In this document: positions 1 to 64,000 of the stretch, in pieces
Position numbering within the stretch: the first letter of the stretch is position 1
Layout of the letters: every line of letters starts with the position of its first letter
Origin: Cyanidioschyzon merolae
Lineage: Eukaryota
Assembly (NCBI GenBank): GCA_000091205.1
Contig: AP006494.2
Direction: 5' to 3' (one strand)
Length of the DNA: 64,000 bases
Translations under genes and position numbers: made by a program
The notes under the pieces: model-generated
What the model was told of the DNA's origin: nothing
What the model saw: the letters and a program-made list of their open reading frames with translations, nothing else
Databases searched by the model: none

Positions 1-11647: not shown

Positions 11648-13432
11648 GTGTACCAGAGCCGTGATAACTCTGGACTGCCAACCGTGCGCCGCAGCCTAGA
11701 TACGCGCTCCCAGAGAAGTAGGTGCCAAATCATGACTTGGGCTTTTCTCGGTTTCCTGGCACCCCTGCCGGCTTGGAGGTGCGATCATCATAAGACGATA
11801 GGTGCTGGCAGCTGCAATTCGTTGCATACGGGGGGCGCTCACTGTTCCAGGCTGCGCCGTGCGGCCCTTGTGCGGGTACCAGGTCTCATAAATCCTGCTC
11901 CGTCTCTGTGGTATGCTAAGCGGCGCAGCTGCCGGCGCAGTGAGAGGTCAGCGCCTCTGAATCTGACATCCTCATTCGCCTCCCTGGGTGTTTTCCCGGA
12001 ACTCGTTACAGCACTCGATGCGGTGGGCATCCAGACCCCAACTGCCATTCAGACCCGCGCCGTTCCTGCGATTCTCGGAGGAGCCAGCGTTATCATCGGA
12101 TCTGCGACAGGTTCAGGCAAGACCCTTGCCTACTTGCTCCCAATAGTACAAAGACTCAAAAGCGAAGAACAGCAGGTCGTCTCGGAAATGCAGACAGAGG
12201 AAGCGGCTGAAATGATGCGGCGTGGGCGGCATCCCCTGCGCAGACCAGGTGCACCGCGAGCGTTAGTCATTACGCCGACTCGAGAGCTTGCAGAGCAAGT
12301 GCTTGGAGTCTGCAAGCACCTATCGCACTATATCAAAATTCGTGCGGCTTCGGGTCTGGGCGTCCGTCGCATAGTTCGCGCGCAGTTGGAAGAGCAGCCT
12401 GTCGACATCCTGATCACGACAAGTGGACGTCTACTGCAGCTCCTGGACGAGCAACTCATTCGACTGCGATCTGTGCAAACTGTCGTTCTCGACGAAGTAG
12501 ATACACTGCTGCTGGATGAGGGAGGATTCCACGACGATATTCGACAAATCATGGGAAAAGCCCGCAATACGCAGCAGTTCATCGCCGTCGGAGCGACGCA
12601 CCCCACTGCAGCGCAGAAGCTCTACAGAGAGTTCTGTCCAGGTGCAAAACCCATCACTGTGGATCTCCACCAGACACCATCGAACCTGCGTCAGAGGTTT
12701 ATTCGTGTGAGCGGTGCGAACGGCAAGACCGATGAAATCCTCGCGCTTCTCAAGGAGGAGACTCATAAGAAAACCCGTTTGCTCTCCGGAGGACGAGTTA
12801 TGGTGTTCTGCAATACGGTCGACAGTTGTAGATTTCTGGACTATTTTCTGCAGGAGCACGGCTTCACTACAGCGAATTACCATGGTGACATCCCGAAAGA
12901 CAGGCGCGAAGAAGAATTTCAAGCTTTTGTACGAGGCGAACGGCAGATTCTCGTTTGCACTGACATTGCGGCACGGGGACTCGACTACGACCACAAGATA
13001 GATCAAGTGATACTCTTCGATTTTCCGCGCACTGCCATAGACTACTTGCATCGGGCCGGGCGCACCGCTCGGGGTCCCTCGGGAACCGGCACCGTTACCT
13101 CTCTCGTAACAAAAAAAGATTTGCCACTAGCGAGCTTCATTGAGGACGCAACTCGCATCGTAGGTGTAGACCTCGTGCAGTACTGCGAGACCAAAATGCG
13201 TGAAGCCGTGAAACGAGACGAAAAACCCACGAACGTGAACGCGTCCAACGCGCCCCGCTCCGGTACTCGCCCTGGATCACGTACACGTCCTGGACCTGGT
13301 GCACGTCCTGGACCTGGTGCACGTCCTGGGCCTGGTGCACGTCCTGGACCTGGTGCACGTTCTGGACCTGGTGCACGTCCTGGACCTGGTGCACGTCCTG
13401 GGCCTGGTGCACGTTCTGGGCCGCCAAAGTGA
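11648..13432 (+). CDS. DEAD-box-family RNA helicase (DEVD variant) with an N-terminal extension (possible transit peptide) and a C-terminal (RPGPGA)n low-complexity tail
   Basis: Helicase motifs visible: I 'GSATGSGKT', Ia 'PTRELAEQ', Ib 'TSGRLL', II 'DEVD', III 'VGAT', V 'ARGLD', VI 'HRAGRTAR'. The helicase core starts near aa 110. The first ~110 aa are R/S-rich, so the true start codon is uncertain. Confidence 0.8.
13262..13420 (+). repeat. 18-bp tandem minisatellite (~9 units of 'cgtcctggacctggtgca') inside the helicase CDS, encoding an (RPGPGA)n tail
   Basis: It is directly visible. The units are imperfect (cct/tct, gga/ggg variants). On the opposite strand it generates a spurious 'DVHQVQ'-repeat ORF (13137-13934). 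Confidence 0.9.
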
Positions 13433-13474
13433 ACTCGTGGACCGCTAACTGCCGTTTACCTCTACTAGACTCGA

Positions 13475-15490
13475 CCCCCAGGTGCGTGTCATCAAATGCA
13501 TTTTCGCCATTTACAGCAGATGTGTTCGAAGTGCGTTCATTTTGTAGAAAGAAAAGGCCATGAGATAGGTATGGACGTTGTAGTCGGGAATCCTGGAGGA
13601 CCGTCATCGCCCGGTTCGACATAAATGCGAAAATATCCCCTTTTCGCCAACCATCAAGCGAAGAAGCGCAAATGAAGAAGCTGAAGAGGGGCAATATGCC
13701 AGAAAAGATGTTTGTCCCACGGGACGATGACGAGCCTGTCGTTGCACAGAGGCTGCGAGCTCGGAGAATCCCTGCATTGATGAGCACCACCAGCGTCAAT
13801 ACAGGCAACAAGCTCATGAACGGAAACCTCAACGCCCCCATCAAAATCAGAAGATACGCGGTGCTGAAGACGAGACCAGCGGAGCTGACTCGCGCAAACT
13901 TTGCAGGGCAGCATCCCAGGCTCGAAGTGTGCAAGGGGAGGCTGAAACCGACGGTAGGGGGCCGGTCGCAAAAAGGCTGGGAGGCGGCGTCTGCGGATAG
14001 ATATTAATTTGCACTCCATGGTCGTGCAGCTCTTTTGCATCACTGACTTGTGGTGTGTCTTAGGGTACAGTGATTCCCGCTTCTTCATGGGCACCACCGG
14101 CGTCAACAGTCGATGTTTGCTGCGCGAGCGTCAGGCACGATGCGTGGTTAGAATAAAATGGAACTCTGAACAGAGCGCTCTGTTCCGTCGTTGACCTTTT
14201 TTCCTAAACGTTTTTAGTTGCGCAGCCTCGGCATTCAAAGTGCAGCAATAGGAAATCGGGGATTCATACGTAGCTTTAAGATGCTCCGACGTCTCGGTGG
14301 AACGGCTTTTTCTCCTCTGTTAAACTGTCATTTCTTCGGTCGTTGGAATCAAGATGATCCACGACGCCTGTTAAGAAGGGTCCGCAAATTGCCCGATATC
14401 ATTATCGACTTCATTCCAAAAAGCTTCCGGTGCTCTCCTTTCCGCACGTATACTATGCTCAAATCCGGAAATCTTCTATTTATCTATGTTTCTGTTTCAG
14501 GGCAGGTCATATGCGTGGCAATTTGCGCCGCTAGATAGACGACGAAAGAGTCAAAGTCGCTTCTCGATGAGTATTTTGACAAGCTTATGCCGAAGGTTTT
14601 CTGAACGTCTCACGACAAATAAACGATCTCAGCCGGATGAGGACTCGTCCTCTTTATGTGGACATAGAACAAACTGCATTCCGTAACAACGTGATATCTT
14701 TCACGAGATATGTTCCTGGGGGCTCTCGTATTTTCTCTCTGCATCAGAAAGGGTCAAGGACTCGGATTTGCATCCTCGCGGCAACCGCTTTTCGTGGAAA
14801 TTCCGTCACCTGTTTGTACGGAGGGAGCGTAGACGAATCGAAATCTCTCGACTTGTTCTCCAGCTTATATCTGCCTTCCGTTGCGTGTTTCGTAATGGAG
14901 GAAATCGCGTTCCGAGACGCTTATTTCGAATGGAGCAATGCACTATTCCGTGCGTAGCGGACAGAGGACTCGTCGAGGGGATCACCTTCAAGAAGCCCGT
15001 TATCATTGGGTACGACATCGGGCGCGGAAACCGAGAAGGTCCTGGCAAGTAGCGCTTCATAGCTGCCATTGGCATACACCGAGCATTGAAGTGGGCCTTC
15101 TGGCATGAAAGGGCAACGCTCAAAACAGGAGAAGCGATGGATGTCCGGGAATGCCTGACCAGAGTCATATCCTGCCGTTGGAAAGGGCACGTCAAGGCAG
15201 CGCACAAAGATGATGGAAATATGAGGTGTAGGGTAAATCACATCTGCCGTCTGCGCATGAAATACGTCGACAACAGCTGGAAGCAGCTAACTCGGGACTG
15301 CAACGCAGCCATCAACATCATTCGGCTGTCGATAACCCAGCTGGAGGGAAACGAGAGACCGACGTATTGAACGCCGGATATAACAAAGAGGAAATGAAGC
15401 AGTCTCTGATAAAAGCTGAAAAGGCTGATGTTGGTGACAGTGGGTATGGACTCAAACTTGAGATTGCACGCACGAGTTAGGAAAGTGGAC
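13475..15490 (+). mobile_element. Most complete member (~2.0 kb) of a TnpB/Fanzor-like transposable element family. Order: left end, N-terminal OrfB/TnpB-like block, a decayed middle, a C-terminal Zn-finger/RuvC-III remnant, then the conserved 3' terminal module.
   Basis: The left end 'cccccaggtgcgtgtcatcaaatgc' recurs at 46684 and 49021, and in reverse complement at ~3757 and ~11290. ORF 13672-14007 carries 'IKIRRYAVLKTRPAELTRANFAGQHPRLEV', consistent with the TnpB N-terminal pattern (k-a-y-k-f-R-L-y-P-T-x-e-Q...f-G). Frame 2 at 14768-15370 reads '...VIIGYDIGRGNREGPGK*RFIAAIGIHRALKWAFWHERATLKTGEAMDVRECLTRVISCRWKGHVKAAHKDDGNMRCRVNHICRLRMKYVDNSWKQLTRDCNAAINIIRLS'. Region 15410-15490 matches the R4/R5 3' termini. 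Confidence 0.55.
14768..15370 (+). pseudogene. Decayed C-terminal half of a TnpB/Fanzor-like (OrfB_IS605-type) nuclease: a degraded Zn-finger followed by the RuvC-III motif 'RDCNAAINIIRL'. Interrupted by an in-frame stop at 15050-15052.
   Basis: I re-derived the codons at 15293-15328 as cgg gac tgc aac gca gcc atc aac atc att cgg ctg, which is R D C N A A I N I I R L. TnpB/Cas12/Fanzor proteins end with ...C-x2-C...(H/R)D-x-NAA-x-NI.... The upstream 'TRVISCRWKGH' and 'MRCRVNHIC' fit a degenerate CxxC...CxxC finger. ORFs 14768-15052 and 15086-15370 are in the same frame, separated by one TAG. Confidence 0.5.
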
Positions 15491-15695
15491 CCGTTCCATT
15501 TTATTCTGGCAAGGATGTAGACAGCTTCGCGCATTATACTTCCAGCGAGATACTGACAAGGCAATGCGGACTACAGGCGACCAGAGCCGCAACCACGCGC
15601 GTCGCGAATACCGCGGGGACTCACTGGCATATAACAAATAGGACAAGGACGCATTTACACATGAGAGAGTGTGCTTCGTTCTGTGCTTGCCGCTT

Positions 15696-17699
15696 TTAAG
15701 CCTTGAAACGACGGCGAGCAAGCGGTCGAATGGGATCCATACCGCGCGTCTGATCAAAGCGTCGTAGCTCGAGGGCACGTTTCGCGTAGGTGTCGGCACG
15801 TTCCTGATTACAGCGACGTCGTTCGAATGCAGCCCATGAATTCCAGATGGCTGGATCCTTGGGAGAAGCGTTCACCGCTCGCGCGTAGTAGTGTTGAGCG
15901 AGGTCGTCGTTACCGAGATCGGCCTCAAACCGCGCGTATGAAGCCCAAAGCCACCCAGCTGAGCGGTCAACTTTGAGGCCACGCTCAAAAAGATTGCGCG
16001 CACTTGTAACGTCACCGCATTTCCATTCCATCAAGGCCCAGCTGTGATACAGAGAAGCAGTGTCTATTGGGTATCGACTCTCACTGTTGGCTGCACTGCA
16101 GCGTTCGATCCCCCTCGAGTAGATGTTGCGAGCAGCGTCTATGCGCATGTCGGCCTGCTCTACCAAACCCAGATACTGGTAGGCGTAGGGGTATCCATCG
16201 TCCACCTCGATAGCCCGGGACAGCAGATTCCGTGCAGTCTTCAGATTTCCCAGACGAAGTTCGAGTTTTGCATATTCGCAATGAAGACGAACATCGCTCG
16301 GGAAGCGTGCCACTGCCTCTGCGTAAACGCGTCTCGCGCTGCGTAAGTTCTTGCACTTTTCTTCGAGGCGTGCATAGGCCTGCCACAGCGCAACGGGGCC
16401 ACCGACGCCGTCAAGCTGGATGTTACTGGGCTGCGGTCGAGCTCGTGCCTCAGCGAGGCCCTTGATGTAGGCTTGTCTCGCCGCACTAATATTACCGAGG
16501 TATTCCTCCATTTGTGCGAGCGAGAGATACGCCTGCATAAACGAGGGATCTGCCGAGATTGCCTTGAGGAACGAAGCCCTTGCCTTGGCCGGATTTCCCT
16601 GCTTAAACTCGAGAACACCTACTGCGTGTAGCAGATGTACATTCTCGTGCTCATTTTCCAGGGCTTTGTCTAAGAGGTTGCGCGCGAACTTGCTCCGTCC
16701 ATATTTGTCTTCAAGGACAGCGAGCGATCTCAGGAGGCGAGTGGAGCTCGGGTCGAGGCGAAGTCCCCGAACGAGCAATTCGTATGCCCGTTGGACGTTG
16801 CCCAGTTCATCCTCCATCATCGCCCAGGAGTTGTATGCAGAGAGAAATTTCGGTTCAACCTCCAGGGTCTGTGCGAAAAGCTTTCGAGCGCGTTCCCAGT
16901 TCCGTAACAACTTTTCGAGGTCTGCTAGGGCCTGGATCAGAAAAGGGTTACCAGGATTGGACTGAATACCTCTGCGAAGCGTATTTCGAGCCTGATCAAA
17001 GTGACGCTGACGCTCCCAGCCACGTGCGAGAAGCATCCAAACCTTCCCTTCTGACGGGCACAGAACAAGCGCTTGTTCATAGCGTGCTACAGCGACCTGC
17101 CAGTGACCAGATCGTTCCGCTGCCAGAGCCTCGCTGACGAGCCGACTCGATTCCAGCTTCCTCGCGACGGTTATACTTTCCCTTGATGGCGCAACAGGCT
17201 GCAGCGTTAACTCCGCTCGCACGAGTGGCTGAGAGCTGGCCGCGGGTCCCGCTTCACCGCTAGCGTCCAAGTCGGGGTGCGCCGCGTCGTTCACCGCTGT
17301 GACGGGACCAGCGGCAAGCAACAGGGAACTGCGCCGGCAGAAACGCCCCAAAATAGGGAAACTAATCTTTCGCCGACACGTTCGAGGAACACAGGAAGCA
17401 GGTGTGAAACCGTTTTCCCCGCCCAGCCCCAGTGCCTTCGACTGCCAGTGTGGACAGCTCCCCTGCCCCGCATCTCGACGTACTAGAGCGTTTATAAAGC
17501 CAAGAGACGAGCTGCTTCGAGAAAAATTCGCATTATCTAGACTACTTGACCGCCCCAAGAATTGGTGCTCGGCAAGAGACATAACGCGTCGCTTCCTCTG
17601 CCTGAAGAGCGAGTTTCGTACCCTGACCTCCAACGACAATAGACGCTTACAGTCAATCCGCTTGGACGCGATTCTACGTTTGTCCACCATATTGTCCAT
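15696..17699 (-). CDS. HAT/TPR-repeat (RNA-TPR) protein resembling plastid RNA-maturation factors of the HCF107/Mbb1 / crooked-neck type
   Basis: The 667-aa ORF has ≥10 tandem ~34-aa repeats with the W/A/Y-x3-E-x3-G-x6-AR-x2-F signature. Examples: 'GKVWMLLARGWERQRHFDQARNTLRRGIQ', 'SAYNSWAMMEDELGNVQRAYELLVRGLRLDP', 'AYLSLAQMEEYLGNISAARQAYIKGL', 'WNSWAAFERRRCNQERADTYAKRALE'. The N-terminal ~170 aa are low-complexity, so a presequence is possible. Confidence 0.7.
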   Translation of the reverse strand: MDNMVDKRRIASKRIDCKRLLSLEVRVRNSLFRQRKRRVMSLAEHQFLGRSSSLDNANFSRSSSSLGFINALVRRDAGQGSCPHWQSKALGLGGENGFTPASCVPRTCRRKISFPILGRFCRRSSLLLAAGPVTAVNDAAHPDLDASGEAGPAASSQPLVRAELTLQPVAPSRESITVARKLESSRLVSEALAAERSGHWQVAVARYEQALVLCPSEGKVWMLLARGWERQRHFDQARNTLRRGIQSNPGNPFLIQALADLEKLLRNWERARKLFAQTLEVEPKFLSAYNSWAMMEDELGNVQRAYELLVRGLRLDPSSTRLLRSLAVLEDKYGRSKFARNLLDKALENEHENVHLLHAVGVLEFKQGNPAKARASFLKAISADPSFMQAYLSLAQMEEYLGNISAARQAYIKGLAEARARPQPSNIQLDGVGGPVALWQAYARLEEKCKNLRSARRVYAEAVARFPSDVRLHCEYAKLELRLGNLKTARNLLSRAIEVDDGYPYAYQYLGLVEQADMRIDAARNIYSRGIERCSAANSESRYPIDTASLYHSWALMEWKCGDVTSARNLFERGLKVDRSAGWLWASYARFEADLGNDDLAQHYYARAVNASPKDPAIWNSWAAFERRRCNQERADTYAKRALELRRFDQTRGMDPIRPLARRRFKA

Positions 17700-18083
17700 T
17701 TCATGCCTATTTATCCATCATTTTTCTGGTGATCGGCTAGCGCGCGCCCCCTATGGCATAGCGATCAGAGCAGGTCGCCGCCACTGCCGCCTCCAGCGTG
17801 ATGCAGGCAGCCGCATCACAGCTGCGACTGGAGCATCACCTAAGAATATCAGCAGTGCTGCATTCCCAACTGCGTACACGGAAACGAAGCGACGGTCACC
17901 AATAGTATGCTTGTACACACGATTCGAAGAGGACCACTGCTACAGTCCAATCCAGAGATTGTTCGAGAAGCTGAGAAACAGGCTTTTAAGAAACGTCATA
18001 GGATATTGTGCACCGCTGACGCCCTTAGTGCCCCATTGTAGGTGAGAGCGCCGGTCATGAGCCAGAAAGGATCGTATGCTCTC

Positions 18084-19750
18084 TAATATTGACTATTTCG
18101 ACACCAGTATCACTCATGAATCGCTCAGCAAAATCATACGCGTTTTCTACAGATATGGCGCATCAACCGTCCGGGAGTGCTGAACAGCACCACGCCTGTC
18201 CCGCCTCTGGATGAGAATCATTCAATCACGCCACGCATGACAGCCGATTCTTCCCAAGTCTGATTCGCCAGCGCTCGGGGACAACGCTCACACGGTATGC
18301 TGAACGATTTTCACATAGTTTCGCGCGACCCAAGCCTGCTGGACGCTTCGGCAGCTCGGCACATCTCCGGATGCTGATAAAGGCGTTGATGTCTCAGAGC
18401 AGCAAAAAAGGATCGCACGCATCGCTCCCGGCAGAAGAATCAATCCGTCACAGTCCGATCGCCTCGCACTGCGGCGTCTGCCATAGTCTGGTAAACTCGG
18501 CTTGCCCCGTTTCGGGCACCCAGCTCACTTCTATGCTCGTCTTTACTCCCTGTTCCAGCGTGCACCAGTGCTCGTGGTGCGCGTGCGTCATCCTAAACGC
18601 GTCGATGGATACCGCACAGAACCGAGACATGCACTCACACTGCGCTCTCGTCCACAGGGCACGAGTGCGGCCTCTGCACACAACAGCACATCCAGCGCTA
18701 TAGGAAGCACCGAAGTGACGCGCATGATCGGTCGCTTCCATTTCGAGCGCACTGCACGAGCAGCTGAATACACGCTGCGTGCCGCCGTACAAAAGCGTCG
18801 TGGACGACGCGAGCGCGGTCCCAGGTACGCCCGCCACCGGTCTCCCGCATGTGGGACTCGGGCCTGCACTGGCTCTCCGAATGAAGCCTACAAAGCGTGA
18901 CCCCCGCCTTGATACGGTGCGGGGCGCATCGAGACGCGCGCTGGCGCCTTCGTGATGCTGGCTCGTAGGCCCTCTGGCACACGTATTGCCCCGCCGCACA
19001 TAGCACCGAGCACTGGAATCGCTGCGCAGCTTGATATGCGTTCTGTGCAGGTCTTTGGATACGTCCCGTCGATGTGGAAGCACCGCGACGGCCACGAGTG
19101 CCTTCGGTGTGAGACCCATGCGCATGCCAAAGGCTCTCTCTCCAACCACGATGAACGCTTCGCCGCGAGTCTCGCTGCTCGATTCAGGGCTCAGACTGGC
19201 AATATGCACGTAGACTGGTATTCCGTCGGTCTCCATGGTACCAGGAACCTGCTTTCCGTTTCCTCACTGTGAGCAGGCAACCCTGAACATGCTTCGTTCG
19301 TGCTCTTAGCAGCGTTGTCCACAGAGACCAGCGGTCGCTCTCTGCGCAGACTATGCAGTACACTGCAAGATTGTCGACCGCGACGCAGAGGAACTCTCGG
19401 CGACGCATATGGTGGCTGTCCCAGGTGGTCGCTAGAGGAGGCTGGGGCGCTCGCATTCGGAGAGCAAGGGCGCTTTTCTCTCGCGGAACCTGTTCATGCT
19501 GAGGCTGTAGCACAAGGTGCGAGGAGGGCACGTACCACGTTTCGACCAACCCGTGGGTACGATGTCCGTCGGTATCAGGCTGCCAGCAATACGATGAGCT
19601 TTGAGGATCGGGATCGACTTGTGCGCTCTCAGTGACGTTTCCTCGGAACTCGCGACCACCTCGATCGCTTTCGGCACCAGAAGCTCCTCATTGACCTTCT
19701 TCGATATGCGAAGCATTCTCTCCATGTGTCCCGACTTTTCTCAACCAGGA
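18084..19750. repeat. Dispersed repeat family R2, copy b
   Basis: See R2 copy a (offset 11632 bp). It lies in a ~3.8-kb gene-free stretch upstream of the HAT-repeat gene. Confidence 0.85.
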
Positions 19751-21618
19751 ACCTGAGGGTCCAACGTCCACGGAGCGCTCCATTTTGACCTTGTCCCGCG
19801 CACGGTTTCGGTTTTCGAGGTTGGTCTGATATTTCTGGGCACGTGCGCTGTAGGTTTTTTTCGATCGCCGACGAGGCATGGCGACGCATGAACATCGACC
19901 GGACAACATGTATGAACAAATCGCGGGTTTGACAGTCAGGCCGTGTTGCATCTTCAGCCACACGCGCCAGTTGCGATGTCGCATGAGAGTTTGACTGAAA
20001 AGCTCTAGTGGAATGTGGATTTCCAGCAGCAGTGCTTCTGGAGCTCCCCAAAAGACACTTGATTTGCGAATTTTGTTCACGCGGGGGAGGCCAGGTAAGC
20101 CTTCTTCGAATGCGAAGCATTTCGAGCCCCGATGGCGCCCTGAATTTTATACTTTGGAAGATTCTCGCAGTTGAAGTTTTATCGTGGGGAGACGCAGAGC
20201 ACGATTTCAGATTTATGTTTCTCCCCCGAACGCTTCCCCTTCACGCTGCTCGTTCTCCTCTGTTCAAGCGGATCTTCCTCTTCTTGCAAGTCGGTATCGT
20301 TTCCCATATTTGACCCTGGGGATACCATGCATAAGGTCGCTATGATCTTCAGCCGTTCCTGTCTTCGGGATTCAGACGCACCTGATGGACGGTGGCACAG
20401 TGGCGCGTCTCTTCTATACATGTATCTGCTATTCCTTACGTACCTTTCCGTCACTGTCTCGGTTGCAGGCGCACCAGCGCAGCGATGCACGCCTCCCTAC
20501 TCCATCCCGCGCACAAACAGTGGAGAACCATGGCAGATCAGCGCTGGCGAAGTTAGGGCATGTCTTAGCGAAGAGCGGTGCCATGAATGTCAACCGCTGG
20601 TCCATTGCTCCATGAGCGAAAACGCGGCGTATAACAGCAGCGAACAGAAATTTTTCTGGATTGAGCGCGGGACCACAGACTGATATGAAGCGGTACTCAA
20701 CTCGAAGCTCAGTCGCGTGCTCTTTTGACGCCTTAGAGCAACGAAAAGCGACGGTGTCTAAAACGAGTATATGCTGCTGGACCATTCTGTCTGTTTGCAT
20801 ACCTGTAGGCAACGAGACGCCTGGATCGCAACCAGGGCTGATGTTTTCTTGATGATCACTAGCGTCTTCTTCACGAACACCGGATTTCCCGCCTTCGAGT
20901 TCCCAAATTCGGGTCTTCCATTTCTCCCGAATGAAGTTTCATCGAGTGAGACGATCGCAGTTCGTTCCTGTGGTCCAAGTTCGCGTTTCTTTACGAAACA
21001 CACAGTGCGTTATTGAACACGCGAAGATCTCCCACAGATACATGCTGTTTTCTTTGTCCAGCTGTTTCTTTCCATCAACATTCTTATCAATGGTACCGAA
21101 AATGTCCAACCTGTGGTTGCAGTGGCAGCATTTCCTAGCATACCTATGGAGTGGCGCAAATTTTCTAAGCGACATCCACGTAGGTAGAGCCTGCGAATAT
21201 CTGGTTTGGCTGCACGACGTTAATAACAAATACTTGAAGACGAGCTGTTCATCAATATTTTAACCGTAGAATGACGATCGTATAGTAGCAAGGCCGTATT
21301 TTGAAAGCTAGACGTGACAAGCCTCCCTCTTTCCATGGCCTTTTTCCAGTGCGCAGGCTACAAACTTCGTCGCGCCGCTTGCACCCGGGCGCAACTAGCG
21401 AGCGGCAGGAACGCGCTCTACACATATTCCCAATCTCGTGGAGCACTGGTGTTCGTTCGTCTGAAAAACCTGCAGTTTCTGTGTACGCACGTGCGCCATT
21501 GTGCCCACTCGCTCGATAGACATAAGTGGTCTTTTCCTGTCTTCATCCTCAGCCAGAAATTAGGTTCTTGTTTCACTACCGTCGAAAGCTTCTTTTAAGC
21601 AAAACAGGTAACGCGCGG

Positions 21619-22110
21619 ATGCCACTAGATAACGCGGCGCCGACCGTTCATCAAGTGGATCGCTCCACACGGAAATGGCCACCTGCACCAGGGACTCCCT
21701 TTACAGCACAAGTTTTTGAAGCGATTCGTGACATTCGAGACCCAGAGCACCCAAACACGCTCGAGGAGCTCGCTGTAGTGACTCCCGAGTCCGTTTCGGA
21801 GAGCTCTCGGCGACGGTTTCTTCTGGTATCGTTTACACCAACGGTCCCGCACTGCAGTCTAGCTGCCCTTATTGGTCTTTGCATACGCCAGCGGCTTGTT
21901 GACCTCGGACTTTCGCCGACCTGCGTCTCTGCACTGCCCGAAGTGGGAAAATCGCCGTATGCCCTGCGACTAAAAGTGCTCGTAACGCCCGATACCCATG
22001 TGCATTGGCAAGAAATCACAAAACAGTTGAATGATAAGGAGAGAGTGCTTGCCGCACTCGAAAATGCGCAGCTTAGCTCTATGGTCAGGGGTTGTATGCC
22101 GCTCCCATGA
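21619..22110 (+). CDS. CIA2: MIP18/FAM96 (DUF59) family protein, CIA2-like cytosolic Fe-S assembly component
   Basis: '...[34 protein letters not shown]...[25 protein letters not shown]' matches the MIP18 hallmark ([23 protein letters not shown]...[24 protein letters not shown]). The ORF opens at 21526, but the first 31 codons look like leader sequence, so the start is placed at the Met at 21619. Confidence 0.75.
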   Translation: [163 protein letters not shown]

Positions 22111-22268
22111 ACCGCATTGTCGAAGCCTTTTCCAGGATCCAACGGCCTACTATCGCCGATGCCCGCAAGGGTACAGCAAAGCCGCTCTGCCTCCGTGCGA
22201 ATTCTGCCTCAGTGCTTTCGACGCTGCAGCAGAAGCTGACGATAGGCTCGGATCCCGCAGGATCGTTT

Positions 22269-22296
22269 GAACGAACGAACGAACGAACGAACGAAC
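22269..22296. repeat. (GAAC)7 tetranucleotide microsatellite
   Basis: 'gaacgaacgaacgaacgaacgaacgaac' is directly visible. Confidence 0.95.
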
Positions 22297-23065
22297 ATTT
22301 TCAGAGGGAAGTCCGGGTTGTGGCCAGAGGACTTGAGGGAGTTTGGAATATAGTGCCGGTCGTTTCCCTGGTTGCTGTCACCGTCGTGGACTCAGAGATC
22401 CTTGATTAGATACAGCGATCCTGCACCTGTAAAGACTCCAGAGGTCTATGCTTGGGCGCGGAGCGCTCTCGAGTGCAGCCATGGTAGGCAGGCATGCGCT
22501 TGCGCGTTTCTGCGTTGCTCCATTGAAGCGGTACAGATTCCGTTTATGTGTAAGGCAATAGAGATCCACATCTGCAGGCAGCTATAAAGAGTATATGTGG
22601 AATGGTGTCTCTGGGAATAGCAATGGAAACGATTCAGATCCCCGCGCAACGCATACCAAGTTTGCCGACTTGAGCTCTGTTCAAATGTAAAGCATACGCT
22701 GGCATGCGTGCATCATATACAGACTCATCTGCATACGATACACCATGTCTTTCGGTACTCTAGTACAGCAGTTTCGCGAGATCCAAACCTCGGCGTAGGA
22801 ATCAGGTACTTTTCGCAACGCAGTGGATCCAGTGACATATCCAGCGATTCAAGAGCTTATTGGAGGCCGCGCTTTGCGTTCATACCATATGAGGCAGTTT
22901 GCGGTATTTGGTCCCAATCAGGGTATACAACGTGTGACTTGTTTATCATTGCCAGTCCTCGCTGGTGCTGCATCCCCCAAGCGCGATTCTCCGCGATATT
23001 GGCAGGAATGTGAGATTCTTTTCCGTCGAACAATCGCAGCTAGTGCTCGAGTGGATCTCAAAGCG

Positions 23066-23638
23066 CTATCGGGTGCATTCGGGTTCAGTGCCGTTGCTCG
23101 ACTTGCTAAGAAAAGAAGACGTTGCTTGCTCGAGCTCCATGTAAAAGCACTCTTCTAAGAATTTTCCTTCATTCGAGAAGAAGCGCGTGATATCGCTTGT
23201 CCATACCGTTTCCCTAGGTGCTCGTCCCGAGACGATCATCCTAAATCGAACTCGAAACTCTGTCGCGTACTGTGGCACTCGATCGAAACGAAAAAACAGG
23301 CTCATACGGTCAGAGCGTGGTGGCCGGGACGTCTTGCAACCCCGGAACGACCAGCGTTCAATCCGGAACAGGACGACGAGCCACGCAAATACTGTACATC
23401 CGGTCACCAGCGTCAGAAACAGAATCGATTTACCTTGTTCTGCAAGAAAAGTTTTGTTCGGCGTGATCAAGCCAAGAGCGGTGCCAAGGAGCGCACCACA
23501 GCTTGCAACGGCCACGAGCCACTCTGCAGCTGTGCAAGGCGTAAAACGGTGTTGCGCAACCAGATAGCAGATGATTTCGCGTTCCACGTGTCGACAGAGA
23601 CTGATAAGATCGTCAGGGAAACCAGGAACAGGAGCCAT
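23066..23638 (-). CDS. Hypothetical small membrane protein with two predicted TM helices
   Basis: The 190-aa ORF has hydrophobic segments 'WLVAVASCGALLGTALGLI' and 'ILFLTLVTGCTVFAWLVVLF'. I recognise no conserved family, so it could be spurious. Confidence 0.25.
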   Translation of the reverse strand: MAPVPGFPDDLISLCRHVEREIICYLVAQHRFTPCTAAEWLVAVASCGALLGTALGLITPNKTFLAEQGKSILFLTLVTGCTVFAWLVVLFRIERWSFRGCKTSRPPRSDRMSLFFRFDRVPQYATEFRVRFRMIVSGRAPRETVWTSDITRFFSNEGKFLEECFYMELEQATSSFLSKSSNGTEPECTR

Positions 23639-23749
23639 CGACCGGAGGAATCAAATGAGGCGTAACGTAACGCTGCACCAAGAACGGTGCGCGTAGACAC
23701 ACAGTGTTTAGTAGAACGATGAACATGCTACGACCACGCAGGGTAAATT

Positions 23750-24050
23750 GATGTTCAGACGCAGACGCCTCCCCATCTTTTACGACCGGCCACTGGTATC
23801 AGCTTCTGCTTCTCCTTGCGCAATTCGAGCCTAAGAGGTTTCCCCATAAAGTTCGCTCTTTCCAGCTCCGCGGGTCTCATATTCAGTACTGTACATCGTC
23901 TGACAATGACGGCGGCGTTGAGGTTTCGGTTCAGGAACTTTATGTGTTTCTTACATCTATTAGAGCTCTTCATTGCAAGGAGTTCTCGAACTCGTGCCCT
24001 CTGTGCCAGCAAAGTCTCGTCATCATCCTGGCCGGGAAACACCTTTTTTC
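23750..24050 (-). mobile_element. Degraded fragment of an R3-type unit carrying the TnpB-N-terminal-like block, in inverted orientation
   Basis: Minus-strand ORF 23755-24042 reads '...NAAVIVRRCTVLNMRPAELERANFMGKPLRLELRKEKQKLIPVAGRK'. This is homologous to '...NAPIKIRRYAVLKTRPAELTRANFAGQHPRLEVCKGRLKPTVGGR' but more diverged than the other copies. Confidence 0.45.
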
Positions 24051-24577
24051 TCGCCTATCTCCCATCTTCGTCTCCTTCTTCGTCGTAACATACGCTTCTT
24101 CGCTCTATGGTCGGCGAGAGGAGGATACTATTCGTTTGTTTTCCGGCAGCCGGCGATGATGATCCTCTAGGATCCCCGGCTTTCATGTCCAAACCTTTCC
24201 TTTAGATTTTTTATTCTTTAAAAAGAGACATACATCGAACACGTCAGCCATGAACCCCGAAAAGCACCTGACGATATTCACTTGGGAGTGGGACATAGTT
24301 ATCAAAAATATATAGTTTCAGGCGATTCTGTCCGGTTTCTCTGAAAATCGAAGCGCTCTCGAGATTGCGCACGCGGGGCCAATGCTTCGCCGCGCCTGCA
24401 GTGCATGCTCCTGCTGAACGGTCGCTGCAGGGGTCACGAATGCGCCAGCGCAGCCTAATTGGGACACCAAGCCCTAGAGCTCGTTACGTGCATATACAGT
24501 TCTGTCCATAAATGAACAGGAGCTCGCTCGCCGAGCAATAGTCACGCCAAGCGTGACGCGGCGGATACTGTTCTCGA

Positions 24578-25342
24578 ATGCCGGTTAGTGCGCATGATAG
24601 ATTTTGTCGCTGGCGGTGTTTGAACCGTCAACGCATTCAGCGAGGCAGCAGTGCGGCTCTGAACCTTGCACTTTTCATTTACACGGCAACAAACATGCGA
24701 GCTGGCACTGTGACTTTCGTGGCCTCCCTTGGTAGCCTGCGGAATTTCGGGACTTTCGCGGTGGCGGGACCGAAGCAAGCTGCACCGCGGCGGAACTCGA
24801 GCGAGGCCCGTGTGTGGTTGCGACGCTCGCCCTCAGAACGTCGAGTACCCAAGTTTCTCGTACGAGCATCTTCGCAGGAGGATAAAGATACAGGTAAAGC
24901 GGGGGACCGTGGCTCTTTTGGCTCCAACGAGGAGGCAGCGTCTGGTGTCGGGAAACCGCAAGGAAGAAACAACTTGCAGCCGTCACTGGACCTGGGCTTC
25001 AGTTCGGAGTACTTGACCTTCTTGGATAGCGTTGAGCTTCCGGAATCGTTTCCGAGTTATTCACACTGGTTAAACCTGCCGAAGGGGAGACCGGAATGCG
25101 AGCAATGCCGCGGAGCAGGCGAAATTTTATGCCCGGTGTGTGAGGGCAAGGGTTACTACGCTCTTGAGATTCTCGGCACCGTAAGTGCTGGACAGTGCGG
25201 CATGTGCCGCGGTACGAAGAAATGTCCGTGTCCGACATGTAAGGAGCATATCTATCTCGCGATGAGCGACCACGGGGCATTTTCGCGCAAAGGCAGTGAG
25301 ACAAGCACTGACGAACAGGTCAGCCGTTTCGGTGTCTCCTGA
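24578..25342 (+). CDS. DnaJ-type zinc-finger (CxxCxGxG repeat) protein, BSD2/LQY1/PSA2-like, with a presequence-like N-terminus
   Basis: The C-terminal region 'CEQCRGAGEILCPVCEGKGYYALEILGTVSAGQCGMCRGTKKCPCPTCKEH' contains four CxxC(xGxG)-type motifs, as in the DnaJ zinc-finger domain. The N-terminal ~100 aa are S/R/A-rich. The overlapping minus-strand ORFs look spurious. Confidence 0.5.
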   Translation: MPVSAHDRFCRWRCLNRQRIQRGSSAALNLALFIYTATNMRAGTVTFVASLGSLRNFGTFAVAGPKQAAPRRNSSEARVWLRRSPSERRVPKFLVRASSQEDKDTGKAGDRGSFGSNEEAASGVGKPQGRNNLQPSLDLGFSSEYLTFLDSVELPESFPSYSHWLNLPKGRPECEQCRGAGEILCPVCEGKGYYALEILGTVSAGQCGMCRGTKKCPCPTCKEHIYLAMSDHGAFSRKGSETSTDEQVSRFGVS

Positions 25343-25564
25343 TATTCGCAACTAGCCACAACGGGAACCAATGCTGCTTTACGATGCTAAGGAACGTGGG
25401 TGACGAGATGAACAGCAGTTTAGTCCCTATACAATGGAAGTCGAGCCTGCTCAGCGCTACTGAATGGCACAGTATCTTTAGACGGAGACAGCTCGGAGTT
25501 CAGGAGGCTCACTTACTCAGCTGCCACCTGGTGCCCCCCCCCCGTGATGGTTGCTCGAATGCTT

Positions 25565-26407
25565 TTACAAGTCCTGTGGATCGTCGTCGTCTTCAATCTG
25601 GTCTGTGTTGGACTTGATGCCATCCAAACCGACTTTCAATGCAAATATGCCTGTAGTAGCTGCCAGCAAGGATACTAGAACGATTACGAAAATCGGAATA
25701 CTGACCATCAACAAAAGAGCAATCCAAACAAATGCCGCAGTTATCGCGCCTGCACACGAAACGAGTACAGTAAGGGCTGCACAAAGGACAGCGTACAGAA
25801 TGCTAATAGTTATCGTTAGCAAGTATACCAGCAAGGTACACACGAGGACAGTCGTCACCCATGCGCTGTATTCGTTAACCAACGAACCCGAGCGGAGCTC
25901 TTCCGCAATGAACTTTGACCAGCGACCGAGAGCTTTGGAGGCATGCACACGAACTCTATTCATGTTCGGGAAGCGTGTGCGATATAGCCCCACTCTTGTA
26001 GTCTCTGCACTGGACAGTTTTGGTTGCGACGAACTTGAATGCAAATAAAGAGGGGTTTCAACGTTTTCATGTCCTGCCATTTTTACGCATAAAACCGGCG
26101 ACTGCTCAACTGTTCGCCTTATCAGCGCGGGCTTTTCGTCGACCTCGCTAGTCGGGGCTTCCACGGAAACCCAACTGTCCACGGGCGCCTCCCCGTCCAG
26201 GTTGCCTGAACTAGTTTCAGTTCCAGCGAACGCTTTCGTGCAACGAGGTGCTTCCTGCCTGTCTGCGTTCGGGCTTTTTTGGTTTTCAGCAGTCGCGATG
26301 CTGTTCGAGTGTCCTCCTGTCTGTGGCTCGGTGCGGGGCCGTTCTGTTCTGGACTCTGGCAGTTCGCACTGTCCCCCCGGTTCCGCAAGGTGCGCGGATA
26401 CGTCCAT
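25565..26407 (-). CDS. Hypothetical membrane protein with a C-terminal cluster of 2-3 TM helices
   Basis: The 280-aa ORF has a very hydrophobic stretch 'TTVLVCTLLVYLLTITISILYAVLCAALTVLVSCAGAITAAFVWIALLLMVSIPIFVIVLVSLLAATTGIFAL'. I recognise no family. Confidence 0.3.
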   Translation of the reverse strand: MDVSAHLAEPGGQCELPESRTERPRTEPQTGGHSNSIATAENQKSPNADRQEAPRCTKAFAGTETSSGNLDGEAPVDSWVSVEAPTSEVDEKPALIRRTVEQSPVLCVKMAGHENVETPLYLHSSSSQPKLSSAETTRVGLYRTRFPNMNRVRVHASKALGRWSKFIAEELRSGSLVNEYSAWVTTVLVCTLLVYLLTITISILYAVLCAALTVLVSCAGAITAAFVWIALLLMVSIPIFVIVLVSLLAATTGIFALKVGLDGIKSNTDQIEDDDDPQDL

Positions 26408-27225
26408 CGAAGTAAGTAGCGCTTCGAATGCGGAGCCTCCAGTTCACGACACTGTTACACAACAGCAAACGAAAAACCGAAGCAGAGTCTGCGTCTCCAG
26501 AGAGCTACACAACCCATTTGGAAACGTTTGCAAATGAACGCGGAAGACGATGGTTGTTCGCGTGCGCGCAGCAACGCGGATTCTTCTGCTTGAGAGAACG
26601 TTCGTGCTGATCAGGGATATGCAACTACACGAGAATTATCGTCAACCGGGAAAGCGTCTATGATTCTTCATCCTGGACCAAGTTCCAGCTGCTACAAACC
26701 GTAATCCCCTTTCGATGTAGTGAGTCGTTCGTGAGTTCATCGAAGGCCGGGGGCCTGCCGTGAGCGCCCGGAATAGCTGCTCGGAGATATCCGCCTGGGC
26801 CGTTGTCCGAGCGCGCGATATATCGCTGGTCCCCGAAATAAGAATCTTTCTAGCCTGCACAGTGTTTCCAAATGTACATTGTTTGGAATCAATTACTAGG
26901 CCAGAAAACACCACATCAGGGGCTAAGATTCGTCGAAAAGTCACATATACACCGGGTGCGATCGCAACTCACATGACTGCACGTTCGCAACAAGAGCGAA
27001 GGAATATTATGTAGCCACATAAGTTAACCCTGCGAGTTGCAAATCGCAGTTGAAAACATAAGAAAAAGAGCCCAACGCGGCTAAGGATCATGACCAAGAA
27101 AGGTTTTCTGTCTTCCACTTCATTTCCTCGACTTTATGCTTGAGTGTCGACTCCGCAGGCATCGCGACCTGTCCGTGTAAGGGCGTGACTAGATGATACA
27201 TTCGTCCTGGCGTCTACCGAAACCT

Positions 27226-30200
27226 TCATCGAAGCACCGCGACCGTCACTCCAGATCCCCCATCTGAAGGGCTCGCTTCCTGGAAACTGTCCACATGCGG
27301 ATGGCCACGCAGGTACTCTCGCACAACGCTCTTCAGCCGTCCAGAACCGTGTCCATGAATGATCCAGAGCGATCCCATCTGCACACTGCGATCTATCGCA
27401 GAATCCAGAGCAGATTCTACTTCGTGTGCCCGCATACCCCTGAGGTCCACGGTGTTTCGGTCAGTGCGCACCAGCACTGGCGAGGAGAGCCCGCTGGCCG
27501 GCTTCTCAGCTTCGACACGACGCCGTGGCGATCGTTCCGTGGCCATTGTGGTCGATGCTTCAGTCGGGCGCTGAACAGACACGACTTCCTGGACAGCAAT
27601 TGTTGCTGTCAGGTTCCCCAGTGCAACACGTATACGTCCATCGGGAAGTTTCTGGGTCACCCGCAAGGGAGATGATCCGAGCTTCGGTACCATGACATAA
27701 TCATTCGTGTCCACCGTTTCCGGGTTGATTTCCCGATCATCGTCTCGTTCCAATCCCGCTAGGGCCATTGTTGCTTCCGCGACTTTTGCTTCCAGGGTAT
27801 TTGCAAGGGTGTTACCTTCCGACGATGCCATTTCATTGCGTCGAAGGCGCTGCAGTGCTTCCCGAAGCTCCTGACGCACTTGTTCTAATTCCGCTTCTAA
27901 TGCCCGCTTAACTTCTTCGATTGCCTCCTTGCGATGTCGCTCTAGTCCTGCAAGTCGCTTCTCGTGCTCCTGTCGCATTCGCTCCATTTCCCGTGCTTCT
28001 TGGCGTGCTCGTTCCAGGTTCTGAAGCTGCTCCACGCGAATCTTTTCAACCTGCTCCATGAGGCGGCTCATATTCTGCGGAGAGCTCGATCCGCTCCCAG
28101 GACTCAGTGGCAAAGAGTCCGGGCTCGAGCCTACACCGACCGATCGTTCGAGTAGGTTTTCCGCTTCTTGCAAAATGTCGTGATCGAGCCCGAGTCTGCG
28201 GGCAACCAGCAGCGCATACGACCTCCCCGCTACACCCCAGAGAAGTCGGTACGTAGGTTCCAACCGGTCCGTGTCAAATTCAACGGAGACGTTTTCGTAT
28301 CTAGAGGGTTCCATAAAAAAGAGAGTCTTCAGTTCACTATGATGCGTTGTCACAAAGACGAAGCGAACGTTTTTCTTCTCGACCAGGTAGCGAACAAGGG
28401 CGATGCCAAGCGCAGCTCCCTCAGCCGGATCCGTTCCAGCACCAAGCTCATCCAGAAGCACCAGCGAGTCCGCAGTCGCACACTGAAGAATCTCACCTAT
28501 TCGTCTTATATGGCCGCTGAATGTTGACAAATTTTGCTCTAACGACTGTTCATCTCCAATGTCTGCAAGTACTCTGTCAAAGTACGGCACAGTGACATCT
28601 TCATCGAGTAGCGTGGTCGGCGACATATTCGGATCAGCGTGTCGCCGAGGAATCGGAATGCCGCTCTTTGCCATGAGCACTATGAGACCGAGGGTCTTCG
28701 CCGCTAGGGTTTTTCCTCCGGCATTCGCTCCAGTCAGGATGGCGGCGGAAGCAATTCCCCGTAAATGAAAGTCAATCGGTACCACGCTCTCCATCGATTT
28801 GAGCGAGCGCCACAAAAGTAGCGGATGGCATGCACCGCGAATGTCCACTGGCATCTCACTATCTGCAGCGAAGCGCACCAACGAAGCGCCGATATGCCGT
28901 GCGTAACGGGCTCGGGCCACCGAGAAATCAATGTCAATCAGGGCCTCAAATGTGCTACTGAGCCGGACGCTCGCAGCATGCAGTCGCTTACTCAGCTGAT
29001 TCCAAATGTCGCGTTCGATTGCGGATTCCCTGCGACTGAGGCGACGTAATTCGCTATTCAACTCCACAATCGCATGCGGCTCAACGAAAACAGTGCTCCC
29101 AGTGTTACTGTAATCGTGCACGATTCCTGGTATTCTCCGCTTGTGGGTCGCCTTCACTGCAAGCACCTGGCGATCGTAGCGCGTCGTTGGCGTCCGATCC
29201 TGTAGAGCATCTCCTTTGCTCTGAATGATTCGCTGTAGTTCGTCTTTTATTCGCTCTTTAATTCGCTGCAACTGCGTTCGAACTACTCGAAGTTCATCGG
29301 ATGCAGTTTCGCGCGGACGACCAGTTTCGTCGAGTGTCGCAAATATCTCTGATGCTGCCGCACTGACGGGCTGAACCCGATCTAGAATACTTTGCAATTC
29401 TGCTGAGCACTTCTGCACAGCAAGAGGTTCTGTGTGCATCTGATTCGTACAGCTAGTGCTGTCAAATGCTGGTGAAGACATGTATGCGTCCGGGGAGGCC
29501 GAACTCGAATCCATGAGGCATTCCGCGGAAGCCTTTTTCAAGTTCGCCGCTACCTGCACGAAATTGGCAATGCGAAGCAGCTCTTCTCCTTCGAGATTAC
29601 CTTTTTTGTGGAGCCTTTGAATAAGTCCCTCGACATCCGGGAGCCGTTTCAGAACCTCAAACGGCGAGGTTGGCGTCCGCCTCTCAATAGTCACAACTTC
29701 AGCTGTTAGTTGCATAAGTCTTTCGCTTTGCTGTTTCGTTAATGATAGAAGATGAATCATTAGCCCTCTACTCAGGAGACGTTGCCTGCCCGTTTGCGTA
29801 AGCGCTAAACTCGACAAGCACTCAAGCACTCGGCCAAACTCCAAAAGTTCGGCTGTACTCTCCATAACTAGGGAAACCTGCTCGACCTGCTCCATCCCGA
29901 GAGAAGCAGTATTTGACTCTCGTGAAACCACCGTCTGGCCCAGGTTTTCTCCAGTTACACCCATAGCAGCGCCAGCTGTTGTTGCTGCTGCCGGAACGCT
30001 ATCTACGTCCGCCAAGAAGGCAGCATTCGGCCGCGCGTGCACTCGCTCTTGAGAAACACCGTGCTCTCCAGAGTCAACTGAACTGCACCGGACATGAAGC
30101 TTGCTGAAGCTGTAGATCGAGCCGGCCACATAACCGCGTATACGGGCACTAGCGCAGAACCTTGTTTTCAGAAGCGTAAACGAAGCACGGAGCTTCGCAC

Positions 30201-30315
30201 GTCTGTTCTCGACTGCATCCAGCGCCTGGCAGCTTTGGCAGTAAGAGACCCCAGTGCTGGACGTTTGGTTCCAATTCCGAGCGCTGATTACACTAGAGCT
30301 CTCAACTATGTACAT
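27226..30315 (-). CDS. mutS2: MutS2-family protein (MutS ATPase domain plus C-terminal Smr nuclease domain) with an N-terminal extension
   Basis: Walker A 'GANAGGKTLAAKTLGLIVLMAKSGIPIP'; 'LVLLDELGAGTDPAEGAALGIALVRYL'; C-terminal Smr 'TVDLRGMRAHEVESALDSAIDRSVQMGSLWIIHGHGSGRLKSVVREYLRGHP'. The ORF is 1029 aa. A coiled-coil linker (LQRLRRNEM...) sits between the ATPase and Smr domains, as in MutS2. Confidence 0.85.
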   Translation of the reverse strand: MYIVESSSVISARNWNQTSSTGVSYCQSCQALDAVENRRAKLRASFTLLKTRFCASARIRGYVAGSIYSFSKLHVRCSSVDSGEHGVSQERVHARPNAAFLADVDSVPAAATTAGAAMGVTGENLGQTVVSRESNTASLGMEQVEQVSLVMESTAELLEFGRVLECLSSLALTQTGRQRLLSRGLMIHLLSLTKQQSERLMQLTAEVVTIERRTPTSPFEVLKRLPDVEGLIQRLHKKGNLEGEELLRIANFVQVAANLKKASAECLMDSSSASPDAYMSSPAFDSTSCTNQMHTEPLAVQKCSAELQSILDRVQPVSAAASEIFATLDETGRPRETASDELRVVRTQLQRIKERIKDELQRIIQSKGDALQDRTPTTRYDRQVLAVKATHKRRIPGIVHDYSNTGSTVFVEPHAIVELNSELRRLSRRESAIERDIWNQLSKRLHAASVRLSSTFEALIDIDFSVARARYARHIGASLVRFAADSEMPVDIRGACHPLLLWRSLKSMESVVPIDFHLRGIASAAILTGANAGGKTLAAKTLGLIVLMAKSGIPIPRRHADPNMSPTTLLDEDVTVPYFDRVLADIGDEQSLEQNLSTFSGHIRRIGEILQCATADSLVLLDELGAGTDPAEGAALGIALVRYLVEKKNVRFVFVTTHHSELKTLFFMEPSRYENVSVEFDTDRLEPTYRLLWGVAGRSYALLVARRLGLDHDILQEAENLLERSVGVGSSPDSLPLSPGSGSSSPQNMSRLMEQVEKIRVEQLQNLERARQEAREMERMRQEHEKRLAGLERHRKEAIEEVKRALEAELEQVRQELREALQRLRRNEMASSEGNTLANTLEAKVAEATMALAGLERDDDREINPETVDTNDYVMVPKLGSSPLRVTQKLPDGRIRVALGNLTATIAVQEVVSVQRPTEASTTMATERSPRRRVEAEKPASGLSSPVLVRTDRNTVDLRGMRAHEVESALDSAIDRSVQMGSLWIIHGHGSGRLKSVVREYLRGHPHVDSFQEASPSDGGSGVTVAVLR

Positions 30316-32428
30316 GACTCGAAAAAATCAGAAACAAAATCTCAGTAGACGAGGATTCACCATATCACGCTGCAGAAGTGCTGCTCCACAGAAGTAATTC
30401 AATCGCAGCGCGTTGAGAAGATTGATCAGTCCCGCCGAGGCGCTAGCGACGCCATCGAAAAACACACTTTTCAGACACTGTTGACGAATTCTGTTATGTC
30501 TGTTTGTACCAGAAAAGCTCTGAAATAACAGCAACGAAGAGCGGTCGCTACAAAATACCGCGGAACTCCACAAGACGCACTGCACCTCCAGGTTGAGCTT
30601 ACAACGCCTCGTTTGCGATGGGCTCTCGAACGCCTGCCACAGGCACAGCGTTGTTCGACTCCGTACTACGCTTGGCTCGTGAGAAGAGTTTGGCAAAATG
30701 GCCGGACACGGAAATCCGTAAAGCGGTTTCCTGGGCGCTGCTTGCAGCGAATGAGGCAGGGCGGACTGGCAGTGAGCACGGGTACCCTGAGTTGGACGCA
30801 CTGTTGCGCGCCTGGTTAGAGGAGAACCCTTCTTGGCAATCAGAGTTCTTGGAAAGGTTGCATACAGTGCTTTGTGACCCGAACGTTTCCCACGCTTGCG
30901 CCCAACCGCCACGTTCGAGGCAAACGAGTAACTCGTTCGAGGAATATGCATCAAACCTTTGTGTGACGTTGCTCGCAACCAGACTGAGCAAAAACGTTCT
31001 CAACAATCAGGTTTCACTTGTGCTAGACCCGTCTCACATCAAGTGATTCGGATGTGCGCTTTCCGATGTTTTGCGGTGCTCAGAAGCTTTTCTTAGTCGA
31101 ACAATTTAGTGAGTTTTCCACGATGCGAGAGAAGAATTTTGCAGTCACGTTCGTAGGGCTTTACGAAACTGGGACAGCCAGGGGCGATAGGTGAGCGATC
31201 CAGTGCAAGAGCAATGTCAGAGGGGGCGACTTTTTCGAAGCACGCGTTTTGCGCAGAAATCTTGGAAATGAGGTCGAATAGTCGAGCGCGCTCTCTGTGG
31301 AAGCATTACGAGCTCAAGACGGGCCAGGCCTCCACCCGTGCTTCACATGGACGTCATCGCCTGGCCAGGAGCTTTCTTTCGTATGTTCAGTGGCAGGCAT
31401 ATCGAAAGACAGTGCAGCAGCAGCAACTGGTCTCGTTTCCGCTCCCGCTACTTTCGAGACCTCGCTCATGGTCGTTAAGCTAAGCTCCAAATAAAACCAA
31501 AGATGTCATAAATGGTAGCGCACCTGCTTTAAATTATTCTGTATTTCACAGGTCATGAAAAACGCCTTGCCTTTATCACGGAGAGTCGGTTCTCTGCTCG
31601 CAATGCGATGGCCTATCCCGGTTGTGTACCCTGGGCAGCACGATAGAACCGCTGATTATGCGGGTCCATTTCTCGGGGGGCAAAGTCGGATGTTCCAGGT
31701 TACTGTTCATGCGTTCCGCATCATGAGAAGATAGATACAGGGTTAATGAGTCTTGTCCATATAGTCTTTCAACTCAATTTGGTTTCATCGCTGTTGCGGT
31801 GTATAGCAGGGGATCGAAAATCTCTATTCGACGCACTCTCTAGATCGTAGACGAATTGCCTTAAGGATATATGCTTCACTGCAGTGTGCATGGATGGCTG
31901 CGTACCTCCTTCAGGGCAGTCACATCGCAGTGCTCAGATGCCTGAGGAATACTGAAAGGAAGAAGTGTATGGGCTCCGCGCCAAAAATCGATATTCTTAA
32001 AGACTGATTGGGTTCAATGGTAGAAAATGACCCGTTGATCACCTTTTACGAAAAGCGAAGGCGACTATAGTAACCACTATGACCGTCCCTGTTCTCAAAA
32101 GCTTGTTCGTGTTATCCTGAATCACTGGGATACAGTCGCAAAATAACTTAGTTCACACACAACTATCTTTTATCGAAGTTGCGACGAAAGAGTTCCTGGA
32201 ACGTTGCGATCGTTATGAAGAACAGGGACACCGACCAGTTTTCCGAGTCGATGAGACTTCCTTCCGAAAACACGGTCGAAGCATATGTAGGTCTTCGCAG
32301 AGAACGGGCTCGTTGTATGTATGATCGAACTCGAAGAGAACGTAGATATTATCTGTTCAAGCTACTGTGGATTCATATGGCGGCGTCAACTTCAACGCTG
32401 CAGAGCGGGCCGTACTACCTAGTGGCGC

Positions 32429-33523
32429 TTGTGCGTTTTTGAAACCATGAGTTTCCAGAGCTCTGTTTTGCAAAACTCCCGAGAAGATATTTCAGAGAAT
32501 GCCGTAAGAGCTAGGAGCTCGTCCGTTGGTAGTGAAGGGGGTCGTACGAGCCAAACCGTTCTCGGAGTTGCCCGTCTGAGGAAGGTTGCCGTACAGCAAG
32601 TCAGCCGCATTTGGCACGCTGGAAGATGGCAGAATCTTCCAGATTTCACTCGTTTACTTCTCATTGCTCTTGTTTCCACCTATTGTCTGAGTTGGTACCC
32701 GCCGTTCACGCAGTTTTTCTCGTTTACGCCGGCTGAGACACTAGCAGGGCTGCGGATCTGGAACGTGGTCACGTACGGATTCGTTGAGGTTCACGCGCTA
32801 CACCTCTTTTTGACGCTCTTGGTACTCGTCACCGTAGGACGATCTTTAGAAGAAGTTTGGCGAGGATCGGAGTCTCCCGGCGGCTCAACGGAGCGCTTGT
32901 TGGAGCTTGCTATGTACGTGCTTTTCATCACAGCTTTCGCGAGCGTGCTGTCGTTCGTTATCACTTTTGGCGCGTTTTTGTGGTGGAAACTCCGTCCTGA
33001 GTACTTGTTTGCAAGTAGCGCTGGTTTCTATGCAGGAAATGTAGCTTTACTTGTCGCGTATGCTCGATACCGACCGGAGCAGACGTTTCCGAGCCTGGGC
33101 ACTCTCGCTCGTTTCGTTCCAGTCCGTACGTTTCCTCTGATGTATGTGAACACGATCGTATCCCTCGTTCCGTTGGTACCGACCCTATGGCTCTCGGGAT
33201 TGGTGACCATTTGCGCCTTTGTCGGTAGCTGGGGATACTTCCGATTCGCGAAAAAGTTTCAGTTGCCAACCCCGGAGGTCGCCGGGGCTCCCGCCGAATT
33301 CCCACTGTACATGTTGCTGCCAGAATTCGTCATGCACATCCTCCAGCGTGTTGGAATCATGCGAGGCGCATGCGGGGACCCCGGGACAACCTCTTTAGAA
33401 GATGGATCCACTGAACAACGGGATGATTCCGCCCGAAGACGCGCAACTGCTGCGAGCCTTCTAGATCAGCACCTATATCGTTCCGCCACCAATCAAGACG
33501 CAGTATCCCCGACGAATGTGTGA
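32429..33523 (+). CDS. Polytopic membrane protein, rhomboid-superfamily-like; possibly an inactive TMEM115/derlin-like member
   Basis: The 364-aa ORF has ≥6 hydrophobic helices. 'FASSAGFYAGNVALLVAY' resembles the rhomboid GxSG helix, but no downstream catalytic His is evident. The assignment is weak. Confidence 0.4.
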   Translation: MCVFETMSFQSSVLQNSREDISENAVRARSSSVGSEGGRTSQTVLGVARLRKVAVQQVSRIWHAGRWQNLPDFTRLLLIALVSTYCLSWYPPFTQFFSFTPAETLAGLRIWNVVTYGFVEVHALHLFLTLLVLVTVGRSLEEVWRGSESPGGSTERLLELAMYVLFITAFASVLSFVITFGAFLWWKLRPEYLFASSAGFYAGNVALLVAYARYRPEQTFPSLGTLARFVPVRTFPLMYVNTIVSLVPLVPTLWLSGLVTICAFVGSWGYFRFAKKFQLPTPEVAGAPAEFPLYMLLPEFVMHILQRVGIMRGACGDPGTTSLEDGSTEQRDDSARRRATAASLLDQHLYRSATNQDAVSPTNV

Positions 33524-34415
33524 AGGTCTGTTGAACCCGCTGCATAACGTTGGTGCATCAATCGATATCTCTTTGAACGGCGGCTTCTGTGGCTGACCGT
33601 CGCTCTGCCAGCGCGCGCTGTACTCGAACTTAAGAGCGCACAAAGCTTTGCTCTCCCTGGATCAAACTCGATCAAGAGGAAAAATCGAACGCGCACTTAG
33701 TCGTTCGCTCCGGAGGGACCATCTTGCGGGGTTGAGCGTGGAGGCTTGCAGCAGAACTTGGGATGACCGAGAACCTTGCCGACTTTCCGTCCGCCGCAAC
33801 CGAGCAGCTCTTCATCCTACATGGTGTCTGAAGCTATTGACGCGACATCGATGGAGACGAATGCCGGTCTGGGAGATGCTCCAGCACGTATGCTTGAACT
33901 GATCAGGAAAGTACGGATCTTGGGCTGGAGTGCAACGATCCCAGAAGCTCGCTTGTCCGGGCGCGCCTGCAACTTATCAGAGGATATCATCGCCTTGCGG
34001 ACCGAGCCGACGAAACTAGTGGCTCTCCTGCGCATGCCACTCTGCGCTTGAGGATGCATGTGCCTCGCTGGGAAAGGCACTCATCGCATGCTTTCAATTT
34101 CCGGTACAGAGGCGAAAGGCGCTCCACATATGCGTACATTTGCCGATTAAGGATCGTGCGGCTCCCGTCGCATGCGCGTTATCACCGTTCGAAAAGTGCG
34201 CAGGTGCTGCAAGTTCGGGACTTGTGATCATATGGTGGAGTTTTATCGTCATCGTTCTTCTGGTGATGGCCTTGTCATGATTCGTGTCACCCGACAAGAA
34301 AGGTAGAGTGTAGGTGATGGATGCGCACGGGCTTTTTCGTGAAAATCAACCAGTCGGGCAACGCTGATTTGGCCTACAGGGGACCAATGTCGACCAGAAA
34401 TGGAATCGGTTGCGT

Positions 34416-36017
34416 TCACTCCCATTCTATTGTTCCGGGCGGCTTACTCGTGACGTCATAAACAATGCGATTCACGCCACTGACCTCGTTCACAATTCGC
34501 AGTGAAATTCGCCGCAGCACCTCGAAAGGAAGAGGATACCAGTCGGCAGTCATGTAATCCGAGGTAGCAACCGCTCTCAGCGCAATGACCTCTTCGTATG
34601 TCCGAAAATCTCCCATGACTCCTACAGCTTTGCTGGAAAGGAGCACAGCGAATGCTTGTCCAATCTGTTCATACAGCCCTGCACGGCGCAATTCATGCAG
34701 AAAAATAGCATCTGCTTCGCGCAGTTTGTTCAAACGTTCGGAAGTAATCTCACCGAGAACACGTATGGCCAATCCCGGTCCAGGGAAGGGGTGACGATAG
34801 ACAACCTCCGCCGGTAAGCCGAGCACTAAGCCAAGCTTACGAACCTCATCCTTAAACAGATATCGAAGCGGTTCAATGAGTTTGAGCCGCATTCGTTGTG
34901 GCAGACCCCCGACGTTGTGATGCGTTTTGATCGTGGCACTCGGGCCCTTGTGCGATATGGATTCGATCACATCCGGATACAACGTGCCTTGGAGCAAAAA
35001 ATCGGCTGAGATTTTTCGCGCCTGCTCCTCGAAGACCTTGATGAACTGATTGCCGATGGTCTTGCGTTTCTCTTCCGGATCGGTAACCCCTGCTAGCGCA
35101 TCCAAAAAGTGCGTAGATGCATTAATACAATCAACCTGAACATGCATTTGGTCTCTCAGCATCGCCATCACGTCAGTCGCTTCATTTTTGCGCAAAAGCC
35201 CGTTGTCCACAAAGATTCCGCGAAATCGATCTCCAATCGCCCTGGACACGAGCAGCGCTGCGACCGTGGAGTCGACGCCACCGCTCAGCGCACCGACAAC
35301 GAGCGCATGCTCTCCTGTTTGCTCGCGGATTGTCCGAATCGCTTCTTCGAGAAACGCTTCCATGTACCAGTCACCTCTGCAGCCGCATACTGCCCGGCAA
35401 AAATTAGCCAGCACTTCCGTACCGTGCTCAGAATGACTCACCTCCGGATGAAACTGTAGTCCATATATAGGTGCAAGCACCGATGCATGCGCGTTCGGCT
35501 GCCCGTACACGGCAGCGTAGTTGCAGTTTTCCGTGCGGGCAATGGGGTAAAAGCCCTCGGGCAGCGAAATCACCCGGTCACCATGACTCATCCAGACCGA
35601 GCAGGAAGTCTTGAGGCCGTGAAATAGCGCGCCACCGTCAGCAGGATCTTCGACTACCTGGAGAGTGGCATGTCCGTATTCTCTCTTATCGCCGCACTCC
35701 ACCTTCCCTCCGAGCTGGTACGCAATCTCCTGCATACCGTAGCAAATTCCCAGTATAGGAATACCAAGGGAGAATATGCGCGCGTCGAGGTGCGGTGAAT
35801 CAGACTCGTAAACAGACGCAGGGCCACCAGACAGAATCAAACCCTTCGGTTTCAGTTCCATCAGGCGCTCTGGTCCAACATCGTAAGGGTGAAGCTCCGA
35901 GTAAAACCCGATGTCCCGAAGGCGCCTCACAATCAGATGCGCGTACTGGCTCCCAAAGTCGAGGACCACGAGTAGATCGTGCCCCGCGTGGATCGAGTTC
36001 TCCAACGGCTCTGTCAT
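34416..36017 (-). CDS. guaA: GMP synthase [glutamine-hydrolysing], bacterial-type single-chain GuaA (~533 aa)
   Basis: Class-I GATase: 'GICYGMQ' (catalytic Cys), '[11 protein letters not shown]' (His/Glu). ATP-pyrophosphatase P-loop '[12 protein letters not shown]'. C-terminal dimerisation domain '...[57 protein letters not shown]'. The ORF is colinear with GuaA from end to end. Confidence 0.9.
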
Positions 36018-36087
36018 ACGAATGTTCAGAAGTGTGGGTGTTCAAGCTGCACCCGCGGTACAGTTGTCGTTGCGTTCCTGCGTTTCT

Positions 36088-37450
36088 CGGCGTCTGCGTG
36101 GTGCACCCACATCGGATTAAGGTGGAACGATGTATTTCGCATCCTGGTCCAGCCTTTCGATTCCCTCCGAACTTTCTTTCTCGGTGTACTGCCTCGGTAT
36201 CCAAATTGCACCATCAAGCGATTACGGATTCTTATGTAACTTTTGGATTCGCTGTCACCCTTTTTCGGAACTGTCTCTTCGATACGTTGCCGCCGGAGTT
36301 CATTACGTCACCGGTATCAAGTTGCTCCATGACACACACGAGGAGAAGTTCGTACACTTCTCCACAGCATTACCTACTTCTCAGGCACAGGAATCCATTC
36401 TTCCGTTTTCCTTGCAAACGGCAAGCTCAAATCACGCTTTCCTCAAGTTTTCGGTGTTTCTGTCTCGGAATATCTCGCAGGTGCAGCAATCGGTGCCGCA
36501 AGACTGACGGGAGCAAGAAATCGATGTCGACCCTTGACGACTTGTTCAATAGCTGAGGCCGGAAGTGCACTGAACTACTCACGCCGAAGAGTCGATTCCG
36601 TTCGAAAGGAAAATCTCCCTCTCTTTGTGGACATCCTCGAAGCGGCACTCGGCAGCAGCATGACGTGGCTCAATGGAACTGCACCCCAGGGCTCTTGTGT
36701 ATTCTGGTTCCATGCCAAAGGGTCTTGGACTCGGACGATGGTCATTGCAGCGATCGCTTCTTCAAGAACGCGCATCACGGATTCGCAGGAAGAGAGCGAA
36801 GACGAATCGTCCTTGCTCGAATTGATCTCCTGTCTGACTATTCCTCCCGGTTCTTTTTCACCATAGACAACATCGCTTTCCACGAATCCCGTATCAAACG
36901 GGACGGCGCGGACCTGCGCATGCCGCGGACAGAGAACTCGCCGATGGCACCTCCTTGAACAGGCTCGTAAGTCTTGGGTACTGCAGTCGGCGCGGAAACG
37001 GCGCTCGATATCGAGGTGACCATGCTGCTCCCGTGATGGGCATTGACTGAGCGCTGAATCAAGAGCTCATATGCGACAGGGCGGCGCTCGGAAGCTGACG
37101 TGTGGAGGAGAGATCGGAGCACCTGCGCACCGTCAAGCGTGATCGCTGCAAATGGCGCTCGTGGGCTCAGTGCAAAGAATGTGACAACGGCAAGTGAGGC
37201 ACTGATCGCGGTCTCCGCATGAACATGAAAAGCGTTCACTTAAGCTGGAAGTAGCGAAATCGAGGCAATAGCGCTGCAATCAATTTTCCTCCGCTGTTTA
37301 GAAGGAGCTGGAGGAAATAGAGAGACCTGCGTATTTCACGCCCAAACCAAGAGAGGCGAAAAGGAAGCATTAGCAGAGAGAGCTCGCCAGGCAGGTGTTG
37401 ATGGCATTGGAAAGAGACTCAAACTTTAGAGTGTGCGCCCGCAGAGGAGG
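36088..37450 (+). repeat. Dispersed repeat family R4, copy a (~1.35 kb). It ends in the 3' terminal module shared with R5 and the TnpB-like element. It occupies the divergent intergenic region between GMP synthase and BCKDH-E1-beta.
   Basis: Near-identical to 56606-57968. Both start 'ctgcgtggtgc[a/t]cccacatcggattaaggtggaacgatgtatttcgcatcc' and both end 'caggtgttgatggcattggaaagagactcaaactttagag[t/g]gtgcgcc'. Small indels near 36930 break the 220-aa ORF that is intact in copy b. Confidence 0.85.
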
Positions 37451-38046
37451 ATCGCTCCCAATTTATTCCAAAATCGCTGGTGGACTCAGAGGATTCTGCG
37501 TAGCGATGTTTCCTTCGCAAATGCAGACAGCGGTCCATCCGATGGCTGTTATCGGAAATCTTTCGTCCTCCTCGAGCCGACCACCATCGGGACATATGCA
37601 AGGTGTCCTTTCTAGATTATGTCTTGAGGCGTTCTGGATCAGGCCCCTGTTCTATCAGTGAACACTGTTCGCTGTTTGGAAGAACACGGAAGTGTCCAAG
37701 TCGGCAATGGGGCCGCCTCCTGCTGCAAGATAGGATCTATGCATCCAAAAGACTTTAGTAAACTGTGATGATCCTCTAACTTAAAGAAAGCTTCTAGGCT
37801 AGCGTTCGTGCTTGCACTTGGGTCTCTTTGTGCTGTCAGGGAGAGCGCAGACGTCCGAAGGACTCGAGTCTCCTGCATCGTCCACTCTCATGAAATTCGC
37901 GGCAATCGCGACATCGCGCGAGTTCCGATCTCCCTGCAAGCATCCTATACCCACCAGGCTACCTGATTGAGGGTTTGCTATTGCTCTTTCTGCACGGGGA
38001 ACGGGTTGAAATATACACCAAAAACGCTGCTTGACTACTGCCAGTA

Positions 38047-39408
38047 TTGTTGAACCAGCGTTTCATGCTGCGATACCTTCGGGTGTTGTGTCTCCGCGAT
38101 TGGCTACTCGACCACACTGTTGCGTGGAGACAGTATGCTCGAGTTCGACGCAGCTTGCCGCTTACGGTTACTTTCACACCTCTCCAAATTGGTCTTCCAT
38201 GCGCGTCATTTGCAACCCGTGGAGACCGAGTGTGGAGCTCGACTATCCGCAAGCGCACGTTTTCAACGGAGAACGAGAGCTCGCCGAGCACGACTGACGT
38301 TGCTCCGGGGCCTGCAGTTGGAGACCGAGCACAACGCAGCACGACGCCCTCGCTCTATCCTGGAGGTGGAGACAAGCTCTCAGGGAGCGTCTCCAATTCT
38401 GCAGGCGTCGTGAAAGCCACTGAGGAAACCCTGCGGCAGATGAACCTGTTTACTGCGATTAACTCGGCGCTGTCGTGTGCACTTGAGAGTAACCCCAAAG
38501 TTCTCGTATTTGGAGAAGATGTTGCTTTTGGTGGTGTATTTCGTTGTACAAGTCAGCTTCAGAAGCGATTCGGCAGACAGAGAGTCTTCAATACGCCTCT
38601 GACAGAGCAGGGCATCGTAGGTTTTGCGGCCGGACTGGCAGCGATGGGTTATCGCCCGGTAGCGGAGATCCAGTTCGCAGACTATATATATCCCGCTTTC
38701 GATCAGATAGTGAATGAGATCGCGAAATATCGCTACCGATCTGGAGGACAGTTTAATTGTGGTGGAGTGGTTATCAGAGCGCCTTACGGCGCGGTCGGCC
38801 ATGGAGGGCACTACCATTCGCAATCTCCTGAGGCTTATTTTTTGCACACGGCCGGTATCAAGGTCGTTATACCCCGCGATCCGTTCACCGCAAAAGGCCT
38901 TTTGTTGCAGTCGATCGCTGAGGATGATCCGGTCATCTTCTTCGAGCCCAAGGCACTTTATCGAGCAGCCCAGGCAGAGGTACCTCTCAGCAAGTATGTG
39001 TTGCCACTTGGCCGGGCTGAGATCGTTCGCCCCGGGACGGACATCACCTTGGTGGCATACGGAGCGCAAGTCCGCGTGCTTCTCGAAGCAGCCCAAGTCG
39101 TCGCCAGAGAAGACAAGATCGAGGCAGAGGTCATAGATATTCAAACGATTCTGCCGTGGGATGAAGCGACAGTGTGCGAATCCGTTGCGCGCACCGGGCG
39201 ATGCATCGTCAGCCATGAGGCGCCGCTTACTGGTGGAGTCGGTGCCGAAGTTGCCGCTCGAATCCAGGAGGAATGTTTCCTCGACCTGGAGAGTCCGGTC
39301 ATGCGCGTATGTGGCTATGATATGCCTTTCCCTCTTGTCCACGAGAAGAACTATTTGCCATCCGCAGAAAAAGTTGTGCAGTGCATTCGAGATTGCCTGA
39401 ATTACTGA
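38047..39408 (+). CDS. BCKDHB: Branched-chain 2-oxoacid dehydrogenase E1 component beta subunit (BCKDH E1-beta) with a ~100-aa mitochondrial-presequence-like N-terminus
   Basis: '[85 protein letters not shown]...[37 protein letters not shown]...[42 protein letters not shown]' is nearly colinear with metazoan BCKDHB ([16 protein letters not shown]...RVFNTPLCEQGIVGFGIG...[28 protein letters not shown]...). Confidence 0.9.
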
Positions 39409-39949
39409 AAGCTGCATAGATCTCCATCGAACGGCGCTAACGACGAATTAGACCTCATTGTTTCATCCTCGCTAAGGATTTGCACGGAAAAAACTCTTTC
39501 ACGAAGAGCAAACCAAAGCGCGCCTTGGAGAACAACTTCATTCCGAACCAGTGCCCTGCGATATCGCCGTCAGCAAAGTAATGCAGTCTCCAAATGCGAA
39601 GCAATCACCGAGCAACAAGCGCCCGCGAGAAACTCAAAAGGCTACAGTTTATGCGCGTTCGGCAAGGTCTTTGAAATGCTGCGCACTAGCCCCCAAGAGG
39701 CGAGGATGCATCGCGAAATGCTGCCGCATGGACGACAGACCTGGTCATGGCGGACTCTCTTCATTTCTTGCTCTGTATGTCATACGTGCGAGGTATCCGA
39801 CTCGATCGCTGGATCCATGTCACTCGCACCATTTGTTGGCTTGTGCGCTGTAGCAAACGCGTCTCGCAGTACTCGAGCTGCAGCCTCTGCAAAGTCGCCT
39901 TGCCGAGGTTCGAGCCCTGGCAGGAGCCCCGAGCTCAGCTGGGATCAGC

Positions 39950-40351
39950 CTACTTCCCAGACTTTTTGCCTCCACGTTTGCCACTGCCTTTACGTGGAGG
40001 GCCCCGCCCCTGCGCTCGCCAGACTTGCAGTTTCCGCCACCAGCGCTCCTGTTTCTCTGAAAGCTTAATCTCACAGTAAGGATTTTTCTCGAGACGCTCC
40101 GGGTACCACGAGAGCAACAGTGGTCCACGATACTGCTTTTTGAGTACGGGCACACCCGATCGTCCAGGAGAAGCGCCCGAGAACCTGGACTCGTGGAATA
40201 CCTGGGCACGAAGGACCTCTACTGGCTCCCCTGTAGCAGGAATAATACCCTTCTCCAACGCTCTAATTTTCGCCTCATCTTCCACGGAAAGCTCTAGGAC
40301 TGACGGCCTCTTGCATAGCGTGCGAATGATTCTCCTCGTGAGACACTGCAT
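39950..40351 (-). CDS. Small basic protein, possibly mitoribosomal mS33 (MRPS33/Rsm27)-like
   Basis: 133 aa. '...LLLSWYPERLEKNPY...' and the lysine/glycine-rich tail 'RAQGRGPPRKGSGKRGGKKSGK' resemble mS33 ('...YDWYPNHHTY...KKGEGKRAAKRK'). The similarity is short and recalled from memory. Confidence 0.3.
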   Translation of the reverse strand: MQCLTRRIIRTLCKRPSVLELSVEDEAKIRALEKGIIPATGEPVEVLRAQVFHESRFSGASPGRSGVPVLKKQYRGPLLLSWYPERLEKNPYCEIKLSEKQERWWRKLQVWRAQGRGPPRKGSGKRGGKKSGK

Positions 40352-40751
40352 ACTCTCGGCGCTTTAAAAGCGCTCGCGCTTCACCCTGAAGCAAATACCT
40401 TAACTTGCTCGTTAAGCGATCAGCGTACCAGAATCCAAAACGCTTGAGGGGCAGCTATGGCTTAGCGCAAACTAGATGCGCTCGCACACATCGTTGCATG
40501 TGATTGTTCCGAAAAGCGCTGCGGTGTTCGCTGCAGTAAACGGCACTGCCCAACGGGGACTTTACTAGACCCTGAGAATTTTGAATAGAGCAACTAATAC
40601 AAAGTTCTTTTCGTGGGGTTCTCAGTATTCGCTTTGCTGGAGCTACGCCAAACAATAGCAAACTGAGTCTCCGAGGCAGCTGCGGACAAGGTAATCCCCG
40701 AGCTTGCGCTACGAACGATAAATAGCACGAGAAGCTGCAATTGCGCAGTTC

Positions 40752-42359
40752 ATGTGGGCGTTTTGGAGTGGAGCAGAGCTTCTTGCGGTGAAAAAACGAG
40801 CGAGGGAAGCTGCTAGGCCACTCCAATGCTGTGTTCGCGGGTCCGCTCTTCAGGAGGGCATTAAAGCAGTGGCGATCGGTAAACACGGCGCCAAACCGGT
40901 GCCGGAATCGATTCTGGAACCATTAAAAGTAGAGCTGGAACGTGTTGAGCATCAATTGCAGGTCTTTAAGCGGCAGGGACCCAATATGGCAGCGGATGAC
41001 CCCGCAAGCTCTCTGAATATTGAGCAAGTCGCGCGACGAGCCTCCTTCCTGGCATCGTTATTTTTGAAATACGAGTTGCTGCCAGCGGAGGCGCAACTAC
41101 TGCAGCATTGTATACCGAAAAGCACGGCGTCCTTGCGTTTGGGCCGAGAGCGCTGTGACTGCTTTGCAAGTGACGTGCTTCAAACGCTGTGCACGAACCT
41201 GCTCCCCGAGTCCAAAGCGTTTCGCCTTGGCGTCAAGTTACTGAGCGCTCAAGTCTTGTCGCGTGAAGAAGCTATGGAGCTCGCATCCATCGTTTTGTCC
41301 TGTAATGCAAACACGATGGAGTCTCCGGCAGTCGATATAACGGATGTGGTTTCGTTTCGCGCGCTCACGATGCATACCATGCGGGTACGCCATGAAACCT
41401 CGGACGAACTACTCGGAATGGCGGAGGCAGCGAACAGCGCGATGAGCCCTTCGTTTCGCCCTCACCAGAGCAGCACACAAAGTCGACCTCCTCAACGCTA
41501 TGTGCAACTGGCCGAACCCTTCGATGGCTTCGAACGTCCGGGATGCCTGTTAACTACACCTATTATTGCCTGGCACTTGCAAGAGCGCTGGGGAATCGCG
41601 AACGTTGTAGGCGCTATGGGCGACTCGCCTGGGCCAAAATATGGTCCGAACCTCAAGTCGGTGGCACTGGAGCTTTCCCGAGCGCTCGGGCCGCATTCCA
41701 CTGCGGTGAATTTTGCCCAGAATCTCGATGATATCTTCAAGGGGAGCAGAGCAGGCAGCAGATGCTTCAACCTCGTTGACCAAGCAGTTATTTGTCCAGC
41801 ACTGTACGATCTTCTGCCGTTACGACGCAGCATCGTCAAACGCCCGGGCTGGTCAACGGTTGAGAAATTTGTAGGCTGCGCTCCCGAGCAGTGCAGTGTA
41901 CTTATCGCCTCCGCTTTCCATCCGCCATACACCAAGCGCATGATCGAGGTTTCCATGGGACTTGGGCTCTCCGGTGCAATCATCATTCGCAAGGGCATCG
42001 AAGGGACGCTCTCAATCGCCCCGGACTCGAACTTTATCGAGCTTGCCTGTTGTGCTCGTCGGGCGGATCACACTTATGAGCAAATCGAGTTGAAAGTACA
42101 GCCTTCAGTCGAGCGAGTGAAGACGTCGTCGCCGGCGAACGCAACCGTTTCCGCAACACTGACTGCAGCGGAAAACGCCCGGCTGCTGCGGAACTACTAC
42201 CAATCGCGTACATCATGCGGCGACGAGCAGTTCGACCGGATAATTCAAGCAACACTTGCATGCGTGGATGCCGGTATGCAGTGGCTCATGGAGCACATAC
42301 ACGAACAAGGCCTTGCTGGTGAAGCATCGAGCAGCGTGCCCCCGTGCGCGGGGGGATGA
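40752..42359 (+). CDS. Hypothetical protein with weak resemblance to the TrpD / glycosyltransferase-family-3 fold, with apparently degenerate catalytic motifs
   Basis: 535-aa ORF. 'LSREEAMELASIVLSCNAN' resembles the TrpD N-terminal helix (LSEEEAEAAMDAIMSGEAT). 'ANVVGAMGDSPG' resembles the GTGGD loop. 'SRCFNLV' resembles GVRTVFNLLGP. 'SVLIASAFHPPYTKRMIEVSMGLGLSGAIIIRKGIEG' resembles '[35 protein letters not shown]'. No KHGN motif is present. The alignment is from memory. Confidence 0.35.
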   Translation: MWAFWSGAELLAVKKRAREAARPLQCCVRGSALQEGIKAVAIGKHGAKPVPESILEPLKVELERVEHQLQVFKRQGPNMAADDPASSLNIEQVARRASFLASLFLKYELLPAEAQLLQHCIPKSTASLRLGRERCDCFASDVLQTLCTNLLPESKAFRLGVKLLSAQVLSREEAMELASIVLSCNANTMESPAVDITDVVSFRALTMHTMRVRHETSDELLGMAEAANSAMSPSFRPHQSSTQSRPPQRYVQLAEPFDGFERPGCLLTTPIIAWHLQERWGIANVVGAMGDSPGPKYGPNLKSVALELSRALGPHSTAVNFAQNLDDIFKGSRAGSRCFNLVDQAVICPALYDLLPLRRSIVKRPGWSTVEKFVGCAPEQCSVLIASAFHPPYTKRMIEVSMGLGLSGAIIIRKGIEGTLSIAPDSNFIELACCARRADHTYEQIELKVQPSVERVKTSSPANATVSATLTAAENARLLRNYYQSRTSCGDEQFDRIIQATLACVDAGMQWLMEHIHEQGLAGEASSSVPPCAGG

Positions 42360-42905
42360 GCGGTGCTCACGTGCATGGGCTGTTCGTTGGAACGAGCCCG
42401 TGTGCGCTTTTTTACTGTTGAGCCTATGCCTCAATATCCGGTACTTCCAATGGAATATAACCATTCATAAACTTCCGATTGTGGTAAGAACTTTCCCTGG
42501 ACGAGTTGGCGCTCGAGAAACACTTCGCTACGCCGACACGGCGAGTGCTGGATATTTGAATGCTTCTGCCTTCGCTGCCGCCAGTCTGCGGCACCCACGG
42601 ACTCGTTTCGTTTCAAGTTTCACGATTCTGCAGTGTTGCTTTGCTGACGTTCGCAAATCTGGGGTGCTCGTGCGATTATTGGGGTCAAATTGTTGGGACA
42701 GCTCGTGAACGCTCTCTTTGCAGCGTTCGCCGAAAGATGCTCCAGAAGACTTGCGCGCTTTCCTGAACGAAACCGCTGTCACCGACACTCTTCGATTGCT
42801 GGGGCCGAATTCCAGCGAGCCGGTTGTCAAGTTGCGTAGGTTTCGTTCCCGATTTCCTGCTGCAGGCACGTCATTATCTGTCCTAATAGGTGGTCTTCAA
42901 CACGT

Positions 42906-44120
42906 TTGCCGCCCGAGATGGGGAGCACCGTTTCGGACTCGGAACCGGCGCCGCAGGCAATCCTTCGGGGTCACACGAGCCCAGTGACAGCGCTCTGTCT
43001 GCTGGGGCATAGCGAACGCGCTCTCAAGTCAGCTAAGCCACGCTCCGGTGTATGGGAAGACGCTCCCACAATAAACTGGCCCCGTATTGTCGTCTCAGGA
43101 GACTCGCGAGGTAACCTGCTGGTTTGGGATCTAGACCTCGAGCAGGTCATCGCTAACCAGAAACAGAGCACTGAGGCGCCACTGCTCTCCATTGAGGCAG
43201 CAACCGATGAGCCGAACCTTCTCATAACCCACAGTCGCGATGGTTGCGTCAGAGTCATCCAGATGGACCAGTTATCGAGTTCCGTGGCGGACATGAGGCA
43301 TGCGGCTGGTGAGATGCTGGAGCCTTTTCCGATGTCCAGAGGACGAGTGCTATTTCGGGGCGAACCGCACGGCTTCTGCCGCCCAGGGATCATCGAGTTC
43401 GCAGCATCCGATCGCATCCTTATAGCCACCAGTGGCGGTAAAAATCATGAATCCATCTACCTGTGGGATGCGCGGGTCAGCAGCGAGAAACCCGTTGGTA
43501 AGCTCTGTCGTGAAGGGACTCTGGAAGCGAGGCGATCATCTTCGACCACAGCTGGTGGCGATGGGATTTCCGCGCTTTGTTTATGTATGAAAGCCTTGCC
43601 TGCAGAGCGCACACTTCTCGCAGGCTACGAAGATAATCACATGTGTGCCTGGGACTATCGCGGACGTTCCGATTTACCGGTTGCGGAGGTTCCCGTGTTC
43701 CGGCACGCTCAACCGCTCCTAGCGCTGGACAGCATCCGTCCGCTCGCCGTAGACGGCTCGGAGCGGTTCTATACTCTCGCGACGAGCGGTTTTCATGGAC
43801 AAGTTGCTATGATGCGCTATGCACCAGCGACAGCCTGCTTTGAGACCACTGCACAGCTCACTGTGGCCAACGCGGCGATCTCCGAACTCGCCTATCGTCC
43901 GAGTGATACCCGCATACTCGTTGGAGGATGCTCAGATCACGGTGTTCGGGTACTTTCGGCCAAGTCGCCGTACAGAAAACTCGCACTGTTGCGAAAACAC
44001 CGCGGTGCCGTTCGATGCTTACGGTTTGCTGACTTTGGTTCAGTCTTCGCGACCGGTGCTGACGACTCCGCTATCGCCATCTGGACTATCTATGATACCT
44101 CATTTATTTCCAATGCTTAA
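42906..44120 (+). CDS. WD40-repeat protein, GNB1L/WDR14-like
   Basis: WD signatures: 'ILRGHTSPVTALCLLG...', 'IVVSGDSRGNLLVWDLD', 'TLLAGYEDNHMCAWDYRG' (compare GNB1L 'LLLAGYEDGSVVLWDV'), 'VFATGADDSAIAIWTIYD'. The ORF is 404 aa. Confidence 0.6.
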   Translation: MPPEMGSTVSDSEPAPQAILRGHTSPVTALCLLGHSERALKSAKPRSGVWEDAPTINWPRIVVSGDSRGNLLVWDLDLEQVIANQKQSTEAPLLSIEAATDEPNLLITHSRDGCVRVIQMDQLSSSVADMRHAAGEMLEPFPMSRGRVLFRGEPHGFCRPGIIEFAASDRILIATSGGKNHESIYLWDARVSSEKPVGKLCREGTLEARRSSSTTAGGDGISALCLCMKALPAERTLLAGYEDNHMCAWDYRGRSDLPVAEVPVFRHAQPLLALDSIRPLAVDGSERFYTLATSGFHGQVAMMRYAPATACFETTAQLTVANAAISELAYRPSDTRILVGGCSDHGVRVLSAKSPYRKLALLRKHRGAVRCLRFADFGSVFATGADDSAIAIWTIYDTSFISNA

Positions 44121-46271
44121 GGAGGCGTGTCGTTGCATCAGGCGGTGCAGATGCGCGAGGCGGCTCAGTGCATTGCTTGATAGAGCCGAAAAAGGAGCAC
44201 CCACAGGGGATACGATCGATGCAAGTACTCCAAAAGCTCCATGAAGGGAAAGCAGGTTGTGCAAGTGAACCAGCAACGCAGTCACACTGGTTACGGCGAT
44301 TGCCAACCCTGACGCACGGCGCGATAATATTGGCACTTTGTTTGGTGGTCGCCCAATGATTCCTTCCATTCTCCACAACAAAAGGAGGTAGTTGAGCGTT
44401 AGCATCAACATCAGCGCGGCCGCCTGAATGCCGTACAACCAGAAGAGGTCAGCGTTCGGGCCAATCCGGCCATGTCGTGGCAAATAAACTGTCCAGAGAA
44501 AGACGATTCCTCCAAAGTTGTCCGTCATTCGATTGCTCAAAATCCATGGCCCTAGGAAGAACCAAAATAGGGCAAGCGTCAGTGAGATGGCAAGTTGTTT
44601 TGCGCAAAGCTTCATCCGCCGGAGGGTCTCACCGTGACGCACCTGGGAAGGATGCTGATGCACAGCACCATAGCTTGGCTCTGGGTGCAGTCCGCACTTT
44701 CTCATGAGAACGAGGGCCGCGGATAAAACCACAAGCGCTGCACAGCCGATCAACAACGTCATTACTCGAAAAAAGTGAGGCATATTGAGGAAAAGAATCA
44801 AGCGGCACAGATTCGAGGCACGGCCCTCTTGGGGGACGTTCACTATGCTCTGGGCATCGTCTAGAAACGAAAGGATCTCCGTCACTGTGTCCGGTCCACA
44901 AAGCAGTTCATCAGGACTGTTATTGATTCGCTGCAGGCTAACTCGTACGTCTCTGCCGGCTACCTCACGCATCAGATTCTTTCCTATAGTGTACAGGCAA
45001 AAACGTCGAGACGGCGGGCAATACCGACTTGCTCTTCCGACAGGAACTCCATCCACTGTGACCTCAAAATCCGGAGAAGAACACGCTCTAGACCGGAACC
45101 AAATCACAAAATAAAGCTCGGAATTAGCATAGTCGTGAGGTTTTCTGCTAATCTCTGAATCCGCAAAGAACACTGGAGCCCGCATCCACACTAGGAGCCA
45201 CGGTGGTACCTCGTTTCGCTCAGGCTTTGTGCCAGTTCGTAAGGAGAAATCCCGGAACCCCAGGGCTCCCATGGTGGAGCTCGCGATGATAACTCGGAAA
45301 CGGCGCTCGTATCGCAAGTCGGCAAGCTCCAGATCAAGGAGACGTTTTCTTGGAACAACAGAATAGAGTCGCGGACAGAGGCCCATGAGCGTATGCAGGT
45401 GCCCTGACAGGTACACGAGCGGCCGGTTTTTTGCTGCCTTCCCCAGCGTTGAATGCAGGTCTAACTCAGTGTTAATAAATGATGATGGATAGTGAGCAGC
45501 AACGAACACAAAAGCGGAATCAATACCTTGATTCAACGCGCCCAACTCCAGATCTTCTCGTTGATCTCCACGTAGACGAGAAAGATCCCCGAAAAAGTTT
45601 AGAGGTCGGTGCAGGCTTGGTTCTGGCACTGCATCTACCCGCATAACAGCGTAGCTGCCGTTATGGAAGCTAAACCAACTGAATCGCGGCTGAAGGCACG
45701 AGACATTCGCTAGTGAATGGTACAACTGGCAATGTTGGCCGTAGTAGCGGTTTGTTCCCGCGAGTCGCGATGGCACACCAAACATGTCGTGGTTTCCCGG
45801 TAGATCAATCCAAGCGGTTTCCGCTGGAATGATCCCTTCCACCCGAGCTCTTTGGACGATTTCGGAGTACTGCGACCATTCGTCTACGCGCTGCTCGGAG
45901 AAGTGGCCAAGGCCTCTCCGCCGCTTCGCATTCGTGATATCACCGGTAACGATAACAACATCCGGCGCTACGAACGGTATCGCATCAAACACAATTGTCT
46001 TGAAATTATCCAGCGCGTCCACGTTCTGGTAATCGAGGTGAATATCGCTTATCTGCAGAACGGTGAAGAAACTGTCTCGAACTTGCGCTGGCAGCGATGC
46101 GGCGGAGCTTCGAGACGCATTCTCCGTGAAGCGATGCTCTGCTGCAGTCTTTTGCTGATCATGCGCAAGCGCGAGGTGTTTCTCGAAAATATTTCCCAAA
46201 AATCCATAAAGCTGGAGGAGTAAAATCAATCCAAGGAAGAGTCGGAGCGAACCCAGGCGAAAACCAAGCAT
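44100..46271 (-). CDS. Calcineurin-like metallophosphoesterase domain fused to multiple TM helices (TMEM62-like)
   Basis: The N-terminus has a signal/TM segment, then phosphoesterase motifs 'VIVTGDITNAK' and 'IDLPGNHDMFGV' (GNHD/E). The C-terminal half has ≥5 hydrophobic helices ('MTLLIGCAALVVLSAALVLM', 'LAISLTLALFWFFLGPWIL', 'LYGIQAAALMLMLTLNYLLLLW'...). Confidence 0.7.
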   Translation of the reverse strand: MLGFRLGSLRLFLGLILLLQLYGFLGNIFEKHLALAHDQQKTAAEHRFTENASRSSAASLPAQVRDSFFTVLQISDIHLDYQNVDALDNFKTIVFDAIPFVAPDVVIVTGDITNAKRRRGLGHFSEQRVDEWSQYSEIVQRARVEGIIPAETAWIDLPGNHDMFGVPSRLAGTNRYYGQHCQLYHSLANVSCLQPRFSWFSFHNGSYAVMRVDAVPEPSLHRPLNFFGDLSRLRGDQREDLELGALNQGIDSAFVFVAAHYPSSFINTELDLHSTLGKAAKNRPLVYLSGHLHTLMGLCPRLYSVVPRKRLLDLELADLRYERRFRVIIASSTMGALGFRDFSLRTGTKPERNEVPPWLLVWMRAPVFFADSEISRKPHDYANSELYFVIWFRSRACSSPDFEVTVDGVPVGRASRYCPPSRRFCLYTIGKNLMREVAGRDVRVSLQRINNSPDELLCGPDTVTEILSFLDDAQSIVNVPQEGRASNLCRLILFLNMPHFFRVMTLLIGCAALVVLSAALVLMRKCGLHPEPSYGAVHQHPSQVRHGETLRRMKLCAKQLAISLTLALFWFFLGPWILSNRMTDNFGGIVFLWTVYLPRHGRIGPNADLFWLYGIQAAALMLMLTLNYLLLLWRMEGIIGRPPNKVPILSRRASGLAIAVTSVTALLVHLHNLLSLHGAFGVLASIVSPVGAPFSALSSNALSRLAHLHRLMQRHASLSIGNK

Positions 46272-46683
46272 TCGAGTTCAGCTCCGTCGAACGCTGTCCT
46301 CCGGGGCAGCGCTGACTCGTGCTTCACGTGCTTAAAGCTACAACGCAGACCACAGTTTTACAGTTCAAACTTGTTTACTGCACAGGCCTTTTATCCAGGC
46401 TGCGCGAGTCACTCTAAGGATCTCAGCTTCTGTTGCGATGCAGCTGTCCTTAACTGTCAACCTTTGTTCCCGTTCAAACGGTCTCGGCGTGGGTGCGTAG
46501 CAGGATAACAGCTTGCTTTCACACCGGCCACGGCAATAGTCTCTAGAGATACGTCAAGAACTTCCGCTGCAGTTCAAAACAGATGCCCGCTGATCCCAGT
46601 CACCACTGAAGCAGCAAATCTTTGCTCTGCATAGAAACGCGCTCGCGGAGACAAGGGCTTTTAGTTACGCCATTTGCACTCTA

Positions 46684-47230
46684 CCCCCAGGTGCGTGTCA
46701 TCAAATGCTTTTTCGCTGTTTAGAGCAGACGCGTTCAAACTGCATTCTTTTGAAGAAATAAAAACCCAAGTGAACGGAATTGATATAGAAGTCGGGGATC
46801 CTGGAGTGCCTTCTTTGTCAGTTTCGACAAGAAAATGGCAAAAATTCCTCTTCCCGCCAGCCATCGAGGAAATAAGAGCAAGTGACGAAGGAAAAAAGAA
46901 GAAACAAAGGTGAGCCAGACGAGAAAAAGTGTTCGCCCGACGGGACGATGACGAGACTAATGGCACAGAGGGCGCGAGTTCCAGCAATCCTTGCGATGAT
47001 GAGTTCCACCAGCCGCGATAAATGCAAGCAGTTCGTGGATTGATACTTCAACACTGTTATTAGTATCAAACGTTGCGCGGTTCTGAAGAAGAGACCCGCG
47101 GAGCTGAACCGATCGAACTCTGTGAGGCATCCTCTAAAGCTCGAAGTGTGCAAGGAGAAACTGAAAACGATAGCATAGGATCAGTCACAAAAGTATGGGA
47201 GGCGTCCGCGCGTGGATATTTATTTATCCT
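46684..47230 (+). mobile_element. R3-type unit (5' portion of the TnpB/Fanzor-like family), more diverged
   Basis: It begins 'cccccaggtgcgtgtcatcaaatgctttttcgctgtttagagcagacgcgttcaaactgcattc'. Shared internal blocks: 'ggggatcctggag', 'cgacgggacgatgacgagac', 'gaagagacccgcggagctgaac', 'agctcgaagtgtgcaaggagaaactgaaaacga'. It ends 'gggaggcgtccgcgcgtggatat'. Confidence 0.65.
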
Positions 47231-47549
47231 AGGTGAGGTTGGAACATTTTTCTGTGTCACTGACATGCGTAGTATGCCGAAGCTGTAAACGTAAAAGTAT
47301 TTCGGAAAAATCTCAAGGCAGGAACAGTGCAAGCAGTTTGGTGTTACATTTTAATATTGCGCCTCTATCGTGGCGCGCTCAATTTCCAGAATACATTTAC
47401 GCAACTCAACCGCTGTTTCCAGGTGGAAACCTATTTGGCGTGGAGCACCCGCAGTAACCAACTTGAACTTGCGCGGTCTAGTTTCCGGGGGTGCTTTGCG
47501 TTCCCTCAGTTTGCTTCGCTGCCTTCGAAGCTCGTGCACTGGGTCTTAA

Positions 47550-48203
47550 ATGCGCGTCACCGGGGAGCTGCAGCCTGCACCGCTCGACTCGCAAACAAAG
47601 GATGACACACCTTCAGCGGTGAGCCCGCAAACGCCAGCTCAGTCTGCATTCGGAGCTCACGAGCAACGAGAGGCTCCTCCAATCAAGAGAAAGCGTTTTC
47701 GCAACTCGAGCGTGCGGTCCTCGAGCAAGGGTGAGCAAGGAGCACCACTGAGCGAGCTACATATGCTCGAGAAGGGCAAACGGGAGCTAGAGGAGAAGCT
47801 TGCGCGAATTGAGCGTCAGATTTATGATATGGAAACCTCCTACTTGGAGGATACTTGGATACATGGAAACGTTGCCCGCGGCTGGGAAACACTTATGCGC
47901 AAAGGATCGCGTTTGCGAGATGGAGCTGATGCAAGCGCACGAGGTTCCGCAGCTTCGCATCCGCGAACCCGGAAGATCCTGGACAACGATCGAATCTTTT
48001 CGCGCTCTTCGGCAACCTCTCCTGTTGGCAGAGCTCACGGAGTTCGTCATCCGAATGCGGTAGGCCTTGCTGGAGACGGACTCTCAAGGGATAACCGCAG
48101 AGGCGTTCCTAGTCGACAAAAGAAGAGACGACCAACAGTATTAGGCGTGCCAAGCATTCGCATCCCCTTGAATATCGCTGAGAACTCTCCAGCATCTTCA
48201 TGA
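47550..48203 (+). CDS. EAF6: Eaf6/MEAF6-like NuA4 histone-acetyltransferase complex subunit
   Basis: 'KGKRELEEKLARIERQIYDMETSYLEDTWIHGNVARGWETLMRKG' matches the Eaf6 core ('...[45 protein letters not shown]'). The flanks are low-complexity. Confidence 0.6.
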   Translation: MRVTGELQPAPLDSQTKDDTPSAVSPQTPAQSAFGAHEQREAPPIKRKRFRNSSVRSSSKGEQGAPLSELHMLEKGKRELEEKLARIERQIYDMETSYLEDTWIHGNVARGWETLMRKGSRLRDGADASARGSAASHPRTRKILDNDRIFSRSSATSPVGRAHGVRHPNAVGLAGDGLSRDNRRGVPSRQKKRRPTVLGVPSIRIPLNIAENSPASS

Positions 48204-49020
48204 ATACTTTTCTTGGCTTCGCGAGCGTACTACGTACTGTTCATAGCGGCTTCTTGCGGGATCATGGGCCCGGAAAAGGACCGTCAAAGATTCATTTATA
48301 TGCTCCAGCTCCTTTGATGGTGCAAGATCGGTGCTTTGAACCAGAGTCACCCCGGATGTGCGATTGCTGCCGCAACCCTGAACTAGGCCAATGCCCTTCC
48401 TCAAACTTTAATGTGTGCCATTAACCTTGGGCAAGTGTTTTCTCTATGGCGTAAGGGATAGATCTGTTCCAGAGTGTGTCGCTGTGACATACTCCGTTCA
48501 CTTCGATCCTTTACTGCTGTGCTCAGATGGTCGCGAGGCATCATATCTTGCGCTGAATTCACTGCATGTCTAGTGCGATGGCTCGTGCCCGATATAAGTG
48601 GTCGTCCTTTTTTTGGATGTGCAATCACAGGATTAGTTATGTGTGCGGTTGCAGATCTGTTGCTTTCCGCCAGTATAAAAAATCTGCGCGCTTTCCATTT
48701 TCATTCTAAGAGCTGAATACCGATGTTGTCAAGCCTCTCGCAGATTCGACGTAAAGGTTGACAGATGTTTTCGCGTAGCGCTAGCTATATTCGTCTGCTT
48801 CGCATTTGCTGTCCAGGAACTCAATCTGGTACAGTAAAAGAGCGCAGGTACAGTCCCCGTCAAGACGTATGCAACTATCAATTGTATGCCAGATGGTAGG
48901 TGGGTTCTCCGCGTGCGTTTCTGTCTCGAATCGTCTAAGCTATATGACTCATAGGTGGATGCACGCATTCGGTACGAGCGCATGCACCTTGTTTTAGTCT
49001 TTCACCTCAATTGCGTTCCA

Positions 49021-50218
49021 TCCCCAGCCGTGTGTCATCAAATGCTTTTTAGCGATTTGTACCAGATGCATTCAAAGTGCGTTCATCTAAAAAGAATATA
49101 AAACCATGGAAGAGGTATGCACACGGAAATCAGGAATCCTAGAGATTTGTCATCACCGGCTGCCGGCAAACAATGAAAAAATCCTCTCCTCGATGTTACT
49201 CGAGCAAAGACAAGCGAATGAAGAAGAAGATGGTGATGAGGGGATATAGGCGAGAAATCGTGCCTGGACGACGGGATGATGACAAGACTTCGGTTGAACG
49301 GAGGGCACGACTTCGAGGACTCCTTGCAGTGGTGAGTACAATCAGCGGCACAGCAGGCATGGACTTCGTGAAACGAGATTCCAACGCTGCCATCAGTATC
49401 CGACGATATGCTGTTCTGAAGACGAGACCCGAGCAGTTGACGTGATCCGACTTTGTTAGGAGCCTCTTACGCTCGAAGTGTGCAGGGAGAAGCTGAAGCC
49501 CGGAGCACAGTCCTGTCCAAAAAGGCTGGGAAGCGTCCGTGGGTGGATAGTAACGTTCCCGAATCGCTCTCCAGCTTGGATCTTCCTTCCGATACGTGTT
49601 TCCTTGGAGACGATATAATGTACCAGAAATCCTCCATCGAACGGATAGGCGCCCTCTTCATAGTGCAGCGAACAGCGCCTTCGACGAGGTATCGCTCAGA
49701 AGACGCCCGTGATCTTTTTTGGACCGCACCGGGCGCGGAAACGGTGACGGGCACTGCGGAGGGCGTCCTTTGCTCTCCGAGGGCGCGTGCCGAGCGCTGG
49801 TGCGAGCGTTCACGTGACGCATGGCAGGCCTCGGAGGACAATTTGAGATGGAGCTATATGAACACGAGGCCACAGCGAATTGTCATCGATGCGCAAGGCG
49901 CAGCGTGGATAGGCACGAAGAAGATGAAAGAGCCAAGCGAAGCGTGGATCGCGAATAGCGCCGGTGCACGCGATGCGTTGACAACACCCGGAAGGAGCGG
50001 GATTGGGACGTGAGCGCGGCCACATGCATCCTTCGACTGCTGAAAGTGAGGCTGGCACCATATGAGGGACCGGCGCTTCAAATGCTGGAGGTAAGATATA
50101 GGAGAATGATGCAGTCGCGGAAAAATCCCACAAAGGCTGGTGTTGATGCCAGTTGGAAGAGGCCAAAATTTTAGAGCGTGCATCTGAGTTAGAGGGCCAG
50201 TTGTATGTCATTCTGACG
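49021..50218 (+). mobile_element. Composite, internally deleted TnpB/Fanzor-like element: an R3-type 5' unit (49021-~49545) fused directly to an R5 3' unit (~49545-50218) that ends in the shared 3' module
   Basis: The left end is 'ccccagccgtgtgtcatcaaatgctttttagcgatttgtaccagatgcattcaaagtgcgttcatc'. ORF 49173-49445 carries '...AISIRRYAVLKTRPEQLT'. The junction 'aaaaaggctgggaagcgtccgtgggtggatagtaacgttcccgaatcgctctccagcttggatcttcc' joins the R3 tail to the R5 head. The 3' end is 'ggtgttgatgccagttggaagaggccaaaattttagagcgtgcatctgagttagagggccagttgtatgtcattctgacg'. Confidence 0.7.
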
Positions 50219-50383
50219 TGGGTCTAGAGGTCGAGGTCATGAAAAATATGTCTCGCCTGACAAAGACGAGGTCACAGAGCCAGGCTGGCCTCATGCAGAG
50301 CCGCTCCCGAATTCGCCATACTCCCCTTCGATACCAAGTGCTCGTGCGAGGCGGCTACGAGACGCGCCCCATACGTGAGGCGC

Positions 50384-51988
50384 TCATCGGGGTGCTGCGT
50401 CAGGTAGGCGTGGGGTAGCGCACTCCCCGGCGCCGTCATCAGGGTCGTTCTGATGCCGGATGCGGCTGGGGGTGCGCTGCTTTGAAGGAGTCTTCGCGCT
50501 ATTCTGCGCAGCAACGACGAGACATTCCTCGAATATTTCAGCGAAACGCTTGCGAGAGAACCGCACCTGACGCACTTCTGCAAATATGGAAGTAGCAGTT
50601 ACAGTTTCTGGAAGATGCGACAGAGTGTACGCACAGTCCTCAAAATTGCCGCGCAAAAGACAATCCTGCAGCACTCTAAGGATAGCAAGGGCGGCCTTGA
50701 ACAGAAAAGCATCACCGAGAAGAAAAAACGCATCCCATATGCGAAGAGCATCATCCAAGGGAAGCACTCGACAGTAGAGGGACATGATCCAGCTGATGAT
50801 ATACATGTCGGACTCAATTCCTATGGCATCAAAGTGAGCTGCCAGTACGGGATTCTCCGAAAAAACTAGTCTCTGTTGCAGCAAAAGATAAGCCTGCACT
50901 TCGGGATTCTGCATTTTGTAAAATGAGGACAGGCAGCGGGACTTGGAGAGAATGTTCGCAAAGCAACAAAACGCAGTCGGAGCATCTAGATACAGCAATA
51001 GCGCAGCAGCCAGGTAGGACATGCCCTGCGAATACCCGAATTCTGGACGAAAATGGGCGTATGCCTCTAAAAGGCGCCGAAGCTCGCTCTGAAACGGCGA
51101 GCCTTCCGCGTGGAAAAACCCCAGCTGTGGGAAAGTGCGAGGCAGATCGAGAACGATCGCTTTCTGGGCAGCTGGACAAATGCCTCCGTCCATTCGCTCC
51201 TTTTGGTGTGTAAGTAATGTCTCTGCCTCACCACCAGCGCCGCCCAAATCCCCATCTGCTTGGCCGATTGTAGCGTCCTGGTGATGCAACGCACGTCGAG
51301 TCCTTTTCGCTTGTTCGCAAAGGACATCGAACAGACCCGGAGCGATTTGCATAGCATTTCCAATCAACCGAGGCCAGGCTTGTCCGCGGACGTTCGAAGG
51401 TATTCCTTCAAAGATCAGGCTCCGAATGCGTTTCGATTTCAATCGCTTTTCCCAGTTGGGGATGATATCTTGTTCCCATTCTTGTGCTAGTTTTCCCTGG
51501 TACTCTTCCCAGTCCAGTAGCTCTCCGGAAGACTTGAAGGTCCTCAAAACATGCCAGCGTGAGTGATGTGCACTGTTCTGCGACTGCTTTGCACTACCGG
51601 GAGTCGCTGTCCGCTCCGCAAGGGGCTCGGCAGGCTCGCCTCCCCTGAACTGCAACTCGCCGTCCTCGCTTTGCCATAGGCGATTGCGCAGGCGCCTCCA
51701 AACGGAACCTGAGCGAGAGCGCAGCCGTCTAGACGCACTGATCCACCCCACTTCCTCAGTTTCAACGTTTGAGCAGGCGTCATTTCGGAAAAAGTCTGTG
51801 GCGTTCACCACCGTGAAGCCCGAACTCCGCGAGCACTCAGGATCCAACGCTTGTTCCGGGACAGGAATCGGCTCCTCGCCGAGGTCAACCTCGCTCCAAA
51901 AAACAGGTCCCTGCACCTCATTGCGTTGAGCTTCCTTCCCTGAGCCCATATTTCTTTCCGCATCCAGGAGTACCTCCGTAAACAACAC
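50384..51988 (-). CDS. TBC-domain Rab GTPase-activating protein
   Basis: Arg-finger 'IFEGIPSNVRGQAWPRLIG' (IxxDxxR context). Gln-finger 'YSQGMSYLAAALLLYL' (YxQ). The ORF is 534 aa and has the TBC helical core ('...ILRVLQDCLLRGNFEDCAYTL'). Confidence 0.85.
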   Translation of the reverse strand: MLFTEVLLDAERNMGSGKEAQRNEVQGPVFWSEVDLGEEPIPVPEQALDPECSRSSGFTVVNATDFFRNDACSNVETEEVGWISASRRLRSRSGSVWRRLRNRLWQSEDGELQFRGGEPAEPLAERTATPGSAKQSQNSAHHSRWHVLRTFKSSGELLDWEEYQGKLAQEWEQDIIPNWEKRLKSKRIRSLIFEGIPSNVRGQAWPRLIGNAMQIAPGLFDVLCEQAKRTRRALHHQDATIGQADGDLGGAGGEAETLLTHQKERMDGGICPAAQKAIVLDLPRTFPQLGFFHAEGSPFQSELRRLLEAYAHFRPEFGYSQGMSYLAAALLLYLDAPTAFCCFANILSKSRCLSSFYKMQNPEVQAYLLLQQRLVFSENPVLAAHFDAIGIESDMYIISWIMSLYCRVLPLDDALRIWDAFFLLGDAFLFKAALAILRVLQDCLLRGNFEDCAYTLSHLPETVTATSIFAEVRQVRFSRKRFAEIFEECLVVAAQNSAKTPSKQRTPSRIRHQNDPDDGAGECATPRLPDAAPR

Positions 51989-52689
51989 TCATAGGGCACC
52001 CCTGCAGGATATCTGCGAAACCCATGTAAATTAAAATGTAGTATGGAATTGCGCGCTCTGCTCCCGTCTTTCAATTTATTCCAAACACTCTTTACATACG
52101 CAACCTCAACACCACAAGTGCAGCAATAAGGGACCAAGATTCATATGCGCTTTAGGATTCTCGGTTGTCATTTCGTTGCGGATCCTTCGACTCCTTCCCG
52201 CCGGAACTCTTGATGTTAGCGGAATCGTGATGGTTCGTGAAGCCTTCAATCAAGGCTTCGTAAATTAATCGACGTCATGACCCAAATCATAACTAAACGC
52301 CTCCTCGCTTGGCCTTTCCTTACGTATAGCATGCTCACATCGCGCACACTCCAGGCTTTCTATGCCTCTGTTTCAAGGTCAATGGTGCGCGCAGCAATTC
52401 GCACCGCTGGGTTGACGACGGAAAATACCTGACGATGACTGCTGCAGACTTGTTTACGAGCTCGAGCCAAAAGTTCACTGATCGTCTCATGTCATATAAT
52501 CGATTACTTCCGCAACACGACTCCTCCTCTTTTCGTTTCCATCAACGAAACGGCATCCGGCTGTGTCGAGATATCTCCAATGGGTATGCCCCCGGAAACT
52601 CTCGTATCCTCTGTTTGCATCGGGAAGAGCCGTGGAATCCAACTTCGGTCACTGCAGCGGTCGCTGCCAGTGGAGACAGCGCCACGCTT

Positions 52690-53345
52690 TGCACGAAGGG
52701 AGCGTAGATGGGTTCAAATTTCTCGACTGGCTCTCCAGCTTGGATCTTCCTTCCGATACGTGTTTCCTTGGAGACGATATAATGTACCAGAAATCCTCCA
52801 TCGAACGGATAGGCGCCCTCTTCATAGTGCAGCGGACAGCGCCTTCGACGAGGTATCGCTCAGAAGACGCCCGTGATCTTTTTCGGACCGCACCGGGCGC
52901 GGAAACGGTGACGGGCACTGCGGAGGGCGTCCTTTGCTCTCCGAGGGCGCGTGCCGAGCGCTGGTGCGAGCGTTCACGTGACGCATGGCAGGCCTCGGAG
53001 GACAATTTGAGATGGAGCTATATGAACACGAGGCCACAGCGAATTGTCATCGATGCGCAAGGCGCAGCGTGGATAGGCACGAAGAAGATGAAAGAGCCAA
53101 GCGATGCGTCGATCGCGAATAGCGCCGGTGCACGCGATGTGTTGACACCACCCGGAAGGAGCGGGATTGGGACGTGAGCGCGGCCACATGCATCCTTCGA
53201 CTGCTGAAAGTGAGGCTGGCAGCATATGAGGGACCGGCGCTTCAAATGCTGGAGGTAAGATATAGGAGAATGATGCAGTCGCGGAAAAATCCCACAAAGG
53301 CTGGTGTTGATGCCAGTTGGAAGAGGCCAAAATTTTAGAGTGTAT
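52690..53345 (+). mobile_element. R5 copy b: the 3' portion of the TnpB/Fanzor-like family with the shared 3' module. A direct repeat of the R5 part of 49021-50218 across the TBC gene.
   Basis: ORF 52563-53177 is ~97% identical to ORF 49453-50013 ('...SSLDLPSDTCFLGDDIMYQKSSIERIGALFIVQRTAPSTRYRSEDARDLF...RIVIDAQGAAWIGTKKMKEPS...'). The 5' edge 'gggagcgtagatgggttcaaatttctcgactggctctccagcttgg' aligns with 14822-14870 of the 2-kb element. Confidence 0.8.
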
Positions 53346-54084
53346 GCCAGCTTTAGTGGACCTGTTCCATTGTATTTTTACATGAGTGTACTGTACAAGA
53401 ATATCGCATCGGGGTGAGCCGGCGCAACGAAGCTGCATGACGATGTGGCCCGCTTAGCGGATGGAATCCGATAGATGACAACAGAGGGGCCCTCTTCCAT
53501 CGAAAGTGCGCTGCTATGTTGGTTAAATACGATATTCTCTGTTGATTCCGCGACGTACAGCGAAGCGCGCTCAGTATTTTGGAACAAACCCTCAAAGTCG
53601 AACGGGGCTTGTCCACGACCCAGTGCCCGAGACGCGGCTGGGAAGGATTCTGTTGTTTTGGAGAGATTTACATGCTCGCTGCCCGTTCTCTGCAATTGTC
53701 GAGGTTCGAAGACAAGCCGCTTGACTCTTCGCGGCTGAACCTGAAGTTGAGAAATGCCCCTGCGTGCGATGGTCCATTATTTGAATAAATTCCTGCAAAC
53801 AACGCCGAGTCTCCCCATAAAAGTGGAAAAGCAGTTCGGGGTCGAATCACTGGTGCTGTGGCATACGAAATGGACTACGTTGGATAATCTCTTAGGAAGC
53901 TTTTTGGATCCTACTCTAGGCATTCTCAAGTCACTGCGCTCGTGAAAGAAGCGCCAGATTTGTGAACACCAGGCCTAAAACGCAATGCCTGGGAACGCGA
54001 TAACAGTAGAAGCGCGGTTTCTGGTGGCGGATCGTGGGTCACTAAGATGAATCATATTTATCCCTACTTGTACAGATTGTTCAG

Positions 54085-55911
54085 GTGGATTCGTGGCAGC
54101 CGCCAGCACGACGATCTCGAACCGCCAAAACCTGCCAACCTACGACGCTGTCGCACAAGAGACTGGGCACCTTCTCCAACTGCTGGATGGGAAACGTCGG
54201 GAGCTCTGCCAGGCAACGCAGGAGAACAGCCGCCGGTATTCTTGCTGGCAGCCACGAGTCCCAGGCTACTGTTTGTGGTTCGCTGTTCGCGGCTTGCCTC
54301 GGACTCGAGACACGTAGTTCGTTGGGCCACTCGCCTGGACAAGAATGCGGGGCCGGCTCCTCTACACCCAGATTTGCAGACGGCACAAAGATTGAGCGGC
54401 GTCTTGTTGGCAAGTTCACCTCGCCTACGGGCCTTTACTCTCGGGAGCTATGGGACGAGCGGAAGGTCCGGCGGCTGATCTTGCACAATCGCTTAGCACC
54501 ACGTTTCCCGGGTGCAGAGTTCCCTGTTCGAGTGGTCGTAGAAGACGGAGTCAAGCGCATCAATATGGAGGGTAAGGGTCTATGTCCTGAATATATTCAA
54601 CACGAAATGGTTAGTGCGCTGGAAGAGTGCCCGATATGCTTCTTGTACTACCCGTGCTTGAACACAACACTCTGCTGCCACAGGGGAATATGTACGGAAT
54701 GTTTCCTTCAGCTTCGCCCACAGCGAGTCGTTGCCCACACGACAACGTCGTCGTGTCCGTTCTGCAAGCACGAGCTGATGGAGATCGTTTTCCATGGTGC
54801 ACGATCGGAGAAGGAAATGGATCAGCTTTACGAAGAAGAGAGTCGCGTAAGAGAAGCAATGGAACAGGCACGGGCTCGCCAGGAAGCCGAAGCAGCGGAA
54901 CGGAGGCTGGAGCTCAGGAGAATGCGAGTAGAGCACTGTATATCAACGCTGCGGGCCGTTGTGGCTGCCGCAGTCCATGAACGATTCGCACAATGGCTCA
55001 ATTTCGGTGGCGATTCTTTGCATGAAGCGAGCCGTCCGCAATCAGACGCAGATTGGAGAGCGTCTCTTCCAGAACCACCGGAAGACTTGCAAGACTTTAT
55101 GAACATATCGACTGCGCGGAAAAAAATATGTACATCTTTGCGTCGAACAAAATCCAGCCCGGTTATAACGAGTCGGACGGGTATTTCGGATCATATAGAA
55201 CACTCCTATGAGCGCCATCTAGCACTTGCGCAAGCTCACGGATGGCGAGGAAAGGACCCCCTGCACAATCGGACTGGAACGTTCAAATCTGAACAGCCGC
55301 GAGGTGAACCTAATAGCGAGACCCAACCAGCTACATGCAACCATTCTGAACTGCAAATTCTTCCCCTGGAAACGGTACCGAACCAGTACACGAGTTCGCG
55401 ACGACCTTCGCTGTCTTCTCCAGGGGTCTACGCTTCCTCTTCTCTTAATACGGTACCTGATTCGTCTCGTGCCCAAGATTCCGACGTGCTTACGCAGCAG
55501 ATGAGGCGTTTCGCTCCGGATGCTTCACCTGGGCAAGTCGCGATCAGCACTGATCCAGAAAGATGGAACTACAAACGTCGAAGATCAGCACGTTGCGTGA
55601 GCGTCTCCTCGAGCGCGGAACTTCTTTTGACTGTGAATTTGATGTGCCACAATACCTCCGAATCCGGTGCAACAGGAAGGAATCGCAGAAATGAACAGAG
55701 CGATACGTGCGAGCTTCCCGCCAGTGCGTTTTTGCGTCGATGGACTGGATCCAGCCGAGACCTCTACTTTGCCTGGGAACAAGAGGAACTTGCTCTTCTG
55801 CATGATATGGAGGCCAGAGGGCTCTTGGACTGGGCCGAGGAAACTGACATTACTTATGAGGAGCTGCTGCTAATTGAAGCAATCCGTAGAAGTCTCCTGG
55901 GGAACACGTAA
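54085..55911 (+). CDS. RING-finger (C3HC4-type) E3 ubiquitin ligase-like protein with a coiled-coil and a long low-complexity C-terminal region
   Basis: The RING is 'CPICFLYYPCLNTTLCCHRGICTECFLQLRPQRVVAHTTTSSCPFCKHELMEI' (Cys/His spacing C-x2-C...C-x-H-x2-C-x2-C...C-x2-C). It is followed by a coiled-coil 'EEESRVREAMEQARARQEAEAAERRLELRRMRVE'. The start is uncertain; 54085 is the first ATG of the ORF. Confidence 0.7.
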   Translation: MDSWQPPARRSRTAKTCQPTTLSHKRLGTFSNCWMGNVGSSARQRRRTAAGILAGSHESQATVCGSLFAACLGLETRSSLGHSPGQECGAGSSTPRFADGTKIERRLVGKFTSPTGLYSRELWDERKVRRLILHNRLAPRFPGAEFPVRVVVEDGVKRINMEGKGLCPEYIQHEMVSALEECPICFLYYPCLNTTLCCHRGICTECFLQLRPQRVVAHTTTSSCPFCKHELMEIVFHGARSEKEMDQLYEEESRVREAMEQARARQEAEAAERRLELRRMRVEHCISTLRAVVAAAVHERFAQWLNFGGDSLHEASRPQSDADWRASLPEPPEDLQDFMNISTARKKICTSLRRTKSSPVITSRTGISDHIEHSYERHLALAQAHGWRGKDPLHNRTGTFKSEQPRGEPNSETQPATCNHSELQILPLETVPNQYTSSRRPSLSSPGVYASSSLNTVPDSSRAQDSDVLTQQMRRFAPDASPGQVAISTDPERWNYKRRRSARCVSVSSSAELLLTVNLMCHNTSESGATGRNRRNEQSDTCELPASAFLRRWTGSSRDLYFAWEQEELALLHDMEARGLLDWAEETDITYEELLLIEAIRRSLLGNT

Positions 55912-56605
55912 ACGCGAGACCAGGATGACCGAAGTGGCCGTCATCCGCTGCAGAATCTATGTACGCTTACCGACCGATTTGTGTGCAATACCCCAGTTAT
56001 CAGCGAATTTTGCCAGAATGCGTTTTGACAGAGCGAGAATCGCTCCATGTTCGCGAGCAGTCACTTTGTCAAGATCGCAAATGCCCGCACTCCTTAGAGT
56101 CGAGGCTCCCGTTTCTGATGCAGTCGCGAGAACGGCAGAACTATGGGTTGTTTGGATTCCACGCAACAAAGATCACGAACACAAATGACTTTCCAATACT
56201 TTTAGCAGGATAAAGGTCGATTATAGGCCTCTAATACGTTGTCAGTTGCTGGACACCTTGTTGATCATGCACCAGCTCAAGCACGTTGGACAGACTCGTC
56301 GAACCAGTTTGCGCGCTACGCTGACTAGCCTCGAAACTGGGAAGTGTGCAGATAAATGTTGCATCATTTCACACATATGTCTAACACAGCAGCTCTTTTG
56401 TCAGCTTGTGCACCTCATGAATATATTCAAGCATACATGTCAGATGGCGTTTGAGAAACGGGTCCGATCGGCGAAGACGAGGGCCCGCATGCACGCAACC
56501 TGCATGGATTGTCGGCGGCCTCGCAGCGCGTCATGGAGGCGAATACTGTGCTTGTTTACCTCTGATAACGACTGGTCGTGTTGGGATATACATGGGCAAA
56601 AAGGA

Positions 56606-57968
56606 AGAAACTCTGCGTGGTGCTCCCACATCGGATTAAGGTGGAACGATGTATTTCGCATCCTGGTCCAGCCTTTCGATTCCCTCCGAACTTTCTTTCT
56701 CGGTGTACTGCCTCGGTATCCAAATTGCACCATCAAGCGATTACGGATTCTTATGTAACTTTTGGATTCGCTGTCACCCTTTTTCGGAACTGTCTCTTCG
56801 ATACGTTGCCGCCGGAGTTCATTACGTCACCGGTATCAAGTTGCTCCATGACACACACGAGGAGAAGTTCGTACACTTCTCCACAGCATTACCTACTTCT
56901 CAGGCACAGGAATCCATTCTTCCGTTTTCCTTGCAAACGGCAAGCTCAAATCACGCTTTCCTCAAGTTTTCGGTGTTTCTGTCTCGGAATATCTCGCAGG
57001 TGCAGCAATCGGTGCCGCAAGACTGACGGGGGCAAGAAATCGATGTCGACCCTTGACGACTTGTTCAATAGCTGAGGCCGGAAGTGCACTGAACTACTCA
57101 CGCCGAAGAGTCGATTCCGTTCGAAAGGAAAATCTCCCTCTCTTTGTGGACATCCTCGAAGCGGCACTCGGCAGCAGCATGACGTGGCTCAATGGAACTG
57201 CACCCCAGGGCTCTTGTGTATTCTGGTTCCATGCCAAAGGGTCTTGGACTCGGACGATGGTCATTGCAGCGATCGCTTCTTCAAGAACGCGCATCACGGA
57301 TTCGCAGGAAGAGAGCGAAGACGAATCGTCCTTGCTCGAATTGATCTCCTGTCTGACTATTCCTCCCGGTTCTTTTTCACCATAGACAACATCGCTTTCC
57401 ACGAATCCCGTATCAAACGGGACGGGCGGACCTGCCATGCCGCGGACAGAGAACTCGCCGATGGCACCTCCTTGAACAGGCTCGTAAGTCTTGGGTACTG
57501 CAGTCGGCGCGAAAACGGCGCTCGATATCGAGGTGACCATGCTGCTCCCGTGATGGGCATTGACTGAGCGCTGAATCAAGAGCTCATATGCGACAGGGCG
57601 GCGCTCGGAAGCTGACGTGTGGAGGAGAGATCGGAGCACCTGCGCACCGTCAAGCGTGATCGCTGCAAATGGCGCTCGTGGGCTCAGTGCAAAGAATGTG
57701 ACAACGGCAAGTGAGGCACTGATCGCGGTCTCCGCATGAACATGAAAAGCGTTCACTTAAGCTGGAAGTAGCGAAATCGAGGCAATAGCGCTGCAATCAA
57801 TTTTCCTCCGCTGTTTAGAAGGAGCTGGAGGAAATAGAGAGACCTGCGTATTTCACGCCCAAACCAAGAGAGGCGAAAAGGAAGCATTAGCAGAGAGAGC
57901 TCGCCAGGCAGGTGTTGATGGCATTGGAAAGAGACTCAAACTTTAGAGGGTGCGCCTGACATAGGTGA
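56606..57968 (+). repeat. Dispersed repeat family R4, copy b; retains a 220-aa minus-strand ORF of unknown meaning
   Basis: See R4 copy a. ORF 57094-57756(-) is intact here but split in copy a. The copy ends with the shared 3' module '...caggcaggtgttgatggcattggaaagagactcaaactttagagggtgcgcc'. Confidence 0.85.
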
Positions 57969-60900
57969 GTTCGTCAGTTCCACTTCATTCCAACACACGT
58001 GTACCGATGTTTTGCTCAGAGCAGTTTTTTAGAACATGCATACCAGTAAACGTTCTTTATTATTGTTTTTCCTCGGAGGCAACCGATGAAAAGAATGTAC
58101 TCTCTAGATTGGAGGGCGCTCGCTCGAAGAATTTGTACCACCACGCAGGCTACTAGTGGACGACCTCACTTATACAAGCTAGTCACTCTGTGTTCAGCAT
58201 GTGCACAAAACATGTTATTCGCAGTCCTTATCCTATAAGATGTGCACCCAAGATAGAGCTCAGCAAGCTCCTTATATATGGCCTCCTACAGATCAATCTA
58301 GTCCATTCTACATGTTCTCTAAGAATATTGGTAGAGTAGCCAAAGGATATGAAATTTGAACACTACTGGTACTAAGGATGATTAAGAGATACGGATGCGT
58401 AAAGAGACAGGATCGCTTTTCAGGAACATCTTCTCGCGTTTAATATCTTTGTACTGGTGTCATTCTGAAACGATAATGTTTATTGCAGCAGACTCTGTTG
58501 CTCGACTCATTGACGAATACTTTGTTCGGGAGAGTCAGTAGAAATGTGAATTGGTAATCCTGAGGGCAACCCGCCTTTAATTATGAAGAGACAATCGATT
58601 AAGGTGACATCATCAGTCGAAATGGCGATTCAGTTGTGTAGTCGCGAAAAAAAAAGCTCGTAATTGTTATGATCGACCAACTCATCCTCCTTTTTCGAAG
58701 CACATGTCATGGGTTCTCCATTCCAGATTGTTCTCCCACATTCTTAGGTAATATCCCTGTCTATAACTTACCACCGGCCAAGAAGTAAGCAGCCACTATT
58801 GGTGTTAAGCTGCTCCTTGTGCCAGCCTATTTTTCTATTTTCAGTCTGGCCGTTGGTGCCTTCTTAGTTGTCGCGTGCTAATACATCGCCCATGATTGAA
58901 TGCACAAGTCTAACTCATCCGTGACAGTTCGCTTCGACGAATCGTTCTTCGAGAGGTTAGTCTCTGCCTAAACCAGCCATGAGCTTCCGGGTTGCTTCTC
59001 TGCTCCTGAGCGGGACTGAGCGAAAGGTGCGCTCTGGTAGTTAGGCCCGCTCGCGATGCAAAAAGTGTCGAAATCTTACGTCAAGACTTGGAGATGTAAA
59101 TATGGAAAAGGCGAGTTTCGATCCCACTGTCTGCTCAGTTCTTCTGAATCCCAGAGCAAAACAAACAGATACTGGGCGAAGCGACCAAAACCATGCCACA
59201 CCGCAAAATAAATTGGAACGCTAAGAAAGAGTTGGTCCCTGAGAGCAATTATGAAGCATCCATTCAACTACTCGAAGAGCAGCGGCGGAGCTCCTTCATG
59301 GTTTCTCCGTTGCACCGAGGAGATGGAAAGCGAATTACAGGCACAGAGAAGACCGACGAAAACGTAGTCTGCATTCACTTCATGGAACCGAGGTCTGAGT
59401 CGAGTAATGAGACTCAGCTGCAACCGTTCAAGGCAGACGAAGAGAAACACTCCAAGGTGAGCGTGGATTCCGAGTTGAAGGGCGTCATGGCCGTCGCCGT
59501 GCCTCAAAATAAAGAGGACGGGACCAAAGACCGTACCGGAATGCAGATGACGCTACTTCATTTCCCAGGGCTCGGTACGATCGACATTCGGGAATCATTC
59601 ACTCCAGAATGGAGAGCGGTGGGTTAAATGATGGCGTCGGGAATGATCTCGACGCTCTGAGCATTGTATGGAGGAGAAGAGGGTGCTTAGCGCAGTTCAT
59701 TCCGAGCGTGGATGAGCGGTCAATATACCATGCGGGTGCGTCTTGACAGGAAAAAAATGAGACCAAGCTGGTGACGCCTACGCGTTCAGATGTACCGAGG
59801 CCAGAACGGTATATTCGTCTCCCAGTGCAGTCAGCTGGAGAAGGAAATGATCGATAAGTCGCGTCGACTCGTACAAGCCTATACCGCTAGATATGCAGTA
59901 CCGCGCTTGGACTGCACTCCTGCTACTTCAGAGGGAGCGTAGAGCGAGTGCCTAAATCGATTTTGTACGCTTCTCGTCGACAGGTTCAGGACGAGCTACA
60001 CGGATCCTGAGCATGTGTGCTCGATGACACAGATAGAATTGCACAGCGTGAATCAGAGATGGTTCCATTATATGTCGCATGGTAGGTCGAACAAATGTAA
60101 GACGAAGAGCAAATAAAAGGTCGGAGGCATTCGCTGCTGTAGTTCCACCAGCAGCAATGCGCTCAAGCGCGTTTTGCGCAGAGACATCAACGACTCGATC
60201 ACGATCCGAAAATGTTTCGTGCTTCTGGAGCGTCCAGTAGCTTTATGTTGAGCGAACTGCCGATGGAATCTTCTAGTGCTCGGTGCGGACACTGAGCAGG
60301 GACGTTGTAGACTAGCGATGGGAAAGTGTATGGCCAAGAGAGAGCATTCGATTCTCGACTCGACGAAGGCACTAGTGTGGTACGGGTCAGCAATCCGGCA
60401 TGGCTCGAGCGCCTTATACACATACATCAGGAGCCCTTTTCATGGGCAATTGGCGATTGATAATGGCGCACCGTAATCCGATAGTGCAGAGTATTCGAAT
60501 GCCGCCAGGAAATGGAGTTTCGATCAAAGCCCCCGCCTATGTTGTTATGGATCTGGACGTCAAGCAGAAACCTTATGAGCTTGCTGACCGTCAGTATTGA
60601 ATCGCCCGCTACCAAGCTGCTTAACTAGAGAGCGTATCCATCGGCGGAACCTAGTGCCTTCTTTTTCAGCGTACGAACAGATCTACGTTGCTTTCTACAT
60701 TGCTTCGGCTACCCGCGGAGCGCAAAAGCGCTTGAGCCCATATGCAGCGCTCCAGGATTTCAGCGGGTGAAAACGCCGCGTTCGTTAGGTACCGAAATAA
60801 AATCTAGTGGCTGAAGTTTCCTCTTCCGTGCGTAACCTCTTCGACCGCAAAACTCAAAAACTCCTTCATTGAAGGCAGGCTACCGCATCCAGCTTGTTCA
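57969..60900. other. ~3-kb island of markedly lower GC content with no long ORFs; compositionally distinct from the rest of the window
   Basis: Visibly A/T-rich. Examples: 'ttttagaacatgcataccagtaaacgttctttattattgtttttcc' and 'ttaatatctttgtactggtgtcattctgaaacgataatgtttattgc'. It begins immediately after R4 copy b. The longest ORF is 144 aa (59193-59627) with no recognisable similarity. Confidence 0.6.
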
Positions 60901-61020
60901 CGTTTTTCGTTCTCGTGCGATCAATGGAAGTTCAAAATATCTCATCGTTGAAAAAGCTTGTCGTGCGCGTAGCGCTAATGACTTTTTCATTACTGCCGAG
61001 GAGCGCTCGAGTCCGGTAGC

Positions 61021-62019
61021 TCAAACTTCACGTCCGACAATACTTGCTAAGCGCTCGGCCCAGTTGCTACCGGCCATGTGGGTTACAATCTGTAGCGCAT
61101 TCTGCAGCTTCTCCGTTTCACCCAAACCACCGAGAACAGCACACACGGAGCTAAACTTTTTCAGTAAAAATGCAAGCGCTTTCTTCTCCGAAAAATAGTA
61201 CAATTTAGGTAGTCGTTTGCCGTCGCTATCCTCGCGTTGATTCGTCGCCCCATTGTCGAGGAGCAGCCGCGCGACGACGTCTTCGTGTAGATATTCGAAG
61301 AGCCAGCTCGAATGCTGTAGCGCGTCGACAAATTGAGACCAGGGCTGAGGCGTATCCTCACTAAAGAAGTCCTCTATCGAAGAAAACAGTAACAGGACCG
61401 GATCTTGTGGAACCAAGAGTTGTAAGGAGCCATCTAGAACGGTATACCCAGCGGCAGCGTTGAGTCCGGCCTTGCCATCAAGAGCATTCGAGGACTCTAT
61501 TCGCTCTGCCTGACGACTGCAAACAAGCAACCAGCTGCCTTTCCCCAGCTCAGCTCGATAAAGTCCGAAAAGCCTCCACGGCTTGTCGACTTTATCGTCT
61601 AGCCGAACCTCCCACAGACATACTCGGAATCGCGCTCCTTGTGCAGCTTTCCGTGCTGACGGCAACTGGAGGCAGCGCTCACGAACGATCAAGTTTTGTC
61701 CTTCCAACTCTTTGGGCGTCAGGTATACGCCATATGCCTGGCAGTTCATGAAACAGCCAACAACTCTTGGTGGGTTATCATGCCAGCACACAACAATCCT
61801 ACAGAGTAGTGCCACAGATTCGCTGCTCCGTGGGACAGCTACTACTGAGCGGCATTCAATTCGAGACAAAAATGCCCCTGGAATGATGCGGTGAAGGACG
61901 TGCGGCGCAGACATGTCCCGCCACCGCCCGCGGACGGCGGTCGATGCAGTCGAAGCGCCACATCGTTCAAGATTCGCAGAGTGCGGCTTCCTCAAGAGCG
62001 AAAGCGCTTCGCTGTTCAA
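61021..62019 (-). CDS. RNASEH2B: RNase H2 non-catalytic subunit B-like protein
   Basis: 'LQLLVPQDPVLLLFSSI' resembles human RNASEH2B 'LHFATPVDPLFLLLHYL'. 'LPKLYYFSEKKALAFLLKKFSSVCAVL' resembles '[26 protein letters not shown]'. The length (332 aa) also fits. This is from memory and not verified. Confidence 0.45.
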   Translation of the reverse strand: MNSEALSLLRKPHSANLERCGASTASTAVRGRWRDMSAPHVLHRIIPGAFLSRIECRSVVAVPRSSESVALLCRIVVCWHDNPPRVVGCFMNCQAYGVYLTPKELEGQNLIVRERCLQLPSARKAAQGARFRVCLWEVRLDDKVDKPWRLFGLYRAELGKGSWLLVCSRQAERIESSNALDGKAGLNAAAGYTVLDGSLQLLVPQDPVLLLFSSIEDFFSEDTPQPWSQFVDALQHSSWLFEYLHEDVVARLLLDNGATNQREDSDGKRLPKLYYFSEKKALAFLLKKFSSVCAVLGGLGETEKLQNALQIVTHMAGSNWAERLASIVGREV

Positions 62020-62054
62020 GTTTGGCCTTGCTCCAGCCGAATACTTTCTTCTAC

Positions 62055-62885
62055 ATGGTTCAAGAAGAATACTATTCGGTTGCTAGAGCGTTGCGCTCCG
62101 TACTCGCGAGCGGCACGCTTGACGGAGCGCGCGACTTTCGTTTTCGCTATGGCGAGAGCGCGCTCAGCGTTTGGTACGTGCCGATCCTGACTTGCGTTCT
62201 ATACTATGTTTTTCAGAGAGGAATACAACAATATATGAAAGAAAGGACTGCTCCAAAGCTGAAACAGCTTTTGTTTGTCTATAATATGACGATGAGTTTC
62301 GGCTCGGCTGCTCTTTTTGCGGCTCTTACCAAACTGCTGTGGTCTCGTTGGCAGTCGCTCTCCTTCCACGATATGATATGCTCGAAGCAGATGCACGAGG
62401 ACGGTAGAGTGCAGCTTCTGTACTGGATGAACTACTTCTTTAAGTATATTGAGCTAGCTGATACGCTTTTTCTCGCAATTAGAAAGCGCAAAATAATATT
62501 CCTGCACTCGTACCATCATGCTGCGACGCTGGTGCTGTGCTGGTCTCAGCTAGTGGAGCACTCCGCTGTTCAGTGGGTCGTCATTGATCTGAATTTATTT
62601 GTGCACATCATCATGTACTACTACTATGCGGTATCTGCGCTTGGAATCAAGCCCTGGTGGCGACGTTATCTGACCAAACTGCAAATATCTCAGTTCGTGA
62701 TCGACTTGACTGCCTGCGGCTACGCATACGGCTACTATGTGGTCTACGGTTGGGGGTCCTGTTACGGAACCGTCACGGGGGCTTACATGGGGATCGGAAT
62801 TCTCTTTTCGTATCTCCTGCTTTTCATCAAATTCTATATTGAGACATACAAAGGATCGAAGTCAGCCACGAAACTGAAGGTTTGA
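62055..62885 (+). CDS. ELO: ELO-family fatty-acid elongase (3-ketoacyl-CoA synthase of the ELOVL type)
   Basis: Histidine box 'FLHSYHHAATLVLCWSQL' (HxxHH). 'MYYYYAVSALG' and 'KLQISQFVIDL' lie in typical ELO helices. 7 predicted TM segments. The ORF opens at 61944, but the Met at 62055 avoids overlap with the divergent RNase H2B-like gene and gives a typical 276-aa ELO. Confidence 0.85.
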   Translation: MVQEEYYSVARALRSVLASGTLDGARDFRFRYGESALSVWYVPILTCVLYYVFQRGIQQYMKERTAPKLKQLLFVYNMTMSFGSAALFAALTKLLWSRWQSLSFHDMICSKQMHEDGRVQLLYWMNYFFKYIELADTLFLAIRKRKIIFLHSYHHAATLVLCWSQLVEHSAVQWVVIDLNLFVHIIMYYYYAVSALGIKPWWRRYLTKLQISQFVIDLTACGYAYGYYVVYGWGSCYGTVTGAYMGIGILFSYLLLFIKFYIETYKGSKSATKLKV

Positions 62886-63422
62886 GATGATCGCGTTGCG
62901 ATAGGCTGAGGTGCTCGTTCAAGAGCTACGGCCCGAGACCCCGTGCCCCGCGAACGAATGCTCTCTCGTAGAGTTCTCATGAGAACCGCGGCTGAACTTT
63001 GAGCAATAGTAGCCTAGGCTGTCACCAAAGAAACAATAAACATCGGTAGTTTTCGAATCGTACCCACATACAGCACCTACGTGGCCCAATATGAGAAGTC
63101 GGCGCTGCTGTAGACGCTATCACCGAATACCTGGCTATGAGCCAGTCTAGCAAATCTCACTGTCTGCAACGCAGGCGGCCTGCGCTTTCGTCTTCCCTGA
63201 TTGCAGACGGCTCTCGCGCATTCAGGGTTGGTTTGCTTGAAATTGTAGATCTAAGCCCTAGAATATGTTCTTTTACCGCATGCGCGTATGAAGTGGAGTG
63301 GTCCATCTAGACCGTTCTGGATGCGTGCCGTTCGCCTTCGAACAGGGATCAGTAGGCACGCTCGCTCAGATGCGAAAACGTTTACGCTAGTTCGAAAAGA
63401 AGAAGCAGTCTACACCACGTCA

Positions 63423-64000
63423 GAATGACATACACCTGGCCCTCTAACTCAGACGCACGCTCTAAAATTTTGGCCTCTTCCGACTGGCATCAACACCAGC
63501 CTTTGTGGGATTTTTCCGCGACTGCATCATTCTCCTATATCTTACCTCCAGCATTTGAAGCGCCGGTCCCTCATATGCTGCCAGCCTCACTTTCAGCAGT
63601 CGAAGGATGCATGTGGCCGCGCTCACGTCCCAATCCCGCTCCTTCCGGGTGGTGTCAACACATCGCGTGCACCGGCGCTATTCGCGATCGACGCTTCGCT
63701 TGGCTCTTTCATCTTCTTCGTGCCTATCCACGCTGCGCCTTGCGCATCGATGACAATTCGCTGTGGCCTCGTGTTCATATAGCTCCATCTCAAATTGTTC
63801 TCCGAGGCCTGCCATGCGTCACGTGAACGCTCGCACCAGCGCTCGGCACGCGCCCTCGGAGAGCAAAGGACGCCCTCCGCAGTGCCCGTCACCGTTTCCG
63901 CGCCCGGTGCGGTCCGAAAAAGATCACGGGCGTCTTCTGAGCGATAACTCGTCGAAGGCGCTGTCCGCTGCACTATGAAGAGGGCGCCTATCCGTTCGAT
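63423..64000 (-). mobile_element. R5 copy c in inverted orientation, truncated by the window end
   Basis: The reverse complement of 63425-63500 is 'ggtgttgatgccagtcggaagaggccaaaattttagagcgtgcgtctgagttagagggccaggtgtatgtcat', which matches the 3' module of copy a. ORF 63623-63973(-) is ~97% identical to the R5 ORFs. Confidence 0.8.

Follow-up and report, generated by a model that had tools for sequence, protein, structure and literature searches.

The module of about 80 bases that closes several repeats in the 64,000-nucleotide stretch of Cyanidioschyzon merolae DNA analysed here (the window) consists of the closing part of a disrupted gene for a Fanzor, a TnpB-like nuclease, and of the right end of an old 1.4-kb mariner-type transposon, copies of which are scattered along this red-algal chromosome. 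The GMP synthase ORF of the window is identical to BAM80769.1 of C. merolae 10D. We put at roughly 80% the probability that its carriers, which we call E-type, are a family of ~1.4-kb non-autonomous DNA transposons of C. merolae and related hot-spring red algae that stems from one internal-deletion derivative of a Fanzor-carrying composite transposon of the IS630/Tc1-mariner type. As read from the alignments, the right part of the previously described 2-kb element and the repeats R4 and R5 hold the module by common descent and not by capture. The repeats are thereby re-read as one family rather than three, and the module as a coding tail rather than a non-coding sequence.

One family of elements ending in the module

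The module occurs in seven copies in the window, where none is expected by chance, and these were matched by nhmmer at E 1e-9 to 5e-32 (64-kb window); a 22-position pattern of it matched the six copies listed before and no shuffle. The first-pass annotation had the module at the right place in each case, and a seventh copy, which it lacked, lies at 789-894 on the minus strand. Its claim that the module is terminal also stands, since every copy is the 3' end of its own repeat and nhmmer profile searches of the window found none at a non-terminal position. The E-type copies are as follows, with the module as placed by nhmmer:

773-2165, minus strand: Em1, a fourth diverged lineage absent from the first-pass annotation (nhmmer, end-to-end alignment); module 789-894
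14127-15525, plus strand: E2kb, the 1.4 kb on the right of the former 2-kb element (nhmmer with a 5-lineage profile, hmm 3-1397; end-to-end alignment); module 15403-15516, also from the 16-lineage alignment and consensus ORF
36095-37493, plus strand: R4c1 (nhmmer), ancestral TAG stop 37427-37429; module 37372-37478
47272-47355, minus strand: isolated piece of an E-type left end (nhmmer, hmm 24-108, E 8.6e-12)
49538-50228, plus strand: R5c1, 5'-truncated, profile positions 701-1390 (nhmmer), TAG 50172-50174; module 50115-50223
52029-53396, plus strand: R5c2 (nhmmer profile); module 53279-53387
56614-58003, plus strand: R4c2 (nhmmer), TAG 57944-57946; module 57889-57999
63409-64000, minus strand: R5c3, cut by the window end (nhmmer, BLASTN); module 63414-63521

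The module had been described as shared by three otherwise unrelated repeat families, R4 having an unrelated body. We found instead that E2kb, R4, R5 and Em1 are homologous over their full ~1.38 kb, the four window lineages showing a pairwise identity of 56.7-59.3% from end to end in global alignment, and that the bodies, that of R4 included, are also joined by BLASTN (15256-15474 with 37224-37441, 14437-15039 with 52313-52914, and 1321-1844 with 36944-36421). A metagenome search with the module pattern gave 17 matches, 6 of them in unrelated AT-rich bacterial sequence, and a scan of viral contigs for the module gave no match. Together with 12 lineages from hot-spring metagenomes, the four of the window make up 16 lineages, which are colinear, measure 1.37-1.40 kb each and have the same architecture. 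Every carrier is homologous to the others along its whole length and has the same deletion junction, which speaks against the suggestion that the terminus was borrowed as SINEs borrow LINE tails. In the 16-lineage alignment the identity falls from ~0.6 to ~0.32 beyond ...GGGTGTAG(A), and the expected heterogeneity of the downstream DNA from locus to locus was thus observed; the exact termini are uncertain by about 12 nt. What had been taken for three "unrelated" repeats is one old element in diverged copies, and hence ordinary transposon debris. R4c1 and R4c2 are 99.6% identical over 36093-37439 (BLASTN), and the last ~45-55 nt of R4c2 show only ~60% identity to R4c1; in both R4 and R5, near-identical copies drop to ~60% identity right after the stop codon.

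The 2-kb element proved to be two elements, E2kb and, to its left, the following unit:

13469-14026, plus strand: internal-deletion derivative of the Fanzor1 element CMe-1A (blastn and tblastn against the CMe-1A consensus, PMC3627910; Fanzor1 HMM)

This unit and six similar ones match CMe-1A by blastn (~70%) and tblastn (E 1e-10 to 1e-18). Between E-type and CMe-1A, nhmmer found no DNA similarity beyond the RuvC-III codons (E 0.3), and both the Fanzor1 HMM on E-type and hhalign of stitched copies against CMe-1p gave the RuvC-III motif only. A likeness of the E-type tail to the CMe-1 C-terminus (KTG...SWRRFV) was dropped because its BLASTP E was 1.6. CMe-1A derivatives adjoin E-type elements in the window, and R5c1 is next to one such unit.

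Two gene remnants between inverted repeats

A majority consensus of the window lineages and the 12 metagenome lineages restores two gene remnants, in different frames, between inverted terminal repeats, which identifies the element as a non-autonomous deletion derivative of a mariner-Fanzor transposon. As reconstructed, the element would run from the left inverted repeat through a transposase remnant to the deletion junction, and from there through the C-terminal ~165 codons of a Fanzor, the stop and a poorly conserved spacer of ~25-30 nt to the right inverted repeat. E2kb contains these parts, both of its gene remnants being decayed:

14150-14164, plus strand: left inverted-repeat core AGAATAAAATGGAAC, a perfect repeat (15/15) with 15493-15507
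about 14218-14990, plus strand: decayed DDE_3 transposase remnant (alignment with the consensus)
15293-15319, plus strand: codons for the RuvC-III motif RDCNAAINI in the decayed Fanzor ORF (ORF 15086-15370, Fanzor1 HMM, hhalign)
15368-15370, plus strand: premature TGA, TTA->TGA against the family consensus (alignment, consensus translation)
about 15421-15459, plus strand: tail codons, frame-shifted (16-lineage alignment)
15460-15462, plus strand: ancestral stop position, TAG mutated to GAG (16-lineage alignment)
15463-15492, plus strand: spacer (16-lineage alignment)
15493-15507, plus strand: right inverted-repeat core (15-nt perfect pair)

The frame-1 translation of the consensus (257 aa) matches the Pfam transposase family PF13358 (DDE_3) at E 6.3e-9 (36.3 bits, cut-off 28.6) over profile positions 5-102 of 146, the last third being missing, and it also gives a weak HTH_32 match; the E2kb ORF 14637-14957 is colinear with this DDE_3 segment. 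The remnant would thus comprise a helix-turn-helix and the first two thirds of DDE_3, ending ...YSP before the third catalytic residue. The inverted-repeat sequence of E-type is given as CACCCWTGTCAGAWTAAAATGGAAC, with GTTCCATTTTATTCTGACATGGGTG as the right core, and the consensus left end CACCCTTGTCAGATTAAAATGGAAC matches the reverse complement of the right end, CACCCATGTCAGAATAAAATGGAAC; matches to the core motif are enriched in the window (14 vs 4.2 expected). A TA follows GGGTG in 8 of 15 lineages, the left flanks have no consistent TA, and the repeat may extend by ~12 nt (…ACGCAGA / TCTGCGT…). The repeat probably does extend beyond GGGTG, so that this TA is at most a candidate target duplication. 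Helitron-like or IS605-like ends for R4 (5'-TC...) were rejected because of the inverted repeats and the DDE_3 remnant. E-type copies may have been mobilised in trans, by the transposase of an autonomous partner acting on these repeats; among the loci examined no autonomous full-length copy with E-type inverted repeats was found.

The second remnant is Fanzor-derived. The C-terminal 168 aa of the consensus match PF07282 (Cas12f1-like TNB) at E 2.1e-8 (34.6 bits, cut-off 26.3), a domain that is preceded by an E..T(S/T) RuvC-II segment, and the Fanzor part has the 'IGYG' motif, E..TT, two CxxC pairs, the RuvC-III motif NRDLNAAINI (RDCNAAINI in E2kb, RDLNAAINL in the L015 copy) and a basic tail. 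A related metagenome ORF (P0093) also matches PF07282 (E 4e-4). When 1.84 billion proteins were scanned by HMMER with the window ORFs, 29 ORFs with the same tail were obtained, several of them ending ...KRPK(L/F/Q/R), and hhalign aligned 28 E-type ORFs with an intact Fanzor family of 512-798 aa bearing PF07282 (99.5%, E 5e-23, 96 columns). Searched against a small database, a Cyanidiales Fanzor1 HMM matched the RuvC-III segment with E 0.005-0.012 in F5, in E2kb and in one stitched copy. The family assignment rests on the consensus and on profile methods rather than on single window ORFs, for Pfam matched no family in ten such ORFs, and neither Pfam and PDB profile searches with four stitched pseudo-proteins nor a word-indexed protein search with the stitched alignment gave a match; we ascribe the Pfam and PDB failures to the decay of the copies. 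In an intact relative a DDE_3 gene lies 31 nt upstream of the Fanzor gene, with no clear inverted repeats around the pair in its locus (L042). In E-type a DDE_3 remnant takes the place of RuvC-I and the N-terminal WED/REC parts upstream of 'IGYG' and, as every window copy has stops and frameshifts, these are gene fragments and not Fanzor genes. The present copies are likely to have no function.

The module is inside this remnant. It encodes the basic C-terminal tail of the nuclease, ...KKPAKAGVDDNGKRPKL*, and consists of the codons for ...QSQKKPAKAGVDDNGKRPKL, a TAG stop within TTTAGAG and the first bases of the spacer; the tail may once have been a nuclear localisation signal. By alignment and consensus translation the ancestral ORF reads through the module to this TAG, and the 16-lineage consensus has an uninterrupted frame of 79 codons, KRSVDRNFRLCMKCVDNSRKQRNRDLNAAINILRLLTTELEGKERPAYLKPEIRERKRKQSQKKPAKAGVDDNGKRPKL*, with stops in the other two frames. 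In R5 and in F5 alike the distance between RD and TAG is exactly 177 nt, all in a single frame, and the R5c2 ORF 53123-53338 runs from the second CxxC through RDWDVSAA to ...KAGVDASWKRPKF, with its stop at 53339-53341. Codon-position bias is weak (divergence 0.43 at third positions vs 0.38-0.39) and was not seen over 14 tail codons among five lineages; a period-3 analysis of four lineages gave no signal, and the divergence of R5 from F5 (pS 0.64, pN 0.52) is uninformative for dN/dS.

The first-pass annotation was correct in making the module part of a TnpB/Fanzor-like element's right end and, taken literally, in letting it begin ~40 bp after a TnpB-like stop codon (TGA, 15368-15370). That stop, however, is by comparison with the consensus a nonsense mutation peculiar to E2kb and not the end of the ancestral ORF, so the module cannot be taken as non-coding sequence downstream of the ORF. 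Next to no chance is left to the model of a module that lies past the ORF as non-coding omega-RNA scaffold and right end and was captured by unrelated R4 and R5 in the manner of SINE tails. The module does close every copy, a stop codon does lie 40 bp upstream of it in E2kb, and the flanks past the element do differ, but the full-length homology of the bodies already contradicts the model, as do the uniform architecture and length of all lineages, the position of the module within the ancestral ORF and the private origin of the E2kb stop. The case cautions that one nonsense mutation in a decayed transposon can fake both the "stop codon" of an ORF and, behind it, a "conserved downstream module".

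The module, which is 63-65% identical among the four window lineages and 55-61% among all 16, is not the best-conserved block of the element in either alignment. This bears on the idea, to our mind highly improbable, that it is a subterminal transposase-binding site, a second site of the IR-DR type retained because mobilisation in trans needs it. Its location 25-30 nt inside the right inverted repeat would fit such a site, and non-autonomous derivatives do keep cis-acting ends; against it, no inverted or direct counterpart occurs near the left end, where only the repeat core recurs, the module is conserved no better than the rest of the element, and it reads as an ORF.

RNA structure of the 3' region

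The reconstructed consensus 3' region folds better than shuffles (z -2.16), the module core GGTGTTGATG pairing with ATCAACATC in the I-N-I codons and AGCAGTCG pairing with CGACTGCT. The 3' region of the intact relative also does so (z -2.22), by a helix that joins the RuvC-III codons to the tail, and the 3' consensus of CMe-1A folds at z -2.5. Given the consensus fold (z = -2.2) and the complementarity of the module core to RuvC-III codons, an omega-RNA scaffold overlapping the coding tail is plausible. By analogy with TnpB and Fanzor systems, the scaffold would have been transcribed, in the ancestor, from the final ~240 nt, which begin at the RuvC-III codons and close with the right end, and the flank past the right repeat would have supplied the guide. 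The last ~110 nt of the element are taken up by module, spacer and right repeat; an extent from the 3' end of the ORF to the right end, with variable sequence beyond, suits a scaffold but is true of any transposon end too.

Covariation, which the first-pass annotation had proposed as a check, was not seen in the decayed copies, nor was a shared structure, and this is the outcome that the annotation had named as refuting its RNA reading; the consensus fold nevertheless favours a structure. RNAalifold found 0 pairs in 16 lineages, the consensus-derived structure was 67.0% paired in the copies vs 67.8% in shuffles with a covariation score of 0.165 vs 0.175, and the module in individual copies had fold z-scores of -1.8 to +1.5. 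An alternative 9-bp helix of the NAA codons had a covariation score reached by 5 of 500 shuffles, within the tool's stated false-positive range. Since the copies have decayed neutrally, the covariation test on them has little power. Rfam gave no match at E<=0.5 in 13400-15600.

These data have to be weighed against a further possibility, in our view an unlikely one, namely that the module was conserved mainly as RNA, as the 3' strand of a scaffold helix pairing with the RuvC-III codons, the tail being incidental and the derivative still supplying guide RNA to a Fanzor made elsewhere. It draws support from the three z-scores, the intact relative having the same kind of closing helix, from the complementarity of GGTGTTGATG to CATCAACATC and of AGCAGTCG to CGACTGCT, which yields an interrupted helix of ~20 bp in the consensus, from the two tail blocks in these helices being among the better conserved, and from the co-folding of published Fanzor RNAs with the ORF 3' end (PMC10530073). 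However, covariation is absent, single copies fold no better than shuffles, z-scores of about -2 are modest, the helices were noticed post hoc, and at the protein level the tail is conserved in many ORFs.

The 16-28-nt spacer after the stop as an internal guide is unsupported: the spacers have their own family relationships, and no second match to any of them was found in the window or in the fetched loci. Quite improbable is the proposal that the 1.4-kb derivative is a eukaryotic 'guide-only' parasite, which would have kept both repeats to borrow a transposase and the Fanzor 3' scaffold to borrow a nuclease in trans, a locus-specific guide in each copy driving its own retention or homing. If it were true, the switches to ~60% identity after the stop in R4 and R5 would mark tracts of homology-directed repair. 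A trans-acting guide RNA, if it existed, would be the eukaryotic counterpart of nuclease-less bacterial elements that bear an omega-RNA, and would provide a natural experiment on Fanzor-driven homing within a tiny, tractable algal genome; as matters stand, the significance is little.

Comparison with known systems

The guide RNA of Fanzor extends over the right inverted repeat and has a conserved structure that reaches into the coding region (PMC10530073). Like TnpB omega-RNA and Fanzor fRNA scaffolds (PMC8612924, PMC10432273, PMC10530073), the module coincides in part with the nuclease ORF at its 3' end, runs to the right end and is followed by locus-specific sequence; unlike them, it has neither covariation nor a match to a curated RNA family, and its copies encode no nuclease.

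Fanzor1 genes within Mariner/Tc1 transposons are documented, for example in PUl-1 and PUl-2 of Pythium ultimum (Bao & Jurka 2013, PMC3627910). E-type resembles such elements in its terminal inverted repeats of about 24-33 bp, in the order of an IS630/Tc1-like DDE transposase gene and a Fanzor gene on the same strand, in the closeness of the Fanzor ORF end to the right repeat, and in the transposase motif GSVD...F..FL...P......(I/L)(M/L)DN...H. It differs from them in that it is present only as a 1.4-kb deletion derivative whose copies are all pseudogenes, the transposase being without its last third and the Fanzor without everything upstream of 'IGYG'.

CMe-1A (TE-N2_CMe) is the Fanzor1 family already known from C. 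merolae, the sole one listed for the species, and was reported to have no inverted repeats (PMC3627910). It shares with E-type the genome, RuvC-III motifs of the Fanzor1 type and a short tail 3' of the ORF, whereas the inverted repeats and the DDE_3 remnant belong to E-type. E-type is thus a second, mariner-associated Fanzor-derived repeat family in a genome already known for CMe-1A.

MITE-like internal-deletion derivatives of cut-and-paste DNA transposons arise by abortive gap repair. E-type is like them in that both ends are kept, the interior was lost at one junction common to all copies, and the copies were amplified and then decayed. Unlike typical MITEs, it is longer (1.4 kb) and keeps 530 nt of the 3' end of a passenger nuclease gene.

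The module and the family that carries it

The first-pass annotation described a ~80-nt module at the 3' end of three otherwise unrelated repeat families, and we found every module sequence that it quoted in place. A 35-nt pattern, 22 of whose positions are fixed, matched the six listed copies and none of 100 shuffles, and a profile of these copies recovered them in a window search (E 2e-25 to 5e-32) together with an unlisted seventh copy at 789-894(-) (E 1e-9). The module is genuine and not a product of chance. Each occurrence in the window is 3'-terminal within its repeat; the profile searches of the window turned up no internal copy. A metagenome scan for the module pattern picked up, in other samples, the loci already present in the window and also one new lineage (L015/L009). 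Six further metagenome matches (L005, L006, L007, L011, L012, L021), unrelated AT-rich sequences that are mutually conserved, fit the degenerate pattern by chance.

The repeat bodies, however, are not unrelated. Self-comparison of the window linked them at 65-70% identity, through these matches:

15256-15474 (copy in the reported 2-kb element) with 37224-37441 (R4)
14437-15039 (same copy) with 52313-52914 (R5)
1321-1844 with 36944-36421

Moreover, global alignment of 14140-15520, 36105-37482, 52052-53392 and 783-2160(-) showed that the four sequences run colinearly for ~1.38 kb and are 56.7-59.3% identical in pairwise comparison, the module region reaching 63-65% versus 67-70% in other 60-nt blocks. 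The three supposed families are thus a single one, here termed E-type.

E-type sequences in the window (family DNA profile)
14127-15525, +, copy in the reported 2-kb element (E2kb)
36095-37493, +, R4c1
56614-58003, +, R4c2
52029-53396, +, R5c2
49538-50228, +, R5c1, 5'-truncated
63409-64000, -, R5c3
773-2165, -, Em1
47272-47355, -, left-end fragment

E-type elements have inverted ends; E2kb carries a perfect 15-nt inverted pair, AGAATAAAATGGAAC / GTTCCATTTTATTCT, at 14150-14164 and 15493-15507. Given these ends and the profile limits, the 2-kb element originally proposed is not one unit; it consists of an unrelated unit (13469-14026) followed by a 1.4-kb E-type element.

Window ORFs 15086-15367, 53123-53338 and 49959-50174 were searched exhaustively with HMMER against 1.84 billion proteins, which yielded 29 proteins at E<=0.001, comprising one intact protein of 512 aa (P0091) and 28 short ORFs with the pattern ...CMKCVDN..K.RNRDLNAAINILRLLTTELEG.ERPAYLKPEIRERKRKQSQKKP.KAGVD...KRPK(L/F/Q/R), several of which stop exactly there. 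The contigs of ten short ORFs contained eleven more E-type elements, full or partial, each 1.37-1.40 kb long and matching the profile colinearly, which raised the independent lineages to 16.

Probable mariner-Fanzor ancestry and neighbouring elements

When the 28 short ORFs were compared with the family of intact proteins that includes P0091 (512-798 aa, Pfam PF07282), hhalign gave a probability of 99.5% (E 5e-23, 96 columns), the match covering the E..TT segment, both CxxC pairs, and RuvC-III with the next helix. The majority consensus of full-length copies (1,401 nt) encodes in one frame a 257-aa helix-turn-helix and DDE_3 fragment, which matches PF13358 above the curated cut-off (E 6.3e-9, profile positions 5-102 of 146) and stops at ...EYSPRGSP, immediately before the third catalytic residue; another frame encodes 168 aa of a Fanzor C-terminus (PF07282, E 2.1e-8, above cut-off). 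In an intact relative on a 174-kb metagenome contig (L042), a DDE_3 gene lies 31 nt upstream of a 698-aa Fanzor gene on the same strand, matching the published arrangement of Fanzor1 genes carried in Mariner/Tc1 transposons (PMC3627910). From the two remnants, this gene pair and the published arrangement we infer that the E-type family is a decayed, non-autonomous derivative of a composite mariner-Fanzor transposon; the module does close a Fanzor-derived element, as its reading as the right end of a TnpB-like element had implied. Since the junction is common to all lineages, one internal deletion in the composite transposon would have produced the E-type, with amplification afterwards.

On L042, the intact DDE_3 and 698-aa Fanzor genes (4382-7097 and 9398-11944) lie 2.3 kb from a primase/D5-helicase gene (AEP_C962R, D5_N), a neighbourhood suggesting that the intact relatives may sit in a giant-virus or comparable mobile setting.

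Bao and Jurka described one Fanzor1 family in C. merolae, CMe-1A (3,169 bp, ~150 copies, no inverted repeats), and a short relative, TE-N2_CMe (PMC3627910). CMe-1A differs from the E-type, the match being confined to RuvC-III codons. Seven ~560-bp units in the window are internal-deletion derivatives of CMe-1A (~70% DNA identity to the published consensus, tblastn E 1e-10 to 1e-18), each joining the 5' leader and initial codons to the final ~100 codons and the 3' end. E-type sequence follows three of them immediately downstream on the same strand, and a fourth adjoins the inverted left-end fragment, an adjacency that looks non-random. Three longer, decayed genes share 26-28% aa identity with the CMe-1 protein, two of them within a 1.68-kb segment duplicated at 99.8% (6451-8128 = 18083-19760).

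Other features of the window
13469-14026, 5844-6391, 46671-47225, 48999-49550, +, CMe-1A-derived units (consensus match)
23730-24289, 2351-2733, 9926-10276, -, CMe-1A-derived units (consensus match)
6681-8135(-), 18313-19752(-), 59235-60260(+), CMe-1-like Fanzor1 genes (HMM E 1e-31 to 1e-42)
34416-36017, -, GMP synthase ORF, identical to C. merolae 10D BAM80769.1

A 1.38-kb duplication (2383-3760 and 9926-11300, 99.3%) contains a CMe-1A C-terminal fragment; within the duplication, 3156-3705 / 10699-11245 shares ~70% similarity with another repeat family at 31800-32342(-). The GMP synthase gene also occurs in many JGI hot-spring metagenome contigs. An 18-bp tandem repeat of about 8 or more units (13244-13441) encodes (GPGARP)n at the C-terminal end of the DEAD-box helicase specified by ORF 11648-13432.

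Coding content of the module and mosaic 3' ends

In an alignment of the last 300 nt of 16 lineages, the consensus holds one open frame of 79 codons, KRSVDRNFRLCMKCVDNSRKQRNRDLNAAINILRLLTTELEGKERPAYLKPEIRERKRKQSQKKPAKAGVDDNGKRPKL, that runs through the module, supposedly non-coding, and closes at the TAG within a conserved TTTAGAG; the other frames are interrupted by stops. The RD-to-TAG distance is exactly 177 nt, in a single frame, in both R5 and the L015 copy, with zero stops within this stretch in R5, and four of the five lineages first examined keep the TAG. The TnpB-like stop reported 40 bp upstream of the module does exist, but it is not the true ORF end: after ...ERPTY, E2kb has TGA where the family has TTA, followed by a 1-nt deletion, and the stop is thus a copy-specific nonsense mutation. 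Judged from the consensus, the module codes for a basic protein tail, which may plausibly have been a nuclear localisation signal, and includes the stop codon. Around RuvC-III as well as in the tail, divergence is slightly higher at third codon positions (0.43 versus 0.38-0.39), which is a faint mark of past selection over neutral decay.

Beyond the stop, the same alignment shows a poorly conserved ~25-30-nt spacer (identity ~0.50) and then the right inverted repeat (core ~0.63), identity dropping to ~0.32 past ...CATGGGTGTAG(A). By BLAST, R4c1 and R4c2 share 99.6% identity between the left terminus (36093/56612) and 37439/57956; a single mismatch follows, and the match then continues to about 37446/57963, ~17 nt past the stop codon, whereas their last 45-55 nt are only ~60% alike. 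R5c2 parts from R5c1 and R5c3 at the same position. In each of the two subfamilies, near-identical copies (98-99.6%) diverge from one another within ~5-17 nt past the ancestral stop codon.

Diverged spacer and right-repeat segments
37440-37493 versus 57957-58003
53344-53396 versus 50180-50228

The spacers had no second match in the window or fetched loci. Such a mosaic points to a recombination or conversion boundary common to both subfamilies; our guess would be ectopic gene conversion or gap repair among dispersed copies.

RNA folding and a possible guide-RNA scaffold

Taken alone, the modules of six copies (z +1.5 to -1.8) folded no better than shuffles and into structures that differed by copy; Rfam gave no match in 13400-15600. 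RNAalifold returned -14.5 kcal/mol on eight sequences and no structure on 16 lineages. A proposed 9-bp helix pairing the N-A-A codons with the beginning of the module had covariation reached by 5 of 500 shuffles, within the tool's stated false-positive range. The consensus of the E-type 3' region has a folding energy of -70.9 kcal/mol (z -2.16), equalled by 3 of 200 shuffles. Its fold includes an interrupted helix of ~20 bp: CATCAACATC (I-N-I codons) is paired to GGTGTTGATG, the core of the module, and CGACTGCT (R-L-L codons) to AGCAGTCG (K-Q-S codons). The spacer and right repeat join in a terminal hairpin. The intact relative (z -2.22) has a similar closing helix, and the 266-nt CMe-1A 3' consensus gave z -2.5. 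The last 60 nt of the CMe-1A consensus (PMC3627910, Additional file 2) hold a GC-rich hairpin, GCCGCCA...TGGCGGC, after the stop, then a T-run.

Compensatory change, which a conserved module structure would predict, did not appear: in a low-power test on 16 decayed lineages, 67.0% of cells were paired under the consensus-derived structure versus 67.8% in shuffles. Such lack of compensation is the expectation of neutral decay from a master copy, whether the ancestor was structured or not. Since decay would erase compensation in either case, we rate an ancestral omega-RNA scaffold overlapping the ORF end as plausible, unproven and somewhat short of an even chance. Published Fanzor guide RNAs overlap the right inverted repeat and show structural conservation that extends into the coding region (PMC10530073), and the E-type module lies where TnpB/Fanzor systems carry their guide-RNA scaffold.

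Follow-up and report, generated by a model that had tools for sequence, protein, structure and literature searches.

Three loci in a 64,000-nt stretch of nuclear DNA from Cyanidioschyzon merolae 10D (contig AP006494.2, assembly GCA_000091205.1; the whole stretch is called the window here) share a nearly identical segment, R5, which is the 3′ ~670 bp of a repeat family that we named X. X elements are non-autonomous DNA transposons of ~1.38 kb, bounded by terminal inverted repeats (TIRs) and with a decayed Fanzor1 gene as their body. The near-identity of the three R5-bearing copies, named A, B and C, probably results from recent local copying between sites within 15 kb and not from transposition of a short element. 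Such copying would most likely proceed by homology-directed repair, that is, by ectopic gene conversion or by templated synthesis from a paralogous copy. Fanzor nucleases are the relatives of TnpB and Cas12 in eukaryotes, and the spread of their host elements is poorly understood; the genome of C. merolae is very small and contains few repeats.

The window was compared with itself by self-BLAST and by a separate repeat search, which confirmed the identities among A, B and C, and was further compared with metagenome contigs (241 million records). Bao & Jurka 2013 (PMC3627910) provided the consensus of the C. merolae element CMe-1A and the sequence of the CMe-1 protein. A and B are 98.2% identical over 624 nt (49556-50179 against 52720-53343), A and the inverted C 98.1% over 586 nt (49636-50221 against 64000-63415), and B and C 99.1% over 544 nt (52800-53343 against 64000-63457). 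This similarity is far above chance, with E=0 throughout, and bears out the ~97-99% given for the R5 copies in a first-pass annotation of this DNA as 98-99%. The coordinates given there were accurate to within 10-30 nt; the high identity between A and B begins at 49556 and 52720, not at 49545 and 52690. Also sound was the homology of R5 to the 3′ half of a “2-kb element” (14437-15039 against 52313-52914, 65% identical in self-BLAST), the two being collinear through the 3′ end, Zn-finger codons included. Relative to that copy at 13.5-15.5 kb, A, B and C are young.

B (52012-53391, plus strand) is a full-length X of 1380 bp, with its R5 part at 52720-53343. C (63408-64000, minus strand) is the 3′ part of an inverted full-length X that runs beyond the window. 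A metagenome contig, L004, which is 99.0% identical to 52030-52850, joins the 5′ part of X to BAM80779 and BAM80780, the genes next after BAM80778, the last gene in the window; C is therefore a complete copy, and we infer that it extends to about 64787. Alone among the three, A (49556-50229, plus strand) is 5′-truncated: it starts at family position ~695 and continues to the 3′ end with a tail of the C type, and it lacks any X 5′ terminus and 5′ TIR. A host RabGAP-TBC gene (50384-51988, minus strand; Pfam PF00566, E=4.8e-49) lies between A and B, outside any element.

Collapsed or cross-polished repeats in the reference assembly are an extremely improbable source of this near-identity. Assemblers do mishandle the R5 repeat, as is shown by another metagenome contig, L002, which links the left flank of A to the right flank of B through a consensus-like R5. 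Against an artefact, however, each of A, B and C carries private substitutions in the alignment, and two contigs from other samples reproduce the R3/R5 joint on the A side (L003, 99.7%; R3 is described below) and the 5′ part on the C side (L004, 99.0%). We also considered L002 as a natural deletion allele without the TBC gene; a collapsed assembly is no less likely, because the consensus-like R5 of L002 mixes variants of A, B and C.

The DNA directly upstream of A belongs to a second repeat, R3, which the first-pass annotation had taken for the 5′ end of the 2-kb element. Judged by blastn, R3 is instead a complete short element, a ~540-bp internal-deletion derivative of CMe-1A that is separate from X. 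CMe-1A is a Fanzor1 element of C. merolae with a consensus of 3169 bp and about 150 copies (Bao & Jurka 2013, Mobile DNA 4:12, PMC3627910), and nucleotide similarity to this consensus, by which membership was assessed, was found for R3 only. Five R3 copies in the window match consensus positions 788/811-969 and 2831-3088 at 67-76% identity, and the same deletion joint is present in 5/5 of them. They lie at 5844-6470 (plus strand; self-BLAST and alignment), 13469-14075 (plus; CMe-1A ~790-966 joined to ~2831-3088 in blastn), 23690-24289 (minus) and 46671-47290 (plus; both by self-BLAST, alignment and CMe-1A blastn), and next to A at 48995-49549 (plus; CMe-1A 788-969 and 2835-3081 in blastn, CMe-1 amino acids 642-717 in tblastn, aligned with the other four). 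The last of these retains the 5′ UTR, the opening ~20 or more codons and the final ~90, among which is the RuvC-III motif KRDSNAAISIRR. The sequence cccccaggtgcgtgtcatcaaatgc that had been read as the left element end is CMe-1A 5′ UTR. Ten more ORF clusters of R3-like or CMe-1A 3′-end type were found in metagenomes. The supposed single 2-kb element thus resolves into two adjoining ones, R3 (13469 to ~14075) and X2 (14139-15522), which has its own TIRs.

Where R3 meets the truncated X (49545-49556, plus strand), A reads TTCCCGAATCG against TTCTCGACTGG in B, a microhomology of ~8/11 nt; A is a 5′-truncated X fused through this short microhomology to an unrelated neighbour, R3. The reading of 49021-50218 as an internal-deletion derivative that unites a 5′ and a 3′ unit holds in so far as 49008-50221 lacks ~830 bp in comparison with 13469-15522, and fails in that R3 and X are different families. 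Transposase-driven movement of a short element is an unlikely source of the identity of A, B and C. In its specific form, with R5 as short, non-autonomous MITE-like elements reduced to the termini of a 2-kb TnpB element and mobilised in trans in recent times, and with 49021-50218 as their prototype, we consider it highly doubtful. The 98-99% identity of three copies and the ~830-bp gap at the joint would agree with it, but a MITE is a discrete short unit with both parental termini and constant ends, and R5 is not: B and C are complete elements, the X 5′ terminus is missing from A, and the R3 of A comes from another family. Furthermore, self-BLAST found no near-identical partner for the R3 of A in the window, and the R3-R5 composite was therefore not copied there. 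The metagenome scan, which is blind to repeats that fail to assemble and missed the 3′ flanks of A and C, yielded R5 from A, B and C only. Compared with MITEs and internal-deletion derivatives in general, R3 fits the pattern with its one joint in all window copies, whereas R5 departs from it, lacking a 5′ TIR and a constant 5′ end and including a single truncated copy.

At least 7 collinear X copies are present in the window and 2 more on metagenome contig L015. Two old full-length copies are X1 (780-2157, minus strand), with a 23-nt TIR that is 74% complementary (786-808 and 2135-2157), and X2 (plus strand), with a perfect 15-nt TIR, 15/15 nt, of the sequence AGAATAAAATGGAAC (14150-14164 and 15493-15507). 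The TIR motif was counted 4 times, where chance would give 0.03, and an HMM of X 3′ tails matches X 5′ ends on the opposite strand, as befits a DNA transposon. Mutual identity among the old copies is only ~65%, and their ends are constant. Two further full-length copies, X3 (36093-37496, plus strand) and its partner X4 (56612-58015, plus strand; self-BLAST and alignments), are 99.6% identical to each other from the 5′ terminus as far as the stop codon (37431). No target-site duplications were recognisable at the ends of X1, X2, X3, X4, B and C, the copies being old and their ends approximate.

Several other arrangements of X were examined and discarded. Homology of the X termini to the 3′ end of R3 and CMe-1A was dropped, because an HMM built from the 3′ ends of six R3 sequences matched no X terminus. 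A model of X as a shell with an inserted interior found neither empty shells nor solo TIR motifs in the window and fits poorly with X3 and X4, the 5′ identity boundary of which is the element end. X follows a CMe-1A 3′ end at X1, X2 and A but not at the two copies on L015, and this position may reflect chance within a repeat cluster. For a conserved RNA structure near the 3′ end of X, as expected of the guide (omega) RNA associated with a Fanzor gene, no support was obtained: RNAalifold on five X copies gave an unfavourable covariation term of +1.64, neutrally decayed copies having little power in this analysis, and no Rfam match was obtained for the region.

The origin of X from a TnpB-like gene, as proposed in the first-pass annotation, is borne out by its coding remains. 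The C-terminal Fanzor1 motif is [TS][TS]-x-x-C4 zinc finger-x(5,50)-RD (Bao & Jurka 2013, PMC3627910), and the X consensus translates to ...EHLSTVKCYRC...CRLC...NRDxSAAINI...ERP, containing S-T-V-K-CxxC...CxxC...N-R-D-x-S-A-A-I-N-I. In BLASTP the consensus peptide matches the Chlamydomonas Fanzor1 protein CRe-1, its best alignment partner, at 28% over 125 amino acids (E=4e-6); its match to Pfam PF07282 is under threshold (E=0.035). X2 encodes a degenerate Fanzor1 C-terminus (ORF 15086-15370), and the frame of R5 itself reads ATANCHRC...CTRC...RDWDVSAATCIL with an in-frame stop. All X copies carry stops and frameshifts, none has an intact ORF with a complete split RuvC, upstream catalytic D included, and no RuvC-I motif was recognisable in the X 5′ half; X carries a pseudogene and not a functional Fanzor. 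Among 5.8 billion proteins no intact X-type protein was found, just two further pseudo-ORFs. Neither the R5 Zn-finger frame, searched against proteins, nor single-copy peptides, searched against Pfam, gave a match, and exact look-up recovered 0/10 of the ORFs inside R5 from the protein collection. Of four window ORFs close to the repeats, checked for contigs that encode them, three had no record and one was found on one short metagenome contig. The scanned part of the ORFs in the window included no recognisable transposase.

X and CMe-1A inhabit the same genome as old, diverged repeat families and have a C-terminal motif in common, which reads NRDxNAAINI in CMe-1A. Yet no X copy, R5 included, matched CMe-1A or CMe-1 in blastn or tblastn, and the BLASTP match of the X consensus peptide to CMe-1 is limited to 30 amino acids around the RD motif. 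The finger of X is of the canonical CxxC...CxxC form and X elements bear TIRs, whereas CMe-1A was described as lacking TIRs (PMC3627910). By these comparisons X is distinct from the published family.

The origin of the near-identity we infer from where identity stops. In their interior B and C differ at ~9 positions in ~1290 nt (~99.3% identity), whereas their first ~40 nt and their tails past the stop codon (53344-53391 in B) are only ~60-80% identical; the 3′ identity ends at the stop codon of the gene, ~50 bp (about 48 nt) before the terminus. Identity between X3 and X4 falls to ~63% at the equivalent stop codon. The tails of A and C, in turn, agree up to ~8 nt from the 3′ terminus. Diverged termini around a 99% identical interior are the opposite of what end-to-end transposition produces. 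A similar mosaic is seen in R3, where the copy at 5844 and that at 13469 (13683-13986) are 93% identical in the 3′ half and only ~62% in the 5′ half. Partners in the R5, X3/X4 and two-R3 groups are spaced 3-20 kb apart, and two more 99% duplicate pairs in the window have partners at 7.5-11.6 kb. These boundaries and this spacing fit local homology-directed copying better than a MITE-like burst. The local restriction of R5 holds for the window and the metagenome contigs, and near-identical copies on other chromosomes are possible.

Recent transposition of full-length X, with a TIR transposase acting in trans by local hopping, could also have produced B, C and X3/X4, with A as a 5′-truncated insertion or a later deletion and with the ends diverging afterwards; we regard this as possible, though rather unlikely. 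The TIRs and constant ends of old copies agree with it, and three observations that speak for it also weigh against local copying or recall known Fanzor1 families: the X3/X4 tract starts at the exact 5′ terminus, the tail common to A and C runs almost to the end, and variable 5′ and conserved 3′ parts occur in CRe-1 and MCi-2 (PMC3627910). However, transposition needs its termini conserved, and B and C differ by ~20-40% at both ends against 0.7% inside and the X3/X4 tails by ~37%; neither target-site duplications, an intact X-type Fanzor nor, among the ORFs scanned, a transposase was found, and all young partners lie at most 20 kb away. Local copying resembles ectopic gene conversion between dispersed repeats in that tracts end inside repeats, flanks are unrelated and partners are near each other on one chromosome. 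It differs in that the tracts of two pairs end at the same element position, and in that the partners were perhaps too dissimilar beforehand for efficient conversion: old X copies are ~65% identical, and conversion would be inefficient if the recipients held such copies.

Because in two independent pairs (B against A/C, X3 against X4) the stop codon of the Fanzor gene marks the end of identity and the resident tail beyond it is unaltered, nuclease-triggered homing may also be envisaged, in which a complex of Fanzor and guide RNA from an intact family member elsewhere would cut resident copies near the 3′ end and repair would copy the interior of a paralogue. We consider it very improbable; if true, it would be TnpB-style copy maintenance between paralogous sites in a eukaryote.

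Among known Fanzor1 elements, CRe-1/2/3 of Chlamydomonas and MCi-2 of Mucor have a conserved 3′ part and a variable or truncated 5′ part (PMC3627910). Their near-identical Fanzor-encoding 3′ regions with differing 5′ regions resemble A in comparison with B and C. In contrast, these families comprise tens to hundreds of young copies with intact expressed genes, whereas R5 consists of three young local copies with a dead gene and diverged termini.

A single Fanzor1 family was listed for C. merolae in 2013 (PMC3627910). The alga has at least one Fanzor1-derived family beyond that listing, the TIR-bearing X, and CMe-1A gave rise to a short deletion derivative, R3, that multiplied. For the rest the locus is ordinary repeat biology, apart from one caution: dead copies may look “young” when their interiors are re-copied between neighbouring sites, and high identity among Fanzor and TnpB repeats is by itself no proof of recent mobility.

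The repeat R5, a sequence of ~625-670 nt, was found by self-BLAST and repeat search in three copies in the window: A at 49556-50221 (+), B with its R5 part at 52720-53343 (+) and C with its R5 part at 63415-64000 (-), where the window end cuts the copy. With pairwise identities of 98.1-99.1%, these are the near-identical copies that the first-pass annotation had described, with start points 10-30 nt off. Its proposed homology to the 3′ half of a "2-kb element", Zn-finger region included, held as well: R5 aligns collinearly, at ~65% identity, with the 3′ portion of the 14.1-15.5 kb copy, including the codons of the CxxC...CxxC finger and the RD...AA motif. Translated comparisons and a multiple alignment placed R5 in the 3′ half of a larger repeat of ~1.38 kb that we named X, comprising X1 (780-2157, -), X2 (14139-15522, +), X3 (36093-37496, +), X4 (56612-58015, +), the whole of B (52012-53391, +), the collinear members A and C, and two more old copies on an unrelated contig (L015).

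X2 ends in a perfect terminal inverted repeat (TIR) of 15 nt and X1 in one of 23 nt with 74% complementarity; the terminal repeat motif occurred 4 times against 0.03 expected by chance, and the best non-self matches of a 3′-tail model were the opposite-strand 5′ ends of X2, X4 and X3. Target-site duplications of X were not found, no Rfam family matched, and RNA structure in the 3′ region lacked covariation support. Stops occur throughout every copy, and the majority consensus restores the frame …KPVIFWYG…PVKGMYRALK…VVEIWEHLSTVKCYRC…CRLC…NRDxSAAINILRL…ERPAYL, ending in TAG. The consensus peptide matched the C-terminus of the Chlamydomonas Fanzor1 CRe-1 (28% over 125 aa, E=4e-6), CMe-1, the protein of the C. 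merolae Fanzor1 family CMe-1A, around the RD motif only, and Pfam PF07282 below threshold (E=0.035). In the window comparison X matched neither the published CMe-1A consensus nor CMe-1, and no intact relative was present among 5.8 billion proteins. The CRe-1 match, the TIRs, the stops in all copies and the lack of an intact relative together make X a second Fanzor1-derived family, TIR-bearing and dead.

CMe-1A is the one C. merolae Fanzor1 family described, with a consensus of 3169 bp, about 150 copies ~80% identical to it and a protein of 734 aa (Bao & Jurka 2013, PMC3627910); consensus and protein were taken from the supplementary files of that study. All copies of the 5′ unit R3 match this consensus at ~790/811-966 and then at ~2831-3088, so that each copy fuses a 5′ segment, with the 5′ UTR, the start codon and roughly the first 20 or more codons (MEKEVEDPGGPVSPAAGKK...), to a 3′ segment made up of the final ~90 codons (…FVNRDFNAAINIRRCAVLEKRPPELTR…) and the 3′ end. 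The "2-kb element" (13469-15522), read earlier as a single TnpB-like element, is thus R3 followed ~65 nt downstream by X2, and the motif proposed as its left end sits within the CMe-1A 5′ UTR. The deletion joint is common to 5/5 window copies, and an R3 peptide profile matched, on other metagenome contigs, ten further clusters of similarly short ORFs and no long protein; R3 is therefore a CMe-1A deletion derivative that was amplified after the deletion. In the copy at 24289-23690 (-) the deletion looks in-frame, placing the C-terminal ~110 aa directly after the lysine-rich CMe-1 N-terminus, which may be a nuclear localisation signal, so the founder may have coded for a mini-protein of ~170 aa; the frame is now broken in all copies seen. 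Between the R3 copies at 5844 and 13469, the 5′ halves are 62% and the 3′ halves 93% identical. At 2769-780 (-), 13469-15522 (+) and 48995-50229 (+), a CMe-1A-type 3′ end is closely followed by an X copy of like orientation, with spacers of ~150, ~65 and 0 nt, respectively; the two L015 copies lack this arrangement, and no homology of R3 3′ ends to X termini was found.

B extends 5′ past the A/B identity boundary and is collinear with X1, X2 and X3 to its 5′ terminus at ~52012. Metagenome contig L004 has lipoate synthase and CSL4 genes ahead of an X-like stretch that matches 52030-52850 at 99.0% identity; since these genes are BAM80779 and BAM80780 and the last window gene (61944-62885) is BAM80778, L004 continues the window beyond 64000, which makes C a full-length X in inverted orientation. 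The portrayal of R5 as short elements retaining only their termini thus applies to neither B nor C. A is the sole short copy of the three, starting at X position ~695, directly 3′ of a ~540-nt R3 unit with microhomology at 8/11 nt of the junction. Of the proposal that 49021-50218 is a 5′+3′ deletion derivative, the abutment of R3 and R5 stands, but R3 derives from CMe-1A and A lacks the X 5′ TIR.

The identity between young copies is mosaic. B and C differ by about nine mismatches over ~1290 nt of the interior, but are only ~65-80% identical in the first ~40 nt and only ~60% in the 48-nt tail past the stop codon (following …AAATTTTAG AG). In X3 and X4, 99.6% identity sets in right at the 5′ terminus and lasts up to the same stop codon boundary, followed by tails ~63% identical, and the tail of C recurs in A with about 2 mismatches/~46 nt, up to a point ~8 nt short of the end. 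Flanks are unrelated, and partners lie 3-20 kb apart in every analysed group, as they do in two additional window duplications with 99% identity; under random scatter over the 16.5-Mb C. merolae genome, such clustering would be very unlikely. Because tracts end inside elements, termini have diverged, flanks are unrelated, partners are local and X lacks coding potential, we infer that local copying between members of X, dependent on homology and proceeding by gene conversion or templated repair synthesis, gave rise to the young copies; in this scheme A would be a templated, 5′-truncated copy captured beside R3 through microhomology. The old copies, only ~65% identical, would be a poor conversion substrate, and the X3/X4 tract beginning exactly at the element end and the tail common to A and C favour true transposition with local hopping, a rival that we consider less likely. 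Recent trans-mobilisation of MITE-like short elements, as first suggested for R5, is highly improbable given the internal tract ends, diverged termini and local partners.

R5-spanning peptides returned three loci from 241 million metagenome records, all mapping to A, B or C. L003 holds the left flank of A and terminates 131 nt into R5, the point at which L004, on the C side, also terminates. L002 (JGI24721J44947_10079375) runs from the left flank of A through R5 into the tail and right flank of B, joining 48879-50179 to 53344-54437 via one R5 without 3164 bp that include the RabGAP-TBC gene. Its R5 has the majority base at almost every A/B/C variable site, so it is probably a collapsed assembly; alternatively, it may be a natural allele with a deletion from one direct repeat (A) to the other (B). 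This census of metagenome records, incomplete because repeats break assemblies, gave no indication that R5 forms a dispersed family.

Six long window ORFs are identical to annotated C. merolae 10D proteins (BAM80761 to BAM80776) of one 859,119-bp chromosome and have Pfam domains of ordinary host functions; the window is nearly intron-free red-algal nuclear genome, neither virus nor prokaryote. Fanzor-derived repeats are unusually dense here for this genome: the 64 kb contain, with single-copy host genes in between, at least 7 copies of X, 5 of R3, 2 CMe-1A 3′ fragments and 3 further remnants of Fanzor1-like type. The pair 6451-8128/18083-19760 (1678 bp, 99.8% identical, 11.6 kb apart) holds a third Fanzor1-like pseudogene on the minus strand (6681-7622/18313-19254), which aligns to CMe-1 aa 372-698 at 27% aa identity and contains ...DINAFISIRRCAELPKRPAGL. 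The pair 2383-3760/9926-11300 (1378 bp, 99.3% identical, 7.5 kb apart) carries a longer CMe-1A 3′ fragment (aa 600-723, minus strand), and its part 3156-3705 is ~70% similar to 31800-32342. A degenerate Fanzor1-like coding remnant at 59226-60257 (+) aligns to CMe-1 aa 335-696 with 28% aa identity (tblastn E=1e-26) and, at the level tested, is unrelated to X. A DEAD-box helicase ORF (11648-13432) carries at its 3′ end a run of 18-nt tandem repeats (13244-13441) encoding (RPGPGA)n.

Fanzor1-derived repeats in C. merolae have already been published (PMC3627910), and the published Fanzor1 families CRe-1 and MCi-2 are conserved in their 3′ regions and ragged in their 5′ regions. What is new is that X is recognised as a family of its own with TIRs, that R3 is read as a deletion derivative that has been amplified, and that homogenisation is mosaic; all of this lies within known repeat biology.
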